DNA of 64,000 nucleotides, taken from the IMG/VR virus record IMGVR_UViG_3300045988_147927, positions 128,001 to 192,000 of that record. One strand, written 5' to 3'. This DNA comes from a virus. The position numbers were made by a program, and so were the translations under genes. Positions 1 through 64,000 of this stretch are shown here, piece after piece. Positions within the stretch are counted from its first letter, which is position 1. The number at the start of each line of letters is the position of its first letter. Under the pieces are notes generated by a model. It was not told the origin of the DNA and did not search any database. It worked only from the letters and a program-made list of their open reading frames with translations.

Positions 1-6
1 GAAGAT

Positions 7-240
7 GTGTATGATGTTGAAGTTAAATCTAATAGTTATACTGATGATGAATTATCTTCATTTGTTATGAAGTTGTTAATTAATAGAATTGATAGTAATA
101 ATTATGCTGAGTATATTCGTGTTTCTGATACATGGGGATTCATTCAAGATTTAGCACGATTACATAATTCTGTTAGTAGTGAGGATGTTCAAGAGGCCAT
201 TGAAGAGTTTGTAAGAGATATTATTTTCTTTGGTGATTAG
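7..240 (+). CDS. hypothetical protein
   Basis: ORF in the dominant + orientation; no recognisable motif. Confidence 0.3.
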   Translation: MYDVEVKSNSYTDDELSSFVMKLLINRIDSNNYAEYIRVSDTWGFIQDLARLHNSVSSEDVQEAIEEFVRDIIFFGD

Positions 241-299
241 ACATAGTATTATAAATAAATGTATAGTCTATGCAGATACATGAAGAGGTAAGGTGTTAC

Positions 300-683
300 A
301 TGGATACTTTTATATTCATATGTCAATTTGTAGGATTTGTAGTAGTTGGTTTTATAGGTTTATGTATATTCATATATATGCTTAAAGAGTTTTACTTTAT
401 AATCTATGATTTGATATTATCATTTCGTGTAGATACGAAGAAGATACATTTAGGAGATAGTGCTACTAAAATATTGCTTATATCATTCTATAATGAGGGT
501 TATAGGTATGTTAGTATGAAATATCATGAAGATGGTAAAAATTCGCTACAGGTGGCATTTTCAAAAGAATTAGGGTATTGTGAGGATGTATATATTGATG
601 ACTATATAGCTATGCAGTTATATAGTTGTGGTATAGCTGATACAATCACATATTCAATAGAAGATTTGATTGGTAGATTGTAG
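300..683 (+). CDS. hypothetical membrane protein
   Basis: In-frame ATG at 300 preceded by aaggtg; N-terminal hydrophobic stretch FIFICQFVGFVVVGFIGLCIFIYML. Confidence 0.4.
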   Translation: MDTFIFICQFVGFVVVGFIGLCIFIYMLKEFYFIIYDLILSFRVDTKKIHLGDSATKILLISFYNEGYRYVSMKYHEDGKNSLQVAFSKELGYCEDVYIDDYIAMQLYSCGIADTITYSIEDLIGRL

Positions 684-690
684 GTGTTGT

Positions 691-942
691 ATGGATAAAA
701 GGTTTTTAGATTCTAAGTATGTTGATATTAATATTCTTAATGATATTAATGAGACTAGAGAAATAAATTGTAATAGGTTTTTAGGTTTAATAACTTCTAT
801 GAAGAATAAGGCTAAAAATGATTTTAATGAATCACAAGCTAATAAAGATAGTGCTAATGGGGAAGAAGCTATTACACTTCATGCTGAGTATGAGTTACTA
901 GACCTTATTGAAAGTTTAGCTTTAGATTATTTAAAAAGTTAA
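691..942 (+). CDS. hypothetical protein
   Basis: ATG at 691 preceded by aggtg; the ORF track places an upstream TTG start at 670. Confidence 0.35.
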   Translation: MDKRFLDSKYVDINILNDINETREINCNRFLGLITSMKNKAKNDFNESQANKDSANGEEAITLHAEYELLDLIESLALDYLKS

Positions 943-1007
943 TAGTTAGATAGTTTCGTACCTTAGATATGTTCTAGGTTTACAATTATCTGTATAGTTA
1001 TGCATAG

Positions 1008-1047
1008 ATTGAGGTATTTTCGTATAGGGAATTACCTCAATTTTTTG
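1008..1047 (+). terminator. rho-independent terminator candidate
   Basis: Stem attgaggta / tacctcaat followed by a T-run. Confidence 0.55.
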
Positions 1048-1122
1048 TATATAATAGTCATTTTAGTGTATACTATATTTACGAGGTTATGACAGGTTTA
1101 CAATACAAAGGATGGTGAGATT

Positions 1123-1629
1123 ATGTCAAGTTGGTATAGAGGGTATATGAAAGTTAAGGGTTCGTATGATGATATCAATACGTTTTTAAATGATGTAATT
1201 AATATGAAGGTGTACAATAATCAAAAACTATCTCATGAAGTTGATAAGGGTGTGTCATTATATAGTGATGATGGGTATGTGGCAATTTCTTATGGGTATG
1301 ATAGTGGTACTTTTAATAATGTGTATGTATTAAAGGGTGTAGAGAACAAAGTACTATTTTCATTTACCAATAGTGATGTTGTTAAATCATCTGATAGTGA
1401 GTATATTGCTGTGTTTGGTATGGAGTGGGCTTGGGGATTAAATGTTCCATATCTAATTAAGTTGAGTAAGAAATACAGTCTCTACTTTAAAGGTAACTTC
1501 TACAATAGTGATAGTTGTAGTGTAGGTTATGTTGATGTGTATAAGGGTAAAGATAGAAGCACAAGCAAGAAGTATGAATCATATTCTGAGTATTTGTGGG
1601 ACTGTGATGGATATGGTGTGGGTGATTAG
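1123..1629 (+). CDS. hypothetical protein
   Basis: RBS ggatggtgag upstream. N-terminus MSSWYRGYMKVKGSYDDINTFL vaguely resembles DUF1281/YubB-type ferredoxin-like phage proteins (weak). Confidence 0.4.
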   Translation: MSSWYRGYMKVKGSYDDINTFLNDVINMKVYNNQKLSHEVDKGVSLYSDDGYVAISYGYDSGTFNNVYVLKGVENKVLFSFTNSDVVKSSDSEYIAVFGMEWAWGLNVPYLIKLSKKYSLYFKGNFYNSDSCSVGYVDVYKGKDRSTSKKYESYSEYLWDCDGYGVGD

Positions 1630-1631
1630 TT

Positions 1632-1883
1632 ATGTTTAAGATACGATTGAAGTTTATTTTTTGTATGATAGTCGATTTATCTTTCATGAGTTTACTAATT
1701 ATAGGTTTTTATAACAAGTTTCAGGATGCTGGTGTAGTAGAGTGTTTAGTGTTTGTAATAGCATTATGCTTATGGTCTTATTTCAACCATCTTAACTACT
1801 ATTTTTATCATCTAGATAAAGAAGAATACTATAAGATTAAAACATTAAGAGAGATTGAAAGAACATTTAGATTGTTGAAGTGA
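1632..1883 (+). CDS. hypothetical membrane protein
   Basis: Two hydrophobic segments; tightly packed against the upstream gene. Confidence 0.4.
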   Translation: MFKIRLKFIFCMIVDLSFMSLLIIGFYNKFQDAGVVECLVFVIALCLWSYFNHLNYYFYHLDKEEYYKIKTLREIERTFRLLK

Positions 1884-1890
1884 GGTTTGT

Positions 1891-2742
1891 ATGATATATC
1901 TTATCGGTGATATTCATGGTGATATCACACAGATAATGAAAGAGAATTTAAAGAAGAGTGGTATTAATATTAAATATAATGATACAGTAATCGTACTTGG
2001 AGATTTTGGTGTCATGTTTAGTGATACTGAGCAACAAAGGGAGTCATTAGAGTATATAAGTAGATTAAATTATAATATTGCTTTTATAGATGGTAATCAT
2101 GAGAATTTTGATTATTTGAATAAACAAGAAGTATGTACTAAATGGGGGAATAGAGTTCATAAGTTGGCAGATAGGTGTTTTCATTTAATTAGAGGGAATA
2201 TCTATAGAATTGAAGGACATAATTTCTTATGTTTTGGTGGGGCAACATCTGTAGATAAAGAGTATCGTGTATTAGGTAGTACATATTGGAATGAAGAGTT
2301 GCCTGATAGGGAAGATATTGATAGGTTGGAAAAGTCTTTAGATAGTGGTAAGAATATAGATTATGTACTAACACATACTTGCAGTAATGTGGCATTAAAT
2401 GATATGAAAACAATTAAACCTTTTGGTGATAGGTGTAAGGCTAGAGATATTCTAGATGGTGTAGAGGAATATCTTAGTGGAAAGTCATTTAAGTGGTTTT
2501 TTGGACATTTTCATACATATGAGGTAGTGGATAAGAAACATATATGCTTATATAATGAGGATGTATATTCTATATCTAGGAATAATGATGTGGAGTATAT
2601 TAATCATTCTTTTGATAGTGATACATATAGGTTTTATGACTATCTAGCTGTTAAAAGGTTCAATGATATGATTGGTACAATAGGTACTGAAAATATTAGT
2701 AAAGTTAAAGAGTATTATAAAGTAGGTGATGGTATTGATTGA
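1891..2742 (+). CDS. calcineurin-like metallophosphoesterase
   Basis: Motifs GDIHGD, GDFG, GNHEN, GHFH in canonical order. Confidence 0.75.
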   Translation: MIYLIGDIHGDITQIMKENLKKSGINIKYNDTVIVLGDFGVMFSDTEQQRESLEYISRLNYNIAFIDGNHENFDYLNKQEVCTKWGNRVHKLADRCFHLIRGNIYRIEGHNFLCFGGATSVDKEYRVLGSTYWNEELPDREDIDRLEKSLDSGKNIDYVLTHTCSNVALNDMKTIKPFGDRCKARDILDGVEEYLSGKSFKWFFGHFHTYEVVDKKHICLYNEDVYSISRNNDVEYINHSFDSDTYRFYDYLAVKRFNDMIGTIGTENISKVKEYYKVGDGID

Positions 2743-3091
2743 TTCGGATATAGCTGATTTACACAACACTTTATTGAGATTTATTCATTGTGATTGTGTT
2801 TGTAGCAGTGTAGTTGATTCAGAGTCAAGGGAGATTTACTCTTTTACTGATGATATGTATGGTTCTTTTATTATTGAGTACATTCCTTATACTTTAGGTG
2901 GGTACAAAAAAGATTTGATTATTGTTAGGTATCATGAGTTTAATACTATCTATATGTATTATGATGTTATAAAAAAGTGTATCGTCTTTGAGAAGAATAA
3001 TAGAGTATTACATAATATTGATGTTATTGAAGATGATATAAAGTATATTTATAATAAAATCTACAGTATTAAAAATAATATAAATTCGTAA
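2726..3091 (+). CDS. hypothetical protein
   Basis: ORF overlapping the upstream stop; no motif. Confidence 0.4.
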   Translation: MMVLIDSDIADLHNTLLRFIHCDCVCSSVVDSESREIYSFTDDMYGSFIIEYIPYTLGGYKKDLIIVRYHEFNTIYMYYDVIKKCIVFEKNNRVLHNIDVIEDDIKYIYNKIYSIKNNINS

Positions 3092-3098
3092 GTGTATG

Positions 3099-3130
3099 GT
3101 GAGTAATTTCAAAAATTACTCACTTTTTTT
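3099..3130 (+). terminator. rho-independent terminator
   Basis: 11-bp perfect stem gtgagtaattt / aaattactcac, 3-nt loop, T7 run. Confidence 0.75.
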
Positions 3131-3151
3131 GTGTATTTTTAGTTTTTAGTA

Positions 3152-3180
3152 TTTACAAAATATAGAGTGTGTGTTATTAT
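3152..3180 (+). promoter_or_regulatory. sigma70-like promoter candidate
   Basis: TTTACA - 17 nt - TATTAT. Confidence 0.45.
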
Positions 3181-3186
3181 TGGTAC

Positions 3187-3272
3187 ATAAGGAACATTAC
3201 ATAAGTTTACAATTTCATTAGGGTAGTGTTGTAAACTTAACAACGCACAACATATATAGTAATGTTCCTTAT
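3187..3272 (+). promoter_or_regulatory. nested inverted repeat in the adhesin leader
   Basis: 14-bp perfect IR ataaggaacattac / gtaatgttccttat enclosing 10-bp IR taagtttaca / tgtaaactta. Confidence 0.5.
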
Positions 3273-3310
3273 ACCTAACATTTTTAATTTAGTATAAGGA
3301 GATGTGAATT

Positions 3311-5452
3311 ATGAAAATGAATAAGGTATTATTAACAACTGCTATTGTAGCATCAATTTCTAGTTGTGCTTTTGCTAGCGGTTCAAACACAGGATACAAT
3401 AATGTATCTAATGGTGATTATGGTTCTGTGATTGGCAGTAACAATGTAGCTGAGGCAACTGCAACAAGTTCTATGACATTAGGTGATACAAATGTTACTA
3501 AAATGCCTAACTCTTTGACATTCGGTCAAGGTAACATCAACAACGGGGAAAATTCTTTTGTTGGTGGTGATAAATCTAAGGCAGTTGGACGAGACACTTT
3601 TGCATTTGGTTCTAGTGCTGAAGCATTAGTTGATTATACTGTGGCTATTGGTAGTCAAGCAAGAACTAATGCCTATGACACTATTGCGATTGGTAATGGT
3701 GCCTATGTTAGTGGTGAAAGTTCCGTAGTTCTTGGCCGAACAAATACTGTTACAGGTGCTGATTCTGTAGTTGTTGGTGCTAATAATGGTACTATTAGTG
3801 CTGGTCAGACAGCTATTGTTGGATATAATAACAAAGTATTAGATGATTCTAAGGAGCAGTTAATCTTTGGTTCTAATTCTCAAACTAAAGGTCAGGGTAC
3901 TGTTGCTATTGGTACACATGCTAGTGCCACACAGATTGATGCTTTAGCTTTTGGTAATAACACTATTGCTGATGTACAAAATGGTGTTGCTGTTGGTACT
4001 AATAGTGTTACAGAGTTAGCTGTGGGTACATCTACTGTAAAAGATAATGCTACAGATATTCGTTTCTCTAACTCTAACTTCGCAGGTAATACACCTGATA
4101 GTGTAGTGTCTTTTGGTACACATGGTCGAGCTGGTGCTGGTGGTGTTACAGAGTACACAAGACAATTACAAAATGTTTCTGCTGGTAGAGTTTCCTCTAC
4201 TTCTACTGATGCTGTTAATGGTTCTCAGTTATATGATGTAGCTCTTGAAGCTCAAAAGTATAATACTTTAGTTGATGGCGTTAATACAACTGTTACATCT
4301 AAAGACAATGACTCTGGAAGAAAAGAGTATAAAGTTAATGTTAATAAAACATTAAAAGATATGGATGCTGTTGAGTTTGGTAAAGTTACAGATAATACTC
4401 ATGCTGGTATTAATAAAGATGGTGCTTATTTCTTTAATGGTAGTGAGCATATTAATATTAAACCTACAGGTATTCAAATTGAAAATACTGATACACTAAC
4501 ACAGGCTACATTCAATAATGAGGGTATGCAAGTATCTGATGATAATGCTACTATTCGTTTTACTACTACAGATATTAGTGCTGGTGGACAACAAATTCAT
4601 GATGTCAAAGCAGGTACTAAAGATACAGATGTTGTTAATGTTAAACAGTTGAAGGATACGATTAGTAATGTTGGTGATAGTATTTCTGTAAAAGCTAATA
4701 ACTATACAGATAAACAGGTTGCTCATGTAGGTGCTAATGCCGCTGCTTTGAGTGCCTTGCACCCATTATCTTTTAACCCTAATGAAAAAGTTGAATATTC
4801 CGTAGGTTATGGTAACTATAAGGGTTCTAATGCTGTCGCAGTTGGTGTGTTCGCACACCCTAATGAAAATACATTATTATCTCTAGGTGCTACGTTTGGC
4901 ACTGGAGATAATATGATTAATGCTGGTGCTACATTCCGTGTAGGTAAATCATATAAGCAAGTTACTAATTCTAATGTAGCTGTGGCTAAAGATGTTCAAG
5001 ATTTAGCTAAAAAATATGAGGCATTGGCTCAAAAATATGATAATCTTGTCAAGAGTTTAAATCATACTAATGGAACTGACTATGATGTAGTGTTCCCTGA
5101 TGTACCTAAAGGGCATTGGGCATATGACTTTGTTAAAGACTTATCCGATAAAGGATATTTAGTTGGTTATCCAGATGGTACATTTAAAGGTGATAAGTCT
5201 ATGACACGTTATGAGTTCGCAACAGCTGTATATCGTGCTTTACAAAATGGTGCGTTAATGGATGCTAATATGGTTAAAGCTATCAAAGAGTTTAAACCTG
5301 AATTAAAAGATGTTGAGGATGCACAAAGATTTGTTATCAAGCATGAGAGTGGTTCTGGTAATGAAATTCATAAAGTAGAACGAGTGAATGTCAATACAAA
5401 AAATGTAGATGGTATGTATCGTGATGTTTATGGTACTAATCTAAAAGCATAG
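3311..5452 (+). CDS. YadA-like trimeric autotransporter adhesin with C-terminal SLH domain
   Basis: Signal peptide MKMNKVLLTTAIVASISSCAFA. G/N/S/T-rich head repeats. Neck motifs TDAVNGSQLY and TDVVNVKQLK. YadA-type 4-strand anchor (ALSALHPLSF...NAGATFRVG). Then a coiled coil and SLH motif FPDVPKGHWAYDFV...GYPDGTFKGDKSMTRYEFA (about 5092-5250). Confidence 0.85.
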   Translation: MKMNKVLLTTAIVASISSCAFASGSNTGYNNVSNGDYGSVIGSNNVAEATATSSMTLGDTNVTKMPNSLTFGQGNINNGENSFVGGDKSKAVGRDTFAFGSSAEALVDYTVAIGSQARTNAYDTIAIGNGAYVSGESSVVLGRTNTVTGADSVVVGANNGTISAGQTAIVGYNNKVLDDSKEQLIFGSNSQTKGQGTVAIGTHASATQIDALAFGNNTIADVQNGVAVGTNSVTELAVGTSTVKDNATDIRFSNSNFAGNTPDSVVSFGTHGRAGAGGVTEYTRQLQNVSAGRVSSTSTDAVNGSQLYDVALEAQKYNTLVDGVNTTVTSKDNDSGRKEYKVNVNKTLKDMDAVEFGKVTDNTHAGINKDGAYFFNGSEHINIKPTGIQIENTDTLTQATFNNEGMQVSDDNATIRFTTTDISAGGQQIHDVKAGTKDTDVVNVKQLKDTISNVGDSISVKANNYTDKQVAHVGANAAALSALHPLSFNPNEKVEYSVGYGNYKGSNAVAVGVFAHPNENTLLSLGATFGTGDNMINAGATFRVGKSYKQVTNSNVAVAKDVQDLAKKYEALAQKYDNLVKSLNHTNGTDYDVVFPDVPKGHWAYDFVKDLSDKGYLVGYPDGTFKGDKSMTRYEFATAVYRALQNGALMDANMVKAIKEFKPELKDVEDAQRFVIKHESGSGNEIHKVERVNVNTKNVDGMYRDVYGTNLKA

Positions 5453-5457
5453 TGTTA

Positions 5458-5494
5458 TTAGGGCAGTGTTTAAAATCACTGCCCTAATTTTTTA
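5458..5494 (+). terminator. rho-independent terminator
   Basis: Stem ttagggcagtg / cactgccctaa followed by T6. Confidence 0.8.
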
Positions 5495-5516
5495 TCAATT
5501 TATAACTTAACAAAAC

Positions 5517-5545
5517 TTTACAATATAATATCGGTATGTTATAAT
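5517..5545 (+). promoter_or_regulatory. sigma70-like promoter
   Basis: TTTACA - 17 nt - TATAAT; the upstream context taacaaaactttacaatat recurs at about 52806. Confidence 0.6.
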
Positions 5546-5579
5546 GGTGGTGTAGTGATAGTGATAAAGGAGAAGAAAA

Positions 5580-5801
5580 ATGAAAAAATTAATTATTCTA
5601 TCTTTATTAGGTGCTTTTGTTTTTGGTATTGGAAGTGCTTTTGCTGAAACTGTACACTTTCATTATAATGGTGGGTATACATTTAATTCATTTAAAACAA
5701 AATACCCTAAATTAAAGAGAGAAGATAGTGATAAGAAAGATGGAGACCCTGTATATCTTCATTATGAGGATGATGGAAAGACTGTTAATCTACACTACTA
5801 A
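5580..5801 (+). CDS. small secreted protein
   Basis: RBS aaaggag; signal peptide MKKLIILSLLGAFVFGIGSAFA. Confidence 0.5.
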   Translation: MKKLIILSLLGAFVFGIGSAFAETVHFHYNGGYTFNSFKTKYPKLKREDSDKKDGDPVYLHYEDDGKTVNLHY

Positions 5802-5854
5802 TTATGTTTTCAAGTTATGTTTTTATTTTTAGATTTTATAAAGGAGATTTGATT

Positions 5855-6178
5855 ATGAATATCTATAGTGAATTTAACAGAATGTCAAGAGGTCATGTAG
5901 CTGATATTAATAATTGTGATATGTTAGATAATGAAACTATTCGTTCAGCTAGAGCTTTTTGTAACAATGCTTTTAAGTGGGATAGCAGTGCAGGGGAGGT
6001 TGTTGCTGAGTGCTTGCATAAAAAGTTATTAGATTGTATTTATAGATGTGAGTTTAATAAATTAAAAGATGAGTTTGATGAGAGTGTGGCTATGAGAAAA
6101 GCTAAAGAATATGTAAAGACTTTAGAGGAAGGTAGCAACGAGGCTTTGCATAATATTTATAAAAGGTATGGTGTTTGA
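5855..6178 (+). CDS. hypothetical protein
   Basis: ATG at 5855 with RBS aaaggag; the ORF track extends to 5804. Confidence 0.45.
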   Translation: MNIYSEFNRMSRGHVADINNCDMLDNETIRSARAFCNNAFKWDSSAGEVVAECLHKKLLDCIYRCEFNKLKDEFDESVAMRKAKEYVKTLEEGSNEALHNIYKRYGV

Positions 6179-6495
6179 TGGGTTATTGTAATATCTATAA
6201 GATAGATACTTTTAATGATGTAGGTAAAGGTTTTTGTTACGTTAAGTTGGTTGGCATTGACTCTCAATTCTTAGTACCTAAGTTTTGGGTTAGGAACGAG
6301 AGTCTAATGTGCTTATGTAGAAAAGGAAGTCTATTCAAGGACTGTATTCTAACAAATGATATAGTATTTTATATGGGTATTTTAAGATACATTAAAGATG
6401 TAGAATATAACGATGGTGATTGTGTTGATGGTATTATGATAAATGTTAATTTTTGTCAACTTTTTAAAATGATAAAAATTCAAGATGTTTATTAG
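6175..6495 (+). CDS. hypothetical protein
   Basis: ATGA overlap with the upstream gene. Confidence 0.4.
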   Translation: MMGYCNIYKIDTFNDVGKGFCYVKLVGIDSQFLVPKFWVRNESLMCLCRKGSLFKDCILTNDIVFYMGILRYIKDVEYNDGDCVDGIMINVNFCQLFKMIKIQDVY

Positions 6496-6503
6496 GAGTT
6501 ATT

Positions 6504-8825
6504 ATGTTAAGTCAAGAGTTGAGACCTAAGACATTAGATGATATGGCTGGTCAGGAAGAGGCTAAGAAGTTAATTAAAGCTATTATTAAGAATCCTGAAA
6601 AAGCACCAAAGGTGTTGTTGTTTTGTGGTAGTTTTGGTACTGGTAAATGTGTTTCTAAAGGTACTAGAGTCCACACAAATAAAGGGTATTTGAAAATAGA
6701 GGACATTGTTGATAACCAATCATATGATAATGATGGGTTTATGAGTATTTCTAATAGTGATATTCGTGTGTTAGGTGGTAATTTAGCAACTCATCATTAT
6801 TATGGTGGGAATAAAAAGGTTATAAAGGTTAGTTCTAAAGAATTTTCTATTAGTGGTACACTGAATCATAGAGTTAGGGTATTTGATAATGATGGATTAT
6901 CGTGGAAAAGACTAGATAGGATAACTACTGAAGATTATGTTGCCATTCCTAAGAATGATGACATACTATTCTCTAATGCAACAAAAGAGTATTCCTTTTT
7001 TGATGAAAATGTAAGTGAGTTTGATAAGGGATATTTTTGTGGTAGTGTAGTATCTTCTTTACTTATTAATAAAAGGTATGTTAAGAGTTTAGATGATATT
7101 ATAAATGTATATACTGATAATAGTGGTATTAATGATTATATTAGCAGTATTGTACGTAGTGGTTGTTATCATGATGGTATCATTCAAGGTGATAGTATTA
7201 AGGATTTTATTATTGATAATGATTTTAATATAGATACTATACCTGAAATTGTGTTTTCATCGAATAAAGAGTATATAAAGGGATTCATAGGTTCTCTATT
7301 CGATTTTCTTGGTACTAGCACATTTAGTATAACTAAACTCACTAAGAGTATAGCAATAGATATTCAGAATCTATTATCATTGTATGGGTGTATAAATTCA
7401 ATTAAAAATTTATATGGTAATCGTGCCGAAATAGATATTGAGTTGACTGATAGTAGGTATTTTATTTTAGAGGAATTAAATTTAAAAAACAAAACATTAT
7501 TATCACAGTACAGAGATATAGTTGATAGAGGGTGTGATGAGTATATACCTAACAACTTATATACTAGAGATATTGCAAGATATATAAATAGTGTTTTCAT
7601 TGATAACTATAAAGGTGATATACCGTTTAGTGCATATCGTAGTATCAAGAATACATTCAATTTTATAAAAAATTATCGTAATAAGATAATGAAGGTAGAG
7701 CATTTTCAAGATATACTAGATGAGGGTGATATTTGTAGTATTGACTTTAGTAGATATAGTAAAGTAGAAAAGTTTAGAGATTTATTAAGTAAATACCATT
7801 TTTCAAAGGTTTCTAAAATAGTTGATAATGGTATAGAAGATATCGTGTATGATTTGACTGTAGATACAATACATTCATTTGTTGCTAATGGTATTATAAA
7901 TCATAACACAACTTCATCTAGAATTGTCGGTAGAGAGTTAAATGGGATTAAAGATGAAAATTATGATTTATTAAATTCACCTTTTTATTATGAGTTCGAT
8001 TCTACAGTTGTCGGTAATGTGGAAAAGATTAAAGAGTTGCGAGATATATTCACTGTAGAGTATGGTGATTATTGGAGAGTTGTAACCTTAGACGAAGTGC
8101 ATACAGTATCTAGTCAGGCTCAGGCAGCCATGCTTAAAATGTTTGAAGAAACAAAAGGTAAAACTATTTATATCTTAGCTACCACAGACCCTCAAAAGTT
8201 GTTACCTACAATTCGTAGTCGGGCATTAGAGATTAATTTTAATGATGTTCCTGTAGAGGCGATTGTAGAGAATTTAACTAAAGTATCTGATGAAAGAAAT
8301 TTAAATCTTTCTGATGAGATTAAGTTGTTAATAGCTGATAGGTCTGGTGGACATATGCGTAATGCACATATGCTATTAGATAAGTATTTACTATTAGGTG
8401 ATGAAGATTTTAGGGATAGTATCAAATCTTCTATAACATTGTTCTGTGATTATTTGATAGCAGTTTACAATAATGACAAGGATACTATACTAAATACTAT
8501 CAATGAGTTACTAAGTATTCCTAAAGATAATCTTCAATCTGATTGGTCTATTATTATGACTGAAAGTTTACGTTCATATTGTGGATTTGATTGTAGACAT
8601 AAAGATATTCAGAGACTTGTTGATACTTATAAAGGTGATTTTAATATTATTGCTCAATGCTATATGTCAACATGGGTTAAGAATATGTTTGTTGATACAC
8701 CTTATACACAGGCTACTCTATTGAATTTATATAAAGTAGTTAGAGGAGCTTTGGATAAGAAAAAGCAACAGAGTGCTGTAGGTGTTCAAAGTAATGTGGG
8801 TAGATATGGTAAACCTGTTAGATAG
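6504..8825 (+). CDS. AAA+ clamp-loader ATPase (DNA pol III gamma/tau- or gp44-like) containing an intein
   Basis: Exteins rejoin as GSFGTGK|TTSSRIV, restoring Walker A. Walker B is LDEVH. Sensor region ATTDPQKLLPTIRSRA. Confidence 0.8.
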   Translation: MLSQELRPKTLDDMAGQEEAKKLIKAIIKNPEKAPKVLLFCGSFGTGKCVSKGTRVHTNKGYLKIEDIVDNQSYDNDGFMSISNSDIRVLGGNLATHHYYGGNKKVIKVSSKEFSISGTLNHRVRVFDNDGLSWKRLDRITTEDYVAIPKNDDILFSNATKEYSFFDENVSEFDKGYFCGSVVSSLLINKRYVKSLDDIINVYTDNSGINDYISSIVRSGCYHDGIIQGDSIKDFIIDNDFNIDTIPEIVFSSNKEYIKGFIGSLFDFLGTSTFSITKLTKSIAIDIQNLLSLYGCINSIKNLYGNRAEIDIELTDSRYFILEELNLKNKTLLSQYRDIVDRGCDEYIPNNLYTRDIARYINSVFIDNYKGDIPFSAYRSIKNTFNFIKNYRNKIMKVEHFQDILDEGDICSIDFSRYSKVEKFRDLLSKYHFSKVSKIVDNGIEDIVYDLTVDTIHSFVANGIINHNTTSSRIVGRELNGIKDENYDLLNSPFYYEFDSTVVGNVEKIKELRDIFTVEYGDYWRVVTLDEVHTVSSQAQAAMLKMFEETKGKTIYILATTDPQKLLPTIRSRALEINFNDVPVEAIVENLTKVSDERNLNLSDEIKLLIADRSGGHMRNAHMLLDKYLLLGDEDFRDSIKSSITLFCDYLIAVYNNDKDTILNTINELLSIPKDNLQSDWSIIMTESLRSYCGFDCRHKDIQRLVDTYKGDFNIIAQCYMSTWVKNMFVDTPYTQATLLNLYKVVRGALDKKKQQSAVGVQSNVGRYGKPVR
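6648..7907 (+). mobile_element. intein (420 aa) inserted in the Walker A P-loop
   Basis: Starts with Cys (CVSKGTRV). Block-B-like GTLNHRV. Ends VANGIINHN followed by a +1 Thr. Central region has degenerate LAGLIDADG-like segments (FDKGYFCGSVV, YIKGFIGSLFDFLGT). Confidence 0.8.
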
Positions 8826-8855
8826 TAAAGTTTTATAATTTTTTGTAATTTAGTG

Positions 8856-8884
8856 TTGATTTATATAATATTGTGTGGTATTAT
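8856..8884 (+). promoter_or_regulatory. sigma70-like promoter candidate
   Basis: TTGATT - 17 nt - TATTAT, firing into the hairpin array. Confidence 0.45.
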
Positions 8885-8895
8885 ATAAATATAGT

Positions 8896-9170
8896 TAGAC
8901 ACCACACAAAATATAGTGTGCTTAACAACCTCTATTATTACACTCCTGAGTGTGGTGTCTATTATTAAAATTTGATTTACAATTTTAGACTCTGACAGCA
9001 ATTAGTACTTTCTGGGAATAAGTAACGAGTCTAGTATTCATTGTAATTGATAGGAGATTTAGACACTGACAGCAAATTTATAAGAATGACACAGTCAATT
9101 TTATTCTAAAAACAGTGTCTAGTTCATAATTTAATCTCCTTTTAAATATATAAGACCCACACAGCAATAT
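8896..9170 (+). repeat. array of four related TAGAC-type units, three forming hairpins (candidate small RNAs or protein-binding sites)
   Basis: tagacaccacac...gtgtggtgtcta (8896-8961); tagactc tgacagcaa...gagtcta (8986-9033); tagacactg acagcaa...cagtgtcta (9060-9121, flanked by ggagatt/aatctcc); taagacccacacagcaa (9151-). Confidence 0.4.
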
Positions 9171-9232
9171 ATAATCATGGTAAAAAAAGATGAGAAATGA
9201 AAGTAGCGAAAGTTAATAGCCTTCACTATTAT

Positions 9233-9386
9233 AAATACCACCTTGTAATGTCTGTTAAGGTCATATCATATAGTTTACAATAATTACTAGATTGGTTTAG
9301 GGTCTTGTATGAAAATGCTAATCTAGTGGTCATGTGAGTATAATTGTAAACTTTGATGTGATTAGGATATTTATAGGGTGGTATTT
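9233..9386. repeat. large imperfect palindrome
   Basis: Three matched blocks on each arm: aaataccacc/ggtggtattt, agtttacaat/attgtaaact, actagatt/aatctagt. Confidence 0.45.
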
Positions 9387-9388
9387 TT

Positions 9389-9745
9389 TTGCTTGAAAAT
9401 GAAGATATTGAAAAGTACTCTTTTGATGACATATTAAAGAGTGCAGAAGCTAACTTTAATTTAATACTAGATGAGATAAGTTCATGTATTTATGTAAAAG
9501 ATTTTGAAAGTATTATGATGTTGCCTGAAAATTTCATTGTCGAGGGTTTAACTTATAATGAAATGTATAATAAGTTATTAGGGTATTATTCTTATCAAAT
9601 ATCTATGTTGGAATCGCAATATGGAAAAAGAAAAGGGTTTTTAACATTCATAAGGTCTCTGGATAAAATCTTTAGAAATCATGTCAAACTTGTTACTGAT
9701 AGATTGTTAAGAGCTGGTATTGTACTCCCTGTTTATATTCATTAA
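9389..9745 (+). CDS. hypothetical protein
   Basis: TTG-start ORF per the track; no motif. Confidence 0.4.
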   Translation: MLENEDIEKYSFDDILKSAEANFNLILDEISSCIYVKDFESIMMLPENFIVEGLTYNEMYNKLLGYYSYQISMLESQYGKRKGFLTFIRSLDKIFRNHVKLVTDRLLRAGIVLPVYIH

Positions 9746-9765
9746 TAAGAGAAGGAGATTGAATT

Positions 9766-11328
9766 ATGAATTTTATGGAAGCATTAAAGAATAATGAAAA
9801 AGTATTGACAGAGAATGGTGCGGTTGCCTATGCTACAAGTGGTAGTTATCTAGTAGATATTAATAATTCAGTACCTAAGTTACGTAAATTATCAGTAATT
9901 CATATGGATAATGGTAATGATGATAGTGCTAAAGAAATCATTAAAATGTTTTCTGATGCAGTACAAGAAGATTCTAATTATGCATTAAAGTGGTTAATGT
10001 ATCTTAGGGATATTCGAGGTGGTATGGGAGAGCGTTCGTCTTATCGTATTATTTTAAAATATATAGCTGATAATGCTTTTGAGGTTTTTGATAGATTATT
10101 ACTATCTAAGAAGTTAGAAGATATTGGAAGATATGATGATTTATTATATCTTTGGTATAAAACTAAAAACAGTAAATCTAAAGAGTTGTTGTTTGCATAT
10201 TTAAAAGCACAGTTTCTAGATGATATTAGAGGCTTTGAAGGTGGTAAATCTATCTCATTGTTAGCAAAATGGTTGCCATCTGAAAACACTTCATCTAGTG
10301 ATACTAGAAATATGGCTAAGGCTTTTAGAAAATCTTTAAGACTAACTTCTAAGATGTATAGAAAGTACCTATCAGCTCTACGTAAACATTTAGATGTTGT
10401 AGAGCGTAAGATGTCTAGAAATATGTGGGAAGATATTGATTATAATAAAGTTCCATCTAAGGCAAATCTAATTTATAAGGGTGCTTTTATGAGTCATGAT
10501 TCAGAGAGGAGAAATTCCTTTTTAGAATCTGTTAAAAATGGTAATGCTAAAATTAATGCCAATAGTATGTATTTATATGATATCATTAATAAATACATTG
10601 ATTCTTATGGTTGGAGATGTAATGTATTGCCTTTAGATGATACTTTAGAGGCATTGTGGGATTCACAAGAAGTACCTGAAAGTTATGAAGATATTCTAGT
10701 TGTGCGTGATGGTAGTTCGTCTATGTTATGTGGTGTTAGTACATCTTCAAGTGTTAGTGTTATGGATGTTGGAGATTCTTTAACATTGTATACTGCACAA
10801 CATAATAAATCTAAAGAATTTAAAAATAAGTTTATTACATTTAGCCACAGTCCAAAATTCGTTGATTTATCTAGTTTTGATACATTACATGATAAGTTGC
10901 GTGAATTGAGACATAGATATACTGATTGTAGTAATACTGATGTTGCAAGCGTCTTCCACTTAATTTTAGAGACAGCTATAAAACATAAAATGAAACAAGA
11001 GGATTTACCTAAAACTGTTTTAGTTGTTTCAGATATGCAATTTGATAGGGCTATGGGTAGGTATGGTGAGTCTTTATTTGATACTTTGTCAAGACAATAT
11101 AAAGAAGAAGGGTATAGTTTACCTAGGTTAGTTTTTTGGAATGTCGGTTCATATGATAATACAATTCCTTTACAACAGAATGAGAAGGGGTTAGTGTTGA
11201 TGAGTGGTTTCTCTAAATCTAATTTAGATATGTTATTGAGTGATAACTTAGACCCTCTTAGTGTTTTAAAAGATGAGTTAGATAGAAAATACTCATTTAT
11301 TGATAATATTATACCTAAAAGTGTGTAA
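9766..11328 (+). CDS. DUF2828-like protein with vWA-like C-terminal region
   Basis: RBS aaggag. N-terminal LTENGAVAYATSGSYLVD and DIRGGMGERS resemble the DUF2828 signature. Later VVRDGSSSM and VVSDMQFD resemble vWA strands. Confidence 0.55.
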   Translation: MNFMEALKNNEKVLTENGAVAYATSGSYLVDINNSVPKLRKLSVIHMDNGNDDSAKEIIKMFSDAVQEDSNYALKWLMYLRDIRGGMGERSSYRIILKYIADNAFEVFDRLLLSKKLEDIGRYDDLLYLWYKTKNSKSKELLFAYLKAQFLDDIRGFEGGKSISLLAKWLPSENTSSSDTRNMAKAFRKSLRLTSKMYRKYLSALRKHLDVVERKMSRNMWEDIDYNKVPSKANLIYKGAFMSHDSERRNSFLESVKNGNAKINANSMYLYDIINKYIDSYGWRCNVLPLDDTLEALWDSQEVPESYEDILVVRDGSSSMLCGVSTSSSVSVMDVGDSLTLYTAQHNKSKEFKNKFITFSHSPKFVDLSSFDTLHDKLRELRHRYTDCSNTDVASVFHLILETAIKHKMKQEDLPKTVLVVSDMQFDRAMGRYGESLFDTLSRQYKEEGYSLPRLVFWNVGSYDNTIPLQQNEKGLVLMSGFSKSNLDMLLSDNLDPLSVLKDELDRKYSFIDNIIPKSV

Positions 11329-11349
11329 AACATAGATTGTTTGTATATA

Positions 11350-11384
11350 ATAGAGTAGATATATGATATCTACTCTATTTTTGT
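11350..11384 (+). terminator. rho-independent terminator
   Basis: 13-bp stem atagagtagatat / atatctactctat, 3-nt loop, then TTTT. Confidence 0.7.
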
Positions 11385-11387
11385 GTT

Positions 11388-11426
11388 ATAATAATTATAA
11401 GAGTGTTTTGGTCTTATAATTATTAT
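11388..11426. promoter_or_regulatory. 14-bp perfect inverted repeat upstream of the sigma gene
   Basis: ataataattataag - 11 nt - cttataattattat. Confidence 0.45.
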
Positions 11427-11443
11427 AGTTTGGGGAATATTGA

Positions 11444-12040
11444 ATGGCTTTACAATTATATGAAGATGATTTAAATAATGAAGAGGTATTATCTAAGAAA
11501 TTAATAACTTTAGCAGAGATTGTTGTTAGAAAGCACTTTTATGCGAGTACAGCTGATAAGGATGATTTAGTTTCTATAGGTGTTCTAAAGGCTATTAGGA
11601 TGATTCATTCTGATAATTTTAGAAGTGATAAAGGTAATTTGTGTACTTTTTTGTATACTGGTATGAGGAATGATATTCACAATTATTTATATCATAAAAA
11701 TAAGTTTGATACTGTTGATATAGATAATACTTTTGATGATGGTGGAAAATTAGATTTTTATTTTGAAGATGAAGTAGCTAAGATAGATTACTCTTTAGTT
11801 CATTTAATATGCATGAAGTTTTCTAAGCAGTTTGGTAATTTTATTGAAGATGAGGTTATTAAAAAACTAAAGTACTATGGATTTACTATTGATGGTTATG
11901 TGGAAAAAGAGAAGGTTGACACATCTATTAGGGTAGACATTTCTTGTAGGGAAGATATTGTGCAACGTGCTTTAGGTCTGTTGTTTTGGGAATTGAAGCA
12001 ACATGAGATGAGTGTAATGTTACAGAATGGTTTAGATTAG
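11444..12040 (+). CDS. phage RNA polymerase sigma factor-like protein
   Basis: Sigma70 region-2-like segment DDLVSIGVLKAIRMIHSDNFRSDKGNLCTFLYTGMRNDIHNYLYH. Confidence 0.55.
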   Translation: MALQLYEDDLNNEEVLSKKLITLAEIVVRKHFYASTADKDDLVSIGVLKAIRMIHSDNFRSDKGNLCTFLYTGMRNDIHNYLYHKNKFDTVDIDNTFDDGGKLDFYFEDEVAKIDYSLVHLICMKFSKQFGNFIEDEVIKKLKYYGFTIDGYVEKEKVDTSIRVDISCREDIVQRALGLLFWELKQHEMSVMLQNGLD

Positions 12041-12053
12041 GGGTTATATAGAT

Positions 12054-12500
12054 ATGAGTAGTTCTTTTGGTTCTCTTTCTACTATTACTATGAGTGATGA
12101 CGAGAAGGATTTATTTGCTGAGTATTTACAGATTAGTATAGGGAATCCTGTATTAGAATTTGTTAGGTATTTACTTGGTGATGATTATTTAAAGTTTGTT
12201 GATATATGTAGTGGCACAAACTTTACAATACCTAGTAATAGGGCTTTAGAGAGGGATATTAATTATATTAAAATATTTTTGTATGTTAAAAAATCAAATT
12301 TTACAAATGGTTCTATAGTTGATGCAGGTAGTGTGTATAAGAAAACAGAGTTAGCAATTAAAAGAATTGTGTTAAAGGTTTCTAAAGTACTTGGTATTGA
12401 AGATGAGTTAAGAGGTGTTGCTTTAGAGAATTATATAGAAAATATAAAATCTTGTGAAAATAAGAGTAGTGTTAAAGAGGGTTGTGTTGAGGATAGTTAA
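12054..12500 (+). CDS. hypothetical protein
   Basis: ORF between the sigma and packaging genes. Confidence 0.4.
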   Translation: MSSSFGSLSTITMSDDEKDLFAEYLQISIGNPVLEFVRYLLGDDYLKFVDICSGTNFTIPSNRALERDINYIKIFLYVKKSNFTNGSIVDAGSVYKKTELAIKRIVLKVSKVLGIEDELRGVALENYIENIKSCENKSSVKEGCVEDS

Positions 12501-13195
12501 TGACATCTCCTATTGATAATGAAGATTTGATATCAATACTTTCAAAAGGTAGTGATACAAATGATGATACTAAGGAAAGTGATAACACTATAGATGTAGA
12601 GTGTAGTGTTAATGATACAGAAGATGTTGAAGAAGAGAGTAGTGGGTTAGTTAGTAGTAAGAAGAAAAATGGAAGTTCTGTTCAGAGTTCTTTATCAAAT
12701 CTAGCAACTGCTATAGAGGTATTGAATAGAAAGAATGAGGATACGGAGAATACTTTTAAGGGTAGTGGTGATGTAGGTACTGATTTAAGTCGGTGGATTG
12801 ATGGTAAAGATTTAACACCATCTGATGATTTAAATAGATATGTAAGTTCCTCAGATGTTAAATTCAAATATGGGTTATCACATAGTACCATGAATAATTT
12901 TGATTTAATGACAAAATTAAAGAAGTTTTTAGATGGTGCTAATGAGATGTTATTTAATGAGGAGGCTGTACTAAATTTATCTCCTTATGAATTAGAGAAT
13001 AGGGTGAGAACTGCATTTACGATGTATGCTGAGCTTGCTAAGATTAATCAAAGGACTGTTTTAGCTTTAGAGCAACAACGTAGAAGATATAATGATGGTA
13101 CGAGTGAGGTTGATAAGTTAGCATTACTATTATCATCAGTGCCTACAGAAAAACTCAAAGATATTTTGACAGCTGTTCAGAAAATGGAAGGTTGA
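12500..13195 (+). CDS. hypothetical protein (small terminase only by position)
   Basis: Immediately upstream of terL; acidic N-terminus; no diagnostic motif. Confidence 0.35.
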   Translation: MTSPIDNEDLISILSKGSDTNDDTKESDNTIDVECSVNDTEDVEEESSGLVSSKKKNGSSVQSSLSNLATAIEVLNRKNEDTENTFKGSGDVGTDLSRWIDGKDLTPSDDLNRYVSSSDVKFKYGLSHSTMNNFDLMTKLKKFLDGANEMLFNEEAVLNLSPYELENRVRTAFTMYAELAKINQRTVLALEQQRRRYNDGTSEVDKLALLLSSVPTEKLKDILTAVQKMEG

Positions 13196-13198
13196 TAG

Positions 13199-14057
13199 AT
13201 GAATAGTAGGGTAGAGGATTTATTAGGTTCTTCTAGTTCTTATACTTCCATGACAGATAAAGAGAGAGAATACTTTATAGCACTTCTTAAAGAGGAGATG
13301 CACAAGAGGGAAGAGTCTGGTAAGTATGAGCAGATACGTGATATTGTAAGAATTGAAGAGTGGATTAATTCTGATTATTACATAGGGACAGACCAAAAAA
13401 GTATATACCCATACTGGAAAGATTTTATAGTAGACATATTCAGAGATACTAGAAAAGATAGTGAAAAGATTAATTCCGTCATATTAAGTGGTTCAATCGG
13501 CGTTGGTAAATCAACTGTTGCTGAGTTAATCATGATGCGTAAGATGTATGAGTTGTCTTGTTTTAAAAATATCAATGCTATGTTTAACTTAATGTCTAAA
13601 ACTAATATAATGTTCCTGTATTTTTCAGTAAGTCAAAAACAAGCTGAGCGTACTGGGTTTGGTGAGTTTAGGTCTTTGGTTGACAGTTCTCCTTATTTTA
13701 ATGAGAACTTTTTACGTAATCAAAGATTGTCATCTTTATTAGTGTTTCCAGAGGGTATTAATTTTGCATATGGTTCTAGTGCTAGTGATAGTATTGGTAT
13801 GTCAGTTATATGTTCAATGCTCGATGAAGCAAACTTTTTGGGTGGTAATGGGCCTTCTAATGATAGTGAGAAAGCAACAGATTTATATGCTAATATAGTT
13901 AATAGGTCTAATTCTAGGTTTATTGTTGATGGTGGTGTCAATCATTCATTAAACATTTTAGTTTCATCAGCAACCTTTGAAAATTCTGCTACTGAGCGTC
14001 AAATTAGGTTATCTAGGAATGACCCACATACGATTGTTGCCGCACCAGCTCAATGGG
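13199..14057 (+). CDS. terL: terminase large subunit, exon 1 (ATPase)
   Basis: Walker A GSIGVGKST, Walker B SMLDEANF, coupling motif VSSAT. The ORF runs into a stop at 14065 inside the insertion. Junction is +/- a few nt. Confidence 0.8.
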
Positions 14058-14560
14058 AAAGATAGCAGTATGTAACTCTACATACTGTATAAAAACCCCT
14101 ATTTCATAAGTGATTATGAGATAGCTTGAATTTAAATACTAGGAAATCCTAAAGCTAGTTAAACTACAGCATAATTGGAAACAGTAAGTGCGAATGTTGC
14201 GAAAGTAGAAAGAATTAACTAGATGGCATATGGTGAAATAAAAGCATGTCTTGTGATAAGATATGTCCTAAGTGCTGTAAATAATGGATGTTTAGTTACC
14301 AACTATTACATTTTGTGTAGTAGAGGTTCAACGACTAGGAGATTGAGTCTCCCTGATTAAATGTCAGATAACCTCTATAGGGTAGAGGGAAAGTAAAGCT
14401 ACAAGCATTTATAATGACAAGACATTATAAAAATGGTAGAAGAAAAATATTCACATCTTTTTGTTAAGATGAACAAATAGTCTACGCTTATGTGAAAGCA
14501 TAAGAGGTCTGCTAGTGATAGTAAGACTGCGTTAGAGGTTGCGTTCTAGCGTGAATAAGA
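14058..14560 (+). ncRNA. group I intron ribozyme core (ORF-less part)
   Basis: Shared blocks with the capsid introns: cctaaag, actaca, gttgcgaaagtagaaa, ggtgaaataaaag, gttcaacgact, atagtct + gtgaaagcat hairpin. Confidence 0.65.
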
Positions 14561-14594
14561 TAAATATGTCTAAATTATAATATTACACGTAAAG

Positions 14595-14622
14595 TTGACA
14601 CTCTTAATGTTTTCTATATAAT
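14595..14622 (+). promoter_or_regulatory. near-consensus sigma70 promoter inside the intron
   Basis: TTGACA - 16 nt - TATAAT, upstream of RBS gaggagg and tnpB. Confidence 0.65.
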
Positions 14623-14734
14623 TTAAGTTGTATAGAGAGGAGGTGTCAGCTTGGAATAAAAATTAAATAGTAACGATAACAAAATATATAGGTCAGTTAA
14701 GATTAGGTTATTACCAACAAAAGAGCAAGAGATT

Positions 14735-15877
14735 TTGTTTTGGAAGAGTGTAGGTGTTGCTAGATGGTCTTATAATTACTTTTTATCAGAGAGTTATAGG
14801 GTATATCAAGAATGGTTAGAAGATAAAAGTAAACCAAAGCATATATCTGAGATGGAGGTTAGAAAGTATATTAATAATCATCTTAAAAAGACTACACATA
14901 CATGGCTTAAAGAGGTTGGAAGTAATGTAATGAAACAGGGTGTCAAAGATGCCAACATAGCATTACAGAATTTCTTTAAATATAACAAAGGTTATCCTAA
15001 GTTTAAATCTAAGAAAAGGTCTAAGCCTAGTTTCTATGTTAATTACGAAAGTTTAAAACGTACACCAAATGGATTTCGTGGTGAGAGAATTGGTTATGTT
15101 AAAACTAAGGAATCACTACCTATGATTGGTAAGAATCAAAAATACCGTAGACCTAGAATTAGTTTTGATGGTAGATTTTGGTACTTATCTGTTAGCTTTG
15201 AGGTTAAGAGGTTAGATGTTAAATTATCAGATACTAAGTTAGGTATAGACTTGGGCATTAAAGAGTTAGCTGTTGTTTCTAGTCAGAGTGGTACTGATAT
15301 TAAGAAGTATCATAATATAAATAAAACTTGTGAAGTAAAGAGATTAGAGAAAAAGCTAAAACGTGAGCAACGTAAGTTTTCACGTAAGATTCTTGTACAT
15401 AAAGGTCTTTGTAATAATAAAACTAATCATAAAAAAGAACTAGAATTATGTAAAAACATTCAAAAACAAAAGAGTATAATTCAGAGATTATATAGACGAT
15501 TGTTAAATATCAGGACTAATTATTTACATCAAACAACTACTGAGATAGTGAAAACCAAACCATCTCATATAGTTTTAGAAGATTTGAATGTTAGTGGAAT
15601 GATGAAAAATCGTCATTTATCAAAGTCTATTATGTGTCAAAAATGGTATGAGTTTAGGAGACAGATAGAGTATAAAGCTGAATTATATGGTATTGAAGTT
15701 GTATTAGCAGATAGATTTTATCCTAGTTCTAAGACTTGTAGTTGTTGTGGTAATGTCAAGAGAGACTTAAAATTATCTGACAGAGTATATAGATGTGATT
15801 GTTGTGGTAATGTTGTTGATAGAGATGTCAATGCATCAATCAATTTAGCTAATTATAATATAGAAAGTGTCAAATAA
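14735..15877 (+). CDS. tnpB: TnpB-like RNA-guided nuclease (IS200/IS605 OrfB family)
   Basis: RuvC residues in GIDLGIKE, VLEDLNV, DRDVNASINL. Zn ribbon CSCCGN...CDCCGN. Homology to the second TnpB extends upstream to about 14660 (SVKIRLLPTKEQ), but the RBS-proximal TTG at 14651 is followed by an in-frame TAA. Confidence 0.85.
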   Translation: MFWKSVGVARWSYNYFLSESYRVYQEWLEDKSKPKHISEMEVRKYINNHLKKTTHTWLKEVGSNVMKQGVKDANIALQNFFKYNKGYPKFKSKKRSKPSFYVNYESLKRTPNGFRGERIGYVKTKESLPMIGKNQKYRRPRISFDGRFWYLSVSFEVKRLDVKLSDTKLGIDLGIKELAVVSSQSGTDIKKYHNINKTCEVKRLEKKLKREQRKFSRKILVHKGLCNNKTNHKKELELCKNIQKQKSIIQRLYRRLLNIRTNYLHQTTTEIVKTKPSHIVLEDLNVSGMMKNRHLSKSIMCQKWYEFRRQIEYKAELYGIEVVLADRFYPSSKTCSCCGNVKRDLKLSDRVYRCDCCGNVVDRDVNASINLANYNIESVK

Positions 15878-16063
15878 AAGATACTCTATATATGTACCTA
15901 TCGTTACTAGGGAATTTAAGCCTTTGGGGTGTTATAACAAACAAGAGTAGTTGAAGTTATTTTAACAACGAAATTGAACGTAATGATTAAGGAAGATATA
16001 TCGTGAGGTATATCAAAGTGTAAGTGTGTGATATTTATAATATGTACATATTTATCGTAACGG
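15878..16063 (+). ncRNA. candidate omega-RNA scaffold / intron 3' segment
   Basis: Position immediately 3' of tnpB up to the exon-2 boundary; local hairpins (gatata..tatatc, gttg..caac). Inference from TnpB biology. Confidence 0.4.
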
Positions 16064-17277
16064 ACGTCAAGCCAAACAATTTTAGTAAAAAGTTCTTCTA
16101 TGTATTTAAAGGTTCTAATTACTTAGAGGCTAATATCGTTAATTCTACAGATGATGTAAATAACTTTAGGGTTTCTGAGGGATTAGGGAAGCAGAAGTAT
16201 ATTGATGGATTAGAAGATTATAAATCTATTAATAAGGCTATTGAAGAATTACCTCCACATATGCAGACTAAGTTTTTAAGAGTTCCTGTAGATTTGAGGG
16301 CTGGTTTTGAGACTAACTTATTGAGGTCTTTACAAGATATTGGTGGTGTATCTACAGGCTCACAAGGTAAGCTATTTAGTTCTCCTATGGTATTACAAGA
16401 TTGTGTTGATGAGAATAGGCATCACCCATTCGTTTCTAAAGAGATAATAATTTCTACTGGTGATGATATTCAAGTTAAGGATTATTTAAGAGATGATTTT
16501 AGGTTAAAGTATCCTGAGAGACCTAGATATTTACATATTGACCAATCATTTAGGACAGATAGTACTGGTATATCTAGTGTGTATGTTGATGATATTATAG
16601 AAGAAGATGGTGTTAAGAAGCCTGTTTTTGGTGTTGATTTTATGCTACGTATCAATCCACCTAAATCACCTAAGAAGATAGCTATATATAAGATACGTAA
16701 TTTTGTCATTTATCTTGCTAATACAGTTGGTATGAGGATAGGTAAGTTGACATATGATATATTCAATTCTGAGGAATCAAGACAGATTCTTGAAGAGATG
16801 GGGTTTAATGTTGGTTATTTGTCAGTAGATAGAACTGATAGACCTTACCTTGATTTAGTAGAGATTATGTATGAGAAGAGGATTAAGTTATATGACTATC
16901 CTATTTTGAGGTATGAGTTACTTAATCTTTTACATGATAGGGTTAAAAGGAAAGTAGACCACCCTAAAGTAGTTACAGATGCAGGGTTTGTTGATTATGA
17001 TGGTAAAGGTAATGATGGTGTTACAGGGACTAGGGTAGGTTCTAAGGATGTTGCCGATAGTTTATGTGGTGCTATTCAAAATGCTTTGCAGAGTACTGTT
17101 TCTGATGCAGAGGGGAATAAGGGAACTTTTAATGATTTTCTTATTGCAAATCGTATAGGTTCTTATGTTGGTATAGATACACCTAATGATGTTTCTGTAG
17201 AAGAGTTAATTGATAGACAGATTGATGATATGATAGAAGATATTGAAGTATATGGTATCAATAATTTTAGATATTAA
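16064..17277 (+). CDS. terL: terminase large subunit, exon 2 (nuclease half)
   Basis: Continues exon 1 in frame (...AQW|DVKPNNF...). 859 + 1214 nt = 2073 nt, i.e. 691 codons including the stop. Confidence 0.8.
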
Positions 17278-17291
17278 GAAGAGGTTATTAT

Positions 17292-19016
17292 ATGGCATGG
17301 TATGATTTATTTATTGGTAAGAGGGGGAATATTACCAATAATAGTAGTCAGAGTGATACAATAGAGGATTTAAATACAATAAAAGAGAATACAACTGGTG
17401 ATATCATACGAGAGGTTAAGATTGTTGAGGATGGTAGAGTAGGTTCTTTTTTTGATGGGAACATAGAATCAATACACTCAAAACAAAATATTAATGAGGG
17501 TAAGGTAAATTTATCACCAAGTAATTTACAACAGTTGATAGGTAATGATGATACAAATGCTTTGGGGCAAGTTATCGATGGTATTCGTGGTGATTATAGT
17601 TTAAGTGATATATTTTTAGAGAATGAAGAAATGTCTAAGGATTCTGTTATAGGTGCAGCTATGGAGATTCTAGCAGATGATTCTTGTACAGTTGATGAAA
17701 CAACTCATTTTGCTATTATGGTAGATTCTACTGATGAGGGGTTAAAGAAATTTATAGAAGATTTTTTGAGAAATAATATCAATATAGAAGATAGGCTTTG
17801 GTCTTGGGCGTATGAGATTGTTAAGCATGGTGATTTTAAACTTAGGAGAAGAGAGTATTATGCTGGTTCTGAAAAGAGTGGTATAAAGTCTGTTTATTAT
17901 GAAGATGTAATAAATCCCTACCTTGTTTCTAGGATTGAGTATATGGGGAACGTATTAGGATATGAGGATGAGGATTATGCCTTTGAGAGTGGTTCATATC
18001 AAGATGCTGGTCAGTTTGGTACTGTTGGTAGTGGTATAAGTGGTAGTGCTAGGTTCGAGAAGAGTGATGAATTTGTTCATTTTATATCATCTAAACTATC
18101 TAAGAGGGAAAAAATTAAGTTAAATGTTAAGAAGGCTGATAACACACGAGAAGAGGTTACTTGTTATCGTGTAGTAGGTACTTCTATAGTAGACAGTGCT
18201 AGGACTATGTTTAGGATTAATGCTTTAATTGATAATATTCTTGTTTTATCACGTATTGCAAGGTCTACACAATTTAACCTTGTAAAGGTTGAGGTTGGTA
18301 ATGCTGGTGCAGGACAAACACAACAAATGTTATCAGATGTTAGAAGGAGATTTCAAGCTAATACTAAGATGCAAAAAGGTGTAGGGTTTAGGTCTGACCC
18401 ATCTCCAATTCCTATAAATAGTAATATTTATCTTCCTACAAGAGATGGTAAGGGTGATGTTACAGTAGAGAGTATTGGTGATGGTGTAGACGTGCAGTCT
18501 ATTGTTGATGTTGATTACTTTACTGATAAACTTTTTGCTAGTTTAAAAGTTCCTAAACAGTATTTAGGTTTTGCAGAATCATTAGGTTCTATGGGTAATA
18601 ATTCCCTTGTTAAACAGGATTTAAGGTATGCTCGTTCTGTTTCTAGGGTTCAACAAATCTTGATTAATGGTATTACAGATTTAGTTGAGAATTACTTAAA
18701 ATATAGGGGTAGAGGTTCTGATGTTGGTGCTTTTAGTATTAGGATGAGACCATTACCTACAAGTGAGACATCAACAAAAGTTGAAGAGTTTGTTTCAAAT
18801 CTACAAATGATTGATTCAAGTAGTGCTTTTTTAGAATCTTATGCTGATTATATTGACAAGGCTAAGTGGTTGAAGTCGATGTTAAATCTTATAAATGTAG
18901 ACCCTAGTGATGTAGCTACAGATAAGTTTAAAGAGATAATCAAGTCTATTGAAGATGGTTCGTATAATGAAGAAGATTTTGCTAGTAGTGAGCCTGAAGA
19001 TAGTGAAATGTATTAG
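17292..19016 (+). CDS. portal protein
   Basis: Position directly after terL, 574 aa, portal-like segment DVDYFTDKLFASLKVPKQYLGF, acidic C-terminus. Confidence 0.65.
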   Translation: MAWYDLFIGKRGNITNNSSQSDTIEDLNTIKENTTGDIIREVKIVEDGRVGSFFDGNIESIHSKQNINEGKVNLSPSNLQQLIGNDDTNALGQVIDGIRGDYSLSDIFLENEEMSKDSVIGAAMEILADDSCTVDETTHFAIMVDSTDEGLKKFIEDFLRNNINIEDRLWSWAYEIVKHGDFKLRRREYYAGSEKSGIKSVYYEDVINPYLVSRIEYMGNVLGYEDEDYAFESGSYQDAGQFGTVGSGISGSARFEKSDEFVHFISSKLSKREKIKLNVKKADNTREEVTCYRVVGTSIVDSARTMFRINALIDNILVLSRIARSTQFNLVKVEVGNAGAGQTQQMLSDVRRRFQANTKMQKGVGFRSDPSPIPINSNIYLPTRDGKGDVTVESIGDGVDVQSIVDVDYFTDKLFASLKVPKQYLGFAESLGSMGNNSLVKQDLRYARSVSRVQQILINGITDLVENYLKYRGRGSDVGAFSIRMRPLPTSETSTKVEEFVSNLQMIDSSSAFLESYADYIDKAKWLKSMLNLINVDPSDVATDKFKEIIKSIEDGSYNEEDFASSEPEDSEMY

Positions 19017-19053
19017 TTGTTAATGTATGGACATTAATGTATAATATTAGTAT

Positions 19054-19299
19054 ATGATTTTTTACTTTATTAGATGGTGGTGCTACATTTTGGCTAGATA
19101 TGTTCCTTGTAAGGATTGTTCTGATAGATACATTGGTTGTCATAGTAAATGTGATAAATATGCTTTATTTAAATTAAATGGTGAGGTACAAAAGATTCGT
19201 AGGATTAATGAAATAGATGTAGATTCCTATTACATTAAGAAGAATTTAAAGTTACGAGATAAGTACAAAGGTGATTATTATGTCAGAGTTATTAAATAA
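19054..19299 (+). CDS. small cysteine-rich protein
   Basis: CKDCSDRYIGCHSKCDKY cluster, reminiscent of Cys-rich phage proteins. Confidence 0.4.
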   Translation: MIFYFIRWWCYILARYVPCKDCSDRYIGCHSKCDKYALFKLNGEVQKIRRINEIDVDSYYIKKNLKLRDKYKGDYYVRVIK

Positions 19300-19678
19300 T
19301 TCATTATTTGATAGGCTAGAGGAGGCTATATTAAATAATGATATAGAGTTGGTAAAAGAGATTGAAAGTCAGATTATTAGTGGTAAAGATTATTCTTTAG
19401 ATAAAGATATGATTCTTTCTATTATTAAGAAGGAACCAGGTAGGGTTATTAAAAATATTATTAATTCTGATGACTTTGATGAGATATCTTCTATGAAGGC
19501 TTGTAGCTCTCTTTTAACGCATAATATCATAGAGGCACAAATAACTGGTAGGTCTATTGAGGATTATCCTGTTAAGGAATTATATGTTATACTTGGTAAG
19601 TTTATTAATGATGGTTTAGATGAGGGTAAGAATGAGTTCAAAAAATTTGTTACTGAGAGATACAAAAAATTCATTTAG
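19271..19678 (+). CDS. hypothetical protein
   Basis: ORF only. Confidence 0.4.
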   Translation: MIIMSELLNNSLFDRLEEAILNNDIELVKEIESQIISGKDYSLDKDMILSIIKKEPGRVIKNIINSDDFDEISSMKACSSLLTHNIIEAQITGRSIEDYPVKELYVILGKFINDGLDEGKNEFKKFVTERYKKFI

Positions 19679-20468
19679 CCTTGACTTGGGAGATGTTCTA
19701 GGTGAGCATCTCCCTTTTTCTTTTTTAATAGATACTGACAGAGATGCTAGATACTATGAAGATTTCATGACTAAATATCAAGCAATAGCTTTTGATGGTA
19801 GATATGATAAGTATCTTAAAGAAGGGTACACATTACAAGAGATTAATGAGGCTACTAAGAAGGAGTTATTACAGGGTGCTGATAGTGCTAGAAAAAAGAG
19901 AGCGAAAAAGTTAATCACTAAATATGTAGGTGTTAATAATGATGGGTGTGTAGAGTTCTTAACGAATAGTCAATACACTCCGAATAAGAAATATCAGCAA
20001 CTTATAAAATTGAATGATGTTAAAGATATAGGTGCTTTAAAAGAGTTTAAAAAGAGTGATATAACTCGATTATTATTAAATGGGGATTTATCTGTATATT
20101 GTAGTTGTGAAGATTTTTTATATAAAGGCTATAAATATATGGCTTGGAATATGGGGTATGGTTTAGATAAGGAGAATAGATTCCCTAAAATCAAAAACCC
20201 TAGATTAGAGGGTACTATATGCAAGCATTTGATAGCTGTATTGACAGTTATTATGTTTAATAATGCTAAAATATCTTCTGATATATTCAAATCTAGAGTT
20301 GTTGGTAAGATGAGGACTAAGGGAAATACAAATCTAAGTAAGTTGAGGGAAAAGGAAGTAATTTCAAAGAGAAGTTATTGGAAAGGTTTGGGTAAAGGGA
20401 TTGCTAAGTCTAGGAATAGTAGAGCAAGGTCTAAGATTAGGGCAAATAAGGTTAGTAGGCATAGGTAA
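19632..20468 (+). CDS. SWIM zinc-finger protein
   Basis: CSCEDF...ICKHLIAV fits CxC...CxH. Basic C-terminal tail. Start is ambiguous (19620 or 19632). Confidence 0.5.
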   Translation: MSSKNLLLRDTKNSFSLDLGDVLGEHLPFSFLIDTDRDARYYEDFMTKYQAIAFDGRYDKYLKEGYTLQEINEATKKELLQGADSARKKRAKKLITKYVGVNNDGCVEFLTNSQYTPNKKYQQLIKLNDVKDIGALKEFKKSDITRLLLNGDLSVYCSCEDFLYKGYKYMAWNMGYGLDKENRFPKIKNPRLEGTICKHLIAVLTVIMFNNAKISSDIFKSRVVGKMRTKGNTNLSKLREKEVISKRSYWKGLGKGIAKSRNSRARSKIRANKVSRHR

Positions 20469-20516
20469 TATATATAAATTTATATAAGTTTATTTTTTGT
20501 GTAAGGAGTATGAATT

Positions 20517-22070
20517 TTGTCTAGGTATTTATTAAAATTTAAATTAGACTCTCCATCTGTTAGAAGTATTTTTGGTGATAAACTTAGGGATATTTATCAT
20601 TTACCGGATTTAAAAGATACTAATATTAAGAATAAAGAGGCTAAGAATATCTATACCAGTCTTTTTAGAAATTTAGAAATTAGTAAGGCTAATGATAAGT
20701 CAGTTAGTAATACACAAGAATCTTTACCGTCAGGTTTTGCTGTTGTTGAAGGTGAAGAGATTATGTGTAGTTATGAAGATTCTGATGTACAGACATACAA
20801 GTTGTTTGGTATGGATGTTGGTGAGGATTTTTGTTCCTATGTAAAGTCATATAGTGGGAGTTTTCAAGTTTATAACTTATATAACCCTGATTGGATTTTA
20901 AGTCTGAATATAAAGGTTAGAAGGAGTGATAATACTTTTATTAGTGATAATTTGGTTAGTGAGGTAGCTAATAGTGTTTTCGGTTCTTCTGCTGGGTATG
21001 ATATTGCAAGGGCTGTAGCGACTGCTATGAAATGTGGTGGTCTTTATCAGATGCAAAAAGAAATTGATAGTAATGATAGTAGTAGAACAGTTCAGGAGAT
21101 TCTAGGGAGTAGTATTTTTAGTGATATTGTTAGAGCCTATACAGAAGATAATTCATCTGAGGATAATAATACTGTTTTACCTGATAGTGTTGTATACAAT
21201 ATCGTTAAAAGTAAGGATGAAGTTATTAGAGATGCCAAAGGTGATTTAGGTGGCAATGATGTTCCTCTAATTGTGTTAAAATACTTATTCACTTATTGGG
21301 GGATTGTTGCTGATAACTATGCTAGAATCAAAGGTGCATTAGGTACTATTGATACATTGTCATATATCATGAGGCTACAGTTAGGGGATAAGAAATTCTT
21401 TAAAGACTTTAGGGATTGCTATGAGATTTATGAGAATGATGAGTCTAGTCTTGATAATGAAGATTTCTCTAGTGCTAAGTTGTTAGATAAAGTTACTTCT
21501 CCTGTATCTGTTTCTTTTGGTGGGATTAGTATTAATATTCCTTATTATGATTACCCTATAAATTGCCCTGCTTTTGAAGCTCTTAAAAATATTGATATTA
21601 CTTCTTCTTTTAGGGATGTTATGGAGTCAAATGTGGATATGTATGATACGTTTGACTTAGTTGATACTATTGATATGAGTGATGAAGAAGTACAGGCTAT
21701 GGCTAATATAGATGCTTTAAGGTATATGGATAATGGTGAGTCTACTTTTAATATATCATCCTACGATATGTCTAATGAGGAAGAGAGGAGTTTATTCTTT
21801 GAGTCTGCAATTAAGACATATGATAAGAAGTTAAAAGTATATAAACCTGAGAAAAATAATGCAGTAGTAAATTCATTATTTGATGTTATCGAGAGAGGAA
21901 GTCTTGAATCACTAAAACTAATGCCTGTGTCTGATACTGTTGATGGTAGTGATAATGTTGTTAATTTGACTGGTACAGAGTTGCAATTACAAGCTGATAA
22001 GAAAGTACTTAGGAGAGTATTGATGTTGGTAAGTAAGTTGAGTGCTAAATTATTAAAACAGTTCTTATAG
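20517..22070 (+). CDS. hypothetical protein (head-module position)
   Basis: TTG start with RBS aaggag. Confidence 0.45.
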   Translation: MSRYLLKFKLDSPSVRSIFGDKLRDIYHLPDLKDTNIKNKEAKNIYTSLFRNLEISKANDKSVSNTQESLPSGFAVVEGEEIMCSYEDSDVQTYKLFGMDVGEDFCSYVKSYSGSFQVYNLYNPDWILSLNIKVRRSDNTFISDNLVSEVANSVFGSSAGYDIARAVATAMKCGGLYQMQKEIDSNDSSRTVQEILGSSIFSDIVRAYTEDNSSEDNNTVLPDSVVYNIVKSKDEVIRDAKGDLGGNDVPLIVLKYLFTYWGIVADNYARIKGALGTIDTLSYIMRLQLGDKKFFKDFRDCYEIYENDESSLDNEDFSSAKLLDKVTSPVSVSFGGISINIPYYDYPINCPAFEALKNIDITSSFRDVMESNVDMYDTFDLVDTIDMSDEEVQAMANIDALRYMDNGESTFNISSYDMSNEEERSLFFESAIKTYDKKLKVYKPEKNNAVVNSLFDVIERGSLESLKLMPVSDTVDGSDNVVNLTGTELQLQADKKVLRRVLMLVSKLSAKLLKQFL

Positions 22071-22085
22071 TGTCGAGAGATTCTA

Positions 22086-23384
22086 ATGGATATAATTACT
22101 AAAGATAATAGATACTTTATTCAGATAGATGAGTTAGATGGGTTACATAAGAATTTAGGTTTGAGTAATTCATTTATAAGAAGTGTGCAGATAGCAAATA
22201 GGTCTGTCAAGATAAAGAATGGGTTAGATATTGATAAAAATTACCTAGTGATTGATAGAGTTACTGATAATGATGCGACATTTATTAATCTTTTTGGTAT
22301 ATGTGTTGATACAAAGACATTTAATATAGCTTTTGGTTTAAATGTTGAATCAGATGATTATATTTTAGTTGGAAATGTTGGCAAATTATTATGTAATGTG
22401 CTAGAGATTAAAAGGTTGCCTGATTGGTTTGATGTTAAGTATCTGCTAGGTTTACTTAAATATGATACAGTTAATACTATATACAATTTTGATAAGATAT
22501 TAGTTGAGATGTATAAGTGTAATTTTAATTGTGATGTTGATACTAGCAATTCTATTGTATATGAGATTGTTAAGCAAAAAGAGTCAGAAAAAGATACGTT
22601 TATTAATGACCCTTTAATTCATAAAGTTATGTATAGCAATACTTTGTACTTATATAAATTTATTAATAAGTGTTTAGTTATACATCAGACCTTTACAAGA
22701 CAGGCAATGTTTTTCTTTAACAATTTTATATTAGAGAGTTCATATGATGAGATGTACTCTAATTATCTTATGTTGTTTTCAAGTGGTGAATTTTCAATCA
22801 AGAATTTATATCAATATTCAGATAGTAATGTTGATATGCTGTATTTGTATTATTTGAGTAAAGGTATTCCTTGTGTATACTTAAATGCATTAATGTCTTA
22901 TGCTTTGTTTTTGAGGCAGAGAGTTATAATGTTTAAAAATTTAAAGAGGTCAAATGTATTGTCTAATATGGATAGTATTGTTAGATGTGCTTTGAAGATA
23001 CAGTCTAGTTGTTATAGTAGTAATGATAAATCACAGATATTTGTATATAATTGTATTCAGTTGTTGAAATATAAAGATAAGTATGACATATTTGTTTTTG
23101 CCATAGATAGCAATAATACATATTTAGTTGAGTATATATTAAGTGGGTTAGGGATACTTGATATGCTTAGTGATAATAATATAAGTGTTGTTGAGTTTTG
23201 TAAGTATACATTAGATTACGATAAGAATGTGCAGTGTTTAGTTGATGGGATGTCTTTGTATAGAAAACCAATAATAGATGGACAGTCTAATTTTGTTCAT
23301 GTTGGTGTGTCAAGGATATACAATGTGTGTAAGACATTTAATACGTTTAGTAAGTCATTATTGAATTTATTTAATAGAGATTGA
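22086..23384 (+). CDS. hypothetical protein
   Basis: ORF only. Confidence 0.45.
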   Translation: MDIITKDNRYFIQIDELDGLHKNLGLSNSFIRSVQIANRSVKIKNGLDIDKNYLVIDRVTDNDATFINLFGICVDTKTFNIAFGLNVESDDYILVGNVGKLLCNVLEIKRLPDWFDVKYLLGLLKYDTVNTIYNFDKILVEMYKCNFNCDVDTSNSIVYEIVKQKESEKDTFINDPLIHKVMYSNTLYLYKFINKCLVIHQTFTRQAMFFFNNFILESSYDEMYSNYLMLFSSGEFSIKNLYQYSDSNVDMLYLYYLSKGIPCVYLNALMSYALFLRQRVIMFKNLKRSNVLSNMDSIVRCALKIQSSCYSSNDKSQIFVYNCIQLLKYKDKYDIFVFAIDSNNTYLVEYILSGLGILDMLSDNNISVVEFCKYTLDYDKNVQCLVDGMSLYRKPIIDGQSNFVHVGVSRIYNVCKTFNTFSKSLLNLFNRD

Positions 23385-23998
23385 GGGGGTTGCAGTTGAG
23401 GGGTTACTTATTTTATAAGGATAAGACTTTGATAGAATTACGAAAGTTTCTAACAAGTGGTGATTCTATTTTTGGCAAGTTTAGACCACAGGCTATGGAT
23501 TTCATCAAGTATGCTAAGAATGAGTTAGATACTGAGCTTGATACAATGGCAAATAATGGTGGGTTTGAGTTGGATAGTATTGTACTTGAAAAAGTCTTTC
23601 CTACAAAATATAAATGGTTTGTTAGAGATGTCAAGTTAAAGGCTCTTAGGTCTTATTTAAAAGAAGTTGAGTCAAGGATACAAGAGTTTCAAGGTGGTAA
23701 AGAGGATAATTTAAGGTTATTGATAGGGGTACACTTTTTAAGGTTTGTTTTATTGACAAAATTAGTTACATTATATGTATCTACATATAGTGAGATGAAA
23801 AGAGTGGGTTTGAATGTTGATAATCTAACAATAAGTGAGATTGGTATAGGTCAATCAATTTTAAAATACATTCTATCTTTTGAAGAGTTTGACAATAAGA
23901 CTATAGATGATTGGTTGAATTTGGTAGTAGATAGTAATTTGATGAAATATTATTTCTCTACAATGAAGAGAATAATGTCTATTTTAGATTTTAAGTAA
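23381..23998 (+). CDS. hypothetical protein
   Basis: ORF; alternative TTG start at 23396 after gaggggg. Confidence 0.4.
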   Translation: MRGLQLRGYLFYKDKTLIELRKFLTSGDSIFGKFRPQAMDFIKYAKNELDTELDTMANNGGFELDSIVLEKVFPTKYKWFVRDVKLKALRSYLKEVESRIQEFQGGKEDNLRLLIGVHFLRFVLLTKLVTLYVSTYSEMKRVGLNVDNLTISEIGIGQSILKYILSFEEFDNKTIDDWLNLVVDSNLMKYYFSTMKRIMSILDFK

Positions 23999-24012
23999 TA
24001 TAGGGGATATAG

Positions 24013-27000
24013 ATGTATAGTATTAATAACTTTTTCCCTTTTATTGATAGGGCTGATTTTGTAAGGAATATTAGGGAAGTTCATAATATTTCTGAATTTT
24101 TTGGGTTTGAAGTTACAAAGACTGATTTTGATGTGGATACTAAGGGTGATAGTCATGTCTTAAAGGCATATAGGGTATTACCTAGTAACACACTATTTTT
24201 AATGGAAGTTCCTAGTGTTGTAAAAGATGTATTTAATGGTATTTATGGGCAGGAAGTTACTGTAGATATTATTGAATTAGATTATCAAGGAATTTCTAAT
24301 TTAATTAATTGTGAAGAAGTGAATGACAGTCTATGTGCTACTTTATATTGTAATGGTGGTTTTGATTCAGAGAATATTATTACAGATACTTTTATAAATG
24401 CTTGCGGTAATGGTATCGAAGTTCCTTATGATGTAGCAAAAGATTTCCTTATTCTAGAAGATTCTGATAGAAAGTCTAGGGATGTAAATATAAATGATTG
24501 GTTGTATGATAATGAGCATATTGATGAAAGTTATATTATGGAGTCAGCTGCTGATACATTACAACTGTTAAAAGATAGACGTAAGAATGGTAAAGATAAC
24601 TATGCTGAGGAAGTTAAAGGTAAGGATGCAATTTACACTTGGTTAGATGCTTATTTCTCTTTACCTGAAGGTGAGGAAATTAAAAGTGGTGGTAGGGAAG
24701 TTGTTCCACTTTTAATAGGGCCAACCGCCGTTTTCAAATCTGCTACAATTAAAGAATTGTGTAAAAAGTATAATTACAGAATGGTTGACTTTAGGGTTGC
24801 ATTTACTTCTAGGTTGGATTATAGTGGTCTATTTCAAATTGGTGAGGTAGAGGGTAAGAAGTATAGCTATGCTTGTCCTATGGAAGAATTGGTTGTATGT
24901 TCTGATGGTTTCCGTGAGTTTTGTAAGCAGTCTTATCAAAAATTAGAAGATATTTTACAAAAGGGGTATATTGAAAAAGATGTAGCCTCTGATGGTAATG
25001 TAGTTGAGAAAGAGCAACAAACCATATCAGATGAGCAGAGAGAGAAGATTGTAAAATTACAATTACAATATAAGGAGTACATGAAAACACCAGTACTATT
25101 CTTTGATGAAATTACACGTTGCTCTAATAAAGGTGTTAATGGTATTCTTGTACAATTATTGAATCAAAAAAGATTAAATGATATGACATTTAATGGGTGT
25201 AAATTTGTTGCCGCTACAAACTTAGATATTCAAAAGGGTTTAGAACGTGAAGAGTATAAGATGGAGTTAGAGACATTATATGATGTTAATACTGACCTTG
25301 ATGTTGCGTACTCCAATAGGTTCATTCCTTTGAAGGTATATCCTGAAGATGTTCAAGATAGATGGTTTGAGTGGGCAAAATCTTTAACATCTAAGAAAGG
25401 ATTTACAGATACACCTAATATACACCCAGTAGTATTAGAGTTCTTAGAGAAGAATAGGGATTATGTATATAATGATAAACCTGTAATAGATGCTATTGCT
25501 AATGGATTATCAGATAATGAACAAAGAACAGCAGTTTTCCCTAATTATCGTACATGGGATATGTTGTCTGAGTACTTGTATTCTATTGATGAGAGTGCTA
25601 GTATTGACAATGATGATAAAGATGGTGCAGAAGAGAAGTTATATAAGCGTAGATTAGTTGAGGGTTATATATCTAAGTGGTGTTGTGATAAGTTTTTACC
25701 TTTCTTAGAATCAAAAGGATATAAAGAATATGATTCTGTTAAAGAACCAGTAGAAGATACTGTAAGTGATTTTCTAGATACTGCTTTAGAGAATAATTCT
25801 CCTGCCATGTTAATCGGGCCGTCATCATTAGGTAAGACCAGCAGGGTTAAAGCATATATGAAAAAAGTTAAGTTACGTACTGGTTTAGAGCCAGTTTTAA
25901 TTAATGTAAACTTAGCTAGTAAAGATGCTGTTGACCTTATGGGTATGCCTGTTAAACAATCATTAACTGAATATGTTGGTGGTGGTATATTAAAGGGTTC
26001 AGGTTTAGAAGAGGTTTCTAAAGAATTACAGAATATTGTAAAAAGTGTTTCTAGTGATATCAAATATGGTATGACAGATTTATTGACTTTGAGGGCGCCA
26101 GACAAGACTGTTAAGGATAGGTTTATCACTGCACTTAAAGAGGGTAGAGAAGTTATTTTATTCTTTGATGAAGTTAATAGGGTTCAATCAAGTACTGTCA
26201 CTTCTGCCGTTTTTGAGGCTGTTTCAGATAGTAGGTTTGGTGGTGTAGATTTTTCTGAGTATAAAGACAGAGTAAAAATCATCGCAGCTTGTAATATGGC
26301 TTGGGAAGGTATGGAAGAAGATGGTGGTGGTTATGGTGATACTGGTACACTAGACCCTGCATTTGCCGCTAGGTTCTCTATTTATTGGAAAAAAGAATAT
26401 GATGAGCAGGATGTTAAGTCTTGGATTAGTTTTATGGAGTCTGAGAGAGAAGATGGTACTATTGATGGTACATTACTAGATTTCTTTAAAGATTTAGATA
26501 CTAAACAGGCTTTAAAAATTATGGCTAGTGTAGAAAAACGTACATTAGAAGATGCACAACCTTCTACTCGTAATATGTTACAGCTGTCAAAAGATATAAA
26601 ATCTATGCGTGGTAGGAATACATCTAAAGGTTTTATGCCGAAGGCTTTCAATGGTAAAATATTGTTTACTGACGATGTTCAAGCACAATATGAAAACTTG
26701 GTATTTGATAGGCAGTCTAATTCATTAGAAGTTCAAGTTCAAAAAACTATTAAGTTTATAGATTCATTGTTGTATGGTAAAGACTTATGGGAGTCTTTAT
26801 TAATAAATGATTCTGTAAAAGTAGGTGGTACTTCAATTTCTGCAAGTGATATTGTAGATAGTTTGGAGGCTTGTTCTTTAGATTTAAAACAGTACAACTT
26901 AAAGGCTATGTCATCTGATGATAGAGATGAGTGTAGTAATACTCTTGATTTGGTTCAGGATTTAGCAGATTTTATTAGGAGTTTAGATATCAAGACTTCT

Positions 27001-27528
27001 AATAAACGTGAAGATATTTTCAAAATGTATCTAGGTGAGAGTATTCTTGGTGAGTTTACAAAATACTTTAACAATACTTTTGGTACAGGATTAGACGAAG
27101 ATATTACTATAGAACAGTTAAAAGATGATACTTTGATTATTCCTTATATGAAGTTAGTACAAAGGAATTTCTCTAAGTTTAGTGGTAATACTGAAAAGAT
27201 TGTTAATTACTGTTTAGGTTTGTGTAAAGACTTTATGGGTGTTCATGGGACATCATTACCTAATAAACATTATGCTATGTTTTTGAGTGGTATTAAGGAT
27301 ATATTACCTAATGCTGATAATATGGTTCTTTTCTTGCGATTGTCTGGTGAAGATATTGAAAAGATGTATGAAATGGCAGAGGCTGTGGGTGATGATTGGA
27401 TTATAGATATCACAAGTGATTATGGTACTCGTGTTACTAAAGAATATATTGATAATATTCGAAAACTAATTAGTGATAGCAAAAAAACAAAGAAAAGTAT
27501 TAGTAAATCTAAGTTTACAGTTTTATAG
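24013..27528 (+). CDS. tandem AAA+ ATPase, MoxR/CobS/dynein-related (AAA_5-like)
   Basis: Module 1: LLIGPTAVFKS + VLFFDEITR. Module 2: MLIGPSSLGKTS + ILFFDEVNR. Confidence 0.7.
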   Translation: MYSINNFFPFIDRADFVRNIREVHNISEFFGFEVTKTDFDVDTKGDSHVLKAYRVLPSNTLFLMEVPSVVKDVFNGIYGQEVTVDIIELDYQGISNLINCEEVNDSLCATLYCNGGFDSENIITDTFINACGNGIEVPYDVAKDFLILEDSDRKSRDVNINDWLYDNEHIDESYIMESAADTLQLLKDRRKNGKDNYAEEVKGKDAIYTWLDAYFSLPEGEEIKSGGREVVPLLIGPTAVFKSATIKELCKKYNYRMVDFRVAFTSRLDYSGLFQIGEVEGKKYSYACPMEELVVCSDGFREFCKQSYQKLEDILQKGYIEKDVASDGNVVEKEQQTISDEQREKIVKLQLQYKEYMKTPVLFFDEITRCSNKGVNGILVQLLNQKRLNDMTFNGCKFVAATNLDIQKGLEREEYKMELETLYDVNTDLDVAYSNRFIPLKVYPEDVQDRWFEWAKSLTSKKGFTDTPNIHPVVLEFLEKNRDYVYNDKPVIDAIANGLSDNEQRTAVFPNYRTWDMLSEYLYSIDESASIDNDDKDGAEEKLYKRRLVEGYISKWCCDKFLPFLESKGYKEYDSVKEPVEDTVSDFLDTALENNSPAMLIGPSSLGKTSRVKAYMKKVKLRTGLEPVLINVNLASKDAVDLMGMPVKQSLTEYVGGGILKGSGLEEVSKELQNIVKSVSSDIKYGMTDLLTLRAPDKTVKDRFITALKEGREVILFFDEVNRVQSSTVTSAVFEAVSDSRFGGVDFSEYKDRVKIIAACNMAWEGMEEDGGGYGDTGTLDPAFAARFSIYWKKEYDEQDVKSWISFMESEREDGTIDGTLLDFFKDLDTKQALKIMASVEKRTLEDAQPSTRNMLQLSKDIKSMRGRNTSKGFMPKAFNGKILFTDDVQAQYENLVFDRQSNSLEVQVQKTIKFIDSLLYGKDLWESLLINDSVKVGGTSISASDIVDSLEACSLDLKQYNLKAMSSDDRDECSNTLDLVQDLADFIRSLDIKTSNKREDIFKMYLGESILGEFTKYFNNTFGTGLDEDITIEQLKDDTLIIPYMKLVQRNFSKFSGNTEKIVNYCLGLCKDFMGVHGTSLPNKHYAMFLSGIKDILPNADNMVLFLRLSGEDIEKMYEMAEAVGDDWIIDITSDYGTRVTKEYIDNIRKLISDSKKTKKSISKSKFTVL

Positions 27529-27601
27529 TTTAGTATTTTAAGTAGAGGTGGTAGTAGCAGATATGTAGTAGTATAAATGTTACTACTATCTCTATTATTT
27601 T

Positions 27602-28009
27602 ATGAGAGGTAAAATTCTTATGTTGGATGTTTCTTATATTGATAATTTTGTAAGTAGATTACCTATAGATAGTATGGATTTTGGGGATAATGTTATTTCT
27701 AATGGTGATATTGTTGAGTGTTATGCTCCAGAATACAGTTTTTCTATTATTAATAATGCTATAAGGAGTTATAACCCTTATAGTTCTAAGATTGTTGATA
27801 ATGGCACTACATATGTTGAGGTTAAAGATACTATTTATGTTGATGGGTTAAAGACAGATGTAAGGTATCTATTTTTACAAGGTGACTTTGGTAAGGGTAC
27901 TAGGGTTAAAATGATTACTGATAGTGTATATGCCTATGTTAATCACGAGGTTAAGCAATTTAGTGGGTTCAATACATATAGTGCTTATATTGATAAATTC
28001 GTAGTGTAG
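27602..28009 (+). CDS. hypothetical protein
   Basis: ORF; a likelier start is ATG 27620 after gagagg. Confidence 0.4.
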   Translation: MRGKILMLDVSYIDNFVSRLPIDSMDFGDNVISNGDIVECYAPEYSFSIINNAIRSYNPYSSKIVDNGTTYVEVKDTIYVDGLKTDVRYLFLQGDFGKGTRVKMITDSVYAYVNHEVKQFSGFNTYSAYIDKFVV

Positions 28010-28019
28010 AGGTGACAAT

Positions 28020-29855
28020 ATGGGTTTATCAAATAAGATTAGAGATAGAAAGAAAAGAGTTATTAATTTTATTAATTCTTTGTCTGATAGGTATGTAGAA
28101 TCTTTGGGTGGATATACGCCTTCTATTAATGAGGGTAGCGATAATAAGATTGTCGATTTAGATGCTGTTCAGAGCATTATTGATGAAAATAGTTTTGAAA
28201 AGATAACTTTTGGTAAGGATATGGTGAATCCTTATGATAGTAAGGCAGAAGTTAGGATTTTCTTTATGACAAATAAGAATAAAACTATTGATGATACGAT
28301 GCCTAATACTTATAGGATAGCAATAGAAGAGGTACATGATAGGTATAGTGATGAGATAAGTTATGAGGTTAAATATGGTTTTATTGGAAGGACTAAAGTA
28401 ACAGATTTTAATGAATCACCTTTAAAATATAATACAAAAGATGCAACAATGACTTTTGATATTTTGGCAAGTAAGTGTGATAGTGATGTTATATATGATT
28501 CCTTAGTAGGTGTTGTAAAAGAAAACTTGCATAATTTTGATATTATGGCATATAGTATGTTTACAAGTAATGACTTAAAACATCTGAGAAGTAGAGCAGT
28601 TTCTACTTTGGCTGTTGGTCTACATAAAAGGACAGGTAAATTCATTTATTATTTTAACCCTGATTTTATTTTGAGGGAGGCATTAGAGGAATACTGTAAT
28701 AATGGTGATATGTATAGGTCATTAAAGGATTGTTATGTTTATCTTTTAACTTTCTTTATTGCACATGAGATGGCACATCTAGTTACTAATAATAGTACAC
28801 ATAGTATTAAGAATAGCTTTGTTGATTTAGATGACACATATGCTAGTGGTGGTGTTGATAATGTTGTAATGGATGGGTTTATTAATGCTAAGTTAAAGAT
28901 AGTGTTATCAAGATTGCCTAACATTTCAAATAAGGCTAAAGGTATTGGTGGTGTTTTTCCTAGTAATTGCATTACAGATATTATTCATTTGAGGGCACAG
29001 CATAATGTGGGGCTAAAAAGTTTTAAATCATTCGATGAGATGACAGAAGTTGTTATAGCATCTATAGATAATGTATCTAAATTGTTTGGTGAAGAGACAG
29101 AAGTAAAATTTTATAATGAGACTAGGAAAGATAGTATTAGTCCTTATGTTGGTGCTGATATATTTTGCAATATTTACATAAATGGTTCTTTTAAGAAGTT
29201 GAGGAGTAGTTCTCATATCTTTCAAAAAGTAATAAATGATATTATTAGGTCAATCACCGATGGGAAAATCTATTGGTCTAAAAATGGTGGTATTACTGAT
29301 GAAGAAAAAGTTTCTGATAAAGAGATTTTAAAAGATGGTACTTTAGTTAAGGTTAAAGGAACATCTGTTGTTGGTATTGTTAAATCTCATAGAGAGATAC
29401 CTAAAGGAAAGTATATTGTACAAGAAGTGTATAGTGTAAATTACACTAAAATAGATAAAGTAGATGATACTGATTTGGGAGATGGTAAGATTCTACATAC
29501 ACCAATATATGTTGATAGTGGTAATTTTTATGCTGAGTTAGATAGGAAATATATATTACCTATAGAATCTTCTTATGGTTCTTGGATAGAAGATACGAAT
29601 AAGAGTGATAAAACAGAGTTATCTGAGGAAGATTTAGCTGATAATGATGGTAGTGGTATGGGTGAGATGGATGGTTCCAGTAGTGATAGTGGTTCTAGTG
29701 GAAATTCACCTAAATCAATTAGTGTTGGTGATATTGTGTGGGTTGCTAAGAAAAAAAGGTTCGGAATTGTAACATCTATTGTTAATGGTGTGTTCCATGT
29801 AGAGGATGTTAGGGAAGAGCCTTGTGTTGTTTTAGATGATTCTGATAATCATTAA
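28020..29855 (+). CDS. putative zinc metallopeptidase (HExxH) with C-terminal SH3/Tudor-like repeats
   Basis: FFIAHEMAHLV; two short beta-rich segments (LVKVKGTSVVGIV, VGDIVWVAKKKRFGIV); acidic Ser/Gly linker. Confidence 0.5.
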   Translation: MGLSNKIRDRKKRVINFINSLSDRYVESLGGYTPSINEGSDNKIVDLDAVQSIIDENSFEKITFGKDMVNPYDSKAEVRIFFMTNKNKTIDDTMPNTYRIAIEEVHDRYSDEISYEVKYGFIGRTKVTDFNESPLKYNTKDATMTFDILASKCDSDVIYDSLVGVVKENLHNFDIMAYSMFTSNDLKHLRSRAVSTLAVGLHKRTGKFIYYFNPDFILREALEEYCNNGDMYRSLKDCYVYLLTFFIAHEMAHLVTNNSTHSIKNSFVDLDDTYASGGVDNVVMDGFINAKLKIVLSRLPNISNKAKGIGGVFPSNCITDIIHLRAQHNVGLKSFKSFDEMTEVVIASIDNVSKLFGEETEVKFYNETRKDSISPYVGADIFCNIYINGSFKKLRSSSHIFQKVINDIIRSITDGKIYWSKNGGITDEEKVSDKEILKDGTLVKVKGTSVVGIVKSHREIPKGKYIVQEVYSVNYTKIDKVDDTDLGDGKILHTPIYVDSGNFYAELDRKYILPIESSYGSWIEDTNKSDKTELSEEDLADNDGSGMGEMDGSSSDSGSSGNSPKSISVGDIVWVAKKKRFGIVTSIVNGVFHVEDVREEPCVVLDDSDNH

Positions 29856-29867
29856 GGTAGGTGTAAT

Positions 29868-31481
29868 ATGGCTAAAAAACAATTAAAAAAGAGAATATTT
29901 GTACCTACAGGTAATGATTTAGGTAATTTTAATGTTTTTGATTTGCAGCCTGTAGAGTTGACATTTGTAGATTCAGATGAAGGAAATAAAGAGAGCAATT
30001 CTAAAGGTGCTGGTGGTGGTTCTTCTGTACCTGACCCTGTAGATAATAATCCGTTAAGTAAAAGTTCTAGTAAAGACTCTAGTGGTGATGGCTCAAAAGA
30101 TAATAATCCATATAGTAATGGATATGATGAAGATAATAACGGTGATGAGTTTGATAAATCTGAGAGAGATTTAAACAATGATTTATATGGCGATGATTTA
30201 GACAAGGATGAGGCTGAAAAATCTCAGCAAAATAATCAAGATGGTGATGGAGAGGGTTCATCTGGTGGTGAGAGTGGCTCTTCCAGTGCAGGTGGTATGG
30301 GTAGTAATGGTGAGAATGACTTCTCACCACCTAATTATGACAGTAGCATGGCAAATGGTGAGGGTGATGATTCATCAGAAAATAAGTCAGAGATGGAAAG
30401 TGCCTTAGATAATGAGGAAGAGAATAAGTCAGATATATCAAAAGAGAGGTCTAATGAGGTAGATAATCAAAACTCTCAAAACTCTCAAAACTCTCAAAAC
30501 TCTCAAAACTCTCAAAACTCTCAAAACTCACAGAATGGGGATAATTCTCAAAATGGAGATAACTCACAAAATGGTGAAAACTCTCAAAATGGAGATAGCT
30601 CACAAAATGGTGATAGTTCTCAAAATAAGCTAACTGATAGTGATGAATTTCAGAAGGCACATGAGACTAAGAACAATGATTTTGATGATACTAAAGGTAA
30701 AGAGATTGCTGATAAGATGGTAAGAGATGCCGCTAAAAAAGTTCAAGAGGAATTAGATAAGGATGAGACATTAGCAAATACTAATAGTGATTCTTTAGAT
30801 AATTATAAAGACTTCGGTGCTGGTGCTATGACTACTCTATTTAAGAGTACAGGTATGGTAGCTGATTGGAAAGTCAAATTAAATAAATTATTTAGGATGG
30901 CTTTAGGTCAGAGGGTGTTTATGAATCCTGATATGATTAATAAGCGTATTGAAGATGCACCTCCAGGGAGAGAAGATATTGAGTCAACAATGATTAAAGT
31001 TGGTATATTACTAGACTGTTCATCATCTATGGGTGGTTCTGCTTTCAAAAAGGTTATCACGCAGATGGATGCTATGATACGTGCTGATAAGGGTATGAAA
31101 AAAGTACAGTTTTATATTATGCCATTTTCAGAATGGTCTGTAGAAGAGAGCATTAAACTTATGAAGAGGTGTAAAGGTACACAATTAAAGCAGACTTTAT
31201 TGACTTTTGGGCCAAAAGGTTCTACTTATATAACAAATGCTGTTGAGGCATTGATGAGGAAGATTAAGAATCCTGATACTGTTATTGTTATGTCAGACTG
31301 TGAAATATGGGATGATGATGCTTTTGCTAGAAATTCATATTGTAAAAAGTTGGTTACTAAATTCAGAAAACGCTTAATATGGGTTATGCCTAGTAAGAGT
31401 GGCCTAGGTTATATGGCTAAATTCGATAAATTCGCTAAAAAAGAAGATAGGTATTTAGTCTTTAAAGGTGACGGGGATTAA
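29868..31481 (+). CDS. VWA-domain protein with long acidic low-complexity N-terminal half (CobT-like architecture)
   Basis: MIDAS GILLDCSSSMGG; later VIVMSDCE; preceding D/E/S/N/G-rich region. Confidence 0.7.
   Translation: MAKKQLKKRIFVPTGNDLGNFNVFDLQPVELTFVDSDEGNKESNSKGAGGGSSVPDPVDNNPLSKSSSKDSSGDGSKDNNPYSNGYDEDNNGDEFDKSERDLNNDLYGDDLDKDEAEKSQQNNQDGDGEGSSGGESGSSSAGGMGSNGENDFSPPNYDSSMANGEGDDSSENKSEMESALDNEEENKSDISKERSNEVDNQNSQNSQNSQNSQNSQNSQNSQNGDNSQNGDNSQNGENSQNGDSSQNGDSSQNKLTDSDEFQKAHETKNNDFDDTKGKEIADKMVRDAAKKVQEELDKDETLANTNSDSLDNYKDFGAGAMTTLFKSTGMVADWKVKLNKLFRMALGQRVFMNPDMINKRIEDAPPGREDIESTMIKVGILLDCSSSMGGSAFKKVITQMDAMIRADKGMKKVQFYIMPFSEWSVEESIKLMKRCKGTQLKQTLLTFGPKGSTYITNAVEALMRKIKNPDTVIVMSDCEIWDDDAFARNSYCKKLVTKFRKRLIWVMPSKSGLGYMAKFDKFAKKEDRYLVFKGDGD
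30468..30624 (+). repeat. in-frame tandem repeats (9-nt x6, then 18-nt x5)
   Basis: caaaactct x6 encoding NSQ repeats, then caaaatgg(a/t)ga(t/a)a(a/g)(c/t)tc(a/t)-type units encoding NGDNSQ variants. Confidence 0.9.
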
Positions 31482-31520
31482 AAATCACATTACCTGTATG
31501 TGTTACTTATATATTAAATT

Positions 31521-31554
31521 GTACTAAGTGTGGTGTTAGTGTTGCACTTAGTAC
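31521..31554. other. 10-bp perfect hairpin without a U-tract
   Basis: gtactaagtg - 14 nt - cacttagtac. Either a terminator for the VWA gene or a subterminal hairpin of the tnpB element. Confidence 0.4.
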
Positions 31555-31730
31555 AAACATATTAATTTTAAATATTAATTTAATATATAGTTTTAGTAAT
31601 AACTCATCAACAGTTTGTAATATTATTTATAATAATATAGATATTTGTTGTAGTTAATGTTTTATTATTAAAAAGCCAAAATATTGATTTTGATTGAAAG
31701 AACATCTTCTTAAAAGTTTCTTAGTTATAA

Positions 31731-31759
31731 TTGATATTTATACACTTCTTTGGTATTAT
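31731..31759 (+). promoter_or_regulatory. sigma70-like promoter candidate for tnpB-2
   Basis: TTGATA - 17 nt - TATTAT. Confidence 0.4.
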
Positions 31760-31810
31760 AATAGATAATTAATGCTATCTATTAGTAGTATGGAAAAGAG
31801 GTGAGATATC

Positions 31811-32908
31811 TTGAATAAAAGTTTTAAAGTTAGGATTTATCCTACAAAAGAGCAATGTGTTCTTTTAGAAAAGACCTTTGGTGCAAACAGGTTTGTTTAT
31901 AATTACTTTCTCAACTTAAAAAGTAAGTTGTATGAGTTTTATAAAATAAATCTTAGTTACAACAATTCTTCTAAAGTGCTAACAGAATTAAAGAAAACTA
32001 AAACTTGGCTTAAAGAGGTTGATAGTAAATCTTTAATTCAAACACTTAGGGATTTAGATAGAGCATATCAAAACTTTTTTAGTGGTAGAGGTAAATACCC
32101 TAATTTTAAAAAGAAACAAGATAAAAACTCTTATCGTACTAATCAAAGCATTAAATTAGTCAATTCTTTTATTTCTATTCCAAAGGTAGGTCTACTTAGA
32201 TATAAAGATAAGTGTAAATTTGATGATAAACATATTCTTAAAATTTATAATGTAACAATATCTAAGACATCTAGTGGAAAATATTATGCTAGTATATCAG
32301 CTGAGGTCTATATACCTAATTTTGAGAAAACCAATCAAAGTTGTGGTATAGACTTAGGTTTAAAAGATTTTGCAATTTTAGATACTGGTGAAAAGATAAA
32401 GAATCCTAGAATATTAAAGCATCTTGAAGTTAAGTATAGAAAATTAGCTAAAGCTGTTTCAAGAAAAGTTAAAGGTTCAGCTAATTATCAAAAAGCTAAG
32501 TTAAAGTTAGCAAGGTTTCATGAGAAAGTTACGAATATTCGTAAAGATTTTCTTCATAAATTATCTACTAACTTAGTAAAAACTTATGATATTATTTGTG
32601 TTGAGACTCTTAAAGTTAAAAATATGATGAAAAATCATACATTAGCAAAATCATTTCAAGATGTAGCACATTCTGAGTTTATAAGACAGTTAGAATATAA
32701 AGCTAAGTGGTATGGTAAAACTATCTCTAAAATAGATAGATTTTATCCATCAAGTCAGGTATGTTCTAATTGTGGATATAAAAACAAAGATGTTAAAAAT
32801 CTTAGTATTCGTGAGTGGATTTGTCCAGAGTGTGGGGTTCATCATGATAGAGATATCAATGCATCAATTAATATTTTGAATGAGGGATTACGACTTATAG
32901 AAGTGTAA
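31811..32908 (+). CDS. tnpB: TnpB-like RNA-guided nuclease (IS200/IS605 OrfB family)
   Basis: TTG start after aaagaggtgag. [11 protein letters not shown]-terminus. RuvC residues in [25 protein letters not shown]. Zn ribbon CSNCGY...CPECGV. Confidence 0.85.
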
Positions 32909-33033
32909 ATATATAATTATAACCGTGGGACACATGGGGATAGCCTATTGTCTGGTTGTAAGACTCTTTTAACATAGTATTAAAAGAGCGAACCGTTGGG
33001 TAGGAACTTCAATGACTTATAAGTCATGAGAGG
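32909..33033 (+). ncRNA. candidate omega-RNA scaffold / right end of the tnpB element
   Basis: Hairpin ctctttta..taaaagag (32964-32988) and 16-nt perfect palindrome atgacttataagtcat (33012-33027), directly abutting the next gene. Confidence 0.4.
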
Positions 33034-34860
33034 ATGTCAGAGGGGATAGATATTTATATTATGGGTAATTTAGAGAAACAATACTTATCAGATACGAGTG
33101 TTTTTGATAGGTCGCTGTATGAGAGTTATGAGCCTGATACAAAATTTGATGGTTCAAATAATGCAGTGTTGCGTATTATCCGAGGACCATTAGCAGAGTG
33201 GGATAAGTTAAATCGTAATGGTAGGTTATATTCTGAGAAGTTGTGGGATAGGGTGTTAGAAACACCGTATGTTAAAGAACAGCTCATGTATAATACACTT
33301 TTTGGTGAGGCTAATCACCCAGTAGATAGAATGGAAGTAGATTTTGAGAGGGTTTCTCATAGAATTGCTAAGATGTGGAAAGTGCCACAATCAAATCAAA
33401 TTTATGGTGAGATTCATATCTTGGATACTCCTTTTGGTCGGATTATCAATACATTGTATGAAGCTGGTGGTGTTATTGGATATTCATCAAGGGCTGGTGG
33501 TGCTTTACATCAACGTAAGGATTATATTGAAGTAGATGAAAATCAATATAATTTTGTTACATTTGATGCTGTTCCATTCCCGTCTGTACAATCTGCTAGA
33601 CCTAGTGATTTTGTAACAGAGGGTGCTGAAATTCAAAAACACGCTTTAACAAAAGATGTTCATAATGCTCTTTTTAAGATTATTAAAGAGTGTGATGAAA
33701 AAGACTTTAATAATATTAAGTCTTTTATAAATAGCATTGAGGGTTATGATTTAACACCTGAAAAGTTATTACTTGAAAGTGTTGAAAATATAACTTTTAA
33801 TAATGGTGATGAAGAAGTTATTGTCCGAGACACTATTGAGGACAATAAGGAAGAATCGCTTGTAGATACTTTACAAAGTACTTTACAGTCAGTTAAGGCT
33901 CAAAAACAATCTTTAGAGAAAGAGAATAGAGGTTTAAAAGATAGCTTAAATAATGCTTTAAATAAAATCTCAACTGTTCTACAGGATGCTAAAGATAAAG
34001 AGGTTGCAACACAAGATGAGATTTCAAATCTAAAAGACACTATTGCAAGAAAAGAAGTTAAAATCAATGAGTTGCAAGAAGAGATTGATATGTTACAAGA
34101 TGAGCTTGATGGTTTACAAACTGTCGAGGAGGCTTGTAAGGCTTTGAAGTATCAAAACTCTACTTTACTTAAAGAGGGTGTAGAGGATAACAATAGGGAA
34201 TTAGAATCGAAGTTATCTGTTAAAGAGGAAGAAAACAAATCTTTGTTGAAAGATAATAAAAATCTTTCAAAAGAAAAAGAAGAGTTACATTCTGAATTAA
34301 AAGAGGCTTATGGTGAGATTGCTGATACTGTTAAAGATATTAATAGTAAGGATGCTATTATTAAGGCACAACAAGATACTATTAATTCTTTAAAGAGTGA
34401 TGTTAAGTCTACACAAGAAGAATTAGATAAGGTAGATGAAGATTATCAAAGTGCTTTAGATAGACGTGATAATCAAATTGAGCAGTATGAGGAAAGAATT
34501 AAAGAGTTAGAAGATAAGATTAGGGAATTGAGTTCAGAGGTAGAAGATATCGATGAGTCATATTCAAAATCAAAATCATACACTAAATCTTTAAAAAATG
34601 ACTTAATTTCAGTTATTGCTGGTAATTATGGTTTAACAAATGAAAGTGTTAAAGCTAAGTTACCTGTAGGGTTTGGTAAGTCAGAAATTTATACTGTGTG
34701 TGAATCGATGAGTCGCAATAGTAGTAAAAATTTAATAAGCAATTCTATTGTAGATACTCAAATTGTTAATGAATCAACTAAAAACAGGGTTACTGATATT
34801 CATTCTAACAATAGGGGTAGTAGATTAAGTGAAATAATCTCTACAAATAGAAGAGGTTAG
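33034..34860 (+). CDS. prohead protease (T4 gp21/U9-like) fused to a coiled-coil scaffolding region
   Basis: LNRNGRLYSEKLW and LFGEANHP resemble gp21 motifs. About 300 aa of heptad-rich E/K/L sequence follows. Start is ambiguous (33034 or 33061). Confidence 0.6.
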   Translation: MSEGIDIYIMGNLEKQYLSDTSVFDRSLYESYEPDTKFDGSNNAVLRIIRGPLAEWDKLNRNGRLYSEKLWDRVLETPYVKEQLMYNTLFGEANHPVDRMEVDFERVSHRIAKMWKVPQSNQIYGEIHILDTPFGRIINTLYEAGGVIGYSSRAGGALHQRKDYIEVDENQYNFVTFDAVPFPSVQSARPSDFVTEGAEIQKHALTKDVHNALFKIIKECDEKDFNNIKSFINSIEGYDLTPEKLLLESVENITFNNGDEEVIVRDTIEDNKEESLVDTLQSTLQSVKAQKQSLEKENRGLKDSLNNALNKISTVLQDAKDKEVATQDEISNLKDTIARKEVKINELQEEIDMLQDELDGLQTVEEACKALKYQNSTLLKEGVEDNNRELESKLSVKEEENKSLLKDNKNLSKEKEELHSELKEAYGEIADTVKDINSKDAIIKAQQDTINSLKSDVKSTQEELDKVDEDYQSALDRRDNQIEQYEERIKELEDKIRELSSEVEDIDESYSKSKSYTKSLKNDLISVIAGNYGLTNESVKAKLPVGFGKSEIYTVCESMSRNSSKNLISNSIVDTQIVNESTKNRVTDIHSNNRGSRLSEIISTNRRG

Positions 34861-34926
34861 AGTGATATATTAGTTTTTAGTTGATAGTCTATATGTTAAA
34901 TAAAAATTTTATGGGGAAAGTTATTA

Positions 34927-35724
34927 ATGAAAACTAATATTTACGAACAATATCGTCCATTATTGGAATCTTGGAAAGGTTATACTGATGTTGTAAAACA
35001 GCACGTAGATGGCTATTCTGATGTAGAAGCTACACAACTATCTATGTTGCTTGAAAATACTAAATCTGAATTGGAAATGACAAAAGGTCGCATGATGAAT
35101 GGTACAGCTATTCATGAAGGCACTGATATTTCTATGGTTAATACATTTACATCTAATGTATTTGATATTATCACAGCTGTCATGCCAAATTTGATTGCGA
35201 ATGATATCGTCAGTGTTCAACCTCTTGACCGTAGGAATGGACAAGTATTCTTCTTGAAATTCACTTATGGTAATAATAAAGGTGCTATTAAAGCTGGTAC
35301 TGATATGATTTCTTCTCAACGTGGTTTCGTTGGTGGTGATTATAGTGGTGAACACGTAAGTGGTGAATCATTGACAATCACTTCTAATGCAGTATCTCAA
35401 AAAGTATTGCATACTCCAATTAAACCTGGTACATTCCGTTTGACTTCACCTGATAAAATCGGCGATGAATTATTGGATGTTCCTAATGCAGATGGTATCA
35501 CAGGTACTATTACAGATACTGCACCTACTGGTTTGGGTGCTGGTACTGTAAACTATGTTACTGGTGAAATTACATTGACTGGTGTAACAGTTGCACATCT
35601 AGAAGCTGATTTTGACTATGACCAAAATAGTTTCGATGCTCCTGTAGACCAAGTTGATGTACGTGTGGTTTCTGAGCCTGTAGTTGCTCGTCCACGTAAA
35701 TTAAAATCCGTATATATGTTCGAT
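34927..35724 (+). CDS. major capsid protein, exon 1
   Basis: Follows the protease-scaffold gene. The exon end cgaT can pair with gtcg 36 nt into the intron (G.U at the splice site). Confidence 0.7.
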
Positions 35725-36921
35725 AAAACTTGTGCATAATAGTTTTCATTTATGCAATGTCGCCTTATCATAGAAATATGGTGAGTGATAACTCTACGAA
35801 TTGCTGGAAGTTCCTAAAGTATAACACACTACAACGTAACTCGAAAGGGTAAGCGTGAAAGTTGCGAAAGCAGAAAAAAGTTGTTATAATACCCTATGAT
35901 GAAATAAAAGGTATTTTAGTATTATACTAAAATATTTCTAAGGGGGATAATAAGAATGGATAATCAGCAGTCAGTGGTTACATATATTGAATGTCCTTAT
36001 TGTGGTAAGAAATTAAAATTTTTAAATGCAACTCATCTTAAACGTCATGGCAAAACAGTTAGTGATGTTAAATCAGAGTTTCCAAATCAATCTTTAGCCT
36101 CTCAGTCTTATAGAGATAGGCAGAGAGAAGATACAAGAGATAGGTGGGAAGAGGAAGGTTATAGAGATAGAGTTTCTGCTACATTAAAAATTACACAAAA
36201 TAGGGAAGATATAAAAGAGAAAATAGCTAATGGGAATAGAGTTAAATGGTCTAATGAAGATTATAAAAGGAGGGTATCTAAGAAGATAAGAGATACTCAA
36301 AATAGACCAGATAAGAAATTACATATGTCTAAGTTATCTTCAATGGCTTTAACAGATGGAACTATAGGTGATATATGGAAGCATGTTACTTATGGTGATA
36401 AAGTGTTGTGTTTGAGGAGTTCATTAGAGTTAAAGACTTTTAATTACTTAGTTGAATTAAATATTCCTTTTGAGTATGAAAGTATTAGATATGAGTATAA
36501 GATTGATGGTTTTAGTTTATTTCATGTAATTGATTTTTATTTATCTCAATATAATTTAATTATAGAGGTTAAACCTAAGTATAAATTTAAAGAAGGGTTT
36601 ATTAAAAATCACAATGAAGAGTATCGAAAAATCATCGCAAAACGTGATGGTGGTATTGCTCTCGGGTATAACTATATTTTCATAACAGAGGATAATTTAG
36701 ACAGTAAAGACTCTTTTTATAAAGCTATTAGTAAGTATATGTAGTCAAAGATTCAACGACTAACCCAGACATGGGTGTAGGTTATTATGAAAGATAGCCG
36801 AAGTGTAGAGTACCTAAGTTACAATAGGTAATATGGTAAAGATATAGTCTGTTCTCATGTGAAAGCATGAGTTTTGAATTGTTAAACTTTCATTAAATAC
36901 AATTCAATTTGATACAATTAG
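35725..36921 (+). mobile_element. group I intron 1 with endonuclease ORF
   Basis: Blocks aattgctggaag, cctaaag, actacaacgtaa, gggtaagcgtgaaagttgcgaaagcagaaaa, gatgaaataaaag, then ORF, then attcaacgacta, gatatagtct + gtgaaagcatgag hairpin. Ends in G. Confidence 0.75.
35956..36744 (+). CDS. intron-encoded PD-(D/E)XK-type homing endonuclease with N-terminal Zn-finger
   Basis: RBS aggggga. CPYCGKKLKFLNATHLKRHG. C-terminal core ...VIDFYL...LIIEVKPK. Confidence 0.6.
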   Translation: MDNQQSVVTYIECPYCGKKLKFLNATHLKRHGKTVSDVKSEFPNQSLASQSYRDRQREDTRDRWEEEGYRDRVSATLKITQNREDIKEKIANGNRVKWSNEDYKRRVSKKIRDTQNRPDKKLHMSKLSSMALTDGTIGDIWKHVTYGDKVLCLRSSLELKTFNYLVELNIPFEYESIRYEYKIDGFSLFHVIDFYLSQYNLIIEVKPKYKFKEGFIKNHNEEYRKIIAKRDGGIALGYNYIFITEDNLDSKDSFYKAISKYM

Positions 36922-37019
36922 GTTGCATACGATTTAAAAATGTCATTCGGCTTAGATATGGATACAGTTATCCTAAAAGCTACGAGTGGTGAAATTGGTT
37001 ACGAAATTGACAATGAGAT
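36922..37019 (+). CDS. major capsid protein, exon 2 (33 codons)
   Basis: VAYDLKMSFGLDMDTVILKATSGEIGYEIDNE-. The exon end gagaT pairs with gtctc in the intron. Confidence 0.6.
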
Positions 37020-38202
37020 TAACGTAGATAATGCTATTATGTTGTTAGTAGCTTAAATAATACATAGTCTCCGTACATAGTGATATGTGCGAAAAATAAT
37101 CTATTTAATTGCTGGAAAGTCCTAAAGCTAACTAAACTACAACGTAATCATGAAATATGGGTAAGCGTGAGAGTTGCTAAAGCAGAAAAAATTAGTTAGA
37201 TGACATAAGGTGAAATAAAAGCTATAATATGATATAATTATAGTCCTAAGTGTTGTAATAATGGATAATCAGCCGCTAAGTCCTTAATAGGGAAAAGTTC
37301 AACGACTATCCGAAAGCAACAAAAGTTGTGAGTAGATAATGAGAATTATCAAAAGGAGTACGGCTCTAGTGAGTGGGTGAGAATCCCTTAAATGGAAATG
37401 GTAGATGTGTACAAAGGATGGTTTAAAATTACATATAGAATGTCCTATATGTCATAAGAAGTATAAGATGATATCAAATAATCATCTTGTTAAAAAACAT
37501 AATATTACATTAGAAGAGTTTAGAGATATCTATAAAGGTTATCCTACAGAGAGTGAGTATTTACAAAAGGTTAGAGTGGATGTTGGATTAGCAATAGGCT
37601 CTAAAGAGAGTGTTAAGTCTTTTAGAAGTGCTAAAGCTAAGAGACAGCATGAGAGTGGAAATCTCAATCCGTCTAAAACACTTAATTATTTGTGGGAAAA
37701 TAAAAAAAGATTGGATGCGTGAAAGACAGCATATAGGTAATAGTACTGAAGCTGAGTTTAAACGTAAATCAGAAGTTTCTAGACGTTTATGGTCTTGTCC
37801 TGAGTGGGTTAATTCTCGTAGGGATAGGAATGTGAGATGTGAATTAAATGGTTATGTTTTATATGTTAGAAGTTCTTATGAAAAGGTAGCTTGCCAGTTC
37901 TTAGATTCTTTGGGTGTTAAATTTGAGTATGAAACAAAAGTATTCAAATATTACTATGATGGAAGATTTAGAAATTATATTGTTGATTTATATCTTCCTT
38001 TACATGATGTTTATTTAGAGGTAAAACCTAAAGACCTAGAATCAGATGATAAAAATAAAGCTAAAATACAGTCTGTAATTGATAGTGGTAATATAATTAC
38101 TTATGTTGATGAGGATTGGATATGTTCTATAGATGATTTTAAACATCATTTGAGTAAGTACATAAAGATATAGTCTGCTCTATGGTGAAAGTCATAGAAG
38201 GG
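37020..38202 (+). mobile_element. group I intron 2 with frameshifted endonuclease ORF
   Basis: Same conserved blocks as intron 1, but the ORF sits after the gttcaacgacta block. Ends ...agaagG. Confidence 0.7.
37405..38173 (+). pseudogene. PD-(D/E)XK-type homing endonuclease, split by a frameshift in an A7 run
   Basis: ORFs 37405-37722 and 37610-38173 together parallel the intron-1 enzyme (CPICHKKYKMISNNHLVKKH ... VDLYL...YLEVKPK). The frames switch at aaaaaaa, 37702-37708. Confidence 0.6.
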
Positions 38203-38596
38203 TATAATGGAAACGATTATACTCGTAACAAAAGGTATGCAAGACCTTTTAAAAATTGCTGGTAGCCAATCTACTTGGAATAAACTTCCTGAGTATAAAG
38301 GTCAAGACGTTAAAACACATGAAGCTACATTGTTTAATGCTATCAATGATGCGTCCAATACAATTCTTGGTAACACTAAACGCTATGAAGCTACATTTAT
38401 TATCTGTGGTAAAAATGCCGCTACATACATTGAATCCTTGAACACAAATATCGGTCAAGTACGTGAAATCTTCAAACGTGTGTCTACAAATGGTATCGTT
38501 GGTGGTCCACACTTGGTAGGTATCTTGGATGAAAAATATAAAGTATATAAAAATCCATACTACCCTGATAATGAAATCTTGGTAGGTGCTAAGGGT
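38203..38596 (+). CDS. major capsid protein, exon 3
   Basis: Corresponds to track ORF 38207-38617. The exon end gggT pairs with gccc in intron 3. Confidence 0.65.
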
Positions 38597-38991
38597 GAAC
38601 ATATTAATGTTGCTTAATGATAAACATTTTGCCCTTGTAAAACCCTGTGAATTGCTGGGACGTGCTAAAGACTGTTATACCAAAGTGTAAAAATTAACAG
38701 TATGAGTTGTGGGTTAGCACTCCACAACGATGAAATGTACAATCAGCAGCCTTATATATTTAAAGATAGAATATATGGGGTTCATCGACTATCGAAAACA
38801 GAGATGTAAAGTAAGACTGGTAACTCGGTCAAGGTTATTATAGGTTACATCTTTTAAGTGAGTAGAGTAGGAATTAAAGTTCCGAAGTGCAGGGAGTTAT
38901 TACTGATAACCTAAAGGTAATAACTATGATATAGTCAGTGCTAACAAGAAATATGTTAGTTATTTAATTTAATAGTCAGTTAAAATGTTAG
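38597..38991 (+). ncRNA. group I intron 3 (ORF-less)
   Basis: aattgctggga, gctaaag, gttcatcgacta, gatatagtca blocks. Ends in G before gaaatgttc. Confidence 0.65.
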
Positions 38992-39177
38992 GAAATGTTC
39001 ATTGAAGCTGGCTATATTTATGCTCCATACTTGCCTTTATTCGCAAGTCAATTATTGGTTGATGCAGACTTCAAAGCACAACGTGGGTTCTGTACACTAT
39101 ACGCCAAAAAAGCAGTAAATAAATATATGTATCATCGTTTGACTTTGGTAGATAACAAACAAGTAGCCGCTAACTAA
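38992..39177 (+). CDS. major capsid protein, exon 4
   Basis: EMFIEAGYIYAPYLPLFASQ..., a capsid-like C-terminus. The four exons sum to 798+98+394+186 = 1476 nt, in frame. Confidence 0.65.
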   Translation, partial: EMFIEAGYIYAPYLPLFASQLLVDADFKAQRGFCTLYAKKAVNKYMYHRLTLVDNKQVAAN

Positions 39178-39255
39178 TTAAGGTTAAAATAGCTACATAA
39201 TATTCAGTAATATGTATTGAATATACTTTACAAAACTAAATAATATATCCAATTA

Positions 39256-39292
39256 ATAGAGATGAGTTTTATACTCATCTCTATTTTTATTT
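39256..39292 (+). terminator. rho-independent terminator
   Basis: 12-bp stem atagagatgagt / actcatctctat followed by a T-run. Confidence 0.75.
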
Positions 39293-39320
39293 GAATATCT
39301 TTGTGTTTATGTTGTATAAT
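39291..39320 (+). promoter_or_regulatory. sigma70-like promoter
   Basis: TTGAAT - 18 nt - TATAAT. Confidence 0.5.
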
Positions 39321-39366
39321 TTAAATGTACATAGATGTAAGATATTGTAAAATAATGTAAGGTTAG

Positions 39367-40143
39367 TTGGAGGGTATATTGATAGTGAAAGATATTTTAG
39401 CTAAAGATGGTATATTGTGTGGTATTCCTAGTGATAGGAGTTGTAATTTGATTGTATTGTTCTCTGGTGGATTTGATTCTACTGCATTATTACATATGGC
39501 AGTTAATACTAAGAAGAAATATAATACTATAAAAACAGTATATGCTTTGTATGTTAAAAGTAATCTATTAGATGAAGGGAAAGTTAAGTTAGAGGAAAAT
39601 CATGTAAAAAAGTTTATTTCTTATATTAATCAAGATGAGGAGATTGTAAAGTTAGTTACTTATGAGAGTTCATTTAGTGATTTAGAAGAGTATGCTTATA
39701 GTGAAAATTCATATGACTTAATATTTATTAATGCTATTAATTCAGTAGTACATATGATGGGTGGTGCTGATGTTAATATAGTATTGAATGGCTCATTAGA
39801 TGGAGATTCAAGGGTATATCATCTACCATATTATAAAAGTATGGTTGAAGGCTTCAATAAAGAGTATAGGGGTGTAGATGTGGTTATGATGTTCCCACTT
39901 ATGCAGATTAATAAACCTAGAATTATAGATTATTTACTCAACAACAATTTATATCAGTATTGTACTTGTTGTGAGAGTCCTAATAGTGATGTCTTTTGTA
40001 ATAGTTGTAAGGAGCATTTAAGGGCTTTATATGAATTATTACTTATCTATGATGTGTATGGTGATATTGAGCCTAAAGATGGAAATGAAGAGTTTGTTCG
40101 TGGTGAAATAAATAGGATACATGGGGTTGAGTCTGATGAGTGA
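39367..40143 (+). CDS. PP-loop ATPase, QueC-like
   Basis: VLFSGGFDSTALLH (SGGxDS). C-terminal Cys cluster YCTCCESPNSDVFCNSCKEHL. Alternative start GTG 39385. Confidence 0.55.
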   Translation: MEGILIVKDILAKDGILCGIPSDRSCNLIVLFSGGFDSTALLHMAVNTKKKYNTIKTVYALYVKSNLLDEGKVKLEENHVKKFISYINQDEEIVKLVTYESSFSDLEEYAYSENSYDLIFINAINSVVHMMGGADVNIVLNGSLDGDSRVYHLPYYKSMVEGFNKEYRGVDVVMMFPLMQINKPRIIDYLLNNNLYQYCTCCESPNSDVFCNSCKEHLRALYELLLIYDVYGDIEPKDGNEEFVRGEINRIHGVESDE

Positions 40144-42085
40144 TACTAACGATAAAAGACACTTATGGGGTGGTAAGGGTAAAAGAACATATAATAATGG
40201 TGTGATAGCTAAAAGATATTTTGAAGGTGAGCAACCTGAAGGATTTGTACTTGGAATGTTACCACGTACTGATGAGCAAAAGGCTAAAAGTAATGCTAAG
40301 AGGGTTAAAACTACAATAGAGAAGTACGGTGTTTCTAATGTAGCACAGTCTAAAGATGTGTATGAAAAGATGTTAGAGACAAATCTTAAAAAGTATGGTG
40401 TTGAGCATCCACAGACTCTTGAATCTCAAAAAGAAAAGGTAAAGAAAACAAATCTAGAGAGATATGGTACTACTAATGGTAAGGTGTTAAAACCAAAAGT
40501 AGATAAGCCTAAAAAAGAGAAAAAAGTAAAATTACCTAAAGTTAAAGATACTCGTAAAGGACATTACTATAATAATAGTATCATCACTAGAAAAATTAAA
40601 GAGGGTGATGTTATACCTGATGGGTTTGTTAGAGGAATGTTATTAAGTGATGAACTTAAAAAGAATAGGTCAGCTAAGGCTAAAGAGACATTTCTCAAAA
40701 AATATGGTGTAGATAACCCTGCTAAGTCTAAAGAGGTACTAGTTAAGATACAGAAAACAAATTTAGATAGGTATGGTGTTGAATGTTCTGCACAATCAGA
40801 AGTTGTTAAAGAAAAGATAAAAGCTACAAATCTTAAAAAATACGGTGTTGAGTATTCTTTTCAAGCAGAGGAAGTTAAGGATAAAATCAAAGCTACAAGT
40901 CTAGAGAGGTATGGTGTAGAAAATCCATCTAAGTCAGAAGTTATTAAGAGTAAGATTGTTGAATCTAATCGTAAGAATTTAGGTGTAGATTATCCTATGC
41001 AGTCTAAGGATGTGATGGATAAGTCTAGGGCAACTTCTTTTGAAAAGTATGGAACTGAGTATCCTAATCAGTCAGAAATTGTTAAATCTAAGATTGACGC
41101 TAGTACTTTAGAGCATTATGGTGTTAATCGTGCTTGTAAGTTAGATGAATTTAAGCAAAAAATCGTAGATACTAATAGAGAACGGTATGGTGTAGATTAT
41201 ACTTGTTTAATATATAGTGGTAAGTTAAAGGGTAATGACAGTAGTTACAACCGTTCTTTTGCTGAGTTATTAGATATTAATAACATTACATATGAGAGAG
41301 AGTTTTTATTACAAAAATATTCCTATGATTTTAAAGTAGGGAATACTTTGATTGAGATAGACCCCACTGCTACTCATAATACTTATTTCAGCCCTTATGG
41401 TGATAATAGAATTGATGTTAATTATCATAGAGATAAGACTAAGTTAGCTAAAGATAATGGATATAGTGTAATTCATATATTTGAATGGGATGATATTAAT
41501 AAAGTTATGCAATTATTGAAAAATAGGGTTACTGTATATGCTAGAAAATGTGAAGTAAGGATGGTTAGTGATGTAGATACTGGTAATTACTTAGATACAT
41601 ACCATTTACAGGGTACTTGTAGAGGACAGAAAATTAGATTAGGTCTATATTATGATAATCAATTAGTATCATTAATGACTTTTGGTAAATCACGTTTTAA
41701 TAAAAATTGTGAATATGAATTATTGAGATATTGTGCTAGTTACAATGTAGTAGGTGGTGCTGAGAAGTTATTTAAGTACTTTGTAGATAATTATAAACCT
41801 AGCAGCATTGTGTCATATTGTGATACATCAAAATTTAGTGGTAAGGTGTATGATACTTTGAGTTTTGAGTTTATTAAGACAAACAAACCTAGAAAGCATT
41901 GGTATAGTATGAAAGAGAAACGTCATATTACTGATGGATTATTATTAAGTCAGGGATATGATAGATTATTTAAAGAGAATCATGGTAAAGGCACTTCTAA
42001 TGAAGAGTTAATTCTTAGTAGAGGGTATTTACCTGTATATGATTGTGGTCAATCAACTTATATTTGGAGAAGTGATAATGTCTAG
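40136..42085 (+). CDS. free-standing homing-endonuclease-like protein with KYGV repeats
   Basis: YNNG..(x)..P(E/D)GFV.GM motifs x2. At least 8 repeats of about 32 aa (KYGV-NP-QS-EV-K-K-T). PD-(D/E)XK-like core YSYDFKVGNTLIEIDPTATHN. Conserved ~170-aa C-terminal domain. Confidence 0.5.
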   Translation: MSDTNDKRHLWGGKGKRTYNNGVIAKRYFEGEQPEGFVLGMLPRTDEQKAKSNAKRVKTTIEKYGVSNVAQSKDVYEKMLETNLKKYGVEHPQTLESQKEKVKKTNLERYGTTNGKVLKPKVDKPKKEKKVKLPKVKDTRKGHYYNNSIITRKIKEGDVIPDGFVRGMLLSDELKKNRSAKAKETFLKKYGVDNPAKSKEVLVKIQKTNLDRYGVECSAQSEVVKEKIKATNLKKYGVEYSFQAEEVKDKIKATSLERYGVENPSKSEVIKSKIVESNRKNLGVDYPMQSKDVMDKSRATSFEKYGTEYPNQSEIVKSKIDASTLEHYGVNRACKLDEFKQKIVDTNRERYGVDYTCLIYSGKLKGNDSSYNRSFAELLDINNITYEREFLLQKYSYDFKVGNTLIEIDPTATHNTYFSPYGDNRIDVNYHRDKTKLAKDNGYSVIHIFEWDDINKVMQLLKNRVTVYARKCEVRMVSDVDTGNYLDTYHLQGTCRGQKIRLGLYYDNQLVSLMTFGKSRFNKNCEYELLRYCASYNVVGGAEKLFKYFVDNYKPSSIVSYCDTSKFSGKVYDTLSFEFIKTNKPRKHWYSMKEKRHITDGLLLSQGYDRLFKENHGKGTSNEELILSRGYLPVYDCGQSTYIWRSDNV

Positions 42086-43481
42086 TAGGGTTAAAAAGAA
42101 ATATTATCATAATGGCATTGTTAATAAAATGTATGAGGAGGGTAAACAGCCAGATGGTTTTGTACTAGGAATGTTACCACGTACAAAAGAAAAACAAGAT
42201 GCTATTAATAAAAAGAGAGAAGAGACTACATTAAAGAAGTATGGTGTTTCTCATGTGTCGCATTTAAGTGATGTTAAGTCTAAAAAGAAAAAGTCTTTAC
42301 TAGAGCATTATGGGGTAGATAATCCATCTAAGTCTAAGGAGATACAAAATAAGAAAAGAGATATCTTTATTAAGAAGTATGGTGTAGATAACCCTATGAA
42401 GTCTGAAGAGATTAAACAGAAGTTTAGGGATAACTATAACACTAAATATGGTGTAGATAATCCTTTTCAATTAGATGTTGTTAAAGATAAAATCAAAGAT
42501 ACTAGTAGGGAAAATTTAGGTGTAGATTATCCTACTCAATGTCAAGAGGTTAGAGATAAGGTTAGGAATACCTTTATGGAACGATATGGTGTACCGTATA
42601 CATTTATGTTGTCTAAAGAGTGGATAGAGGCTAATGATAGTAAACCTAACAGAGATTTTGCTGAGTTGTTAGATACTAACAATATTAAGTATGAACGTGA
42701 GTTTAGGTGTGGTAAGTATTCATATGATTTTAAAATAGGGAATACACTTATAGAGATAAACCCTACAGCTACACACAATACTCATTTTAGTCCTTATGGT
42801 GATAATAGAATTGATTCAAATTATCACAGAGATAAATCTAAGTTAGCTAATGATAATGATTATAGTGTAATACATATATTTGACTGGGATGATAAGAATA
42901 AGATTATCAATCTTCTTAGAGATAGGGATATAGTATATGCTAGAAAATGTGATATAAGATTAGTTGATAGTGTAGAGTGTAATCAATATCTTATGACATA
43001 CCATTTACAGGGTAAGTGTAATAATCAAACAATTAGATTAGGGTTATATTATGATAATCAATTAGTATCATTAATGACTTTTGGTAAGCCTAGATATAAC
43101 AGTAGGTATGAGTATGAGTTGTTGAGATACTGTGCTAGTCATAATGTAATAGGTGGTGCTGAGAAGTTATTTAAGTATTTTATTAATACCTATAAACCTA
43201 GCAGCATTGTGTCATATTGTGATACATCAAAATTTAGTGGTAAAGCCTATGACACTTTGGGGTTTAATAGGGTTAATGATAATAAACCATCTTGCCATTG
43301 GTATAGTGTAGAAGAAGATAAACATATAACTGATAATTTGTTGCGTATGCAAGGGTATGATAGACTTTTCAAAGAAAATCATGGTAAAGGGACTTCTAAT
43401 GAAGAATTAATTCTAGCTAGGGGATATTTACCAGTATATGATTGTGGACAGTCTACTTATGTTTATATTAATAAAAAATAA
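42078..43481 (+). CDS. paralog of the upstream homing-endonuclease-like protein
   Basis: ATGTCTAG start/stop overlap. Same architecture with fewer KYGV repeats. Long identical nucleotide stretches in the C-terminal domain. Confidence 0.5.
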   Translation: MSSRVKKKYYHNGIVNKMYEEGKQPDGFVLGMLPRTKEKQDAINKKREETTLKKYGVSHVSHLSDVKSKKKKSLLEHYGVDNPSKSKEIQNKKRDIFIKKYGVDNPMKSEEIKQKFRDNYNTKYGVDNPFQLDVVKDKIKDTSRENLGVDYPTQCQEVRDKVRNTFMERYGVPYTFMLSKEWIEANDSKPNRDFAELLDTNNIKYEREFRCGKYSYDFKIGNTLIEINPTATHNTHFSPYGDNRIDSNYHRDKSKLANDNDYSVIHIFDWDDKNKIINLLRDRDIVYARKCDIRLVDSVECNQYLMTYHLQGKCNNQTIRLGLYYDNQLVSLMTFGKPRYNSRYEYELLRYCASHNVIGGAEKLFKYFINTYKPSSIVSYCDTSKFSGKAYDTLGFNRVNDNKPSCHWYSVEEDKHITDNLLRMQGYDRLFKENHGKGTSNEELILARGYLPVYDCGQSTYVYINKK

Positions 43482-43659
43482 CAAATAAAATTAATGTGTA
43501 CTATATATAGGAGTGGATATATTAATTTTAGAATTTGTAAAATAGTTTGGATATATTGATTTAGTTTTGTTAGTCGATATATGTTACTGAGGATGTATAG
43601 GATTCTATTGAAGTATTCTATATGTCCTTTATTTTACATTAGAGAAATAGGAGATATTG

Positions 43660-44199
43660 ATGGGTTTAGAGTTATATAATACAACTAAAAACACAATTCG
43701 TATTCCTGAGTACAATTATAATGGCACATTGGTGTTTGCTCCTAATGAAGCAAAACCATTGGATAGTTTAGATAAGGTTGGTTTCTTCCGTCCTTATGCT
43801 AGGGCTGGTATTATTGTGAGGAATAGTGATGTTGACTTAGGTTTATCTCAACGTACTATTGATGACATTAAGCATGCTAAAGAGGAATTAAAAGGTCATG
43901 TTTCTAAAGTGGCTGATAGTGTTGTTGATAGTGTTAAGAATGTTTCAGATAAAACTAAAGATGCAGTTAAATCTGTAACTGATAATGCTGGTAAAATTGC
44001 TAGTGATGTTGTAGAAGATACAGTTAGTGATGTTACTGAAAAAGTAGAAAAAGTAAAAAAATTCACTGCTGATTTTCTTGATACTTTAACATTAAAAGAG
44101 TTGAAAGCTACTGCTAAAGAAGTAGGTGTAGATGCTGATAGTGTTAATAAAAAAGCAGACGTTAAGGAAATGATTTTATCTGCACAAAATAAAAAATAG
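43660..44199 (+). CDS. hypothetical protein with C-terminal HeH/Rho_N-like motif
   Basis: RBS aggaga; LTLKELKATAKEVGVDADSVNKKADVKEMI. Confidence 0.45.
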   Translation: MGLELYNTTKNTIRIPEYNYNGTLVFAPNEAKPLDSLDKVGFFRPYARAGIIVRNSDVDLGLSQRTIDDIKHAKEELKGHVSKVADSVVDSVKNVSDKTKDAVKSVTDNAGKIASDVVEDTVSDVTEKVEKVKKFTADFLDTLTLKELKATAKEVGVDADSVNKKADVKEMILSAQNKK

Positions 44200-44220
44200 A
44201 TATATAGAGGGTGAGTAGTC

Positions 44221-45051
44221 ATGAGTAGAATAGACGATAATTTACTTGTAGATAGTAGTTCATTTAGTAATGACTACATGGAATCACTTTCTAAAGAACG
44301 CAGAGATATTATTGAGGATTGTATGGTGGCTTTAGGTTATCCTGTAATCACTCTATATATTACTCAGCGTCAAATTGACAGGTTAATAGATTTTGCAACT
44401 CGTAGGTGTGAGAGTAAGGTATCGTTACCATATTTAGCAACTTTTAGTGTCGGAAATGGTGTTGTTGATGTTAGTGGTTATGATATGTTAGCTGTTAGAC
44501 AGATATATAATGGAGTTGGCAGTGGGGTATCTACAGAAAATGCTAATTTAGTGGCAAACCCAGATAGTCCTAATAGTGGTTGTAATATTTCAATGAGTAA
44601 TTGTGATATTTGTAATCAATTATGCCAGTATCGTGGTATGCAGTCTTTAGCTGGCTCATATGGTACAAAAGGGATATATGATTATGTAGCATATGCTGGT
44701 GCTAAGTCAGAGTTAAATGTGCTAATGACTAATGATTGGTATTTAGACCCTACTGATAATAAGTTATATGTTGATGGTTTTAGTGGTGTTGTTACAGTAG
44801 AGTATGTGAAATCTAATAATTCTTTTGAGGATATAGCTAAGGATAACTTTTGGAGGCAGTGGATTCGTGATTATACACTTGCTATGGTTAAAATCACTGA
44901 GGGACGTATTCGTTCTAAGTATAAGATTAGTAGTGGTGTGTTTGAGATTGAGTCTGATGAGTTGATAAGTGAAGGTAACAATGATAAACAGGAATTAGAG
45001 CAACGATTGGAAGATGGTGGCTTTGGTTATTGGAATATCATGAGAGGTTAG
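44221..45051 (+). CDS. hypothetical structural-module protein
   Basis: RBS gagggtgag; no diagnostic motif. Confidence 0.45.
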   Translation: MSRIDDNLLVDSSSFSNDYMESLSKERRDIIEDCMVALGYPVITLYITQRQIDRLIDFATRRCESKVSLPYLATFSVGNGVVDVSGYDMLAVRQIYNGVGSGVSTENANLVANPDSPNSGCNISMSNCDICNQLCQYRGMQSLAGSYGTKGIYDYVAYAGAKSELNVLMTNDWYLDPTDNKLYVDGFSGVVTVEYVKSNNSFEDIAKDNFWRQWIRDYTLAMVKITEGRIRSKYKISSGVFEIESDELISEGNNDKQELEQRLEDGGFGYWNIMRG

Positions 45052-45076
45052 TTATATTCTTAGGAAGGTAGTATTA

Positions 45077-45601
45077 ATGAAGTTTACAAATTGCCCTTTT
45101 GGTGATAATACTCCAACACTTATTGGTGGTGTAGGTGGAGGACAGCAAGTTAGGTGGTTGTACTCCGAGTTTGACCATTTTTTAAATGTGTGGGGTAAAA
45201 ATAATGGTGTTAATGTTACTTTCAATCTAAGGTCTAAAGATGATATTGATGCTAAATTAGATATGCTACATCAATATGTTTTAAATGGTTCTTTGTCAAA
45301 AGAAGATTTGTGTGAGTTAGAGGAAAGGTTAAGGACATATAGTAACCTTTCAAGTGGTGGTAATGGTAGTCATACTCATTCTGCTATAGTTTCTGAGGCA
45401 CATAAAAAGGGTGAGAAATATACAACTTATCAAGATGGTAAGTTGGTAGAGAAAGTTGGTAGGGGTAAGCGTAAGCATATTACTCAGGCTCAACTTAAAG
45501 CCTTAGCTGAGGCTAGGAAAAAGGCTCATTCAGATGAGGCTCGTGCTAAAAGAAGAAAATCTATTCAAGCAAGGCGAGATGCCAAGATTTTAGATATTTA
45601 A
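45077..45601 (+). CDS. hypothetical protein with basic C-terminus
   Basis: ORF with RBS; K/R-rich tail. Confidence 0.4.
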   Translation: MKFTNCPFGDNTPTLIGGVGGGQQVRWLYSEFDHFLNVWGKNNGVNVTFNLRSKDDIDAKLDMLHQYVLNGSLSKEDLCELEERLRTYSNLSSGGNGSHTHSAIVSEAHKKGEKYTTYQDGKLVEKVGRGKRKHITQAQLKALAEARKKAHSDEARAKRRKSIQARRDAKILDI

Positions 45602-45661
45602 CATTATACATAAAATTAGTTATACAAAATAAATTTTTGATTTTAGGGGGATACCTTATAA

Positions 45662-46855
45662 ATGAGGCAAGTAAGAAAATTAAGCAATTTGATTGCTGAT
45701 GAGTTGGAAATGCAGGGTATGAAGTCTGGTTCTGCTTTGTTTGAATCAACAGTTTCTAGCATTGTTAAAAGTGTTAATGAAGCATTGAAAGATGCTGACC
45801 GTAAAGATGCTGGTAATACTGATGTTTTTGAAGAAGTAGAAGAGGGTTCTTTCTACTTTGCTACTGACGATACAGTTCTAGGTGACTATGAGGTTAATCA
45901 AGATGAAATTGTAGAGTTGGTTACGAATGGTGAACCTTGCATTGTTAATATTTATGATGTTGATGGTGAGTTGCGTGAAGATGGTGTAGAAGTACCTGCC
46001 GAGGCTTTTGTAGCATTTGTTGAAGATGCTGATGAAGTTGTGGTAGAGGATGCTGAAGAACTCTTTGATGAAGATGATGAAGAAATCGAAGAAGGTGCTA
46101 AAATCTCTTTCAAGGGTGGTAAAAAACGTAAAATCAACGCTAAAAAAGCAAAACTTCTTTTGAAATCTAAACAAAAAGGTGAGAAGTGGAAAGTTCAAGG
46201 CGATAAATTGGTTCGTAGGTCTGCCGCAGAAATCAAAGCATCTAAGAAAAATATTAAGAAAGCTAAAAAAGGTAAAGCTAAAGCTAAGAAAAACCGCAAA
46301 AAAGCCATGAAGGCAAATGAATGTGTTGTTGTAGAGGGTTTTGATATTTCTGCAAATGGCACAATCTTCCATGTAGAAGATGGTGATATCTTAACATATG
46401 AAGATGGTTTCTTGACTGTAACACGTGATGGTGTAGAAGTATTCTCTAATTTGACAGTTTCTGAATCTTTCATTTCTCGTTGCATTTCTGAGGGTGTTGT
46501 TGAAGATGATGACACTGAAGAATTGGATGAATCTAAAAAATCTAAATGTGTTAAAGAAGATTCTGAGGAAGAAGATTCTGAGGAAGAAGATTCTGAGGAA
46601 GATATTGATGAAGATGATGATTCCGATGAGGATGATGAAGAAGATTCCGATGAGGAAGAAGATTCTGATGAAGATGAAGTTTCTGAATCTATGTTGACTT
46701 GGAAAGTTGGTAAAGGTTATTGCTTAGTGTCAGAGGGTAGGGAATTACAAATGGGTAATCGTATCCGTGCTAGGGCAATGCTTTTAAATGAAGGTTTTGA
46801 AGTTAAATCTTCTGACTTAGATAAAGCAGCTAGTGGTAAAGTTGTAGTTCTTTAG
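45662..46855 (+). CDS. charge-block protein (acidic / lysine-rich / poly-acidic)
   Basis: RBS aggggga; KKAKKGKAKAKKNRKKAMK block and SEEEDSEEEDSEEDIDEDDDSDEDDEEDSDEEEDSDEDE block. Confidence 0.5.
   Translation: MRQVRKLSNLIADELEMQGMKSGSALFESTVSSIVKSVNEALKDADRKDAGNTDVFEEVEEGSFYFATDDTVLGDYEVNQDEIVELVTNGEPCIVNIYDVDGELREDGVEVPAEAFVAFVEDADEVVVEDAEELFDEDDEEIEEGAKISFKGGKKRKINAKKAKLLLKSKQKGEKWKVQGDKLVRRSAAEIKASKKNIKKAKKGKAKAKKNRKKAMKANECVVVEGFDISANGTIFHVEDGDILTYEDGFLTVTRDGVEVFSNLTVSESFISRCISEGVVEDDDTEELDESKKSKCVKEDSEEEDSEEEDSEEDIDEDDDSDEDDEEDSDEEEDSDEDEVSESMLTWKVGKGYCLVSEGRELQMGNRIRARAMLLNEGFEVKSSDLDKAASGKVVVL
46556..46600 (+). repeat. 15-nt perfect tandem repeat x3 (degenerate copies continue to about 46680)
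   Basis: gaagattctgaggaa x3. Confidence 0.85.
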
Positions 46856-46870
46856 TAGAGGTGTCTTAGA

Positions 46871-47680
46871 ATGGGTAAATTGTATTTGAGTGATACATTA
46901 AATCTCATTCTATCAGATGATTATAACGTAGAAGATAGTGATATTAAAAGGCTATCTTCTACTTTTTATAATTTAGGTATTTCTGATAATAATGAGTTAT
47001 ATGGGATTCTATTTATGATTTATTCCATAGCTAAATCTGATATTACATTACCTGTTTCGGTTGGTTTATTTAGAGATATATGGGATTCTAATGGTGGTGT
47101 CAGTTTAGATTTTGTGTCAACATTAGCTAATTTTGTCAAGGGTGGTTTTATTAAGTTAAGTAAACAAAAACTAGATGGTGGTCTTAGTGGTAATATCACA
47201 GGTGATGAGAGTCTAGAAAGTATTATTGTGTTTGTTAATGGTACTGATTTACTTAATAGTTGTGTTCAAGTTTTCAAGGATTTTATAAAATCTAAAGAAG
47301 TTTCAATACAAGAGGGTGTTGGTGTTAATGAAGTGCCGTCTTTTGTTAAAACTTATATTAAGAGATTATATGATGTTTTAGATGATTTGAGTGTTTATGT
47401 TGAGTTGGAATCTTTTTCTGATGAAGATTCAGTTAGAAGGGTTAATTTAAATATTAATAACACTTCTAAATATGACATTAGTGATAGTGCTATTGAAAAG
47501 TTAGCTAAGTCTTTTATTAAGAATGGTGAGAGACGTGTTGTTGATGTAGAGTGCTATAAGGATAGTAGTAGAACTTTGTTCTTAGGTATTGATTTTAGGA
47601 AAGATACAAAAGATTTTAATTTCTCATGTGCAGATATTTTTAATTTCATTGAGGATTTAGAAGTTAATCATGTGAGGTAA
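46871..47680 (+). CDS. hypothetical protein
   Basis: ORF with RBS agaggtg. Confidence 0.4.
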   Translation: MGKLYLSDTLNLILSDDYNVEDSDIKRLSSTFYNLGISDNNELYGILFMIYSIAKSDITLPVSVGLFRDIWDSNGGVSLDFVSTLANFVKGGFIKLSKQKLDGGLSGNITGDESLESIIVFVNGTDLLNSCVQVFKDFIKSKEVSIQEGVGVNEVPSFVKTYIKRLYDVLDDLSVYVELESFSDEDSVRRVNLNINNTSKYDISDSAIEKLAKSFIKNGERRVVDVECYKDSSRTLFLGIDFRKDTKDFNFSCADIFNFIEDLEVNHVR

Positions 47681-47695
47681 TGTATAGAGTGGTGG

Positions 47696-48151
47696 GTGTA
47701 TATGGAAATTATAAATCGTGGTGGAACTAATATATTAAAGGCTATACAACAAGGTGCTAAAGAAGTTAGTAAGAGAAATGGTATAGCTGATATGCATCTT
47801 GTTGATGATAGTACTGTTCAGTCTAAGGTTGAAGAGGCTTTTGGTTCTATACCCAATTCTAGTCATACATCTGGTGGACAGGAAGTTTTTACAAACTATA
47901 ATTCTGTTGCTAAGGTAAGTTCAAATATAGCTAAAAATGTATCTTTTGAGGATAAATTAGTCTTGAAGTTACAGAAATGTATAGAGACTCTTGCTGATAC
48001 TGGTGAGTACTATAATGCTGTTGATGCCTTATTCACTTTATATACTATGGATTCTCTGACAGATGGTGTTGTTGATAGTATCACAAGAAGAGATTTAAAA
48101 GAGATAAAGAGTATTGTATCTGAGTTTAAAGAGATGGTAGACTCTTTATAA
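47696..48151 (+). CDS. hypothetical protein
   Basis: ORF; the likely start is ATG 47702. Confidence 0.4.
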   Translation: MYMEIINRGGTNILKAIQQGAKEVSKRNGIADMHLVDDSTVQSKVEEAFGSIPNSSHTSGGQEVFTNYNSVAKVSSNIAKNVSFEDKLVLKLQKCIETLADTGEYYNAVDALFTLYTMDSLTDGVVDSITRRDLKEIKSIVSEFKEMVDSL

Positions 48152-48212
48152 GTTTTGATAGTATGGTATAATATATGTTATTATGTCATATTATTTATAA
48201 AGAGGTTATATT

Positions 48213-49232
48213 ATGAATCATAGCACAAAAGAATGTTTGTATCATATTATTAATAGACAAGATGAGATACTAATAGTAGATGTGTCTAATTATCTATATA
48301 GATATGTTTGGGCATACAGAGATTTGAGTATTGATATTAATGGTAGTAATGTTCAAATAGGGCATATTTATGGGTTTCTTAGATTTGTTACTTCTTTGTA
48401 TCGTACTTTCAATAACCCGTCTATTATATTAGCATTAGATGGGTGTGATTTAAGTCGAAGAGAGATAAATTCTAATTATAAATCTAATAGGGAAAAGTCA
48501 AGTGATGTTAAATCGTTGATAAAATCTACTACTGACGATATTTTATCAATGCTTAGATTATTGCCTAGTGTTTATAGTTGTTATGATAGTTCTTTTGAGG
48601 CAGATGATTGTATAGGTTCTATAGCTAATTCTGTATCGTCTTTGTGTTGTAAGAATAAAATTAATAAGAATGTATACATAATGTCTAATGATAAGGATAT
48701 GTATCAGTTAGTTAGGGATAATGCATATGCTAAAGTTAATATTATTAGGAAATTAGTTAGTGGTAGATGTTGGAGAGATAAGTCTGAGATTGTTAATGAA
48801 GAAGTTGTGAGAGATACTTTTAATGGTGTATCTCCTACAGATTTAGTAAAGTTTCGTTCAATCGTAGGGGATAGCTCTGATAATCTTAAAGGATATTACA
48901 GGTTTTTAAAGAGTAAAGCTAGTGATATTGCTACTAATTTTGAGTATAGTTTACAGGATAATAGATTGGTTCAAAAAGATGGTTCGCTAGTTTGTAAAGA
49001 TATACTTGAAAAGTATTTACCTATTATTAATAGCAATTTTCACATTTTTGAAAGCAATTACAAAATTATGAAAATCAAGGATTTTGATTATGAAATATCA
49101 CCTATTTCAAGTAATTGTTCATGTGAGGATATTAATAATAGTTTGTCTTTGATTAAATTATATCGTTTGAATGAATTTTTTAATTTTTGTAAATTTATAT
49201 CACCATATAGGGATATTATAGTTAATTCTTAG
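48213..49232 (+). CDS. 5'-3' exonuclease / flap endonuclease (RNase H-like, PIN-5'nuc)
   Basis: LIVDVSNYLYR, ALDG, FEADDCIGS, SNDKDMYQLV, VGDSSDNLKG. Confidence 0.8.
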   Translation: MNHSTKECLYHIINRQDEILIVDVSNYLYRYVWAYRDLSIDINGSNVQIGHIYGFLRFVTSLYRTFNNPSIILALDGCDLSRREINSNYKSNREKSSDVKSLIKSTTDDILSMLRLLPSVYSCYDSSFEADDCIGSIANSVSSLCCKNKINKNVYIMSNDKDMYQLVRDNAYAKVNIIRKLVSGRCWRDKSEIVNEEVVRDTFNGVSPTDLVKFRSIVGDSSDNLKGYYRFLKSKASDIATNFEYSLQDNRLVQKDGSLVCKDILEKYLPIINSNFHIFESNYKIMKIKDFDYEISPISSNCSCEDINNSLSLIKLYRLNEFFNFCKFISPYRDIIVNS

Positions 49233-49234
49233 TT

Positions 49235-49486
49235 ATGTATTATGTGTATATATTAGAATGTAATGATGGTACATTATATACAGGATATACAAGCAATGTT
49301 GAGAATAGAGTCAAACAGCATAACAAAGGTATAGGTGCTAAATATACTAGAGGGAGAGTTCCTTGTCGGTTAGTATATGTTGAAGAATTTCAAACAAAGA
49401 GTGGTGCTATGAGCAGGGAATGGTACATAAAACATAAGATTAATAGAGATGGTAAGTTGAAGTTAATATATGATTATAATAATTAA
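49235..49486 (+). CDS. GIY-YIG domain nuclease (UPF0213/YhbQ-like)
   Basis: YYVYILECNDGTLYTGYTSNVENRVKQHN...SREWYIKH. Confidence 0.85.
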   Translation: MYYVYILECNDGTLYTGYTSNVENRVKQHNKGIGAKYTRGRVPCRLVYVEEFQTKSGAMSREWYIKHKINRDGKLKLIYDYNN

Positions 49487-49544
49487 ATTTTAGGTATTTA
49501 TAATGTTTTCACTAAATTATTATAGTCATGGTTAGGTAGTGTGT

Positions 49545-49664
49545 ATGGAGAATTTGGTAGTTTTTTTAGCAAGTATCCCTTTTATTTTGGGGATTTGTGT
49601 TGCTGTATTTGCGTATTGTATATTCTGTATGGTTAGTGCTTTATGGAAGCATTTTAAAAAATAG
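49545..49664 (+). CDS. 39-aa single-pass membrane peptide (not in the ORF track)
   Basis: MENLVVFLASIPFILGICVAVFAYCIFCMVSALWKHFKK; followed directly by a strong terminator; weak RBS. Confidence 0.35.
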   Translation: MENLVVFLASIPFILGICVAVFAYCIFCMVSALWKHFKK

Positions 49665-49673
49665 AGTTATATT

Positions 49674-49715
49674 AAGAGTGTATAAATATTTTATATTTAT
49701 ACACTCTTTTTTTAT
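49674..49715 (+). terminator. rho-independent terminator
   Basis: 15-bp stem aagagtgtataaata / tatttatacactctt followed by T7. Confidence 0.75.
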
Positions 49716-49785
49716 GTAAAAATTTAGGTAGATATGTTAAAATTTATTATGTGTAGGTATATGTTTAGATAGTGAGGAGATTGAT

Positions 49786-50094
49786 ATGTTAGAATTATCA
49801 AATATCGTTTATGTTGCTCACCCTTATAGTGGTTTACAGAAAAATTATGATAAAGTGTCAGTTATTATGAGTACGTTATGTAATAAATTCCCTAATATTA
49901 CATTTATCTCACCTATTCATGCTTATGGGTTTATGTATGAGAGTGTAGATTATAATAAGGGAATAGAAATGTGTTTTAAGTTGTTGGAGTTATGTGATAC
50001 TGTACTATTATGTGGTGAGTGGGTTGATTCAAAGGGGTGTTGTATGGAGAAACAGTATGCAGAGTTACATGGTAAGAAAGTAGAGGTTCTATAG
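49786..50094 (+). CDS. nucleoside 2-deoxyribosyltransferase-like (DUF4406/DUF1937-like) protein
   Basis: VYVAHPYSG ... LELCDTVLLCGEWVDSKGCCMEKQYA pattern. Confidence 0.45.
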   Translation: MLELSNIVYVAHPYSGLQKNYDKVSVIMSTLCNKFPNITFISPIHAYGFMYESVDYNKGIEMCFKLLELCDTVLLCGEWVDSKGCCMEKQYAELHGKKVEVL

Positions 50095-50496
50095 ATGGGT
50101 ATTTCTGATATTATAGAGAGTCTTGATAGTAAAGCAGATTTAGAGAGTAGGAATATTAGATTTGTTAAGAAAGGTCAGTATAAAGAAGTATCTGATGGGT
50201 ATCATACAATAGGTGATTTATACGAACATAGGACATATCTTTTTGCTATGATTTGTAAGCTGTATGTGCCTACAGTATATATGTGGAAAACTAAAAAACA
50301 TGAAGATGGTACAATGTATGATGATATGTTTTTAGTTGGTATTGATTTACCTGAAGGTCAAATATCATATCATATCAATAATAGGTACTGGGATTTATTT
50401 GATGGTGTTGAAGAAATACCTAATGCACCTGAGTTTGATGGTTATACATCTGATGATGTTATCAATCGTATAGGGAGGTATATTAAGGATGGCTAA
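50095..50496 (+). CDS. hypothetical protein
   Basis: Translationally coupled ORF. Confidence 0.4.
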   Translation: MGISDIIESLDSKADLESRNIRFVKKGQYKEVSDGYHTIGDLYEHRTYLFAMICKLYVPTVYMWKTKKHEDGTMYDDMFLVGIDLPEGQISYHINNRYWDLFDGVEEIPNAPEFDGYTSDDVINRIGRYIKDG

Positions 50497-51469
50497 ATTT
50501 GATGATATATTCAAATCTATGTGTGATGATATTTTGAGTAATGGTACTATTTCTGATGGTGAGGAAGTCAGACCTAAGTGGGAGGATGGGTCAGATGCTC
50601 ACACTATTAAGAAGTTCGCAGTTGTTAATAGATATGATGTTGGTAAGGAGTTTCCGATACCTACTCAAAGACCTATAGCTTATAAGTCATGTGTGGAAGA
50701 GATGTTGTGGATATGGCAAAAACATTCTAATAATGTGAAAGACTTAAACACTCGGATATGGGATAGCTGGGCAGATAGTGATGGTACTATAGGTACTGCA
50801 TATGGGTATCAGATAGGTAAGTTATCTACATATAGGATACATTCAGATGATATTGTGAGTGATATTAGTGATGTATTTGAGGATTTGTTTTATGATAGGG
50901 AATATAATTGTTTTTATAATAATGGTGGAAGTCATTATATTTCTTATGAATGTATTGAAGATAATGTATATGATGTTAAGATGAATCAGATTGATAAGGT
51001 GCTATTTGATTTAGTTCATACACCTTTCTCACGTAGGATTATTGCTCATATGTATAATTTTGATGAGTTGAGTACAATGAATTTATATCCTTGTGCTTAT
51101 TCTTGTACATTTAATGTTACTTTAGATGATAAAGGTAATAAGGTGTTAAATCTTCTATTAAATCAGAGGAGTCAGGATATTCTAGCTGCTAATGCTTGGA
51201 ATGTAGTACAGTATTCAGTATTATTACATATGGTGGCTCGTCATGTTAATATGAGGGTTGGTGAATTAGTTCATGTGATTGCTGATGCTCATATTTATGA
51301 CAGGCACATTCCTATTATAAAAGAGTTAATTAGTAGGGAGACATATAAGGCACCTGAGTTTATTCTTAACAAAGATAAGAATAACTTCTATGATTTTACT
51401 GTTGATGATGTGTCATTTAAAGATTATAAACATGGTGAACAGATTAAAAATATACCTATTGCAGTTTAG
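50489..51469 (+). CDS. thyA: thymidylate synthase family (ThyA-like; a dUMP hydroxymethylase is not excluded)
   Basis: FPIPTQRP, EEMLWIW, TAYGYQ, catalytic YPCAY, LNQRSQD, AWNVVQYS, DAHIYDRH. Carries a ~50-aa insertion. Confidence 0.75.
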   Translation: MAKFDDIFKSMCDDILSNGTISDGEEVRPKWEDGSDAHTIKKFAVVNRYDVGKEFPIPTQRPIAYKSCVEEMLWIWQKHSNNVKDLNTRIWDSWADSDGTIGTAYGYQIGKLSTYRIHSDDIVSDISDVFEDLFYDREYNCFYNNGGSHYISYECIEDNVYDVKMNQIDKVLFDLVHTPFSRRIIAHMYNFDELSTMNLYPCAYSCTFNVTLDDKGNKVLNLLLNQRSQDILAANAWNVVQYSVLLHMVARHVNMRVGELVHVIADAHIYDRHIPIIKELISRETYKAPEFILNKDKNNFYDFTVDDVSFKDYKHGEQIKNIPIAV

Positions 51470-51494
51470 TTATTTTAGGAGAGGTTGTGTTAAA

Positions 51495-51614
51495 ATGAAA
51501 AAGGCATTACGTGTAATATTGTTATTGGTAGTACTTAATTCAAGTATTGCAAGATTGATTAATATATTCAAATGCTATATGAAGTGTTATAGAGAGGTTT
51601 GTTATGAAAGATAA
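51495..51614 (+). CDS. small hydrophobic/Cys-rich peptide
   Basis: RBS aggagagg; MKKALRVILLLVVLNSS... Confidence 0.3.
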   Translation: MKKALRVILLLVVLNSSIARLINIFKCYMKCYREVCYER

Positions 51615-51843
51615 AAAAGCTATTAAGAAGATTATGAATATTATAGAGAAAGTAGCAGTACATGATAATGATTGTGTATCATATTTTGATATGGATGATT
51701 TTAAAGTACAGAAGAGAATGAAGAGGAAAGAGATTGTACAGACTATTGATAGTGTGATAGATGTTCTTAATGATGATACTGGTACATACACAAAAGAGGA
51801 TGCACTAGATTTACTTGTTAAGATAAGAAATAATACACTATAA
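51604..51843 (+). CDS. hypothetical protein
   Basis: ORF only. Confidence 0.4.
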   Translation: MKDKKAIKKIMNIIEKVAVHDNDCVSYFDMDDFKVQKRMKRKEIVQTIDSVIDVLNDDTGTYTKEDALDLLVKIRNNTL

Positions 51844-52081
51844 TATAGTTATTATAAGGTAATAAATAGGTACACTATATTGTATGAATATATGAGAGTA
51901 TGATTGTATCATATAGGATAGATATAGTGTATCTTCATAATCACATACTAATAATAATAAAGATATAACTAATATAATAATTACTATATAACATATTATT
52001 AATACACTAGATATTAATAAATAAATTTCTTCTAACGAAGAAAAGTATTTATTTACTATGTGGAGGTAGTATAAAGATATT

Positions 52082-52165
52082 AGTAAAACTAATATAGTAA
52101 AACTAATATAGTAAAACTAATATAGTAAAACTAATATAGTAAAATTAATATAGTAAAATTAATAT
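52082..52165. repeat. 14-nt tandem repeat x6
   Basis: agtaaaactaatat x4, then agtaaaattaatat x2. Confidence 0.9.
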
Positions 52166-52260
52166 AAGTATAAAAAATAGGGTACAGGGATAATACTAAC
52201 TGTATTTTATTAGAGAAAAGAAATAAACAAAAAGTGAGTATTCAAGAGAGATATAATAGA

Positions 52261-52400
52261 GGTTCTATATACTGTATTATACTAAAGAAGAGATATAGAG
52301 AGATACTATAAGTTCTATGTATTATAGTATTCATAAAAGGAAACATAGAAAGGATAAGAGAGAATTAATTTAGGTTCTATATACTAATTAAGTTCTAAAA
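52261..52400. repeat. dispersed (G/A)GTTCTAT repeats x4
   Basis: ggttctatatact (52261), agttctatgtatt (52311), ggttctatatact (52374), agttctaaaag (52391). Confidence 0.5.
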
Positions 52401-52408
52401 GAAAAGAT

Positions 52409-52500
52409 ATAGGAAATATAAAAATAGGAATATAAAAATAGGAAATATAAAAATAGGAATATAAAATATAGGAAATATAAAAAAGAAGATAGGGGATATA
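52409..52500. repeat. 14/15-nt tandem repeat, about 5-6 copies
   Basis: ataggaaatataaaa / ataggaatataaaa alternating, running into the RBS of the next ORF. Confidence 0.8.
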
Positions 52501-52504
52501 GGAT

Positions 52505-52786
52505 ATGAAGAAGATACCAATCACTGAGGATAAATTAGAGATATATAGGAAATTAGAGGAGAATGATTTGTATGATGGATTGAGAGTAGGGATGATACGG
52601 AAATTGTTAGTAGGATTAGGGATTAGGGTGAGTGGTAGTACTGTAGCACATAGTGATGATTTACGAGTATTATTAAAGAATACAGTAAAGAGAGTGTTGT
52701 ATCGAGAAGAGTTGTTGAAATTAGGGATAGATGGTCGAAGAGTCAATAAAGAGATTGATGAGAGGGTTCGTATGGACAAATCATAG
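52505..52786 (+). CDS. hypothetical protein
   Basis: ORF only. Confidence 0.4.
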   Translation: MKKIPITEDKLEIYRKLEENDLYDGLRVGMIRKLLVGLGIRVSGSTVAHSDDLRVLLKNTVKRVLYREELLKLGIDGRRVNKEIDERVRMDKS

Positions 52787-52815
52787 ATATTCTAGGTTAT
52801 ATAAATTAACAAAAC

Positions 52816-52844
52816 TTTACAATATCATAGAGATATAGTAAGAT
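52816..52844 (+). promoter_or_regulatory. sigma70-like promoter candidate
   Basis: TTTACA - 17 nt - TAAGAT; shares taacaaaactttacaatat with the 5508 promoter. Confidence 0.4.
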
Positions 52845-52886
52845 ATTGTATGAAAGAGATAGATATACTATAAAGGAGATATTTCT

Positions 52887-53996
52887 ATGAAAGATATAAT
52901 TATGATGTCAATTTATGGTAGACATAATAGATGTAATGTAAGTATGTATGATTCAAATACATATAAGGGATTGAAGAGTAGTGTTATAGAAGTAGATGCT
53001 AATTTGTATCGAGATTTGAGTGTAGAGTTTGGGTTGATACGAATGGCATTAGGGATGATACGTAGTGTAGAGACAGTTGCATTTAAGAATGTAGGAACGA
53101 TGTTACAGTCTAAGAAGGTAACAGTCACTACTCATTATGAGGGATATTCTAGTGATATCACTATGTATATGTTGCAAGAGATATACTATGTTAATCAGGT
53201 TCATTATGATGATTATGTATTAGGTGTAGAGGTGTCATTAGATAGGTATAATCAATTTAGGGTTGCTATGGATACATCATATACAGCTATGTTGGAGTAT
53301 ATGAGGCATATATTACAAAGTGTGTTAGAGACATTAATGCGTGAGTATTTACATTTAGGTATAGAGTATGGTGATATTCAAAGTCATGTGTATCAAGATG
53401 TGGTATCTGTGTTGAGGTTACAATGTAAAGTGATGACAGAGAGTGTACCCTATGCTATTTTGTATCAAAGTGGGTTTGATGTGAGTGATACTGAACAGTC
53501 AATGTACTATGATGTAGATGGGATAGGTTCTATAGGTGTTACTATTGATGGGATACAATTTGTTACTAAGATACATGAGAGTTCCTATGATGATACGTTT
53601 GGTGATATTAAAGGTAGTGTAGCCACTACTATAAAGATGCAACTCTATCTAAAGATATTGTGTACTACTAAGAGTGTGTTAGAGACTATTTCATCTTATA
53701 TGGGTAGAGAAGGTCGATATGTGAGAGGTGTGTATGGTATATGGGGCATTCATGTAGGTACTAAGTTAAGTATATTGCATAAGCAGATATTAGATAGTAA
53801 TGATATGTTGGTGTTTTATAAAGATGGTGTACATCATAATTATTATGAAGTAGTAGATACCTATGGTATTGTACGTATACCTATAAAAGTATTTCAAAAG
53901 AGAGTGATGTTGAATACAGTGATACAATTACAATCTATAAAAGATACGGTATATGATTATGTAGATGGTATATTAGATACTTTATATAATTATTGA
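52887..53996 (+). CDS. hypothetical protein, paralog family member
   Basis: RBS aaaggag. C-terminus IPIKVFQKRVMLNTV matches CPITVFTYRVMLNNC in the next ORF. Confidence 0.45.
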   Translation: MKDIIMMSIYGRHNRCNVSMYDSNTYKGLKSSVIEVDANLYRDLSVEFGLIRMALGMIRSVETVAFKNVGTMLQSKKVTVTTHYEGYSSDITMYMLQEIYYVNQVHYDDYVLGVEVSLDRYNQFRVAMDTSYTAMLEYMRHILQSVLETLMREYLHLGIEYGDIQSHVYQDVVSVLRLQCKVMTESVPYAILYQSGFDVSDTEQSMYYDVDGIGSIGVTIDGIQFVTKIHESSYDDTFGDIKGSVATTIKMQLYLKILCTTKSVLETISSYMGREGRYVRGVYGIWGIHVGTKLSILHKQILDSNDMLVFYKDGVHHNYYEVVDTYGIVRIPIKVFQKRVMLNTVIQLQSIKDTVYDYVDGILDTLYNY

Positions 53997-54046
53997 TGAG
54001 TGGTTAATAGGGTATATGGTTATATAGGTTAATAAGGTATAGGGGT

Positions 54047-54994
54047 ATGAAAGAAAAGGTTAGATTACAGGATGGTGGGTTATCCGTAGAGATAGAGTAT
54101 GATTTTAGAATTGTTATTACTAGAAGTCAGTTTTCTGTAGTCAGTAGTAAGAGTAAAGCATCTAGGCAATTCTTAGAGAAGTCGATGGTAGGTTTTAATC
54201 TATGTCATTTGATGAGTGTAGGGCTTGATTTACATCGTGTAGATACGTTTAATGTATTTACAAATTCTGCACATAGGTATACACGAATACAGTATAGTGG
54301 GTATGTAGTCCATTTATATCGGTGGTTAGATGGTGTATTTGGTGATTATGTTCTAACTGTGTTTGTTGAGTTACAGGATATATCATTACAAGATGCTTAT
54401 AAGAATTTCAATAAGGCCATGTCTATGCCAATATGTAATTATGAATATCAAAGAGATAGTATCATTATTAAATCACTTTATTTCACTGTTATTAAAGATG
54501 TGTATGAGTGGTTGTCTTATTTCTTATTAGGTATCTATCTAACTGCAAGTGATATTGTTAGGGTTGATGGTAGTAAGAGTTCCATGTATTCATTGTGTAA
54601 GGATGTGTTGGTGTATAAGGTATTGTTAAGGTGTTTAGAAGATACATCATATTGTGTTGATACTAATAAGTATGTGGTAGTGTCCATACGAGATAGGGAT
54701 GTGTTACCTAAAGATATTAGTAATATGGATATATTAAATGTATTAAGTATTATGGACTATTGTCAAAATGCTGTTAATAGTGTTGTTAATAGGGGTGTAG
54801 GTACTGTGGATTGTATGAGAACTGTTACGTTTCACACATTGTATAAGTCAAAGCCATATACAAGTTTTGATGTAGTAGAGTGTCCTATTACTGTATTTAC
54901 ATATAGGGTTATGTTAAATAATTGTATGGATGTGAGTGATTTTTACAATAGGGTTCATCAGTATTGGTGTAGTTTAGATACATTTAATTATTGA
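54047..54994 (+). CDS. hypothetical protein, paralog family member
   Basis: Shared C-terminal segment and ...NY terminus with the upstream ORF. Confidence 0.45.
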   Translation: MKEKVRLQDGGLSVEIEYDFRIVITRSQFSVVSSKSKASRQFLEKSMVGFNLCHLMSVGLDLHRVDTFNVFTNSAHRYTRIQYSGYVVHLYRWLDGVFGDYVLTVFVELQDISLQDAYKNFNKAMSMPICNYEYQRDSIIIKSLYFTVIKDVYEWLSYFLLGIYLTASDIVRVDGSKSSMYSLCKDVLVYKVLLRCLEDTSYCVDTNKYVVVSIRDRDVLPKDISNMDILNVLSIMDYCQNAVNSVVNRGVGTVDCMRTVTFHTLYKSKPYTSFDVVECPITVFTYRVMLNNCMDVSDFYNRVHQYWCSLDTFNY

Positions 54995-55004
54995 GGTTGG
55001 TAGG

Positions 55005-55670
55005 ATGACTGAGTTTTACATAACAATCACTAAAGAGGAGAATAAGATAGTATTTTCTTTTAAGAAGGATTTTGTGTTTTTTCCATGTACAAGTGTTAGG
55101 TGGTTTGAAGTTGATTTGTCTGTGTATGTGGATATCTTATTTCAATATCGTGGTGATACTACATTTACTATTGAACGAAGTGGGTATACTTTTATATTCG
55201 ATATGCATGGTGGTGTTAGGCGAGATGATGGGTATATTAAGATTACAATAATGTCCTATATACCAGAGAATGATATTAGGTTGTATGATGCCTCATATGG
55301 TGATATCAATCATTGTTGTAGAGTGATTAATGATACATTGTCTAGTGAGGATACTATTAATCATATGTTGAGTGTGGTTGTTGGACATGAGGTATCGTTA
55401 CAACATACTATTACACTGGGAGCATTATCACATATTACATTACATATATTTTGTGATGTAAGGTTATTGGAAGGGTATGCATATTTTATATGTCGAGAGA
55501 ATGAAGAGTTTGATATAGTTACGATGGTTTCTACGTGTCATAGGTTACGTAGTAATAGTATTAAACAATTAAATGCATTACCTGGTATAGTTGGCAGAGA
55601 CTATCAATATTTTCTCTTAATACTAAGTTTATGTGTGATATTGATGTTAGTGAGGTTGTGGATACAGTAG
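55005..55670 (+). CDS. hypothetical protein (possibly a related, shorter member)
   Basis: Same Y/V/I-rich composition; hydrophobic C-terminus. Confidence 0.4.
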   Translation: MTEFYITITKEENKIVFSFKKDFVFFPCTSVRWFEVDLSVYVDILFQYRGDTTFTIERSGYTFIFDMHGGVRRDDGYIKITIMSYIPENDIRLYDASYGDINHCCRVINDTLSSEDTINHMLSVVVGHEVSLQHTITLGALSHITLHIFCDVRLLEGYAYFICRENEEFDIVTMVSTCHRLRSNSIKQLNALPGIVGRDYQYFLLILSLCVILMLVRLWIQ

Positions 55671-55896
55671 GTGTTATGTTAAATAAGGGATATACCATAT
55701 CTACAGATAAGGTTGTACATAGTATGTATAGTGGTAAAGCATTTGTCTACTAATATTCATTTATTTACGTTATTTACGTTGTGTTGCGATTTTATATGTT
55801 TAATGTATAAATTAATGTATAGTTATTAAAATTAGCACACAAGTTAATATAAGCGTTTTTATAAGGTATTTTTATAGTGTTGAGGTTTTGGTTTTT

Positions 55897-56397
55897 ATGG
55901 TTAATATGATTATGTGTTTAGATGTGTGTAATGGGTTAGGTAGGGATAATGATTTATTGTATCGATTACCTAGTGATATGAAAATGTTTAGACAAAGGAC
56001 ATTAGGTATGATTGTTATTATGGGACGAAAGACTTTTGAAAGTTTACCTAAGGTATTACCACATCGTGAGCATTGGGTGATTACTAATCAAGAGGGATAT
56101 ATTGTACCTGATGGTGTTAAGGTATTTCATTCAAAAGAAGAGGTATTACAGGAATTAGGGGATAGGAGAGCCTTTGTAATAGGTGGTAGTTCTATTTATC
56201 ATATGTTTTTAGACGTGTGTACTAATATCTATGTAACACGTGTCAATGATACTAAAAAGGCTGATACTGTGTTTGATTTTGATGAATCACAGTTTAGTCA
56301 TAGTCAGATTGGTATGGGGTTAAAGGAGAAAGATGAGGTAAGTGGTAGATGGGTAAATTATACTTTTGATATGTATACAAGGAAAAAATTAAAATAA
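55897..56397 (+). CDS. folA: dihydrofolate reductase
   Basis: MIMCLDVCNGLGRDNDLLYRLPSDMKMFRQRT, VIMGRKTFESLP, FVIGGSSIY. The track starts at TTG 55888. Confidence 0.8.
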   Translation: MVNMIMCLDVCNGLGRDNDLLYRLPSDMKMFRQRTLGMIVIMGRKTFESLPKVLPHREHWVITNQEGYIVPDGVKVFHSKEEVLQELGDRRAFVIGGSSIYHMFLDVCTNIYVTRVNDTKKADTVFDFDESQFSHSQIGMGLKEKDEVSGRWVNYTFDMYTRKKLK

Positions 56398-56400
56398 TAC

Positions 56401-56430
56401 TTTACAAAACATTACAACTTGTGGTATTGT
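56401..56430 (+). promoter_or_regulatory. sigma70-like promoter candidate
   Basis: TTTACA - 18 nt - TATTGT. Confidence 0.4.
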
Positions 56431-56474
56431 GTAAGTAGAAAATATAGTGTTTATTTAAAAGGAGATTTTTCACT

Positions 56475-58304
56475 ATGAATAAGAAAACAATGTTAACAGC
56501 TTTAATTATTTCATCTATGGCAATGAGTGTAGGTGCTGTAGATAATGTTGCTGGTACAGGTAATGGTATCGCTTATGGTAGTGGTAGTCATGCACCTAAA
56601 GTAGAAAATATTGCTATTGGTGGTAATGCATCTATCAGCTATTCCAATGGTAATAGTAATGCTACAGGTGATATTGTAGTTGGTAAAGATGCTAATATCA
56701 ATAACTATGCTAGTCAAGGTGGTAGTGTTGCTATTGGTAAAAATGCTAAAGTAGAGAATATGGCAGGTGGTCAGGAGGCAAGTTTTGCTTTTGGACAAAC
56801 TTCATATAGTGGTGGTATGTTTTCATCTTCACGTATTCCAGCAGACCCAACAAAGGTAGTAGGAAGTGTGGTTGTTGGTGATAATACGTTTGCTCGTACT
56901 GGTTCTACTATGGTTGGTTCACACAATTATAAAGGTGAGTTAGGTGATACTACAGTTGATACTGCCACTACTCGTAAAGATAATTTAGGTGTGTATGCTA
57001 CTACTATTGGTGCTAATAGTTTTAGTAATGGTGCTTTTATTACTAATACTGGTACATATAACATTGTGTCTAGTGATTATAAAGGTGGTCGCTCAGATGA
57101 TATGTTTGGTATCTCTATTAAGAATATGGGCGCTACTGTAAATGGTTCATTCAATAGTATTGAGTCTAAGACTGCTGATGGGTATGGTGCAGGTATTGCT
57201 AATACTGTAACAGGTGTTGCCAATCGTACTTTCAATACGAATGGTACTTTAGTGTATGGTGCAGGTAATGTGGTAACTAATTCGATTGGTTCATTAAGTG
57301 GATTCCCTACAAGTGGTGGTAATTCTGCTAAGGATTTTTCTAATAGATTACGTGATGGTGTAAGGAGTTCTCATGGTGCTGGTGCTACTATGGTTTTTGG
57401 TGGTGGTAATGTCGCTGATTATACAAAACGTACCTCTATTATTGGTGTTAATAATGTAGTGGCTGGTGATAGTACACATAGTAGTGAAGATAATTTTGTA
57501 GTTGGTTATCAAAATACAGGTGTTAGTTTGAATGGTACTACTGTTATTGGTTCTAATCGTTCTGTAGCTAATACCAATAATACTGTAATTATTGGTAATG
57601 TGGTAGATAGTACAGGTTCTATTACTGCAAGTAATGCTGTAGCTATTGGTACTGATACTAATGTTTTGTTTGATGGTGGTGTGGCTTTAGGTTCTAAATC
57701 ATATTCTAATCGTAGTGCTAATGAAAATGGTGGGTATGATGTAGTTACTAAGATGTCATCTAGTGATACTTCTAGTGTATGGAAACCTACAGATAGTGCT
57801 GTTTCAGTAGGTAATGGTGTTGAAGTAACTCGTAGAATTACTTCTGTTGCCGCTGGTTTAGAAGATACAGATGCTGTTAATGTGGCTCAATTAAAGCGTG
57901 TTGTTGATATTGTTGGTGATAATTCATTACAAGAATCAAAATCTTACACTGATAAAGAAGTAGGTAAAGTAGGGGCATCATCTAATGCATTGGCAGGGTT
58001 AAAATTCCTAGATTATAACCCTAATGATAAGTGGTCTTTTGCCACAAGTTTAGGTCATTATCAAGGTTCTAGTGCAGTAGCTTTGGGTGTTGCATATCAA
58101 CCTAATGCGAATGTCATGTTACATGGTGGTGTAGTGCTAGATGGAAAATCATCTTATAATATTGGTGCTAGTTTTAAAGTTGGTAATGGTGGCAATAAGG
58201 TTGTAGATACAAATGCCTATGGTATGATTAAAAAACTACAGGAAGATAATGAACAGTTGCGAAAAGAATTAGAAGATATTAAGTTCATGTTAAATAATAA
58301 GTAG
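56475..58304 (+). CDS. YadA-like trimeric autotransporter adhesin (no SLH)
   Basis: RBS aaaaggag. Signal peptide MNKKTMLTALIISSMAMSVGAV. Head repeats. Neck EDTDAVNVAQLK. Anchor ALAGLKFLDY...NIGASFKVG. Short C-terminal coiled coil. Confidence 0.85.
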   Translation: MNKKTMLTALIISSMAMSVGAVDNVAGTGNGIAYGSGSHAPKVENIAIGGNASISYSNGNSNATGDIVVGKDANINNYASQGGSVAIGKNAKVENMAGGQEASFAFGQTSYSGGMFSSSRIPADPTKVVGSVVVGDNTFARTGSTMVGSHNYKGELGDTTVDTATTRKDNLGVYATTIGANSFSNGAFITNTGTYNIVSSDYKGGRSDDMFGISIKNMGATVNGSFNSIESKTADGYGAGIANTVTGVANRTFNTNGTLVYGAGNVVTNSIGSLSGFPTSGGNSAKDFSNRLRDGVRSSHGAGATMVFGGGNVADYTKRTSIIGVNNVVAGDSTHSSEDNFVVGYQNTGVSLNGTTVIGSNRSVANTNNTVIIGNVVDSTGSITASNAVAIGTDTNVLFDGGVALGSKSYSNRSANENGGYDVVTKMSSSDTSSVWKPTDSAVSVGNGVEVTRRITSVAAGLEDTDAVNVAQLKRVVDIVGDNSLQESKSYTDKEVGKVGASSNALAGLKFLDYNPNDKWSFATSLGHYQGSSAVALGVAYQPNANVMLHGGVVLDGKSSYNIGASFKVGNGGNKVVDTNAYGMIKKLQEDNEQLRKELEDIKFMLNNK

Positions 58305-58317
58305 TTGATTTTTTATA

Positions 58318-58358
58318 TTGGTGAGGTATATACTTTTCGTATCTCACCAATATTTTTG
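58318..58358 (+). terminator. terminator candidate
   Basis: ttggtgag...ctcaccaa stem followed by TATTTTT. Confidence 0.5.
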
Positions 58359-58376
58359 TATGAGGAGATTTTGATT

Positions 58377-58877
58377 ATGCATTATACAACTTTTGCTAGT
58401 ACTTGTGATAATTTAGGTGTTGTTGCTCATATTACTGATTTTAACGATAAATCAGATGTTATCGAACAGATTAATCATTATAGATGGGATTCTCAAATTA
58501 TTAAAGAGAGTGATGATGAGATTGTAGCACTCATATATTTAAGGGTTGGTATCGGTAAAAATTTTCAATCAATCTCTAAAAAACTTGGATGTATGGTACA
58601 GGTTAATCCTTATAGTGTGGTGTATGGGTTAGGTGCAGTTACAACCTATAAGGATGGTAATATCATTAATTATTATGATGATGTTGATGAGAGATATGAG
58701 TGGTGGCTCACATGGGGCGATAAGGATACACTTATGGGGTTTGGGTTTATTGACCTAGATGAGGGTGATAGTCCTTTTGCATTAATGGATAATGAGTTAA
58801 TTGGTTATGAGTTTACAGATGAAGAAGTAGAGTTATTTACTGATAGACTTAATAGTGGATATAATTGTGGTTTTTGA
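58377..58877 (+). CDS. hypothetical protein
   Basis: ATG 58377 with RBS gaggag; the track ORF begins at 58305. Confidence 0.4.
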   Translation: MHYTTFASTCDNLGVVAHITDFNDKSDVIEQINHYRWDSQIIKESDDEIVALIYLRVGIGKNFQSISKKLGCMVQVNPYSVVYGLGAVTTYKDGNIINYYDDVDERYEWWLTWGDKDTLMGFGFIDLDEGDSPFALMDNELIGYEFTDEEVELFTDRLNSGYNCGF

Positions 58878-58895
58878 GTTTGAGGTGTTATTAAA

Positions 58896-59153
58896 TTGAA
58901 TATCAATGTTACAGTAAGCAAGTCTGTGTTTAAAGTAGGTGTAGTTTTAAAGTGTTTGTGGATGTGTATAAAAACTTTACCTAAAAGTGGATACTATGGG
59001 TGGATGAAATGTATGTCAGAGTATTTGTGCTACAATGGTTTAATAGGTGGTAAAGATATGCTTTCTCTTATTGATGATTGTCATCAACATGGAAAATTAA
59101 ATTACTATGAGTATAAAGATTTACGTAAGTTAGTTATTGAAAAATATTTATAG
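58896..59153 (+). CDS. hypothetical protein
   Basis: TTG-start ORF. Confidence 0.35.
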   Translation: MNINVTVSKSVFKVGVVLKCLWMCIKTLPKSGYYGWMKCMSEYLCYNGLIGGKDMLSLIDDCHQHGKLNYYEYKDLRKLVIEKYL

Positions 59154-59162
59154 GTGTGAGAT

Positions 59163-60524
59163 ATGTATATAATCTGTAGATTTACTAATACTGAAGGAAT
59201 AGAAAATTTTAATAAGGTTAATGCTGATAGAGGTATTTATATTCATTCAGATATGGTTGAATATAACCTAGATACTGGTGTTTATAGATGTAGTGGATTA
59301 AATGCCTATAATACTGTTGACACTTCGTCTGATGAAAGGTATGACTATTGGCTAGGTATGCCTAGATTTGTTAATAATAAAGTAAGATATGTTGCAACTA
59401 TAAAATTTACAACAAAAAATTTAGGGATTGAAGAGCTTGAAAAGATATTTTCTCAGAAAATATCTCCAAAGACTAAGAGTCTTAAATATCCTAAACAAGA
59501 TGTTTTTGCAAACCGTTATTTGAGAGTTGTTGGTGGTGATAATCCGAGTTATCCAGTATACGTTGTTTCAAAAGGCAGATATGAAAAGACTTTAGCAAAG
59601 ACTGTTAGAGTTTTGAATAGGATGAATGTTCCTCATTTTGTTGTTGTTGAACCTGATGAAGTTGGTTTGTATAGAGAGTCATTCAATGCTCTTGGGTATA
59701 CTTATAGTACTATACTTGAGCTAGATATGTCTTATAAAGACAATTATGCTACTCTTGATGATAGAGGTAATACTATTGGTAAAGGTCCTGGTGGTGCTAG
59801 GAACTTTTGCTGGGATGATTCTATTAAGAGAGGGTTTTCTTATCACTGGGTTTTAGATGATAATATTGAGTGGTTTAGGTATTTTACAGATAATTTTCAA
59901 AGAAAAACTCTTAGTGGTGTTTGTTTTAAAGCAGCTGAGGATTTTATCACTAGATTTAAGAATGTAGCAATGGGTTCTCTTAATTATAGTATGTTTTTAG
60001 ATGCTAGAAATACTGCATATCCATATATAAAAAATACTAGAATGTATTCTATTATTTTCATTAGGAATGATATACCTTATAGGTGGAGAGGTAGGTATAA
60101 TGAAGATACTATAATATCTTTGGATTGTTTGTCAGATGGTTGGTGTACTATTCAGATGTGTGCTTTTACTGCTGACAAGTTAGCTACACAACGTATAGGT
60201 GGTGGCAACTCATATATGTTTTATTTCAAAGAAGGTACTGATAATAAATCTCAAATGTTAGTTGATGTTTATCCTCAATATGCTCAAAAGGTTTTTAAGT
60301 TTAACAGAATACATCATTATGTTGACTATAGTATCTTTAATGGTAGGCTTGAATATAAAGATGATTTTGATATATCTAAGTTATCTAAGGTTGATAATTA
60401 TGGTATGAAGATGGTAAAAATACCTAAAGAGTGGGATTACACTGAAAAAGATTCAAGGGAATACATAGAATCTCATATTGATGAGTGTGAAGTTGTTGAT
60501 ATGTTTGAAGGATTTAGTGTTTGA
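59163..60524 (+). CDS. hypothetical protein (possible GT-A-like transferase; weak)
   Basis: PVYVVSKGR strand followed later by WVLDDNIEWF (DxD-like). Assignment not verified. Confidence 0.3.
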   Translation: MYIICRFTNTEGIENFNKVNADRGIYIHSDMVEYNLDTGVYRCSGLNAYNTVDTSSDERYDYWLGMPRFVNNKVRYVATIKFTTKNLGIEELEKIFSQKISPKTKSLKYPKQDVFANRYLRVVGGDNPSYPVYVVSKGRYEKTLAKTVRVLNRMNVPHFVVVEPDEVGLYRESFNALGYTYSTILELDMSYKDNYATLDDRGNTIGKGPGGARNFCWDDSIKRGFSYHWVLDDNIEWFRYFTDNFQRKTLSGVCFKAAEDFITRFKNVAMGSLNYSMFLDARNTAYPYIKNTRMYSIIFIRNDIPYRWRGRYNEDTIISLDCLSDGWCTIQMCAFTADKLATQRIGGGNSYMFYFKEGTDNKSQMLVDVYPQYAQKVFKFNRIHHYVDYSIFNGRLEYKDDFDISKLSKVDNYGMKMVKIPKEWDYTEKDSREYIESHIDECEVVDMFEGFSV

Positions 60525-60538
60525 TTTGTTTACATAAC

Positions 60539-60568
60539 TTTACAATTTGATATATAGTGTGTTATAAT
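60539..60568 (+). promoter_or_regulatory. sigma70-like promoter
   Basis: TTTACA - 18 nt - TATAAT. Confidence 0.5.
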
Positions 60569-60600
60569 AACCTTGTAAATATTACAAGGTTATTTTTTTT
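60567..60600 (+). terminator. rho-independent terminator overlapping the -10 box
   Basis: 12-bp stem ataaccttgtaa / ttacaaggttat followed by T7. Confidence 0.6.
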
Positions 60601-60615
60601 ATGTGAGGTGCTATT

Positions 60616-61158
60616 ATGTCAGATTCTAGACTTGGTTTTTACAAAATACTTGGTAACATTGATGGTAATGATACAATACTTATGTCTTTAGCAAAAGTAA
60701 AATATACTAAAGATGAAAATACATATTTAATGTTAAAGAAGGATACTTTATATGAGGAGTTGTTGTTTGATTTATCAGACTCATATGATGTTTTAGAAAT
60801 TTCAGAGATTGAGTATTATGGTGATTTAGATAAAGAATTTAAATTAGAAGTTTCTAATTATTTTGGTTCTGCATCATCAACATATATTTCTATTGGTAGT
60901 GTACATAGAAGGTTAATTGGCAAATCTTTCGATGTTACCTTTAATAGTGGGTATCACAGTATATACTTTGAATTTTTAGATTATAATAATGTTAAAATTC
61001 ATTATCGTAAATTACATTTAGATGTTAATTATGGAGATACTGAGATAGGTTTGGATGATTTAGAAATTATTTTAAGAGCCATTAGGTTATTTAACATGGG
61101 TATACGTAAAGAAGTTTCTAGTGATAGTATTAGAAGAGCTTTTCATAATGAGGGATAA
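60616..61158 (+). CDS. hypothetical protein
   Basis: RBS gtgaggtg. Confidence 0.4.
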   Translation: MSDSRLGFYKILGNIDGNDTILMSLAKVKYTKDENTYLMLKKDTLYEELLFDLSDSYDVLEISEIEYYGDLDKEFKLEVSNYFGSASSTYISIGSVHRRLIGKSFDVTFNSGYHSIYFEFLDYNNVKIHYRKLHLDVNYGDTEIGLDDLEIILRAIRLFNMGIRKEVSSDSIRRAFHNEG

Positions 61159-61159
61159 A

Positions 61160-62062
61160 ATGATTCATTATAGGAATGGTAATGCAGATATAACATTATA
61201 TGATGATGGTACTAGGATTATTGAGACTGATGATAGTATTCTCAGATTAGATACGCCTCTTAACATTGATATAAGGGTATCTAAAAGATGTCCTTATGGA
61301 TATAATGCTGACACAGGTGTTAGTGTTTGTAGTTTTTGTCATGAATCAGCTACTACAGATGGTGATGTGTGTGATTATGATAAATTGTTAGATGTTATCA
61401 TGGCTGCTGATTTACCAAAAGGTACTGAGTTGGCAATAGGTGCAAATCAAATATCTGATGATTTTATAGAGTTTGTTAAGGATTTGTATAATCTAGGTTT
61501 TATAGTTAATGTAACTGTTAATGAGAGATATATTGCAGATGGTGGTGATAGGCATCTTAAAAAGGTTATGCAGTATATCAAGGGGTTAGGTATTAGTTTT
61601 CGTACATTAGATGGTAGTATGGGTTTACCTGAATGGATATCAGATTATAGTAATACTGTTGTTCATGTGATATGTGGTATTGATAGTCTTAGGGATGTGT
61701 GTAAGTTGCATAAAAAATATCGTAAAGTACTTGTTCTAGGTGAGAAAGATTTTGGGTTTAATGCTAATAAAGTAGACCTAACTTCTAATTCTCATATTGA
61801 ATGGGATACACATATTATGAAATTGACTAAGTTGTTTGATATAGTTTCTTTTGATAATTTAGCTTTAGAGCAGTTACACATTAAAGATAAAATCTCTAAA
61901 GAGGAGTATCAGGCTTTTTATCAAGGTGAGCATTCAATGTATATTAATGCTGTTGATGAGTATTTTGCACCTAGTAGTAGAATAATGGATGTTATTAAGA
62001 AGTTTGATGAGATTAGTTTACGTGAATATTTTAAAATGAAGGAGAACATGATATGCGATTAG
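61160..62062 (+). CDS. Cys-cluster protein, possible non-canonical radical-SAM-like enzyme
   Basis: ATG 61160 after gaggga. SKRCPYGYNADTGVSVCSFCHES gives CX12CX2C. Confidence 0.35.
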   Translation: MIHYRNGNADITLYDDGTRIIETDDSILRLDTPLNIDIRVSKRCPYGYNADTGVSVCSFCHESATTDGDVCDYDKLLDVIMAADLPKGTELAIGANQISDDFIEFVKDLYNLGFIVNVTVNERYIADGGDRHLKKVMQYIKGLGISFRTLDGSMGLPEWISDYSNTVVHVICGIDSLRDVCKLHKKYRKVLVLGEKDFGFNANKVDLTSNSHIEWDTHIMKLTKLFDIVSFDNLALEQLHIKDKISKEEYQAFYQGEHSMYINAVDEYFAPSSRIMDVIKKFDEISLREYFKMKENMICD

Positions 62063-62841
62063 TTAGAAATGGTGTATTTGAGACAAATAGTTCTTCTGCC
62101 CATTCTTTGGCTTATAAGAATACAGTCTTGCGTGATTATGATTATAAACCAAGCAAAGATTTGTGTTTATCTATTAAGGAATTGAGGCTAACAGAAAAAC
62201 CAAAGGAATATGAAATGTATTCATATATGCCGTTATATTTTGATGAGTATGGATGGGGGTTCGATATATTGACTTCCCCAGCAGAAAAGTTAAGTTATTT
62301 AATGTCATCTGTTTATCCGTATAAAACTTGGGGAATTGTTAAAGAAGACCAATTTTTCAAGCAAGTGATTCAATGGTTAAGTGAATTGGATATTGTGGTA
62401 GAATTGCCAGAGGAATATGGTGAATCTTCTGAAGTTGATGCCTATGTTGACCATCAATCTTGGAATGTCGTTACAAAGGATATGTTTCAAACAAAAGAAG
62501 ATTTGTTGACATATCTATTTAATAACGACATTGTAATCTATATTGAAAATGATAATTCTGATGTCATGCAAAACTGGGTTGATACACCAAAAGAAGAAAT
62601 TGATTATCGTCAAGCAATGTATTGGTGTGTTTCACAAAGTAAATGTGTAAGACGAAAATCTTGGGATGATGGTGTGTATTTGATTTATGATGTTGTAGAG
62701 GATGATGAAAATCATTATAGATTGGATTATTTATTGGTAGACAACAAAATTAAAACCAATTATAAACCGACTGAAGATGATAAAAATGCAAATGACTGGA
62801 CAGTTGCTTTGGAGGTATCTAAATATGAAATTAATTCGTAA
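62053..62841 (+). CDS. ETNSSSAHS-family protein fused to a C-terminal DUF2829 (Tad2-like) domain
   Basis: N-terminal MRLVRNGVFETNSSSAHSLAYKN, FDEYGWGFDIL, VDHQS, IENDN. C-terminal YRQAMYWCVSQSKCVRRKSWDDGVYL...KPTEDDKNANDWTV matches the DUF2829 pattern. Confidence 0.5.
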   Translation: MRLVRNGVFETNSSSAHSLAYKNTVLRDYDYKPSKDLCLSIKELRLTEKPKEYEMYSYMPLYFDEYGWGFDILTSPAEKLSYLMSSVYPYKTWGIVKEDQFFKQVIQWLSELDIVVELPEEYGESSEVDAYVDHQSWNVVTKDMFQTKEDLLTYLFNNDIVIYIENDNSDVMQNWVDTPKEEIDYRQAMYWCVSQSKCVRRKSWDDGVYLIYDVVEDDENHYRLDYLLVDNKIKTNYKPTEDDKNANDWTVALEVSKYEINS

Positions 62842-63373
62842 TGGTGTGTTTGAAACAAATTCTAGTTCCGCACATTCTTTAGCTTATAAGAATGAAGATG
62901 TTTTACGAGGTGTTTATGAAAGTAATGGTGTTAAAGATTTTAAAGATGGTAGATATAGACTAACTGAAATACCTGAAAAGTATAAGAATTATGTATTACA
63001 CCCTAGATTTGATGAGTATGGGTGGGGATTTGACATATTAGAAACACCTGATGAAAAATTAAGTTATATCTTAACTAATGAGTATGAAGATGTAAAATCT
63101 TTACAGAAGGTATATAATGGTAAGTTTTTTGTAACTATTGTTAAGTGGTTGCAAGAGTTTGGTATAAATGTTAGCATTAAAAAATTACAATTAGATGAGT
63201 GGGGATACGTTGATGGGTATATTGACCATGAGAGTAAATTTGTAATTCCAAAGGATATTTTTCATGATAAAGAGGATTTAATCACTTATCTGTTCAATGA
63301 TGATATTGTTGTGTACATTGAGAATGATAATGAAGAGTGTATGCAGTGGCTAAAGAAGAGTAATAAAAAGTGA
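62825..63373 (+). CDS. ETNSSSAHS-family protein (paralog, no DUF2829)
   Basis: RBS ggaggt. MKLIRNGVFETNSSSAHSLAYKN, FDEYGWGFDIL, IDHES, IENDN. Confidence 0.5.
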   Translation: MKLIRNGVFETNSSSAHSLAYKNEDVLRGVYESNGVKDFKDGRYRLTEIPEKYKNYVLHPRFDEYGWGFDILETPDEKLSYILTNEYEDVKSLQKVYNGKFFVTIVKWLQEFGINVSIKKLQLDEWGYVDGYIDHESKFVIPKDIFHDKEDLITYLFNDDIVVYIENDNEECMQWLKKSNKK

Positions 63374-63393
63374 TTAAATATGGAGGTTAAATT

Positions 63394-64000
63394 ATGAAAG
63401 CGTTAGTGTTACTTAGGGGTTGTCCAGGAAGTGGTAAATCGACTCTTGTTAATGATTTAGGTTTGGGACAGTATACATTGTGTCCAGATAAACTTAGATT
63501 GATGTATGGTTCTTCTGTAATGTTAGAAGATGGTACTTATGGTATTGACCAATCATGTAATAAGGAAGTGTTTGATACTTTTTATAAGATGTTGGAGTAT
63601 CGTATGAGTAAAGGTGAGTTTACTGTTATAGATGCTACACACTGTTCCTCTGTAAAAACTGTAAAAAAACAAATTTCTGAATATAGAAAATTAGCTAAGA
63701 GATATAATTATAGAATTTATCAACATGATATGACTACAGATTTATTAAAGATATCTGAGCAGAATGAAATGCGTAATGGTACATATTCTTTTGTACCACA
63801 TTATATTGTTGATAAGATGTTACGTGTTATGGAAAGTATGGATACGTTACATCGAGAGATTAAAAAGATAGATTTAGAGGAATTTATCAATTCGTACAAT
63901 ACTGATACTATATGTAATGATACTCAATATGATAAAGTAAAAGTAATAGGTGATATACATTCTTGTAATAGTGTTCTTAAAGATGCTTTAGAAGATTTTA
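63394..64000 (+). CDS. polynucleotide kinase (P-loop) + metallophosphoesterase, Pnkp-like; 3'-truncated by the window end
   Basis: RBS tggagg. LRGCPGSGKSTL Walker A, VIDATH, then VKVIGDIHS starting a phosphoesterase domain. Open to position 64000. Not in the ORF track. Confidence 0.6.
   Translation, partial: MKALVLLRGCPGSGKSTLVNDLGLGQYTLCPDKLRLMYGSSVMLEDGTYGIDQSCNKEVFDTFYKMLEYRMSKGEFTVIDATHCSSVKTVKKQISEYRKLAKRYNYRIYQHDMTTDLLKISEQNEMRNGTYSFVPHYIVDKMLRVMESMDTLHREIKKIDLEEFINSYNTDTICNDTQYDKVKVIGDIHSCNSVLKDALEDF

What the first reader, a model, noticed from the sequence alone, without database searches (positions are those of the whole stretch)
14058..16063. Terminase large-subunit gene split by an IStron-like chimera (group I ribozyme + tnpB)
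The ATPase half (13199-14057) and nuclease half (16064-17277) of terL are separated by about 2 kb. The first ~500 nt of the insert carry the same conserved ribozyme blocks as the three capsid-gene introns: cctaaag, gttgcgaaag.agaaa, g.tgaaataaaag, gttcaacgact, atagtct plus the gtgaaagcat hairpin. A near-consensus TTGACA-16-TATAAT promoter follows, then a TnpB with an intact RuvC D/E/D triad and Zn ribbon, then 186 nt of structured RNA ending at the exon-2 boundary. Intron core 5', IS605-type ORF 3' is the IStron layout described in Clostridia. Finding it in an essential phage packaging gene suggests RNA-guided intron homing. If the omega-RNA guide is the sequence just 3' of the right end (ACGTCAAGCCAAACAATTT...), TnpB would cut intron-less terL alleles of co-infecting relatives. 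Two junction solutions keep the frame. 14057|16064 gives AQW|DVKP, supported by CCC(C) at the IGS position aligned with the other introns. 14054|16058 gives AQ-L-TDVKP, with a U at -1 and a terminal G. I cannot choose between them by eye.
Basis: partly seen in the sequence, partly recalled or inferred. Interest (0 to 1): 0.92.

Follow-up and report, generated by a model that had tools for sequence, protein, structure and literature searches.

The report
IS607-type IStron splitting phage terminase gene
The 2-kb insert in this phage's large-terminase gene is a known kind of selfish element, an IS607-type "IStron" (self-splicing intron, TnpB nuclease gene and guide RNA), closely related to one already studied in Clostridium botulinum; this copy's nuclease gene carries an early stop codon.

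Summary
terL (690 aa once joined) is interrupted by 2006 nt at 14058-16063. Intron-less relatives read ...AAPAQWDVKP... straight through, so junction 14057|16064 is right and AQ-L-TDVKP is wrong.

The insert is a group B / IS607-family IStron, homologous along its length to the tested CboIStron:
- It follows a TGGG motif and ends ...CGG.
- It has a complete group I core (P1-P9.2). 33 of 60 tested pairs show compensatory changes across 21 family members.
- A long AU-rich stem brackets the ORF.
- A perfect TTGACA-16-TATAAT promoter lies inside it.
- Its TnpB is 64% identical to CboTnpB.
- It has a RAGATH-18 guide-RNA scaffold with a covarying pseudoknot.
- tnpA is absent.

- The element is IS607-type, not IS605-type.
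- tnpB has a nonsense codon at codon 3 (TTG GAA TAA). All 18 other copies of this tnpA-less subfamily with that region readable have a sense codon there.
- None of 41 sampled intron-less terL alleles in IMG/VR matches this copy's guide.

RNA-guided homing is therefore a known mechanism for this class and doubtful for this copy. The subfamily occupies at least 10 TGGG sites in related ~200-kb phages. This is a new member of a known kind, of moderate interest.

The parts
13199..14057 (+). terL exon 1 (ATPase half; Walker A GVGKS, Walker B LDEAN). It ends in phase 1 after ...CAA TGG G.
14054..14057 (+). TGGG. This is the IS607 target/TAM and the 5' exon strand of P1. It is fixed by the Trp codon plus the G of Asp/Glu.
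   Evidence: All 21 aligned family copies follow TGGG. CboIStron TAM is TGGG.
14058..16063 (+). The whole IStron, 2006 nt (boundary ambiguous within GGA).
14066..14087 (+). P1 extension hairpin (9 bp).
14096..14100 (+). CCCCU, the internal guide sequence that pairs with the exon GGG (P1).
14105..14552 (+). Group I (IA2-like) ribozyme core. P2 14105-18; P3 14127-31/14449-53; P4 14138-41/14293-96; P5 14147-49/14286-88; P5a/b 14155-14276; P6/6a 14298-14327; P7 14333-37/14478-82; P7.1-7.3 14338-14439; P8 14454-71; P9 14487-504; P9.1 14506-28; P9.2 14529-52.
   Evidence: 97.9% paired; 33/60 pairs compensatory; homology to CboIStron
14556..14580 (+). 5' arm of the long AU-rich IR stem that brings the 3' end back to the core.
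   Evidence: I2, 84% complementary to 16035-16059
14595..14622 (+). Internal sigma-70-type promoter TTGACA-16-TATAAT (12/12), conserved in the family.
14639..14659 (+). GGAGGTG ribosome-binding site (14639-45), family start codon TTG (14651-53), and the TAA nonsense codon at codon 3 (14657-59; GAA in all other copies).
   Evidence: aligns with the tnpA start ATGGAAT of CboIStron
14660..15877 (+). tnpB open frame after the stop (405 codons plus stop). RuvC D at nt 15248, LEDLN at 15575, DRD at 15818, CxxC at 15737 and 15794. The first canonical start after the stop is TTG 14735, inside the HTH/WED N-terminus.
15878..16063 (+). 3' non-coding tail, the guide-RNA (omega/reRNA) scaffold. By analogy with Cbo it starts about 35 nt inside tnpB. 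PK-1 15901-07; RAGATH-18 15921-94; 3' IR arm 16035-59; PK-2 and 3' splice site GUAACGG 16057-63.
16064..16083 (+). Predicted 20-nt guide, which is also the first 20 nt of exon 2: ACGTCAAGCCAAACAATTTT.
   Evidence: Architecture. Allele comparison.
16064..17277 (+). terL exon 2 (nuclease half).

Best explanation
The insert is a non-autonomous, tnpA-less IS607-family (group B) IStron sitting in the essential terL gene of a large phage. Three things are inferred about how it works.

1. Splicing. When terL is transcribed, the 5' ~500 nt fold into an IA2-type group I ribozyme. Exon GGG pairs with the intron C-run to form P1. A long AU-rich stem (14556-80 / 16035-59) loops out the ORF and brings the ...AACGG 3' end to the core. 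Self-splicing then joins 14057 to 16064 and restores ...AQW-DVKP..., so the insertion is phenotypically silent.

2. Guide RNA. An internal consensus promoter (14595-14622) can separately make a tnpB plus scaffold transcript that runs into exon 2. In an intact copy, TnpB would bind the RAGATH-18-type scaffold and use the first ~20 nt of exon 2 as guide. It would cut TGGG-flanked empty sites, and repair from the occupied allele would copy the element in (homing). Scaffold folding (PK-1 pairing with PK-2) and 3' splice-site use compete, as shown for CboIStron.

3. State of this copy. tnpB has a nonsense codon at codon 3. This element is therefore most likely now a passively inherited self-splicing passenger, or at best expresses very little N-terminally altered TnpB.

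Shown here: boundaries, homology, RNA covariation, domain content, the nonsense codon, and occupancy of several sites in relatives. Inferred: splicing, guide use and loss of nuclease expression.
For: Boundaries and restored ORF.

Homology to the tested CboIStron (L004) along the intron core, the promoter/RBS and the right end: ATGTACATATTTATCGTAACGG|ACG in the window against ATGTATATATTTTTCGTATCGG|TTG in Cbo. TnpB is 64% identical to CboTnpB.

Target motif: TGGG precedes all 21 aligned copies, and the window subfamily occupies at least 10 distinct sites.

Group I fold: 60 hand-assigned pairs are 97.9% paired, 33 show compensatory changes, and sliding the partners gives only 34-51% paired. P3 covaries as UGAAU/AUUCA, CGGUG/UACCG, CAACG/UGUUG and CCACG/UGUGG.

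Other RNA features: IR stem; RAGATH-18 above gathering score here and in CboIStron, Fnu1, L025 and L026; pseudoknot covariation CGUUAC/GUAACG, CGAUAC/GUAUCG, CGAUGC/GCAUCG, CGCUAU/AUAGCG.

Indirect evidence for splicing: the same terL site is occupied in L025/L037, whose exons are about 15% diverged at the nucleotide level. Both exons are under strong purifying selection (dN/dS 0.09 and 0.08) in a frame that is continuous only after precise removal.

Other points: nonsense codon unique to this copy among the 19 subfamily copies with that region; long-term purifying selection on tnpB (dN/dS 0.16-0.21).
Against: - Rfam's Intron_gpI model gives no hit on the insert even at E<=10. The same model also misses the experimentally self-splicing CboIStron, so this negative says little.
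- No RNA data are available, so splicing is inferred.
- The first intron base is A, not the U seen at +1 in most group B IStrons, and the P1 register is ambiguous.
- The TAA could be a sequencing or assembly error, or could be bypassed by re-initiation, in which case TnpB could still be made.
Confidence: 0.88

Rival explanations
1. Active RNA-guided homing drive. This copy makes TnpB and a guide RNA, and during co-infection it cuts intron-less terL alleles of relatives, converting or excluding them.
For: - The RuvC and Zn motifs, the scaffold, the pseudoknot and the promoter are all intact.
- The mechanism has been demonstrated for CboIStron.
- Near-identical relatives are polymorphic. The window has terL occupied and portal empty. 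L001 has terL empty and portal occupied, and L026 also carries the portal copy.
- tnpB synonymous divergence between the window and L025 (pS 0.33) is lower than that of the flanking terL exons (pS 0.50-0.55). This suggests lateral spread into the same site.
- Occupied and empty alleles of close relatives differ only inside the guide region.
Against: - TAA at codon 3 of tnpB. The next canonical start removes 28 residues of the N-terminal HTH/WED segment.
- None of the 41 IMG/VR IStron-less terL alleles (nor L001/L002) matches the guide. The best have mismatches at positions 5 and 11.
- Only 2 of 43 IMG/VR contigs with this junction carry the terL IStron.
Confidence: 0.2
2. The element reached terL, and the other sites, by serine-recombinase (TnpA_S) transposition supplied in trans by a full-length IS607 IStron in the host or a co-resident element. 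TnpB homing was not the route.
For: - Every insertion is at TGGG/GG, the TnpA_S target.
- Full tnpA+tnpB relatives exist in viral and bacterial contigs.
- Many different sites are used, which homing alone cannot create.
Against: - No tnpA was found in the window. The only other IS-like gene is a distant solo tnpB.
- No tnpA-bearing copy was seen within the window subfamily.
- The same site is occupied in diverged terL alleles by a younger-looking element, which fits homing.
- The two routes are not mutually exclusive.
Confidence: 0.3
3. Dead insertion: terL is simply disrupted, the contig is a defective phage or prophage remnant, and nothing is spliced.
For: There is no RNA evidence. Rfam's group I model is silent. 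tnpB already carries a nonsense codon.
Against: - Every ribozyme helix is intact in this copy.
- The boundaries restore the frame exactly.
- Both exons are under strong purifying selection in two lineages that carry the insert.
- The surrounding structural genes are intact.
Confidence: 0.04
4. Naturally split terminase: the ATPase and nuclease halves are made as two proteins, and the insert is just an intergenic IS.
For: ORF 16024-17277 has a GTG start upstream of exon 2.
Against: - All homologs are single polypeptides across this point, with Q-W invariant.
- 41 viral contigs have the continuous junction.
- Exon 1 ends in phase 1, with no conserved stop or start arrangement. The 13 residues upstream of exon 2 are scaffold sequence.
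Confidence: 0.02

Closest known systems
CboIStron (IS607-family IStron of Clostridium botulinum BKT015925 plasmid p1BKT015925; Zedaveinyte et al., bioRxiv 10.1101/2023.11.20.567912)
   Same: - TGGG target/TAM, and a 5' exon that ends in G.
- Homologous IA2 group I core: 78.5% identity over the P8-P9.2/IR segment (window 14432-14580), with matching P3-P9 helices.
- Internal promoter and RBS.
- TnpB 64% identical.
- RAGATH-18-type scaffold with the PK-1/PK-2 pseudoknot.
- Right end ...TCGTA(A/T)CGG, with the guide being the 3' flank.
- It also sits in a phage-like replicon and splits a protein gene.
   Different: - No tnpA. Only its RBS and start codon remain, now serving tnpB.
- A different P1-P2 and a P7.1/7.2 expansion.
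- The first intron base is A, not U.
- tnpB has a nonsense codon at codon 3.
- The host gene is terL of a ~200-kb phage.
Group B IStrons with ORF A deleted, e.g. CbISt4 of phages c-st and D-1873 (2053 nt) and BcISt1 (Tourasse et al. 2014, PMC4227781)
   Same: - Deleted ORF A plus ORF B layout, size about 2 kb.
- GG-ending target, CGG 3' end, splice after G instead of U.
- Long AU-rich IR stem, plus a direct repeat complementary to the 3' IR.
   Different: - It belongs to a separate sublineage (TnpB 82-86% identical within it, at most 65% to any bacterial-genome copy found). That sublineage was seen only in viral and metagenomic contigs.
- The intron 5' half is mosaic.
IS607 TnpB with RAGATH-18-derived reRNA (ISFba1; Ren et al. 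2024, PMC11061315)
   Same: A ~390-aa TnpB followed by a RAGATH-18 scaffold, a G-rich 5' TAM, and a 20-nt guide immediately 3' of the scaffold.
   Different: Those elements were studied without introns, with TAMs AGGAG or GAGGG. Here the TAM is TGGG and the scaffold doubles as the intron 3' end.
IS605-family (group A) IStrons, CdISt1 / FnISt1
   Same: The same overall idea: group I intron at the 5' end, OrfB/TnpB at the 3' end.
   Different: Group A elements insert after TTGAT-like motifs, end in TCAG, splice after U, have a short balanced stem and carry Y1 tnpA remnants. None of these is found here.
Homing-endonuclease group I introns and inteins in phage structural and packaging genes
   Same: A selfish element in a conserved site of an essential phage gene. 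Relatives of this phage carry inteins in the same terL, and introns are present in the capsid gene.
   Different: The nuclease is RNA-guided (TnpB) rather than a protein-only LAGLIDADG or GIY-YIG enzyme. The element can also use any TGGG site.

Membership tests
IS607-family (group B) IStron | Group I intron ribozyme at the 5' end of the element | tested here: met
   P1-P9.2 were assigned. 97.9% of cells are paired and 33/60 pairs are compensatory across 21 copies. Homologous to the CboIStron intron.
IS607-family (group B) IStron | Inserted after a GG-ending site (TGGG/AGGG/GAGG); 5' exon ends in G | tested here: met
   CAATGGG|AAAG in the window. TGGG precedes all 21 aligned copies.
IS607-family (group B) IStron | 3' terminus ends in CGG and there is no target-site duplication | tested here: met
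   ...TCGTAACGG|ACGTC. The empty allele is CAATGGGACGT.
IS607-family (group B) IStron | Long AU-rich inverted-repeat stem enclosing the ORF region, plus a 3' direct repeat complementary to the 3' IR | tested here: met
   14556-80 / 16035-59 (25 nt, 84% complementary), and 15882-901 / 16040-59.
IS607-family (group B) IStron | ORF B = TnpB with RuvC D/E/D and a Zn finger | tested here: inconclusive
   Domains and motifs are present and identity to CboTnpB is 64%. However, codon 3 is TAA in this copy.
IS607-family (group B) IStron | ORF A = serine recombinase TnpA_S (autonomous copies) | tested here: not met
   No tnpA is present, and only the RBS plus start codon align with the Cbo tnpA start. 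Copies lacking ORF A are common in this family, so this marks the copy as non-autonomous. It does not exclude membership.
IS607-family (group B) IStron | Guide-RNA scaffold (RAGATH-18 type) ending ...CGG, with the guide being the 3' flank | tested here: met
   RF03064 scores 55.7 bits against a gathering score of 44.9, at 15921-15994. The same family hits CboIStron. The pseudoknot covaries.
IS607-family (group B) IStron | Self-splicing that restores the host transcript | not testable with these tools
   Only indirect evidence: the frame is restored exactly, and both exons are under purifying selection in two lineages that carry the insert.
IS605-family (group A) IStron (CdISt1-like) | Insertion after TTGAT/ATTAT/TTTAT, 3' end TCAG, splice after U | tested here: not met
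   The target is TGGG, the end is CGG, and the splice follows G.
Rfam RF00028 Intron_gpI | Match to the curated covariance model at gathering score | tested here: not met
   No hit at E<=10. The model also misses CboIStron, Fnu1 and L025, and scores the related L026 intron at 43.5, below its threshold of 50. This is a sensitivity limit of the model.
Phage terminase large subunit | N-terminal ASCE ATPase plus C-terminal RNase H-like nuclease, encoded next to portal | tested here: met
   Foldseek top hits are the HK97, D6E and Sf6 TerL and the G20c nuclease. tblastn hits annotated TerL. Portal is the next gene. Pfam, PHROGs and PDB sequence searches are weak or negative.

The most novel reading that the evidence does not exclude
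In this lineage of ~200-kb phages, IStron-borne TnpB and guide RNA act between co-infecting phages as a gene drive or weapon aimed at essential structural genes (terL, portal and others), and they leave a population footprint.

The footprint would be this. In two independent sites, the occupied and empty alleles of otherwise identical relatives differ only inside the 20-nt guide region. In terL the differences are at +5 and +11 within ~500 nt. In portal the difference is at +5 within 655 nt. No sampled empty allele matches an occupied allele's guide.

This could be co-conversion of the stretch between the TAM and the cut site, or survival of seed-mismatch escape alleles.
Probability: 0.2. Interest if true: 0.75.

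Novelty: new member of a known kind. Interest (0 to 1): 0.4.

Why it matters
It shows that the IS607 IStron design (ribozyme, TnpB and guide RNA in one transcript) has a phage-borne sublineage. That sublineage has colonised several essential packaging and structural genes of large phages, next to inteins and ordinary group I introns.

These phages are a natural system for asking two questions. Do RNA-guided nucleases mediate competition or gene drive between co-infecting viruses? How do target alleles escape?

For annotation, it explains a "broken" terL. It also warns that Rfam's group I model misses this whole intron clade, including the experimentally validated member.

Tried and rejected
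- **Rfam, gathering and E<=10 scans.** Only RAGATH-18 was found in the insert, with no Intron_gpI hit. I rejected this as evidence against a ribozyme after the same model missed CboIStron.
- **TerL by sequence profiles.** Pfam and PHROGs on the halves and on the joined protein gave only weak P-loop hits. PDB sequence and profile searches found nothing. The question was settled by structure prediction plus Foldseek, and by tblastn.
- **RNAalifold and single-sequence MFE.** These recovered the hairpins but not the long-range P3, P4, P5 and P7 pairs, so I assigned the core by hand.
- **MAFFT column offsets.** The two intron subtypes are offset by one column in P2, P3 and P8, and differ in P6a and P7. 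I left those helices out of the formal count and checked them by eye.
- **A full covariance model.** Not built, because the intron exceeds the 400-column and time limits.
- **Junction 14054|16058.** Rejected because it replaces the invariant Trp.
- **Alternative starts for tnpB.** There is no in-frame ATG, GTG or TTG between the TAA and 14735. Initiation at ATA or ATT cannot be excluded.
- **Literature.** Searches found no report of an IStron in a phage terminase gene.
- **A closer isolate.** None exists in the phage collection. Only the Fusobacterium phage Fnu1/FNU2/FNU3 IStrons match, at about 80% identity over the intron.
Full report
**1. What is there**

The window is a ~31% GC phage region.
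- ORF 13199-14065 has a Walker A/B ATPase, and its frame continues at 16064-17277.
- Joining 14057 to 16064 gives a 690-aa protein.
- A search of 5.8 billion proteins found relatives 98% identical (P0001, 1117 aa, carrying an intein after GVGKS). It also found 686-691-aa uninterrupted homologs. All read ...AAPAQW(D/E)VKP... across the junction, and Q-W is invariant in 16 homologs.
- The DNA of an intron-less relative (L001/L002) reads CAATGGG|ACGTGAAGCC.

The insert is therefore 14058-16063 (2006 nt), with a GGA ambiguity. Only 14057|16064 and 14056|16063 leave a terminal G, and both give the same mRNA.

The host gene is terL:
- An AlphaFold model of P0070 (pLDDT 70.8) has the HK97, D6E and Sf6 large terminases and the G20c nuclease domain as its top PDB matches.
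- Exon 2 hits annotated terminases by tblastn.
- Portal is the next gene.
- Sequence-profile searches alone were weak.

**2. What the insert is**

Pfam finds HTH_OrfB_IS605, OrfB_IS605 and Cas12f1-like_TNB in the 14660-15874 frame. Rfam finds RAGATH-18 at 15921-15994, above its gathering score. RAGATH-18 is the scaffold of the guide RNAs of IS607-type TnpB nucleases (PMC11061315).

BLAST of the 5' 600 nt gave three kinds of hit:
- an unannotated region upstream of a "transposase" in Fusobacterium phages Fnu1, FNU2 and FNU3;
- many group I introns of Staphylococcus, Enterococcus and Lactococcus phages (5' half of the query);
- C. botulinum plasmid p1BKT015925 and phage c-st (3' part of the query).

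The p1BKT015925 locus is the CboIStron, whose transposition, TnpB cleavage and self-splicing have been reconstituted. Alignment shows homology along the whole element:
- the intron core blocks;
- the promoter and RBS;
- TnpB (64% identical);
- the right end, ATGTACATATTTATCGTAACGG|ACG here against ATGTATATATTTTTCGTATCGG|TTG in Cbo.

The exon end is TGGG, exactly the TAM and target of CboTnpB and TnpA_S. It is also the GG-ending target / CGG end that defines group B IStrons, which splice after G rather than U (PMC4227781). The element is thus IS607-type, not the IS605/CdISt1 type.

tnpA is absent. The GGAGGTG-N5-TTG GAA that now heads tnpB aligns with the Cbo tnpA start.

**3. Is the 5' part really a group I ribozyme?**

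Rfam's Intron_gpI does not hit it, even at E<=10. It does give sub-threshold hits on the capsid-gene introns. The same model also misses CboIStron, Fnu1 and L025, and scores L026 at 43.5, below its threshold of 50. The negative therefore reflects model sensitivity.

I collected 33 viral and 32 bacterial-genome loci using a conserved P7'-P9 pattern. I aligned 21 distinct introns and assigned P1-P9.2 by hand. For the 60 pairs whose columns are in register:
- 97.9% of cells are paired;
- 33 pairs show changes on both sides;
- sliding the partners by 1-3 columns drops pairing to 34-51%;
- no shuffle reached the observed covariation.

P3 also covaries (UGAAU/AUUCA, CGGUG/UACCG, CAACG/UGUUG, CCACG/UGUGG), although MAFFT offsets it by one column. 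Every helix is intact in the window copy.

A 25-nt AU-rich stem (14556-80 / 16035-59) brackets the ORF, as described for group B IStrons.

The intron is mosaic. Its 5' half is 77% identical to a capsid-gene intron of the same window (37103-37266) and resembles other phage introns. Its P8-P9.2/IR segment (window 14432-14580) and the IS part are Cbo-like.

**4. The guide-RNA end**

PK-1 (15901-07, UCGUUAC) pairs with the last seven nucleotides (16057-63, GUAACGG). This pairing covaries across the family: CGUUAC/GUAACG, CGAUAC/GUAUCG, CGAUGC/GCAUCG, CGCUAU/AUAGCG. It matches the PK-1/PK-2 pseudoknot whose 3' strand overlaps the 3' splice site in CboIStron.

The predicted guide is 16064-16083. The promoter TTGACA-16-TATAAT is a 12/12 match and is conserved in the family.

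**5. State of tnpB**

In the 18 other copies of this tnpA-less subfamily where that region is readable, the ORF starts TTG-(GAA/GTA/AAA)-GAA-AAA-TTA... The window reads TTG GAA TAA. The next canonical in-frame start, TTG 14735, lies 28 codons in, inside the HTH/WED segment. The rest of the ORF is open, with the catalytic and Zn motifs present. Cbo D189 corresponds to D200 here. dN/dS against seven other copies is 0.16-0.21. This points to a recent knockout, or an assembly error, rather than long decay.

**6. Mobility and population context**

The window subfamily (TnpB 82-86% identical) appears only in viral and metagenomic contigs. It occupies at least 10 different TGGG sites.

| Site (window coordinates) | Occupied in | Empty in |
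|---|---|---|
| terL, 14057\|16064 | window, L025, L037, L131 | L001 and 41 IMG/VR contigs (L026 among them) |
| portal, 17808\|17809 | L001, L026, L125, L154 | window |
| vWA gene, about 31030 | L021, L024, L034 | window |

The terL site:
- In IMG/VR, 41 contigs have the empty terL junction and 2 have the IStron.
- L025 carries both a mini-intein and the IStron.
- Between the window and L025, both terL exons have dN/dS of about 0.09 at pS of about 0.5, in a frame that is continuous only after precise excision. This is indirect evidence for splicing.
- tnpB pS between the window and L025 (0.33) is lower than that of the flanking exons. The intron is 93% identical against 85% for the exons. This hints at lateral spread into the same site.

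**7. Does the guide have targets?**

None of the IStron-less terL alleles matches the window's guide. The closest (L001, L002, L081, L086) differ at positions 5 and 11, and every difference is at a third codon position. The L026 portal guide differs from the window's empty portal site at position 5.

Two comparisons stand out:
- Window against L001: +5 and +11 are the only differences in about 500 nt around the terL junction.
- L026 against the window: +5 is the only difference in 655 nt around the portal junction.

This is post hoc and rests on two sites. It could be co-conversion, escape, selection for splicing, or chance. I record it as unexplained.

**8. Verdict**

This is a bona fide IS607-type IStron, a new phage-borne member of a known and experimentally characterised class. 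Splicing is very likely, but it is inferred. RNA-guided homing is the known behaviour of the class, and it is doubtful for this particular copy. Interest is moderate. The population pattern is the part most worth following up.

Noticed in passing
window 31811-32908 (+): A second, distant tnpB (36% identical to the IStron TnpB; HTH_OrfB_IS605, OrfB_IS605 and TNB domains). It sits in the intergenic gap between a vWA-domain gene (29868-31481) and the head maturation protease (33034-34860). It has ~330 nt upstream and ~125 nt downstream non-coding sequence, no Rfam hit and no intron similarity.
   Followed up: partly
window 16068 and 16074; window 17813: Occupied and empty alleles of near-identical relatives differ only inside the guide region. 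In terL the differences are at +5 and +11 in ~500 nt (window against L001). In portal the difference is at +5 in 655 nt (L026 against the window). In both cases the IStron-bearing allele is the odd one out against 4-5 closest empty alleles.
   Followed up: partly
window 17805-17828 (portal gene); loci L001, L026, L125, L154: Very close relatives carry a sister IStron (Cbo-like P1-P2) in the portal gene, at the site that is empty in the window (TGGG|CGTATGAG...). In L001, terL has an intein and no IStron.
   Followed up: yes
terL homologs P0001-P0069; locus L025: Most close relatives have inteins in the terL P-loop region: a LAGLIDADG intein after GVGKS, or a mini-intein after SG. The window's terL has none. 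L025 has both a mini-intein and the IStron.
   Followed up: partly
window 36669-36871, 37104-37317, 38088-38197, 38560-38957; also 35828-35910: Sub-threshold Rfam group I intron hits (22-33 bits) in the capsid-gene region. 37103-37266 is 77% identical to the IStron's P3-P5 region, and a further similar piece lies at 35828-35910.
   Followed up: partly
window about 31030 (vWA gene 29868-31481); loci L021, L024, L034: Relatives carry an IStron of the same family at a TGGG site that maps here. The window's site is empty.
   Followed up: no
window 14660-14691 against 15886-15917 and 16041-16061: The first 30 nt of the tnpB coding region are complementary (78%) to the PK-1 region just after the tnpB stop, and more weakly to the right end. 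These may be alternative pairings that link tnpB translation, scaffold folding and 3' splice-site exposure.
   Followed up: no
loci L051, L062, L064, L066, L067 (bacterial genome contigs): ORF-less mini-IStrons, with the right end only 160-550 nt after P9. Full tnpA+tnpB copies of the same intron family occur in Clostridia, Enterococcus, Erysipelotrichaceae, Cetobacterium and Fusobacterium genomes.
   Followed up: partly
L003 (Fusobacterium phage Fnu1, MK554696, 32.5-34.5 kb): The deposited annotation shows only a "transposase" between a DUF1983 tail-protein CDS and a hypothetical CDS. It is in fact a homologous IStron (TGGG target, RAGATH-18 scaffold...TTGTATCGG end) that probably splits one gene.
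   Followed up: partly
window 14058: The first intron base is A, not the U reported at +1 for group B IStrons. Among family copies +1 is U, A or C. The base 5' of the CCC guide run does not track it, so the shifted U-G pair proposed for group B P1 is not conserved here.
   Followed up: partly

What the first reader, a model, noticed from the sequence alone, without database searches (positions are those of the whole stretch)
34927..39177. Major capsid gene fragmented into four exons by three related group I introns
The ORF pieces 34927-35739, a 33-codon piece near 36922, 38207-38617 and 38995-39177 are separated by segments carrying group I-type conserved blocks. I placed each 5' splice site where the exon end pairs with the aligned internal guide (cgaT/gtcg, gagaT/gtctc, gggT/gccc; G.U at the splice site). 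I placed each 3' site after a terminal G. This gives exons of 798+98+394+186 = 1476 nt, one uninterrupted reading frame of 491 codons plus stop ending ...GAKG|EMFIEAGYIYAPYLPL.... That frame consistency is an internal check. Three introns in one capsid gene is an unusually high density.
Basis: partly seen in the sequence, partly recalled or inferred. Interest (0 to 1): 0.75.

Follow-up and report, generated by a model that had tools for sequence, protein, structure and literature searches.

The report
Capsid gene split by three introns
The major capsid gene of this uncultured T4-like phage really is interrupted by three self-splicing-type (group I) introns, one splice site needing correction; related phages carry from none to five such introns at eight sites in the same gene, but intron-rich phage genes are already known.

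Summary
Confirmed, with one correction. Window 34927-39177 encodes a gp23-type major capsid protein (Pfam PF07068, E=1e-54) in four exons separated by three group I introns. These are I1 35725-36921, I2 37020-38235 and I3 38597-38991.

Intron-less alleles in related IMG/VR contigs (96% aa identity) fix the junctions. The 33 nt in dispute are the intron's P9.1 hairpin and tail. The true ORF is 1443 nt, 480 codons rather than 491.

Each intron has these features:
- U at -1 and a terminal G.
- A contiguous guide sequence that pairs with both exon flanks (P10|P1).
- P3-P9 with the P3/P7 pseudoknot, and P7.1/P7.2 (subgroup IA type, like Twort and T4 td).

Rfam RF00028 scores the window copies below threshold (22-33 bits). 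ORF-less orthologues of I1 and I2 score 49.5-52.3 bits. Covariation is strong, with 35 pairs compensated.

I1 carries an intact zinc-finger/PD-(D/E)xK homing endonuclease. I2 carries a frameshifted homologue. I3 carries none.

Relatives show eight insertion sites and 0-5 introns per allele. Precedents exist: Twort orf142, AR9, SP-15 MCP and crAss-like MCP. This is a new member of a known kind. Splicing itself is untested.

The parts
34927..35724 (+). MCP exon 1 (798 nt, codons 1-266). It ends ...TTCGAT, and the last U pairs with G of the I1 guide.
   Evidence: Aligns to nt 1-798 of the intron-less alleles L008-L010. Pfam Gp23 match on the spliced protein.
35725..36921 (+). Intron 1 (1197 nt), group I, IA-type. 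Guide UAUGCAAU|GUCG 35751-35762 (core UGCAAUGUCG at 35753-35762); P2 35764-35785; P3 35791-35798 with 36804-36811; P4 35802-35807 with 35964-35969; P5a 35820-35826 with 35882-35888; P6 35975-35981 with 36741-36747; P7 36757-36762 with 36845-36851; P7.1 36763-36776; P7.2 36781-36798; P8 36812-36837; P9 36854-36871; P9.1 36874-36907; terminal G 36921.
   Evidence: Coordinates. Guide scan: the top-scoring position of 1181. The ORF-less orthologue L040 (81% and 92% identical to the two halves) scores 49.5 bits on RF00028, E=1.1e-11. The window 3' half scores 31.2 bits. Covariation.
35956..36744 (+). Intact 262-aa homing-endonuclease ORF inside intron 1. It has an N-terminal C2H2-like zinc finger, a helical linker and a C-terminal PD-(D/E)xK nuclease (D193, E204, K206). 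The AUG overlaps P5'. The body fills the P6 loop. The stop codon lies in the P6 3' strand.
   Evidence: PHROG endonuclease and resolvase families. Invariant residues. AF2 model with pLDDT 83.6. Best PDB fold match is the I-Bth0305I catalytic domain, then Vsr. 25% identical to the SP-15 intron endonuclease, E=3e-18.
36922..37019 (+). MCP exon 2 (98 nt; codons 267-299, the last one split after its second base).
   Evidence: Aligns to nt 799-896 of the intron-less alleles. No start codon or ribosome-binding site of its own is needed under splicing.
37020..38235 (+). Intron 2 (1216 nt), group I, IA-type. Guide CAUA|GUCUC 37063-37071; P2 37072-37091; P3 37099-37106 with 37396-37406; P4 37110-37115 with 37269-37274; P5a 37128-37135 with 37192-37199; P6 37281-37292; P7 37303-37308 with 38171-38177; P7.1 37316-37329; P7.2 37336-37349; P8 37407-37412 with 38158-38163 (encloses the ORF); P9 38180-38197; P9.1 38202-38222; terminal G 38235.
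   Evidence: Coordinates. The 3' end is fixed by the intron-less alleles and by homologue alignment. The ORF-less orthologues L050 and L055 (94% identical) pass the RF00028 gathering score with 52.3 and 50.9 bits. Window pieces score 22.2 and 22.8 bits.
37405..38173 (+). Homing-endonuclease gene of intron 2, broken by a +1 frameshift. The two pieces are 37405-37722 and 37610-38173. There is an extra A in the run 37702-37708 (A7 here, A6 in relatives). The start codon straddles P3'/P8. The stop codon UAG is part of P7'.
   Evidence: 13 of 15 relatives have an intact 255-aa ORF at this place. The single-base insertion was located by alignment. The intact version is 25% identical to the I1 endonuclease, E=1e-12.
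38236..38596 (+). MCP exon 3 (361 nt; it completes codon 299 and runs to codon 419).
   Evidence: The region 38203-38235 is the P9.1 hairpin plus tail, which is conserved in introns at other sites.
38597..38991 (+). Intron 3 (395 nt, no ORF), group I, IA-type, without P2. Guide AACAUUUU|GCCCUUG 38623-38637; P3 38643-38649 with 38888-38894; P4 38653-38658 with 38743-38748; P5 38662-38665 with 38737-38740; P6 38750-38780; P7 38786-38791 with 38932-38938; P8 38896-38924; P9 38941-38959; terminal G 38991.
   Evidence: RF00028 scores 30.3 bits, E=5.8e-6, and 33 bits in the whole-window scan; both are below the gathering score of 50. Guide scan: unique top position of 379. Relatives carry the same intron with an ~830-nt endonuclease ORF inserted in P6.
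38992..39177 (+). MCP exon 4 (186 nt including the stop; codons 420-480).
   Evidence: The junction reads ...GAKG|EMFIEAGY with no gap against homologues.

Best explanation
The region is one late gene for a gp23-type (T4-like, HK97-fold) major capsid protein of an uncultured, ~31% G+C phage. Three mobile group I introns of the phage IA type interrupt it.

Proposed mechanism:
1. The gene is transcribed as one precursor.
2. Each intron folds into the P1-P10 ribozyme.
3. A free guanosine attacks after the U of the U.G pair in P1.
4. The freed 5' exon, held on the internal guide next to the 3' exon (P10), attacks after the terminal G.
5. The exons are ligated to give a 1443-nt mRNA and a 480-aa capsid protein.

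The introns are selfish elements that spread by homing. I1 encodes an intact zinc-finger/PD-(D/E)xK endonuclease, which presumably cuts intron-less capsid alleles of co-infecting relatives near nt 798. Repair then copies the intron together with flanking exon bases. I2 carries a frameshifted copy of a homologous enzyme. I3 has lost its endonuclease gene.

Shown here: the exon boundaries, the RNA fold and its covariation, presence/absence polymorphism, purifying selection on the spliced frame, and the endonuclease fold. Inferred: actual self-splicing, endonuclease activity and its target, and homing.
For: 1. The spliced ORF matches Pfam Gp23 at 186.9 bits (cut-off 24.4) and phrog_138 major head protein. 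A gp21-like prohead protease lies immediately upstream.

2. Intron-less alleles at 96% aa identity align exactly across all three junctions. Among 32 complete relatives, 0 to 5 introns occupy eight sites.

3. dN/dS of the spliced frame against intron-less alleles is 0.095, with dS 0.34.

4. Every intron at these sites, in all loci, starts after T and ends in G.

5. A contiguous P10|P1 guide is the best-scoring position of the whole intron for I1 and I3, and among the top 3 of 1200 for I2. The same holds at five other sites and in SP-15.

6. RNAalifold on an unguided MAFFT alignment of 11 ORF-less family members recovers P2, P3, P4, P5, P5a, P9 and P9.1. Cells are 94.8% paired, against 33-39% when the partner is slid. 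35 pairs have double changes and 0 of 500 shuffles reach that. P3 is 100% paired, with 5 of 6 pairs compensated.

7. RF00028 scores: L050 52.3, L055 50.9, L040 49.5, L029 42.6, window I3 30-33 and I1 3' half 31.2 bits. There are no hits elsewhere in the window.

8. The P7-P7.1-GUAG-P7.2-GAAR-P3' layout and the core blocks CAACGACUA / GAUAUAGUCUG match the experimentally proven Twort introns.

9. Exon flanks co-vary with intron presence through synonymous changes that create the P1/P10 pairs.

10. The endonuclease has a conserved D...ExK motif. Its model has pLDDT 83.6. Its best fold match is homing endonuclease I-Bth0305I.
Against: - There are no RNA or protein data, so splicing is inferred.
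- The window's own copies all score below Rfam's gathering score (33, 31.2, 22.8 and 22.2 bits against 50).
- The first two Rfam runs listed no group I hit at all.
- P7 is invariant across the family, so covariation says nothing about it.
- The I2 endonuclease gene is frameshifted and I3 has none, so two of the three introns cannot home by themselves now.
- The fold match of the endonuclease is borderline in E-value (1.6e-3).
- The window comes from a metagenome assembly. Related repeats could in principle cause a chimeric combination of introns.
Confidence: 0.9

Rival explanations
1. Intron 2 ends at 38202, exon 3 starts at 38203, and the protein has 491 residues with an extra IMETIILVTKG. 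A weaker variant is that 38202 is used as an alternative 3' splice site.
For: The frame stays open. Position 38202 is a G. A 3-bp P10 is possible.
Against: Intron-less alleles and all four compared homologues lack these 33 nt. 38202-38222 forms the P9.1 hairpin, which is conserved in introns at other sites with unrelated 3' exons. P10 is better at 38236, with 4 bp against 3 bp.
Confidence: 0.03
2. The inserts are mobile-element insertions that are not removed, so this capsid gene is dead. The source would be a defective phage or a decaying prophage remnant.
For: There are no expression data. Many selfish genes surround the region, including TnpB-like ORFs and free-standing homing endonucleases.
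Against: All four exons stay open and in register. dN/dS is 0.095. The same inserts recur in dozens of independent contigs of up to 213 kb. The inserts have a complete ribozyme core with guides matched to their own flanks. The flanks carry the synonymous changes that splicing needs.
Confidence: 0.03
3. The introns are real, but the particular combination B1+C+D in this window is a metagenomic assembly chimera, created because related intron sequences act as repeats.
For: The pattern B1+C+D is seen in no other complete locus. I1 and I2 share 76-86% identical stretches. One relative (L035) looks like a hybrid of two introns with an exon missing.
Against: Each of the three introns occurs with the same flanks in many contigs. 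Combinations that contain all three exist (L042 and L046). The shared stretches are short (29-175 nt) and diverged.
Confidence: 0.07
4. The inserts are removed at the protein level (inteins), or by another route such as group II splicing or translational bypass.
For: None beyond the fact that the gene is interrupted.
Against: Each insert has 10-57 stop codons in every frame, and I2 and I3 are not multiples of three in length. There is no reverse-transcriptase or maturase ORF and no group II Rfam hit. The inserts are far too long for bypassing.
Confidence: 0.01

Closest known systems
Group I intron in the major capsid gene of Bacillus phage SP-15 (KT624200, SP15_032 annotated as a join with endonuclease SP15_033 inside)
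   Same: The host gene family is the same (gp23-type MCP, 31-36% aa identity over the two matched segments). The intron RNA family is the same, with the blocks AATTGCTGGGA, CTACAACGTAAG, GGATAATCAGCA, CCAACGACTATCGAAAG and GTGATATAGTCTGA. The endonuclease family is the same (25% identity, E=3e-18), and the ORF sits in the P8 loop as in I2. The insertion falls in the same conserved ...YxFDxAxD... hot spot.
   Different: SP-15 has one intron, not three. It is inserted at CDS nt 805|806, which is 7 nt downstream of I1 and 5 nt upstream of site B2, so it is a ninth site. DNA similarity outside the core blocks is low.
The three self-splicing introns of Staphylococcus phage Twort orf142 (AF132670; Landthaler & Shub 1999, PMC22036; the I2 ribozyme has been crystallised)
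   Same: Three group I introns sit in one late structural gene. They are IA-type with P7.1/P7.2 and have near-identical J6/7-P7 and J8/7-P7' blocks and P9 GAAA hairpins.
   Different: The Twort gene is a 142-aa tail tube protein, not the capsid. The Twort introns are short (about 225-290 nt), ORF-less and score 64-101 bits on RF00028. The window introns have large P5 and P7.x extensions and endonuclease ORFs, and score 22-33 bits.
Multi-intron genes of other phages: AR9/PBS1 virion RNA polymerase gene g189 (join of 6 pieces), the crAss-like Zeta-group MCP (five fragments) and Jug phages (about 18 group I introns per genome)
   Same: Essential, highly expressed phage genes carry several group I introns with homing endonucleases. 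The P7.2-extension block of I2 is 78-84% identical to AR9/PBS1 intron DNA (PMC7886860; PMC12880540).
   Different: The host genes or capsid families differ (the crAss MCP is not gp23-type), as do the endonuclease families (LAGLIDADG and HNH are reported there). None of these papers, as far as I read them, maps population-level presence or absence of introns at eight sites within one capsid gene.
Homing endonuclease I-Bth0305I (PDB 3r3p) and the Vsr / T7 endonuclease I-like PD-(D/E)xK nucleases
   Same: I-Bth0305I is the best structural match to the C-terminal domain of the I1 ORF (prob 1.0, TM 0.62 on the target, 23-25% identity). The ORF has a conserved acidic/lysine catalytic set and is encoded in a phage group I intron.
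   Different: The E-value is borderline (1.6e-3). The window enzyme has a ROS/MucR-like zinc finger and a long helical linker that the crystallised catalytic domain lacks. Pfam Phage_endo_I and TnsA matches are below cut-off.

Membership tests
Group I intron (Rfam RF00028) | Conserved core helices P3-P8 in canonical order, with the P3/P7 pseudoknot | tested here: met
   Helices located in all three introns. P3, P4, P5 and P9 are supported by compensatory changes. Rfam alignments place the same helices. P7 is invariant, so it is uninformative.
Group I intron (Rfam RF00028) | 5' splice site after a U that forms a U.G pair with an internal guide sequence (P1); 3' exon pairs with the adjacent guide bases (P10) | tested here: met
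   I1 UAUGCAAU|GUCG, I2 CAUA|GUCUC, I3 AACAUUUU|GCCCUUG. These are the top or near-top scoring positions of each intron. Flanks co-vary with intron presence.
Group I intron (Rfam RF00028) | Terminal guanosine (omega-G) at the 3' end of the intron | tested here: met
   G at 36921, 38235 and 38991. The same holds in every copy at these sites in relatives.
Group I intron (Rfam RF00028) | Score at or above the curated gathering score (50 bits), window copies | tested here: not met
   33, 31.2, 22.8 and 22.2 bits. No hit at gathering. The low scores are probably due to large insertions (ORFs, P5 and P7.x extensions).
Group I intron (Rfam RF00028) | Score at or above the gathering score, ORF-less orthologues at the same sites | tested here: met
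   Site C (I2 type): L050 52.3 and L055 50.9 bits. Site B1 (I1 type): L040 49.5 bits, which is 0.5 below the cut-off. Control: the three Twort introns score 64-101 bits.
Group I intron (Rfam RF00028) | Guanosine-dependent self-splicing of the transcript | not testable with these tools
   Needs in-vitro transcription with GTP labelling, or RT-PCR.
Subgroup IA (phage T4 td / Twort type) | Extra hairpins P7.1 and P7.2 between P7 and the 3' strand of P3 | tested here: met
   I1 36763-36776 and 36781-36798; I2 37316-37329 and 37336-37349, plus an extra domain; I3 has an extended P7.1 and then P7.2. All three have the GUAG spacer seen in Twort. The definition of the subgroup is from memory (Michel & Westhof classification).
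Mobile (homing) intron | Precise presence/absence polymorphism among close relatives, and an endonuclease ORF in a peripheral loop | tested here: met
   0-5 introns at eight sites in 32 complete alleles. ORF-plus and ORF-minus versions of the same intron exist. Endonuclease cleavage of the empty site was not tested.
Gp23 major capsid protein (Pfam PF07068) | Whole-protein score above the curated cut-off, over most of the model | tested here: met
   186.9 bits against 24.4, residues 72-483 on profile positions 2-359 of 376 (using the 491-aa version). tblastn finds 2204 phage records annotated as major capsid or head protein.
PD-(D/E)xK homing endonucleases (I-Bth0305I / Vsr / T7 endonuclease I-like) | Restriction-endonuclease-like fold with a conserved D...(D/E)xK catalytic set | tested here: inconclusive
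   D193, E204 and K206 are invariant in 8 sequences. Foldseek top hits are 3r3p and Vsr with prob 1.0 but E=1.6e-3 to 1.4e-2. Pfam PF05367 is below cut-off. There is no PDB hit by sequence.

The most novel reading that the evidence does not exclude
In this clade of roughly 200-kb T4-like phages, the capsid gene is an arena for one radiating family of IA introns and their zinc-finger/PD-(D/E)xK endonucleases. The family has colonised at least eight target sites within 1 kb, five of them within 111 nt of the most conserved capsid segment. This gives 0-5 introns per allele, in 20 combinations among 32 alleles, and micro-exons of 20-24 nt. The most novel reading is that this load is not neutral. 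The endonucleases would cut the capsid gene of co-infecting intron-less relatives and act as weapons in phage-phage competition, as shown for the PhiPA3 intron endonuclease (PMC11620839). Intron content would then be under frequency-dependent selection.
Probability: 0.3. Interest if true: 0.7.

Novelty: new member of a known kind. Interest (0 to 1): 0.5.

Why it matters
The capsid protein is the most abundantly made protein of a phage. Three ribozymes therefore have to excise efficiently from one late transcript for the virus to be viable.

The window is one allele of a natural series. Relatives have the same gene with none to five introns, with intact, broken or missing endonuclease genes, and with synonymous exon changes that track intron presence.

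That series is ready-made material for several studies:
- how homing endonucleases acquire new targets inside one gene;
- how introns gain and lose their endonuclease genes;
- whether intron load affects competition between co-infecting phages.

On the practical side, gene callers split such capsid genes into fragments. Capsid-based phage classification of metagenomes will then miss or mis-size them. The case also shows that an open reading frame across proposed junctions does not validate splice sites.

Tried and rejected
- **Rfam, first runs.** Rfam at gathering score on the window found no group I hit. An E-value run on 34500-39600 also listed none. Later runs on a smaller stretch and on the whole window did list hits. 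I cannot explain that difference. I relied on ORF-less orthologues and on a Twort positive control.
- **BLAST against phage records.** Megablast of the region against 50,697 phage records found only short intron-core matches to AR9/PBS1 and a Kayvirus. blastn of intron 3 found nothing.
- **PDB sequence search** with the I1 ORF found nothing meaningful.
- **tRNA scan** found none.
- **First hand-derived pairings, revised.** I first paired P3 of I2 as CUAUUU/AAAUGG. After comparing introns at sites A1 and B3, I revised it to AUCUA(UUU)/(AAA..)UAGAU, abutting P8. I first paired P5 of I1 with a nearby AGGG. After finding the conserved GGAU-AA-UCAGC block, I moved it to GGAU just before P4'.
- **Alternative removal routes rejected.** Inteins, group II introns and translational bypass were rejected on stop codons in all frames, insert lengths and the absence of reverse-transcriptase ORFs.
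- **Not done.** I did not build a custom covariance model. The motif scan and the whole-window Rfam scan already showed no further family members in the window. I did not try to identify the host.

Full report
**What is in the sequence**

These are 34927-35739, 36940-37056, 38207-38617 and 38995-39177, all on the + strand. A 262-aa ORF (35956-36744) and two overlapping ORFs (37405-37722, 37610-38173) lie in the gaps.

That product matches Pfam Gp23 (PF07068) at 186.9 bits (E=1e-54) and PHROG 138 'major head protein'. A gp21-like prohead protease (Peptidase_S77) is encoded immediately upstream at 33034-34860. The gene is the major capsid gene.

**Exon boundaries**

tblastn against GenBank phages found only distant uninterrupted homologues: Bacillus phage HSE3 at 38%, Listeria phage LIS04 at 34% and Streptococcus phage GXN1 at 31%. 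In a MAFFT alignment, junctions 1 and 3 are gap-free.

A scan of IMG/VR with the corrected protein returned 52 related loci. Three of them (L008, L009, L010) hold an uninterrupted 1443-nt gene that is 96% identical in protein. Their DNA aligns to the window as 34927-35724 / 36922-37019 / 38236-38596 / 38992-39177, at 87-97% identity.

Intron 2 therefore ends at G38235, and exon 3 starts at 38236. The ORF has 480 codons.

**Are the inserts group I introns?**

Rfam at its gathering score found no group I intron in the window. This is not general blindness of the model. The three experimentally proven introns of Twort orf142 score 64-101 bits.

The window introns are much larger than the model because of ORFs and peripheral extensions. 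Relatives provide ORF-less versions of the same introns at the same sites:
- The site-C (I2-type) introns of L050 and L055 are 94% identical to I2 and pass the gathering score, at 52.3 and 50.9 bits.
- The site-B1 (I1-type) intron of L040 scores 49.5 bits, E=1.1e-11.
- I3 itself scores 30-33 bits, E=5.8e-6 in a small search space.

In a relaxed scan of all 64 kb on both strands, the only Intron_gpI hits lie inside the three introns. The ordered core blocks AATTGCTG, AATCAGC, AACGACTA and GATATAGTC occur exactly three times, once per intron.

**Secondary structure**

I located P1-P10 in each intron; coordinates are in the parts list.

I made an unguided MAFFT alignment of 11 ORF-less family members. 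It included ORF-deleted I1 and I2 and introns from sites A1, B0, B1, B2, B3 and C. I gave it to RNAalifold. It returned P2, P3, P4, P5, P5a, a further P5 helix, P7.x hairpins, P9 and P9.1. Of 60 pairs, 35 have compensatory changes.

Counting on that structure plus P7 gave these results:
- 94.8% of cells are paired, against 33-39% when the 3' partners are slid by 1-3 columns.
- No shuffle out of 500 reached the observed values.
- The long-range P3 helix is 100% paired, and 5 of its 6 pairs change on both sides.

The structure was derived from the same alignment, which favours it. P7 is invariant and therefore uninformative.

Hairpins P7.1 and P7.2 lie between P7 and the 3' strand of P3, separated by GUAG as in Twort. 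This places the introns in subgroup IA; the subgroup definition is from memory.

**Splice-site pairing**

An automated scan asked, for every position of each intron, how many consecutive pairs it forms with the 5' exon end (P1) and, on the adjacent bases, with the 3' exon start (P10).

| Intron | Guide (P10\|P1) | P10 + P1 (bp) | Rank in the intron |
|---|---|---|---|
| I1 | UAUGCAAU\|GUCG | 8 + 4 | unique best of 1181 positions |
| I3 | AACAUUUU\|GCCCUUG | 8 + 7 | unique best of 379 |
| I2 | CAUA\|GUCUC | 4 + 5 | among the top 3 of 1200 |

The same test finds a matching guide at five further insertion sites in relatives and in SP-15. The guide therefore co-varies with the exon context across nine sites. 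All copies at sites B1, B2, C and D start after T and end in G.

**Population picture**

Mapping the coding sequence onto the 52 loci shows eight insertion sites:

| Site | Position (after CDS nt) | In the window |
|---|---|---|
| A1 | 269/270 | no |
| A2 | 290 | no |
| B0 | 785 | no |
| B1 | 798 | I1 |
| B2 | 810 | no |
| B3 | 848 | no |
| C | 896 | I2 |
| D | 1257 | I3 |

Among the 32 loci that cover the whole gene, by my signature scan:
- 7 have no intron, 3 have one, 7 have two, 7 have three, 7 have four and 1 has five (L051).
- There are 20 occupancy patterns, and the window's (B1+C+D) is unique.
- The scan missed one A2 copy in L029, so these counts are approximate.

Some alleles have micro-exons of 20-24 nt between adjacent introns.

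Intron-bearing alleles always have the flanks TTCGAT|GTTGCA (15/15), GAGAT|TATGCA (17/17) and AAGGGT|GAAATG (14/14). Empty sites mostly have the synonymous variants TTTGAC|, GAGAT|AATGCA or GAAAT|CATGCA, and AAAGGT|. This fits selection for P1/P10 pairing, co-conversion during homing, or both.

The spliced frame is under purifying selection, with dN/dS 0.095 at dS 0.34 against intron-less alleles. All frames of all three inserts are full of stop codons, which excludes inteins.

**The intron ORFs**

The I1 ORF is intact (262 aa). Its AUG overlaps P5', its body fills the P6 loop, and its stop codon lies in the 3' strand of P6.

The I2 ORF sits in the P8 loop. Its stop codon is the UAG of P7'. 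It is intact (255 aa) in 13 of 15 relatives. In the window it has one extra A in the run 37702-37708, which shifts the frame. This is either a decaying gene or a homopolymer error.

I3 has no ORF. Relatives carry the same intron with a 276-304-aa ORF inserted in P6.

All these proteins share one architecture: a ROS/MucR-like zinc finger followed by a nuclease domain. The nuclease domain gives sub-threshold Pfam hits to Phage_endo_I and TnsA. The I1 and site-C enzymes are 25% identical.

The big protein database holds only eight relatives of the I1 enzyme, one of them named 'endonuclease I'. E175, D193, E204 and K206 are invariant. An AlphaFold2 model (pLDDT 83.6) matches the catalytic domain of homing endonuclease I-Bth0305I best, then Vsr and TnsA. 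Probabilities are 0.9-1.0 but E-values only 1.6e-3 to 2.5e-2. I read this as a PD-(D/E)xK homing endonuclease. Family membership beyond the fold is not settled.

**Comparison with what is known**

- **SP-15.** The closest described case is Bacillus phage SP-15. Its gp23-type capsid gene is annotated as a join with an endonuclease inside. I find it is the same intron family and the same endonuclease family. It is inserted 7 nt downstream of the I1 site, with an 8+8-bp guide.
- **Twort orf142.** This gene, now annotated as a tail tube protein, has three introns of the same subgroup (PMC22036 as cited in PMC6669764).
- **AR9 g189.** It is annotated as six joined pieces, and its intron DNA shares a block with I2.
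- **crAss-like phages.** A Zeta-group phage has its capsid gene in five fragments (PMC7886860).
- **Jug phages.** They average 18.5 group I introns per genome, with splicing seen in metatranscriptomes (PMC12880540).
- **Cluster J mycobacteriophages.** They splice an intron from their capsid gene (PMC3706429).
- **T4 relatives.** A 2010 review of mobile elements in T4-related phages mentions no intron in gene 23 (PMC2988022).

Three introns in a capsid gene is therefore uncommon but not new in kind.

**Verdict**

The finding is real. It is a new member of a known kind. Its added value lies in the allele series found in relatives, not in the window alone. Splicing, endonuclease activity and homing remain inferences.

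Noticed in passing
window 14735-15994: A TnpB-like 'transposase' ORF (phrog_506, E=3e-101) at 14735-15877 is followed 43 nt downstream by a RAGATH-18 RNA motif at 15921-15994 (55.7 bits, above gathering). The same motif occurs in relatives L050 425-485 and L051 3313-3373. The RNA may be the guide/right-end RNA of the IS605-type element; this was not tested.
   Followed up: partly
window 31811-32908: A second TnpB-like ORF (phrog_506, E=5e-134) sits just upstream of the prohead protease gene, inside the head-morphogenesis module.
   Followed up: no
window 40121-43481: Two tandem, slightly overlapping free-standing homing-endonuclease genes lie at 40121-42085 and 42039-43481. The first matches Pfam DUF7487 (4 stretches), and both match PHROG homing/HNH endonuclease families. 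They lie downstream of a QueC-like gene (39367-40143). The DUF7487 profile also gives weak hits to the nuclease domain of an intron endonuclease (L022) and is annotated on relative P0007.
   Followed up: partly
window 37702-37708: A run of seven A's, where 5 aligned relatives have six, frameshifts the intron-2 endonuclease gene. It could be real gene decay or a homopolymer sequencing or assembly error.
   Followed up: yes
L051 6001-11132 (IMGVR_UViG_3300008134_000001): A relative carries five introns in the same capsid gene (sites A2, B0, B3, C, D). Other relatives have micro-exons of 20 nt (between A1 and A2: L029, L047) and 24 nt (between B0 and B2: L022, L034, L036, L049, L050).
   Followed up: partly
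L035 6051-7343: A 1293-nt insert starts like a site-B3 intron and ends like a site-C intron, and exon nt 849-896 (16 codons) is missing. It could be recombination between two related introns that deleted the exon between them, or a misassembly.
   Followed up: no
window 35719-35730, 37014-37025 / 38230-38241, 38591-38602 and the same sites in L008-L059: Synonymous exon bases next to each insertion site differ consistently between intron-bearing and empty alleles, for example TTCGAT| against TTTGAC| at site B1. This fits P1/P10 requirements or co-conversion tracts.
   Followed up: yes
window 34500-39600: An Rfam E-value scan of this 5.1-kb stretch listed no Intron_gpI hit. Scans of a 451-nt stretch and of the whole 64-kb window did. 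This behaviour of the tool is unexplained.
   Followed up: no
window 1-64000: All 48 ORFs of 150 aa or more, except four that overlap longer + strand ORFs, lie on the + strand. No tRNA genes were found. G+C is 30.9%. The nearest GenBank phages share under 40% capsid identity, so the phage belongs to a lineage without cultured representatives in that collection.
   Followed up: partly

What the first reader, a model, noticed from the sequence alone, without database searches (positions are those of the whole stretch)
35725..38991. One ribozyme family with three cargo states and two cargo positions
The terL insert and capsid introns 1-3 share core blocks but differ in cargo: TnpB (terL), an intact PD-(D/E)XK endonuclease (intron 1), a frameshifted copy (intron 2), and none (intron 3). 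In intron 1 the ORF lies before the (a/g)ttcaacgacta block. In intron 2 it lies after that block, and its stop overlaps the gatatagtct block. In the terL element the cargo follows the whole core. This looks like a snapshot of cargo gain, loss and swap within one intron lineage.
Basis: partly seen in the sequence, partly recalled or inferred. Interest (0 to 1): 0.65.

Follow-up and report, generated by a model that had tools for sequence, protein, structure and literature searches.

The report
Capsid-gene introns plus a terminase IStron
A large phage's capsid gene is split by three self-splicing group I introns at different stages of carrying, breaking or lacking a homing-endonuclease gene, and its terminase gene carries a known intron-transposon hybrid (IStron); this is a clear population-level example of known selfish-element dynamics, not a new mechanism.

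Summary
The T4-type capsid gene (34927..39177) is split by three group I introns: 35725..36921, 37020..38235 and 38597..38991. terL carries a 2006-nt insert (14058..16063).

- Intron 1 has an intact 262-aa zinc-finger plus PD-(D/E)XK endonuclease gene in the P6 loop.
- Intron 2 has a paralogue (about 32% identity, not a copy) in the P8 loop. One extra A in an A-run breaks its frame.
- Intron 3 has no ORF.

- **Gain and loss:** strongly supported. About 43 related IMG/VR contigs show empty sites, ORF-bearing, broken-ORF and ORF-less alleles for each intron.
- **One lineage with cargo swap:** not supported.
  - The two named blocks are generic group I consensus (J6/7-P7 and J8/7-P7').
  - Introns 1, 2 and the terL ribozyme share a specific P4-P6 domain, but it is common in Firmicutes phage introns.
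  - They are not each other's nearest relatives: intron 2 is 0.85 identical to the Clostridium phage c-st IStron and 0.77 to intron 1.
  - Intron 3 is a reduced variant.
- **terL insert:** an IS607-type "group B" IStron. It sits after TGGG, ends in CGG, and holds its IS part after P9.2. Its TnpB has a stop at codon 3.

Verdict: new members of known kinds.

The parts
34927..35724 (+). Major capsid protein (Gp23-like) exon 1
   Evidence: Pfam Gp23 E 4.9e-16. The junction ..YMFD|VAYDL comes from the alignment with intronless homologues and intronless relatives.
35725..36921 (+). Group I intron 1 (1197 nt, IA2-like), with the ORF in the P6 terminal loop
   Evidence: P1 CGAU|A/UGUCG has the U.G pair, and the last base is G. 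Stems P1-P9 were located. CM R1 gives 155 bits. The ORF-less allele in L038 scores 53.8 bits on Rfam RF00028, above the gathering score of 50.
35956..36744 (+). Intact 262-aa homing-endonuclease gene: zinc finger, DUF7487-like repeats and a PD-(D/E)XK nuclease
   Evidence: Full-length 97%-identical homologues exist. D193, E204 and K206 are invariant. The AF2 model has pLDDT 82, and its top PDB matches are I-Bth0305I, Vsr and TnsA. The ATG lies in the conserved ATGGATAATCAGC block (J5/4-P4'). The stop TAG lies in the P6 3' strand.
36922..37019 (+). Capsid exon 2 (98 nt)
   Evidence: Alignment A1; junctions at CDS nt 798 and 896 in relatives.
37020..38235 (+). Group I intron 2 (1216 nt, IA2-like), with the ORF in the P8 loop
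   Evidence: P1 GAGAU|UA/UAGUCUC; P3 AUCUAUU/GGUAGAU; P8 UGUAC..GUACA. CM R1 gives 174 bits. The ORF-less allele in L044 scores 52.3 bits on RF00028, and Rfam's alignment gives the same P3' and P8.
37405..38173 (+). Frameshifted endonuclease gene of intron 2. Frame 1 runs 37405..37722; the second frame is open from 37610 and carries the rest of the protein to 38173.
   Evidence: The two halves match the N-terminal and C-terminal parts of the intron 1 protein at about 32% identity. There is one extra A in the run 37702..37708 compared with intact 255-aa alleles in L022, L026, L042 and L045. L039 has an independent 2-nt deletion.
38236..38596 (+). Capsid exon 3
   Evidence: Homologue alignment; junction at CDS nt 1257 in relatives.
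38597..38991 (+). Group I intron 3 (395 nt, no ORF, reduced P5 extension)
   Evidence: P1 AAGGGU/GCCCUU; P3, P4, P6, P7, P8 and P9 located. RF00028 gives 30.1 bits, E 6e-6, below gathering. CM R1 gives 41 bits with two P5 sub-helices missing. Relatives carry a 1223-1229-nt allele that is 96-99% identical and has an ORF of 308 codons stop-to-stop (about 276 aa from the first Met) in the P6 loop.
38992..39177 (+). Capsid exon 4
13199..14057 (+). terL exon 1
   Evidence: tblastn finds continuous large-terminase homologues. Intronless alleles read CAATGGGACGTG.
14058..16063 (+). IS607-type (group B) IStron, 2006 nt. The IA2 ribozyme P1-P9.2 spans 14058..~14558, followed by the IS part.
   Evidence: It is inserted after TGGG, ends in ..AACGG, and has a GAAUAA motif at 14553..14558 before the IS part. 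CM R1 gives 163 bits. The same element sits at the same site only in L202 and L203, and the site is empty in about 40 relatives.
14651..15877 (+). TnpB (ORF B) of the IStron, with a premature TAA at codon 3 (14657..14659)
   Evidence: Pfam OrfB_IS605 and Cas12f1-like_TNB. 49% aa identity to the phage c-st IStron OrfB. Sister copies in L203 and L191 read TTG GAA GAA / TTG AAA GAA at the start.
15921..15994 (+). RAGATH-18 RNA motif, probably the omega-RNA scaffold of the IStron
   Evidence: Rfam RF03064, 55.7 bits, above the gathering score of 44.9. A similar sequence follows the c-st TnpB. The assignment as omega RNA is an inference.
16064..17277 (+). terL exon 2

Best explanation
The region holds three independent mobile group I introns of the IA2 type in the major capsid gene. 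Each sits at its own site and has its own site-specific paralogue of one homing-endonuclease family (zinc finger, repeat modules, PD-(D/E)XK nuclease). Each is caught at a different stage of the homing-endonuclease life cycle:
- intron 1 is intact,
- intron 2 is freshly frameshifted,
- intron 3 has no ORF.

The inferred mechanism is as follows. The ribozyme removes itself from the mRNA, so the capsid protein is made. In mixed infections the endonuclease cuts intron-less alleles, and repair copies the intron in. Once a site is fixed, the endonuclease gene decays and is deleted from its loop (P6 or P8) without harming the ribozyme.

The terL insert is a different, already described kind of element: an IS607-type (group B) IStron. 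An IA2 ribozyme carries a TnpB/omega-RNA transposon after P9.2 and splices after a G. In this genome its TnpB is probably dead.

All four ribozymes belong to a broad IA2 subfamily common in Firmicutes phages. They are relatives, but they are not one local lineage that exchanged cargo.

Shown here: sequence, structure, allele polymorphism and homology. Inferred: actual splicing, endonuclease cleavage and homing.
For: Introns and structure:
- Exon junctions come from intronless homologues and relatives.
- All core stems are present, and P3 and P8 covary between intron types.
- The P4-P6 domain has 42 pairs, 21 with compensatory changes.
- ORF-less alleles of introns 1 and 2 pass the RF00028 gathering score.

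Cargo polymorphism:
- ORF-bearing and ORF-less allele pairs differ by internal deletions of 752, 742 and about 830 nt in the P6 or P8 loop.
- Independent inactivations exist: +1 A in the window, a 2-nt deletion in L039, and a broken intron 1 ORF in L022.
- All 64 intron ORF pieces fall in one superfamily with 8 site-specific subfamilies.
- The nuclease is PD-(D/E)XK.

IStron:
- Its defining features are met.
- Paralogous copies lie in the portal and VWA genes of relatives.

Relatedness:
Against: - No RNA data: splicing is inferred.
- The window copies of introns 1 and 2 and the terL core do not hit RF00028, even at E 10. Only their ORF-less alleles do.
- The A-run frameshift could be a homopolymer sequencing error or a slippage site.
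- Whether the ORF-less alleles are ancestral or derived was not polarised.
- The tree rests on 114-171 columns and is poorly resolved.
Confidence: 0.85

Rival explanations
1. The four ribozymes are one intron lineage that diversified inside this phage. It exchanged its cargo (endonuclease for TnpB) and moved the cargo from one loop to another.
For: - Introns 1, 2 and terL share a specific 171-position P4-P6 domain (155-174 bits; covariation).
- In a first neighbour-joining tree, most introns of this phage group cluster apart from most outside sequences.
- The site-0a intron of relatives has a core about 0.87-0.88 identical to intron 2 over the 171 model columns, yet carries its ORF in P6 rather than P8.
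- The ORF-less site-1 intron looks mosaic between the intron 1 and intron 2 types.
Against: - Intron 2 is closer to the c-st IStron (0.85) and the Listeria LPJP1 rpoB intron (0.80) than to intron 1 (0.77).
- terL is 0.77 identical to c-st and 0.68 to intron 1.
- A clade of intron 1 + intron 2 + terL was recovered in 0 of 300 bootstraps.
- The IStron shares its ends, IS position and TnpB with c-st.
- No relative carries the terL ribozyme with an endonuclease or without cargo at that site.
- Intron 3 lacks two P5 sub-helices and has no blastn relatives.
Confidence: 0.12
2. The shared blocks are chance or generic motifs, and the inserts are not functional ribozymes. On this view they are decayed insertions, and the capsid gene is a pseudogene or an assembly artefact.
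For: - GATATAGTC and TTCANCGACTA alone are not enriched.
- No Rfam group I hit at gathering score in the window.
Against: - All exons join in frame to a 480-aa protein that is collinear with intronless homologues.
- The same introns recur in dozens of independent contigs with conserved, covarying stems.
- ORF-less alleles pass the Rfam gathering score.
Confidence: 0.02

Closest known systems
Phage IA2 group I introns with loop-encoded homing endonucleases (T4 td/I-TevI with the ORF in P6a; the three introns in one gene of Staphylococcus phage Twort; Bacillus phage SP-15 capsid intron with a Phage_endo_I-like ORF). The T4 and Twort examples are recalled from my own knowledge, not tested here.
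   Same: - Self-splicing IA-type core with P7.1/P7.2.
- ORF looped out of a peripheral stem (P6 or P8).
- Several introns in one essential phage gene.
- SP-15 also has a capsid intron with an endonuclease I-like ORF.
   Different: - The endonuclease family here (zinc finger + DUF7487-like repeats + PD-(D/E)XK) is not one of the well-studied GIY-YIG, HNH or LAGLIDADG families.
- The population shows at least seven insertion sites in one capsid gene.
Group B (IS607-type) IStrons: BcISt1, CbISt4 of Clostridium botulinum phages c-st and D-1873, CboIStron (PMC4227781; bioRxiv 10.1101/2023.11.20.567912)
   Same: - IA2 ribozyme at the 5' end.
- IS part after P9.2, following a GAAUAA motif.
- Insertion after a GG-ending site (TGGG).
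- 3' end CGG, with splicing after G.
- TnpB 49% identical to the c-st copy.
- No ORF A.
- Multi-copy in the population.
   Different: - It sits in terL, portal and VWA genes of a T4-like phage.
- The intron starts AAAG rather than with U.
- The window copy has a nonsense codon in TnpB.
I-Bth0305I and T7 endonuclease I-like PD-(D/E)XK homing endonucleases
   Same: - Best structural match of the nuclease domain is I-Bth0305I (TM 0.64 on the target).
- E..D..ExK catalytic pattern as in T7 endonuclease I (the pattern comparison is from my own knowledge).
- Weak Pfam Phage_endo_I hits.
   Different: - Only 23% identity.
- No sequence-level PDB hit.
- Different N-terminal DNA-binding part.
Homing-endonuclease life cycle (invasion, fixation, degeneration, loss, re-invasion; the Goddard and Burt model, cited from my own knowledge)
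   Same: Empty, intact, degenerate and ORF-less alleles coexist at each site.
   Different: It is seen here in a phage population and at several sites of one gene at once.

Membership tests
Group I intron (Rfam RF00028) | Scores at or above the family gathering score (50 bits) | tested here: inconclusive
   - Window copies: intron 3 scores 30.1 bits. Introns 1, 2 and terL give no hit.
- ORF-less alleles of intron 1 (L038) and intron 2 (L044) score 53.8 and 52.3 bits.
Group I intron (Rfam RF00028) | Conserved core P3-P4-P6-P7-P3'-P8-P7' with J6/7 and J8/7, and P3/P7 forming a pseudoknot | tested here: met
   All stems were found in order in all four. P3 and P8 differ in sequence but stay complementary. 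Rfam's alignments agree.
Group I intron (Rfam RF00028) | 5' exon ends in a U paired to G of the guide sequence, and the intron ends in G | tested here: met
   - Introns 1-3: U|...G, with P1 of 5-7 bp.
- terL: ends in G but follows a G, as in group B IStrons.
Group I intron (Rfam RF00028) | Self-splicing activity | not testable with these tools
   No RNA data. In-frame exon joining is the only indirect support.
Subgroup IA2 | Extra hairpins P7.1/P7.2 between P7 and P3', and an extended P9 | tested here: met
   A 45-100-nt insert with hairpins lies between P7 5' and P3' in all four. The detailed P9.0-9.2 folding was not modelled.
Group B (IS607-type) IStron | Inserted after a GG-ending site; 3' terminus CGG; splice after G | tested here: met
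   CAATGGG|AAAG...AACGG|ACGTC, against empty alleles reading CAATGGGACGTG. Criteria from PMC4227781.
Group B (IS607-type) IStron | IS component downstream of P9.2 after a GAAUAA-type motif, carrying ORF B (TnpB) | tested here: met
   GAATAA at 14553..14558, then TnpB with OrfB_IS605 and TNB domains. 49% identity to the c-st ORF B.
Group B (IS607-type) IStron | Serine recombinase ORF A (optional; many copies lack it) | tested here: not met
   There is no ORF between the ribozyme and TnpB. This is the same delta-ORF A state as CbISt4, so it does not exclude membership.
Group B (IS607-type) IStron | Active TnpB/omega-RNA nuclease | tested here: not met
   A TAA at codon 3 of the window copy removes the native N-terminus. 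RAGATH-18 RNA is present. Activity itself is not testable here.
PD-(D/E)XK homing endonuclease | D...(D/E)xK catalytic motif on the restriction-endonuclease-like fold | tested here: met
   D193, E204 and K206 are invariant. The top fold matches are I-Bth0305I, Vsr, TnsA and RecE. A homologue carries PF05367.
PD-(D/E)XK homing endonuclease | Cleaves the intron-less allele and drives homing | not testable with these tools
   Only indirect support: site-specific subfamilies and presence/absence polymorphism.

The most novel reading that the evidence does not exclude
Within this roughly 200-kb phage lineage, one IA2 ribozyme chassis has been captured repeatedly and independently: by an endonuclease gene in P6, by one in P8, and by an IS607 transposon after P9.2. 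Intron cores at different sites would recombine with each other. The hints are a near-identical core with its ORF in P6 at one site and in P8 at another, and the mosaic ORF-less site-1 intron. If true, this population would be a natural system in which to watch ribozyme-cargo reassortment and the birth of IStrons from phage introns.
Probability: 0.2. Interest if true: 0.6.

Novelty: new member of a known kind. Interest (0 to 1): 0.4.

Why it matters
The locus and its roughly 43 metagenomic relatives give an unusually complete natural series for the homing-endonuclease life cycle. Empty, intact, broken and deleted states occur at several sites of one essential phage gene. The same phages also carry an RNA-guided (TnpB) IStron built on a related ribozyme.

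This allows a direct comparison of two mobility strategies for group I introns. It also provides candidate new site-specific PD-(D/E)XK endonucleases. It does not reveal a new mechanism.

Tried and rejected
- **Rfam on the window.** Neither the gathering search nor the E<=10 search found a group I hit for introns 1, 2 or terL. The cause is the ORF inserts and the long P5 extension, since the ORF-less alleles do hit.
- **Close relatives in GenBank phages.** Megablast found none. Intron 3 has no blastn relatives at all, and nhmmer with the P3-P6 profile missed it.
- **Intron 3 junction.** My first guess from distant homologues (38602/38998) was wrong. Intronless relatives and the guide sequence GCCCUU place the intron at 38597..38991.
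- **P3' and P8 of intron 2.** I first placed them inside the 3' end of the ORF. The ORF-less allele disproved this. P3' is GGTAGAT just before the ATG, and the ORF sits in the P8 loop.
- **terL 5' splice site.** I first looked for a site after a U (14063). Intronless alleles and the group B IStron rule place it after G 14057.
- **First motif-anchored harvest of cores.** It was too permissive, giving 1139 mostly false hits. I replaced it with nhmmer and a covariance model.
- **Sequence search of the PDB with the endonuclease.** It found nothing useful.
Full report
**What the window is.** The window comes from a T4-like phage of a low-GC host. It has no close relative among GenBank phages. The best capsid match is 36% aa identity, to Bacillus phage HSE3. 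The region of the finding is the Gp23-type major capsid gene (Pfam Gp23).

**Exon and intron boundaries.** I aligned the gene with intronless homologues and with intronless relatives from IMG/VR, and used the internal guide sequences. This gives four exons and three introns.

| Segment | Coordinates |
|---|---|
| Exon 1 | 34927..35724 |
| Intron 1 | 35725..36921 |
| Exon 2 | 36922..37019 |
| Intron 2 | 37020..38235 |
| Exon 3 | 38236..38596 |
| Intron 3 | 38597..38991 |
| Exon 4 | 38992..39177 |

The exons join in frame to a 480-aa protein.

**Are they ribozymes?** Rfam's group I model does not reach its threshold anywhere in the window.
- Intron 3 scores 30 bits when searched alone.
- The natural ORF-less alleles of intron 1 (L038) and intron 2 (L044) score 53.8 and 52.3 bits, above the gathering score of 50.
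- Rfam's alignments give the same helices that I derived by hand.
- Every intron has P1 with the U.G pair, P3, P4, P6, P7, P8 and P9 in order, and ends in G. P3 and P8 have different sequences in every intron type yet remain fully complementary.
These are the Rfam consensus letters for group I introns in general, so they say nothing about a special lineage.
- Hairpins between P7 and P3' (P7.1/P7.2) place all four in the IA2-like group.

**Cargo and its position.**
- *Intron 1.* The 262-aa ORF (35956..36744) sits in the P6 terminal loop. Its ATG lies in the conserved core block ATGGATAATCAGC (J5/4-P4'). Its TAG lies in the 3' strand of P6.
- *Intron 2.* The ORF (37405..38173) sits in the P8 loop. 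Its ATG overlaps P3' (GGTAGATG), and its TAG is the TAG of the P7 3' strand.
- *Relationship of the two proteins.* They are homologous along their whole length but only about 32% identical. Intron 2 therefore carries a paralogue, not a copy.
- *Protein architecture.* There is an N-terminal CPxC zinc finger (weak MucR-like hits), repeat modules (DUF7487-like, as annotated on homologue P0007 and found in the neighbouring 654-aa protein), and a C-terminal nuclease.
- *Nuclease domain.* D193, E204 and K206 are invariant. Pfam Phage_endo_I hits are weak. An AlphaFold model (pLDDT 82) has I-Bth0305I, Vsr, TnsA and RecE as its best PDB matches, all PD-(D/E)XK enzymes.
- *Frameshift.* Compared with intact 255-aa alleles in four relatives, the window has one extra A in the run 37702..37708. 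Relative L039 has a different 2-nt deletion.

**Population evidence.** IMG/VR holds about 43 contigs with the same capsid gene at 72-100% aa identity. Several are about 200 kb long.
- Some relatives have no capsid intron at all. Others have up to five or more.
- Insertion sites lie at CDS nt 270, 290, 798, 810, about 849, 896 and 1257.
- Each window intron exists in several states:

| Intron | ORF-bearing allele | Broken ORF | ORF-less allele |
|---|---|---|---|
| 1 | 1197 nt | L022 | 432 nt |
| 2 | 1176-1216 nt, intact | window, L039 | 454-482 nt |
| 3 | 1223-1229 nt, ORF in the P6 loop | L041 (ORF split in two) | 392-395 nt (window, L009) |

- The ORF-less alleles differ from the ORF-bearing ones by clean internal gaps of 752, 742 and about 830 nt inside the loop.
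- All 64 intron ORF pieces form one superfamily with eight subfamilies. Each subfamily is tied to one site or intron type.
- This is the homing-endonuclease life cycle, caught at several sites of one gene.

**The terL element.** terL is 13199..14057 + 16064..17277.
- Intronless alleles read CAATGGGACGTG. The window has CAATGGG|AAAGAT...CGTAACGG|ACGTC.
- The signature is insertion after a GG-ending site, a CGG 3' end, splicing after G instead of U, an IA2 ribozyme at the 5' end, and the IS part after P9.2 behind a GAAUAA motif. This is the published signature of group B (IS607-type) IStrons, which include elements of Clostridium botulinum phages c-st and D-1873 (PMC4227781).
- The c-st element has the same layout. 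Its TnpB is 49% identical, and its ends are GAGG|T...CAACGG|.
- A RAGATH-18 RNA (15921..15994) follows TnpB and is probably the guide-RNA scaffold.
- The window copy has GAA changed to TAA at codon 3 of TnpB. Copies in relatives are intact there.
- The element is at this terL site only in L202 and L203. About 40 relatives are empty.
- Paralogous copies lie in the portal gene (L191) and the VWA gene (L038, L044, L045).
- The element behaves as a transposon-like unit. No relative shows the terL ribozyme with another cargo or with none.

**One lineage?** Introns 1, 2 and the terL ribozyme share a specific P4-P6 domain with a long P5 extension. It has 42 pairs, 21 of them with compensatory changes.
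- A covariance model of this domain finds exactly those three in the window, plus intron 3 at 41 bits with two sub-helices missing.
- The same domain occurs in 340 GenBank phage records: Staphylococcus, Listeria, Clostridium, Enterococcus and others.
- Identities on 114 common columns:

| Pair | Identity |
|---|---|
| Intron 1 - intron 2 | 0.77 |
| Intron 2 - terL | 0.78 |
| Intron 1 - terL | 0.68 |
| Intron 2 - c-st IStron | 0.85 |
| Intron 2 - Listeria LPJP1 rpoB intron | 0.80 |
| terL - c-st IStron | 0.77 |

- A clade of the three window ribozymes appeared in 0 of 300 bootstrap trees. terL grouped with the other IStron copies in 52%.
- The 3' halves (P7.1-P9) of introns 1, 2, 3 and terL also differ.
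- The four are therefore members of one broad subfamily, not a local lineage that swapped cargo.
- Two hints of local reshuffling remain. First, the site-0a intron of relatives has a core about 0.87-0.88 identical to intron 2 over the 171 model columns but carries its ORF in P6. Second, the ORF-less site-1 intron looks mosaic.

**Verdict.** These are new members of known kinds: phage IA2 introns with loop-encoded homing endonucleases, and a group B IStron. Their value is as a rich natural data set rather than as a new mechanism.

Noticed in passing
window 31664..33040 (TnpB 31811..32908): A second TnpB element without any ribozyme. Its HTH, OrfB_IS605 and TNB domains are intact, and it is 35% identical to the IStron TnpB. 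It lies between the VWA gene and the prohead protease gene, and it is absent from the 97%-identical relative L022.
   Followed up: partly
window 14657..14659: The IStron TnpB has a TAA at codon 3. Sister copies in L203 and L191 have GAA there. The next start is a TTG at 14735, which would remove the first strand of the protein.
   Followed up: yes
L191 7301..9297 (= window 17807/17808, portal gene); L038/L044/L045 ~1400..3450 (= window ~31002..31032, VWA gene): Paralogous IStron copies sit in two other genes of relatives: 88% nucleotide identity to the terL copy in L191 and 73-79% in L038/L044/L045. Both sites are empty in the window.
   Followed up: partly
L008-L050 (capsid gene of relatives): Relatives have further capsid introns at CDS nt 270, 290, 810 and about 849. 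L045 has at least five introns, while L010-L012 and L018-L021 have none. The 1700-nt inserts at site 1 contain two ribozyme cores in tandem, separated by a few exon bases.
   Followed up: partly
L192-L204, L189-L191 (terL of relatives): The terL genes of relatives carry other introns that the window lacks: near aa 98 (about 400 or about 1300 nt) and near aa 102-135 (about 1160 nt).
   Followed up: no
L038 7160..7591 versus window 35725..36921: The ORF-less site-1 intron is 93% identical to window intron 1 in its 3' part but only 83% in its 5' part. There its P5 extension resembles intron 2. This may reflect recombination between intron cores.
   Followed up: partly
window 40121..42085: A free-standing 654-aa protein just downstream of the capsid gene carries four DUF7487 repeats. 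This is the same repeat module annotated on a homologue of the intron endonucleases. It also matches PHROG homing-endonuclease families.
   Followed up: no
window 39367..40143: A QueC-like PP-loop protein lies directly after the capsid gene. It may point to deazaguanine DNA modification.
   Followed up: no
window 14595..14622: A TTGACA-16-TATAAT promoter-like sequence and a GGAGG ribosome-binding site precede TnpB inside the IStron. They were read by eye and not scanned with the promoter tool.
   Followed up: no
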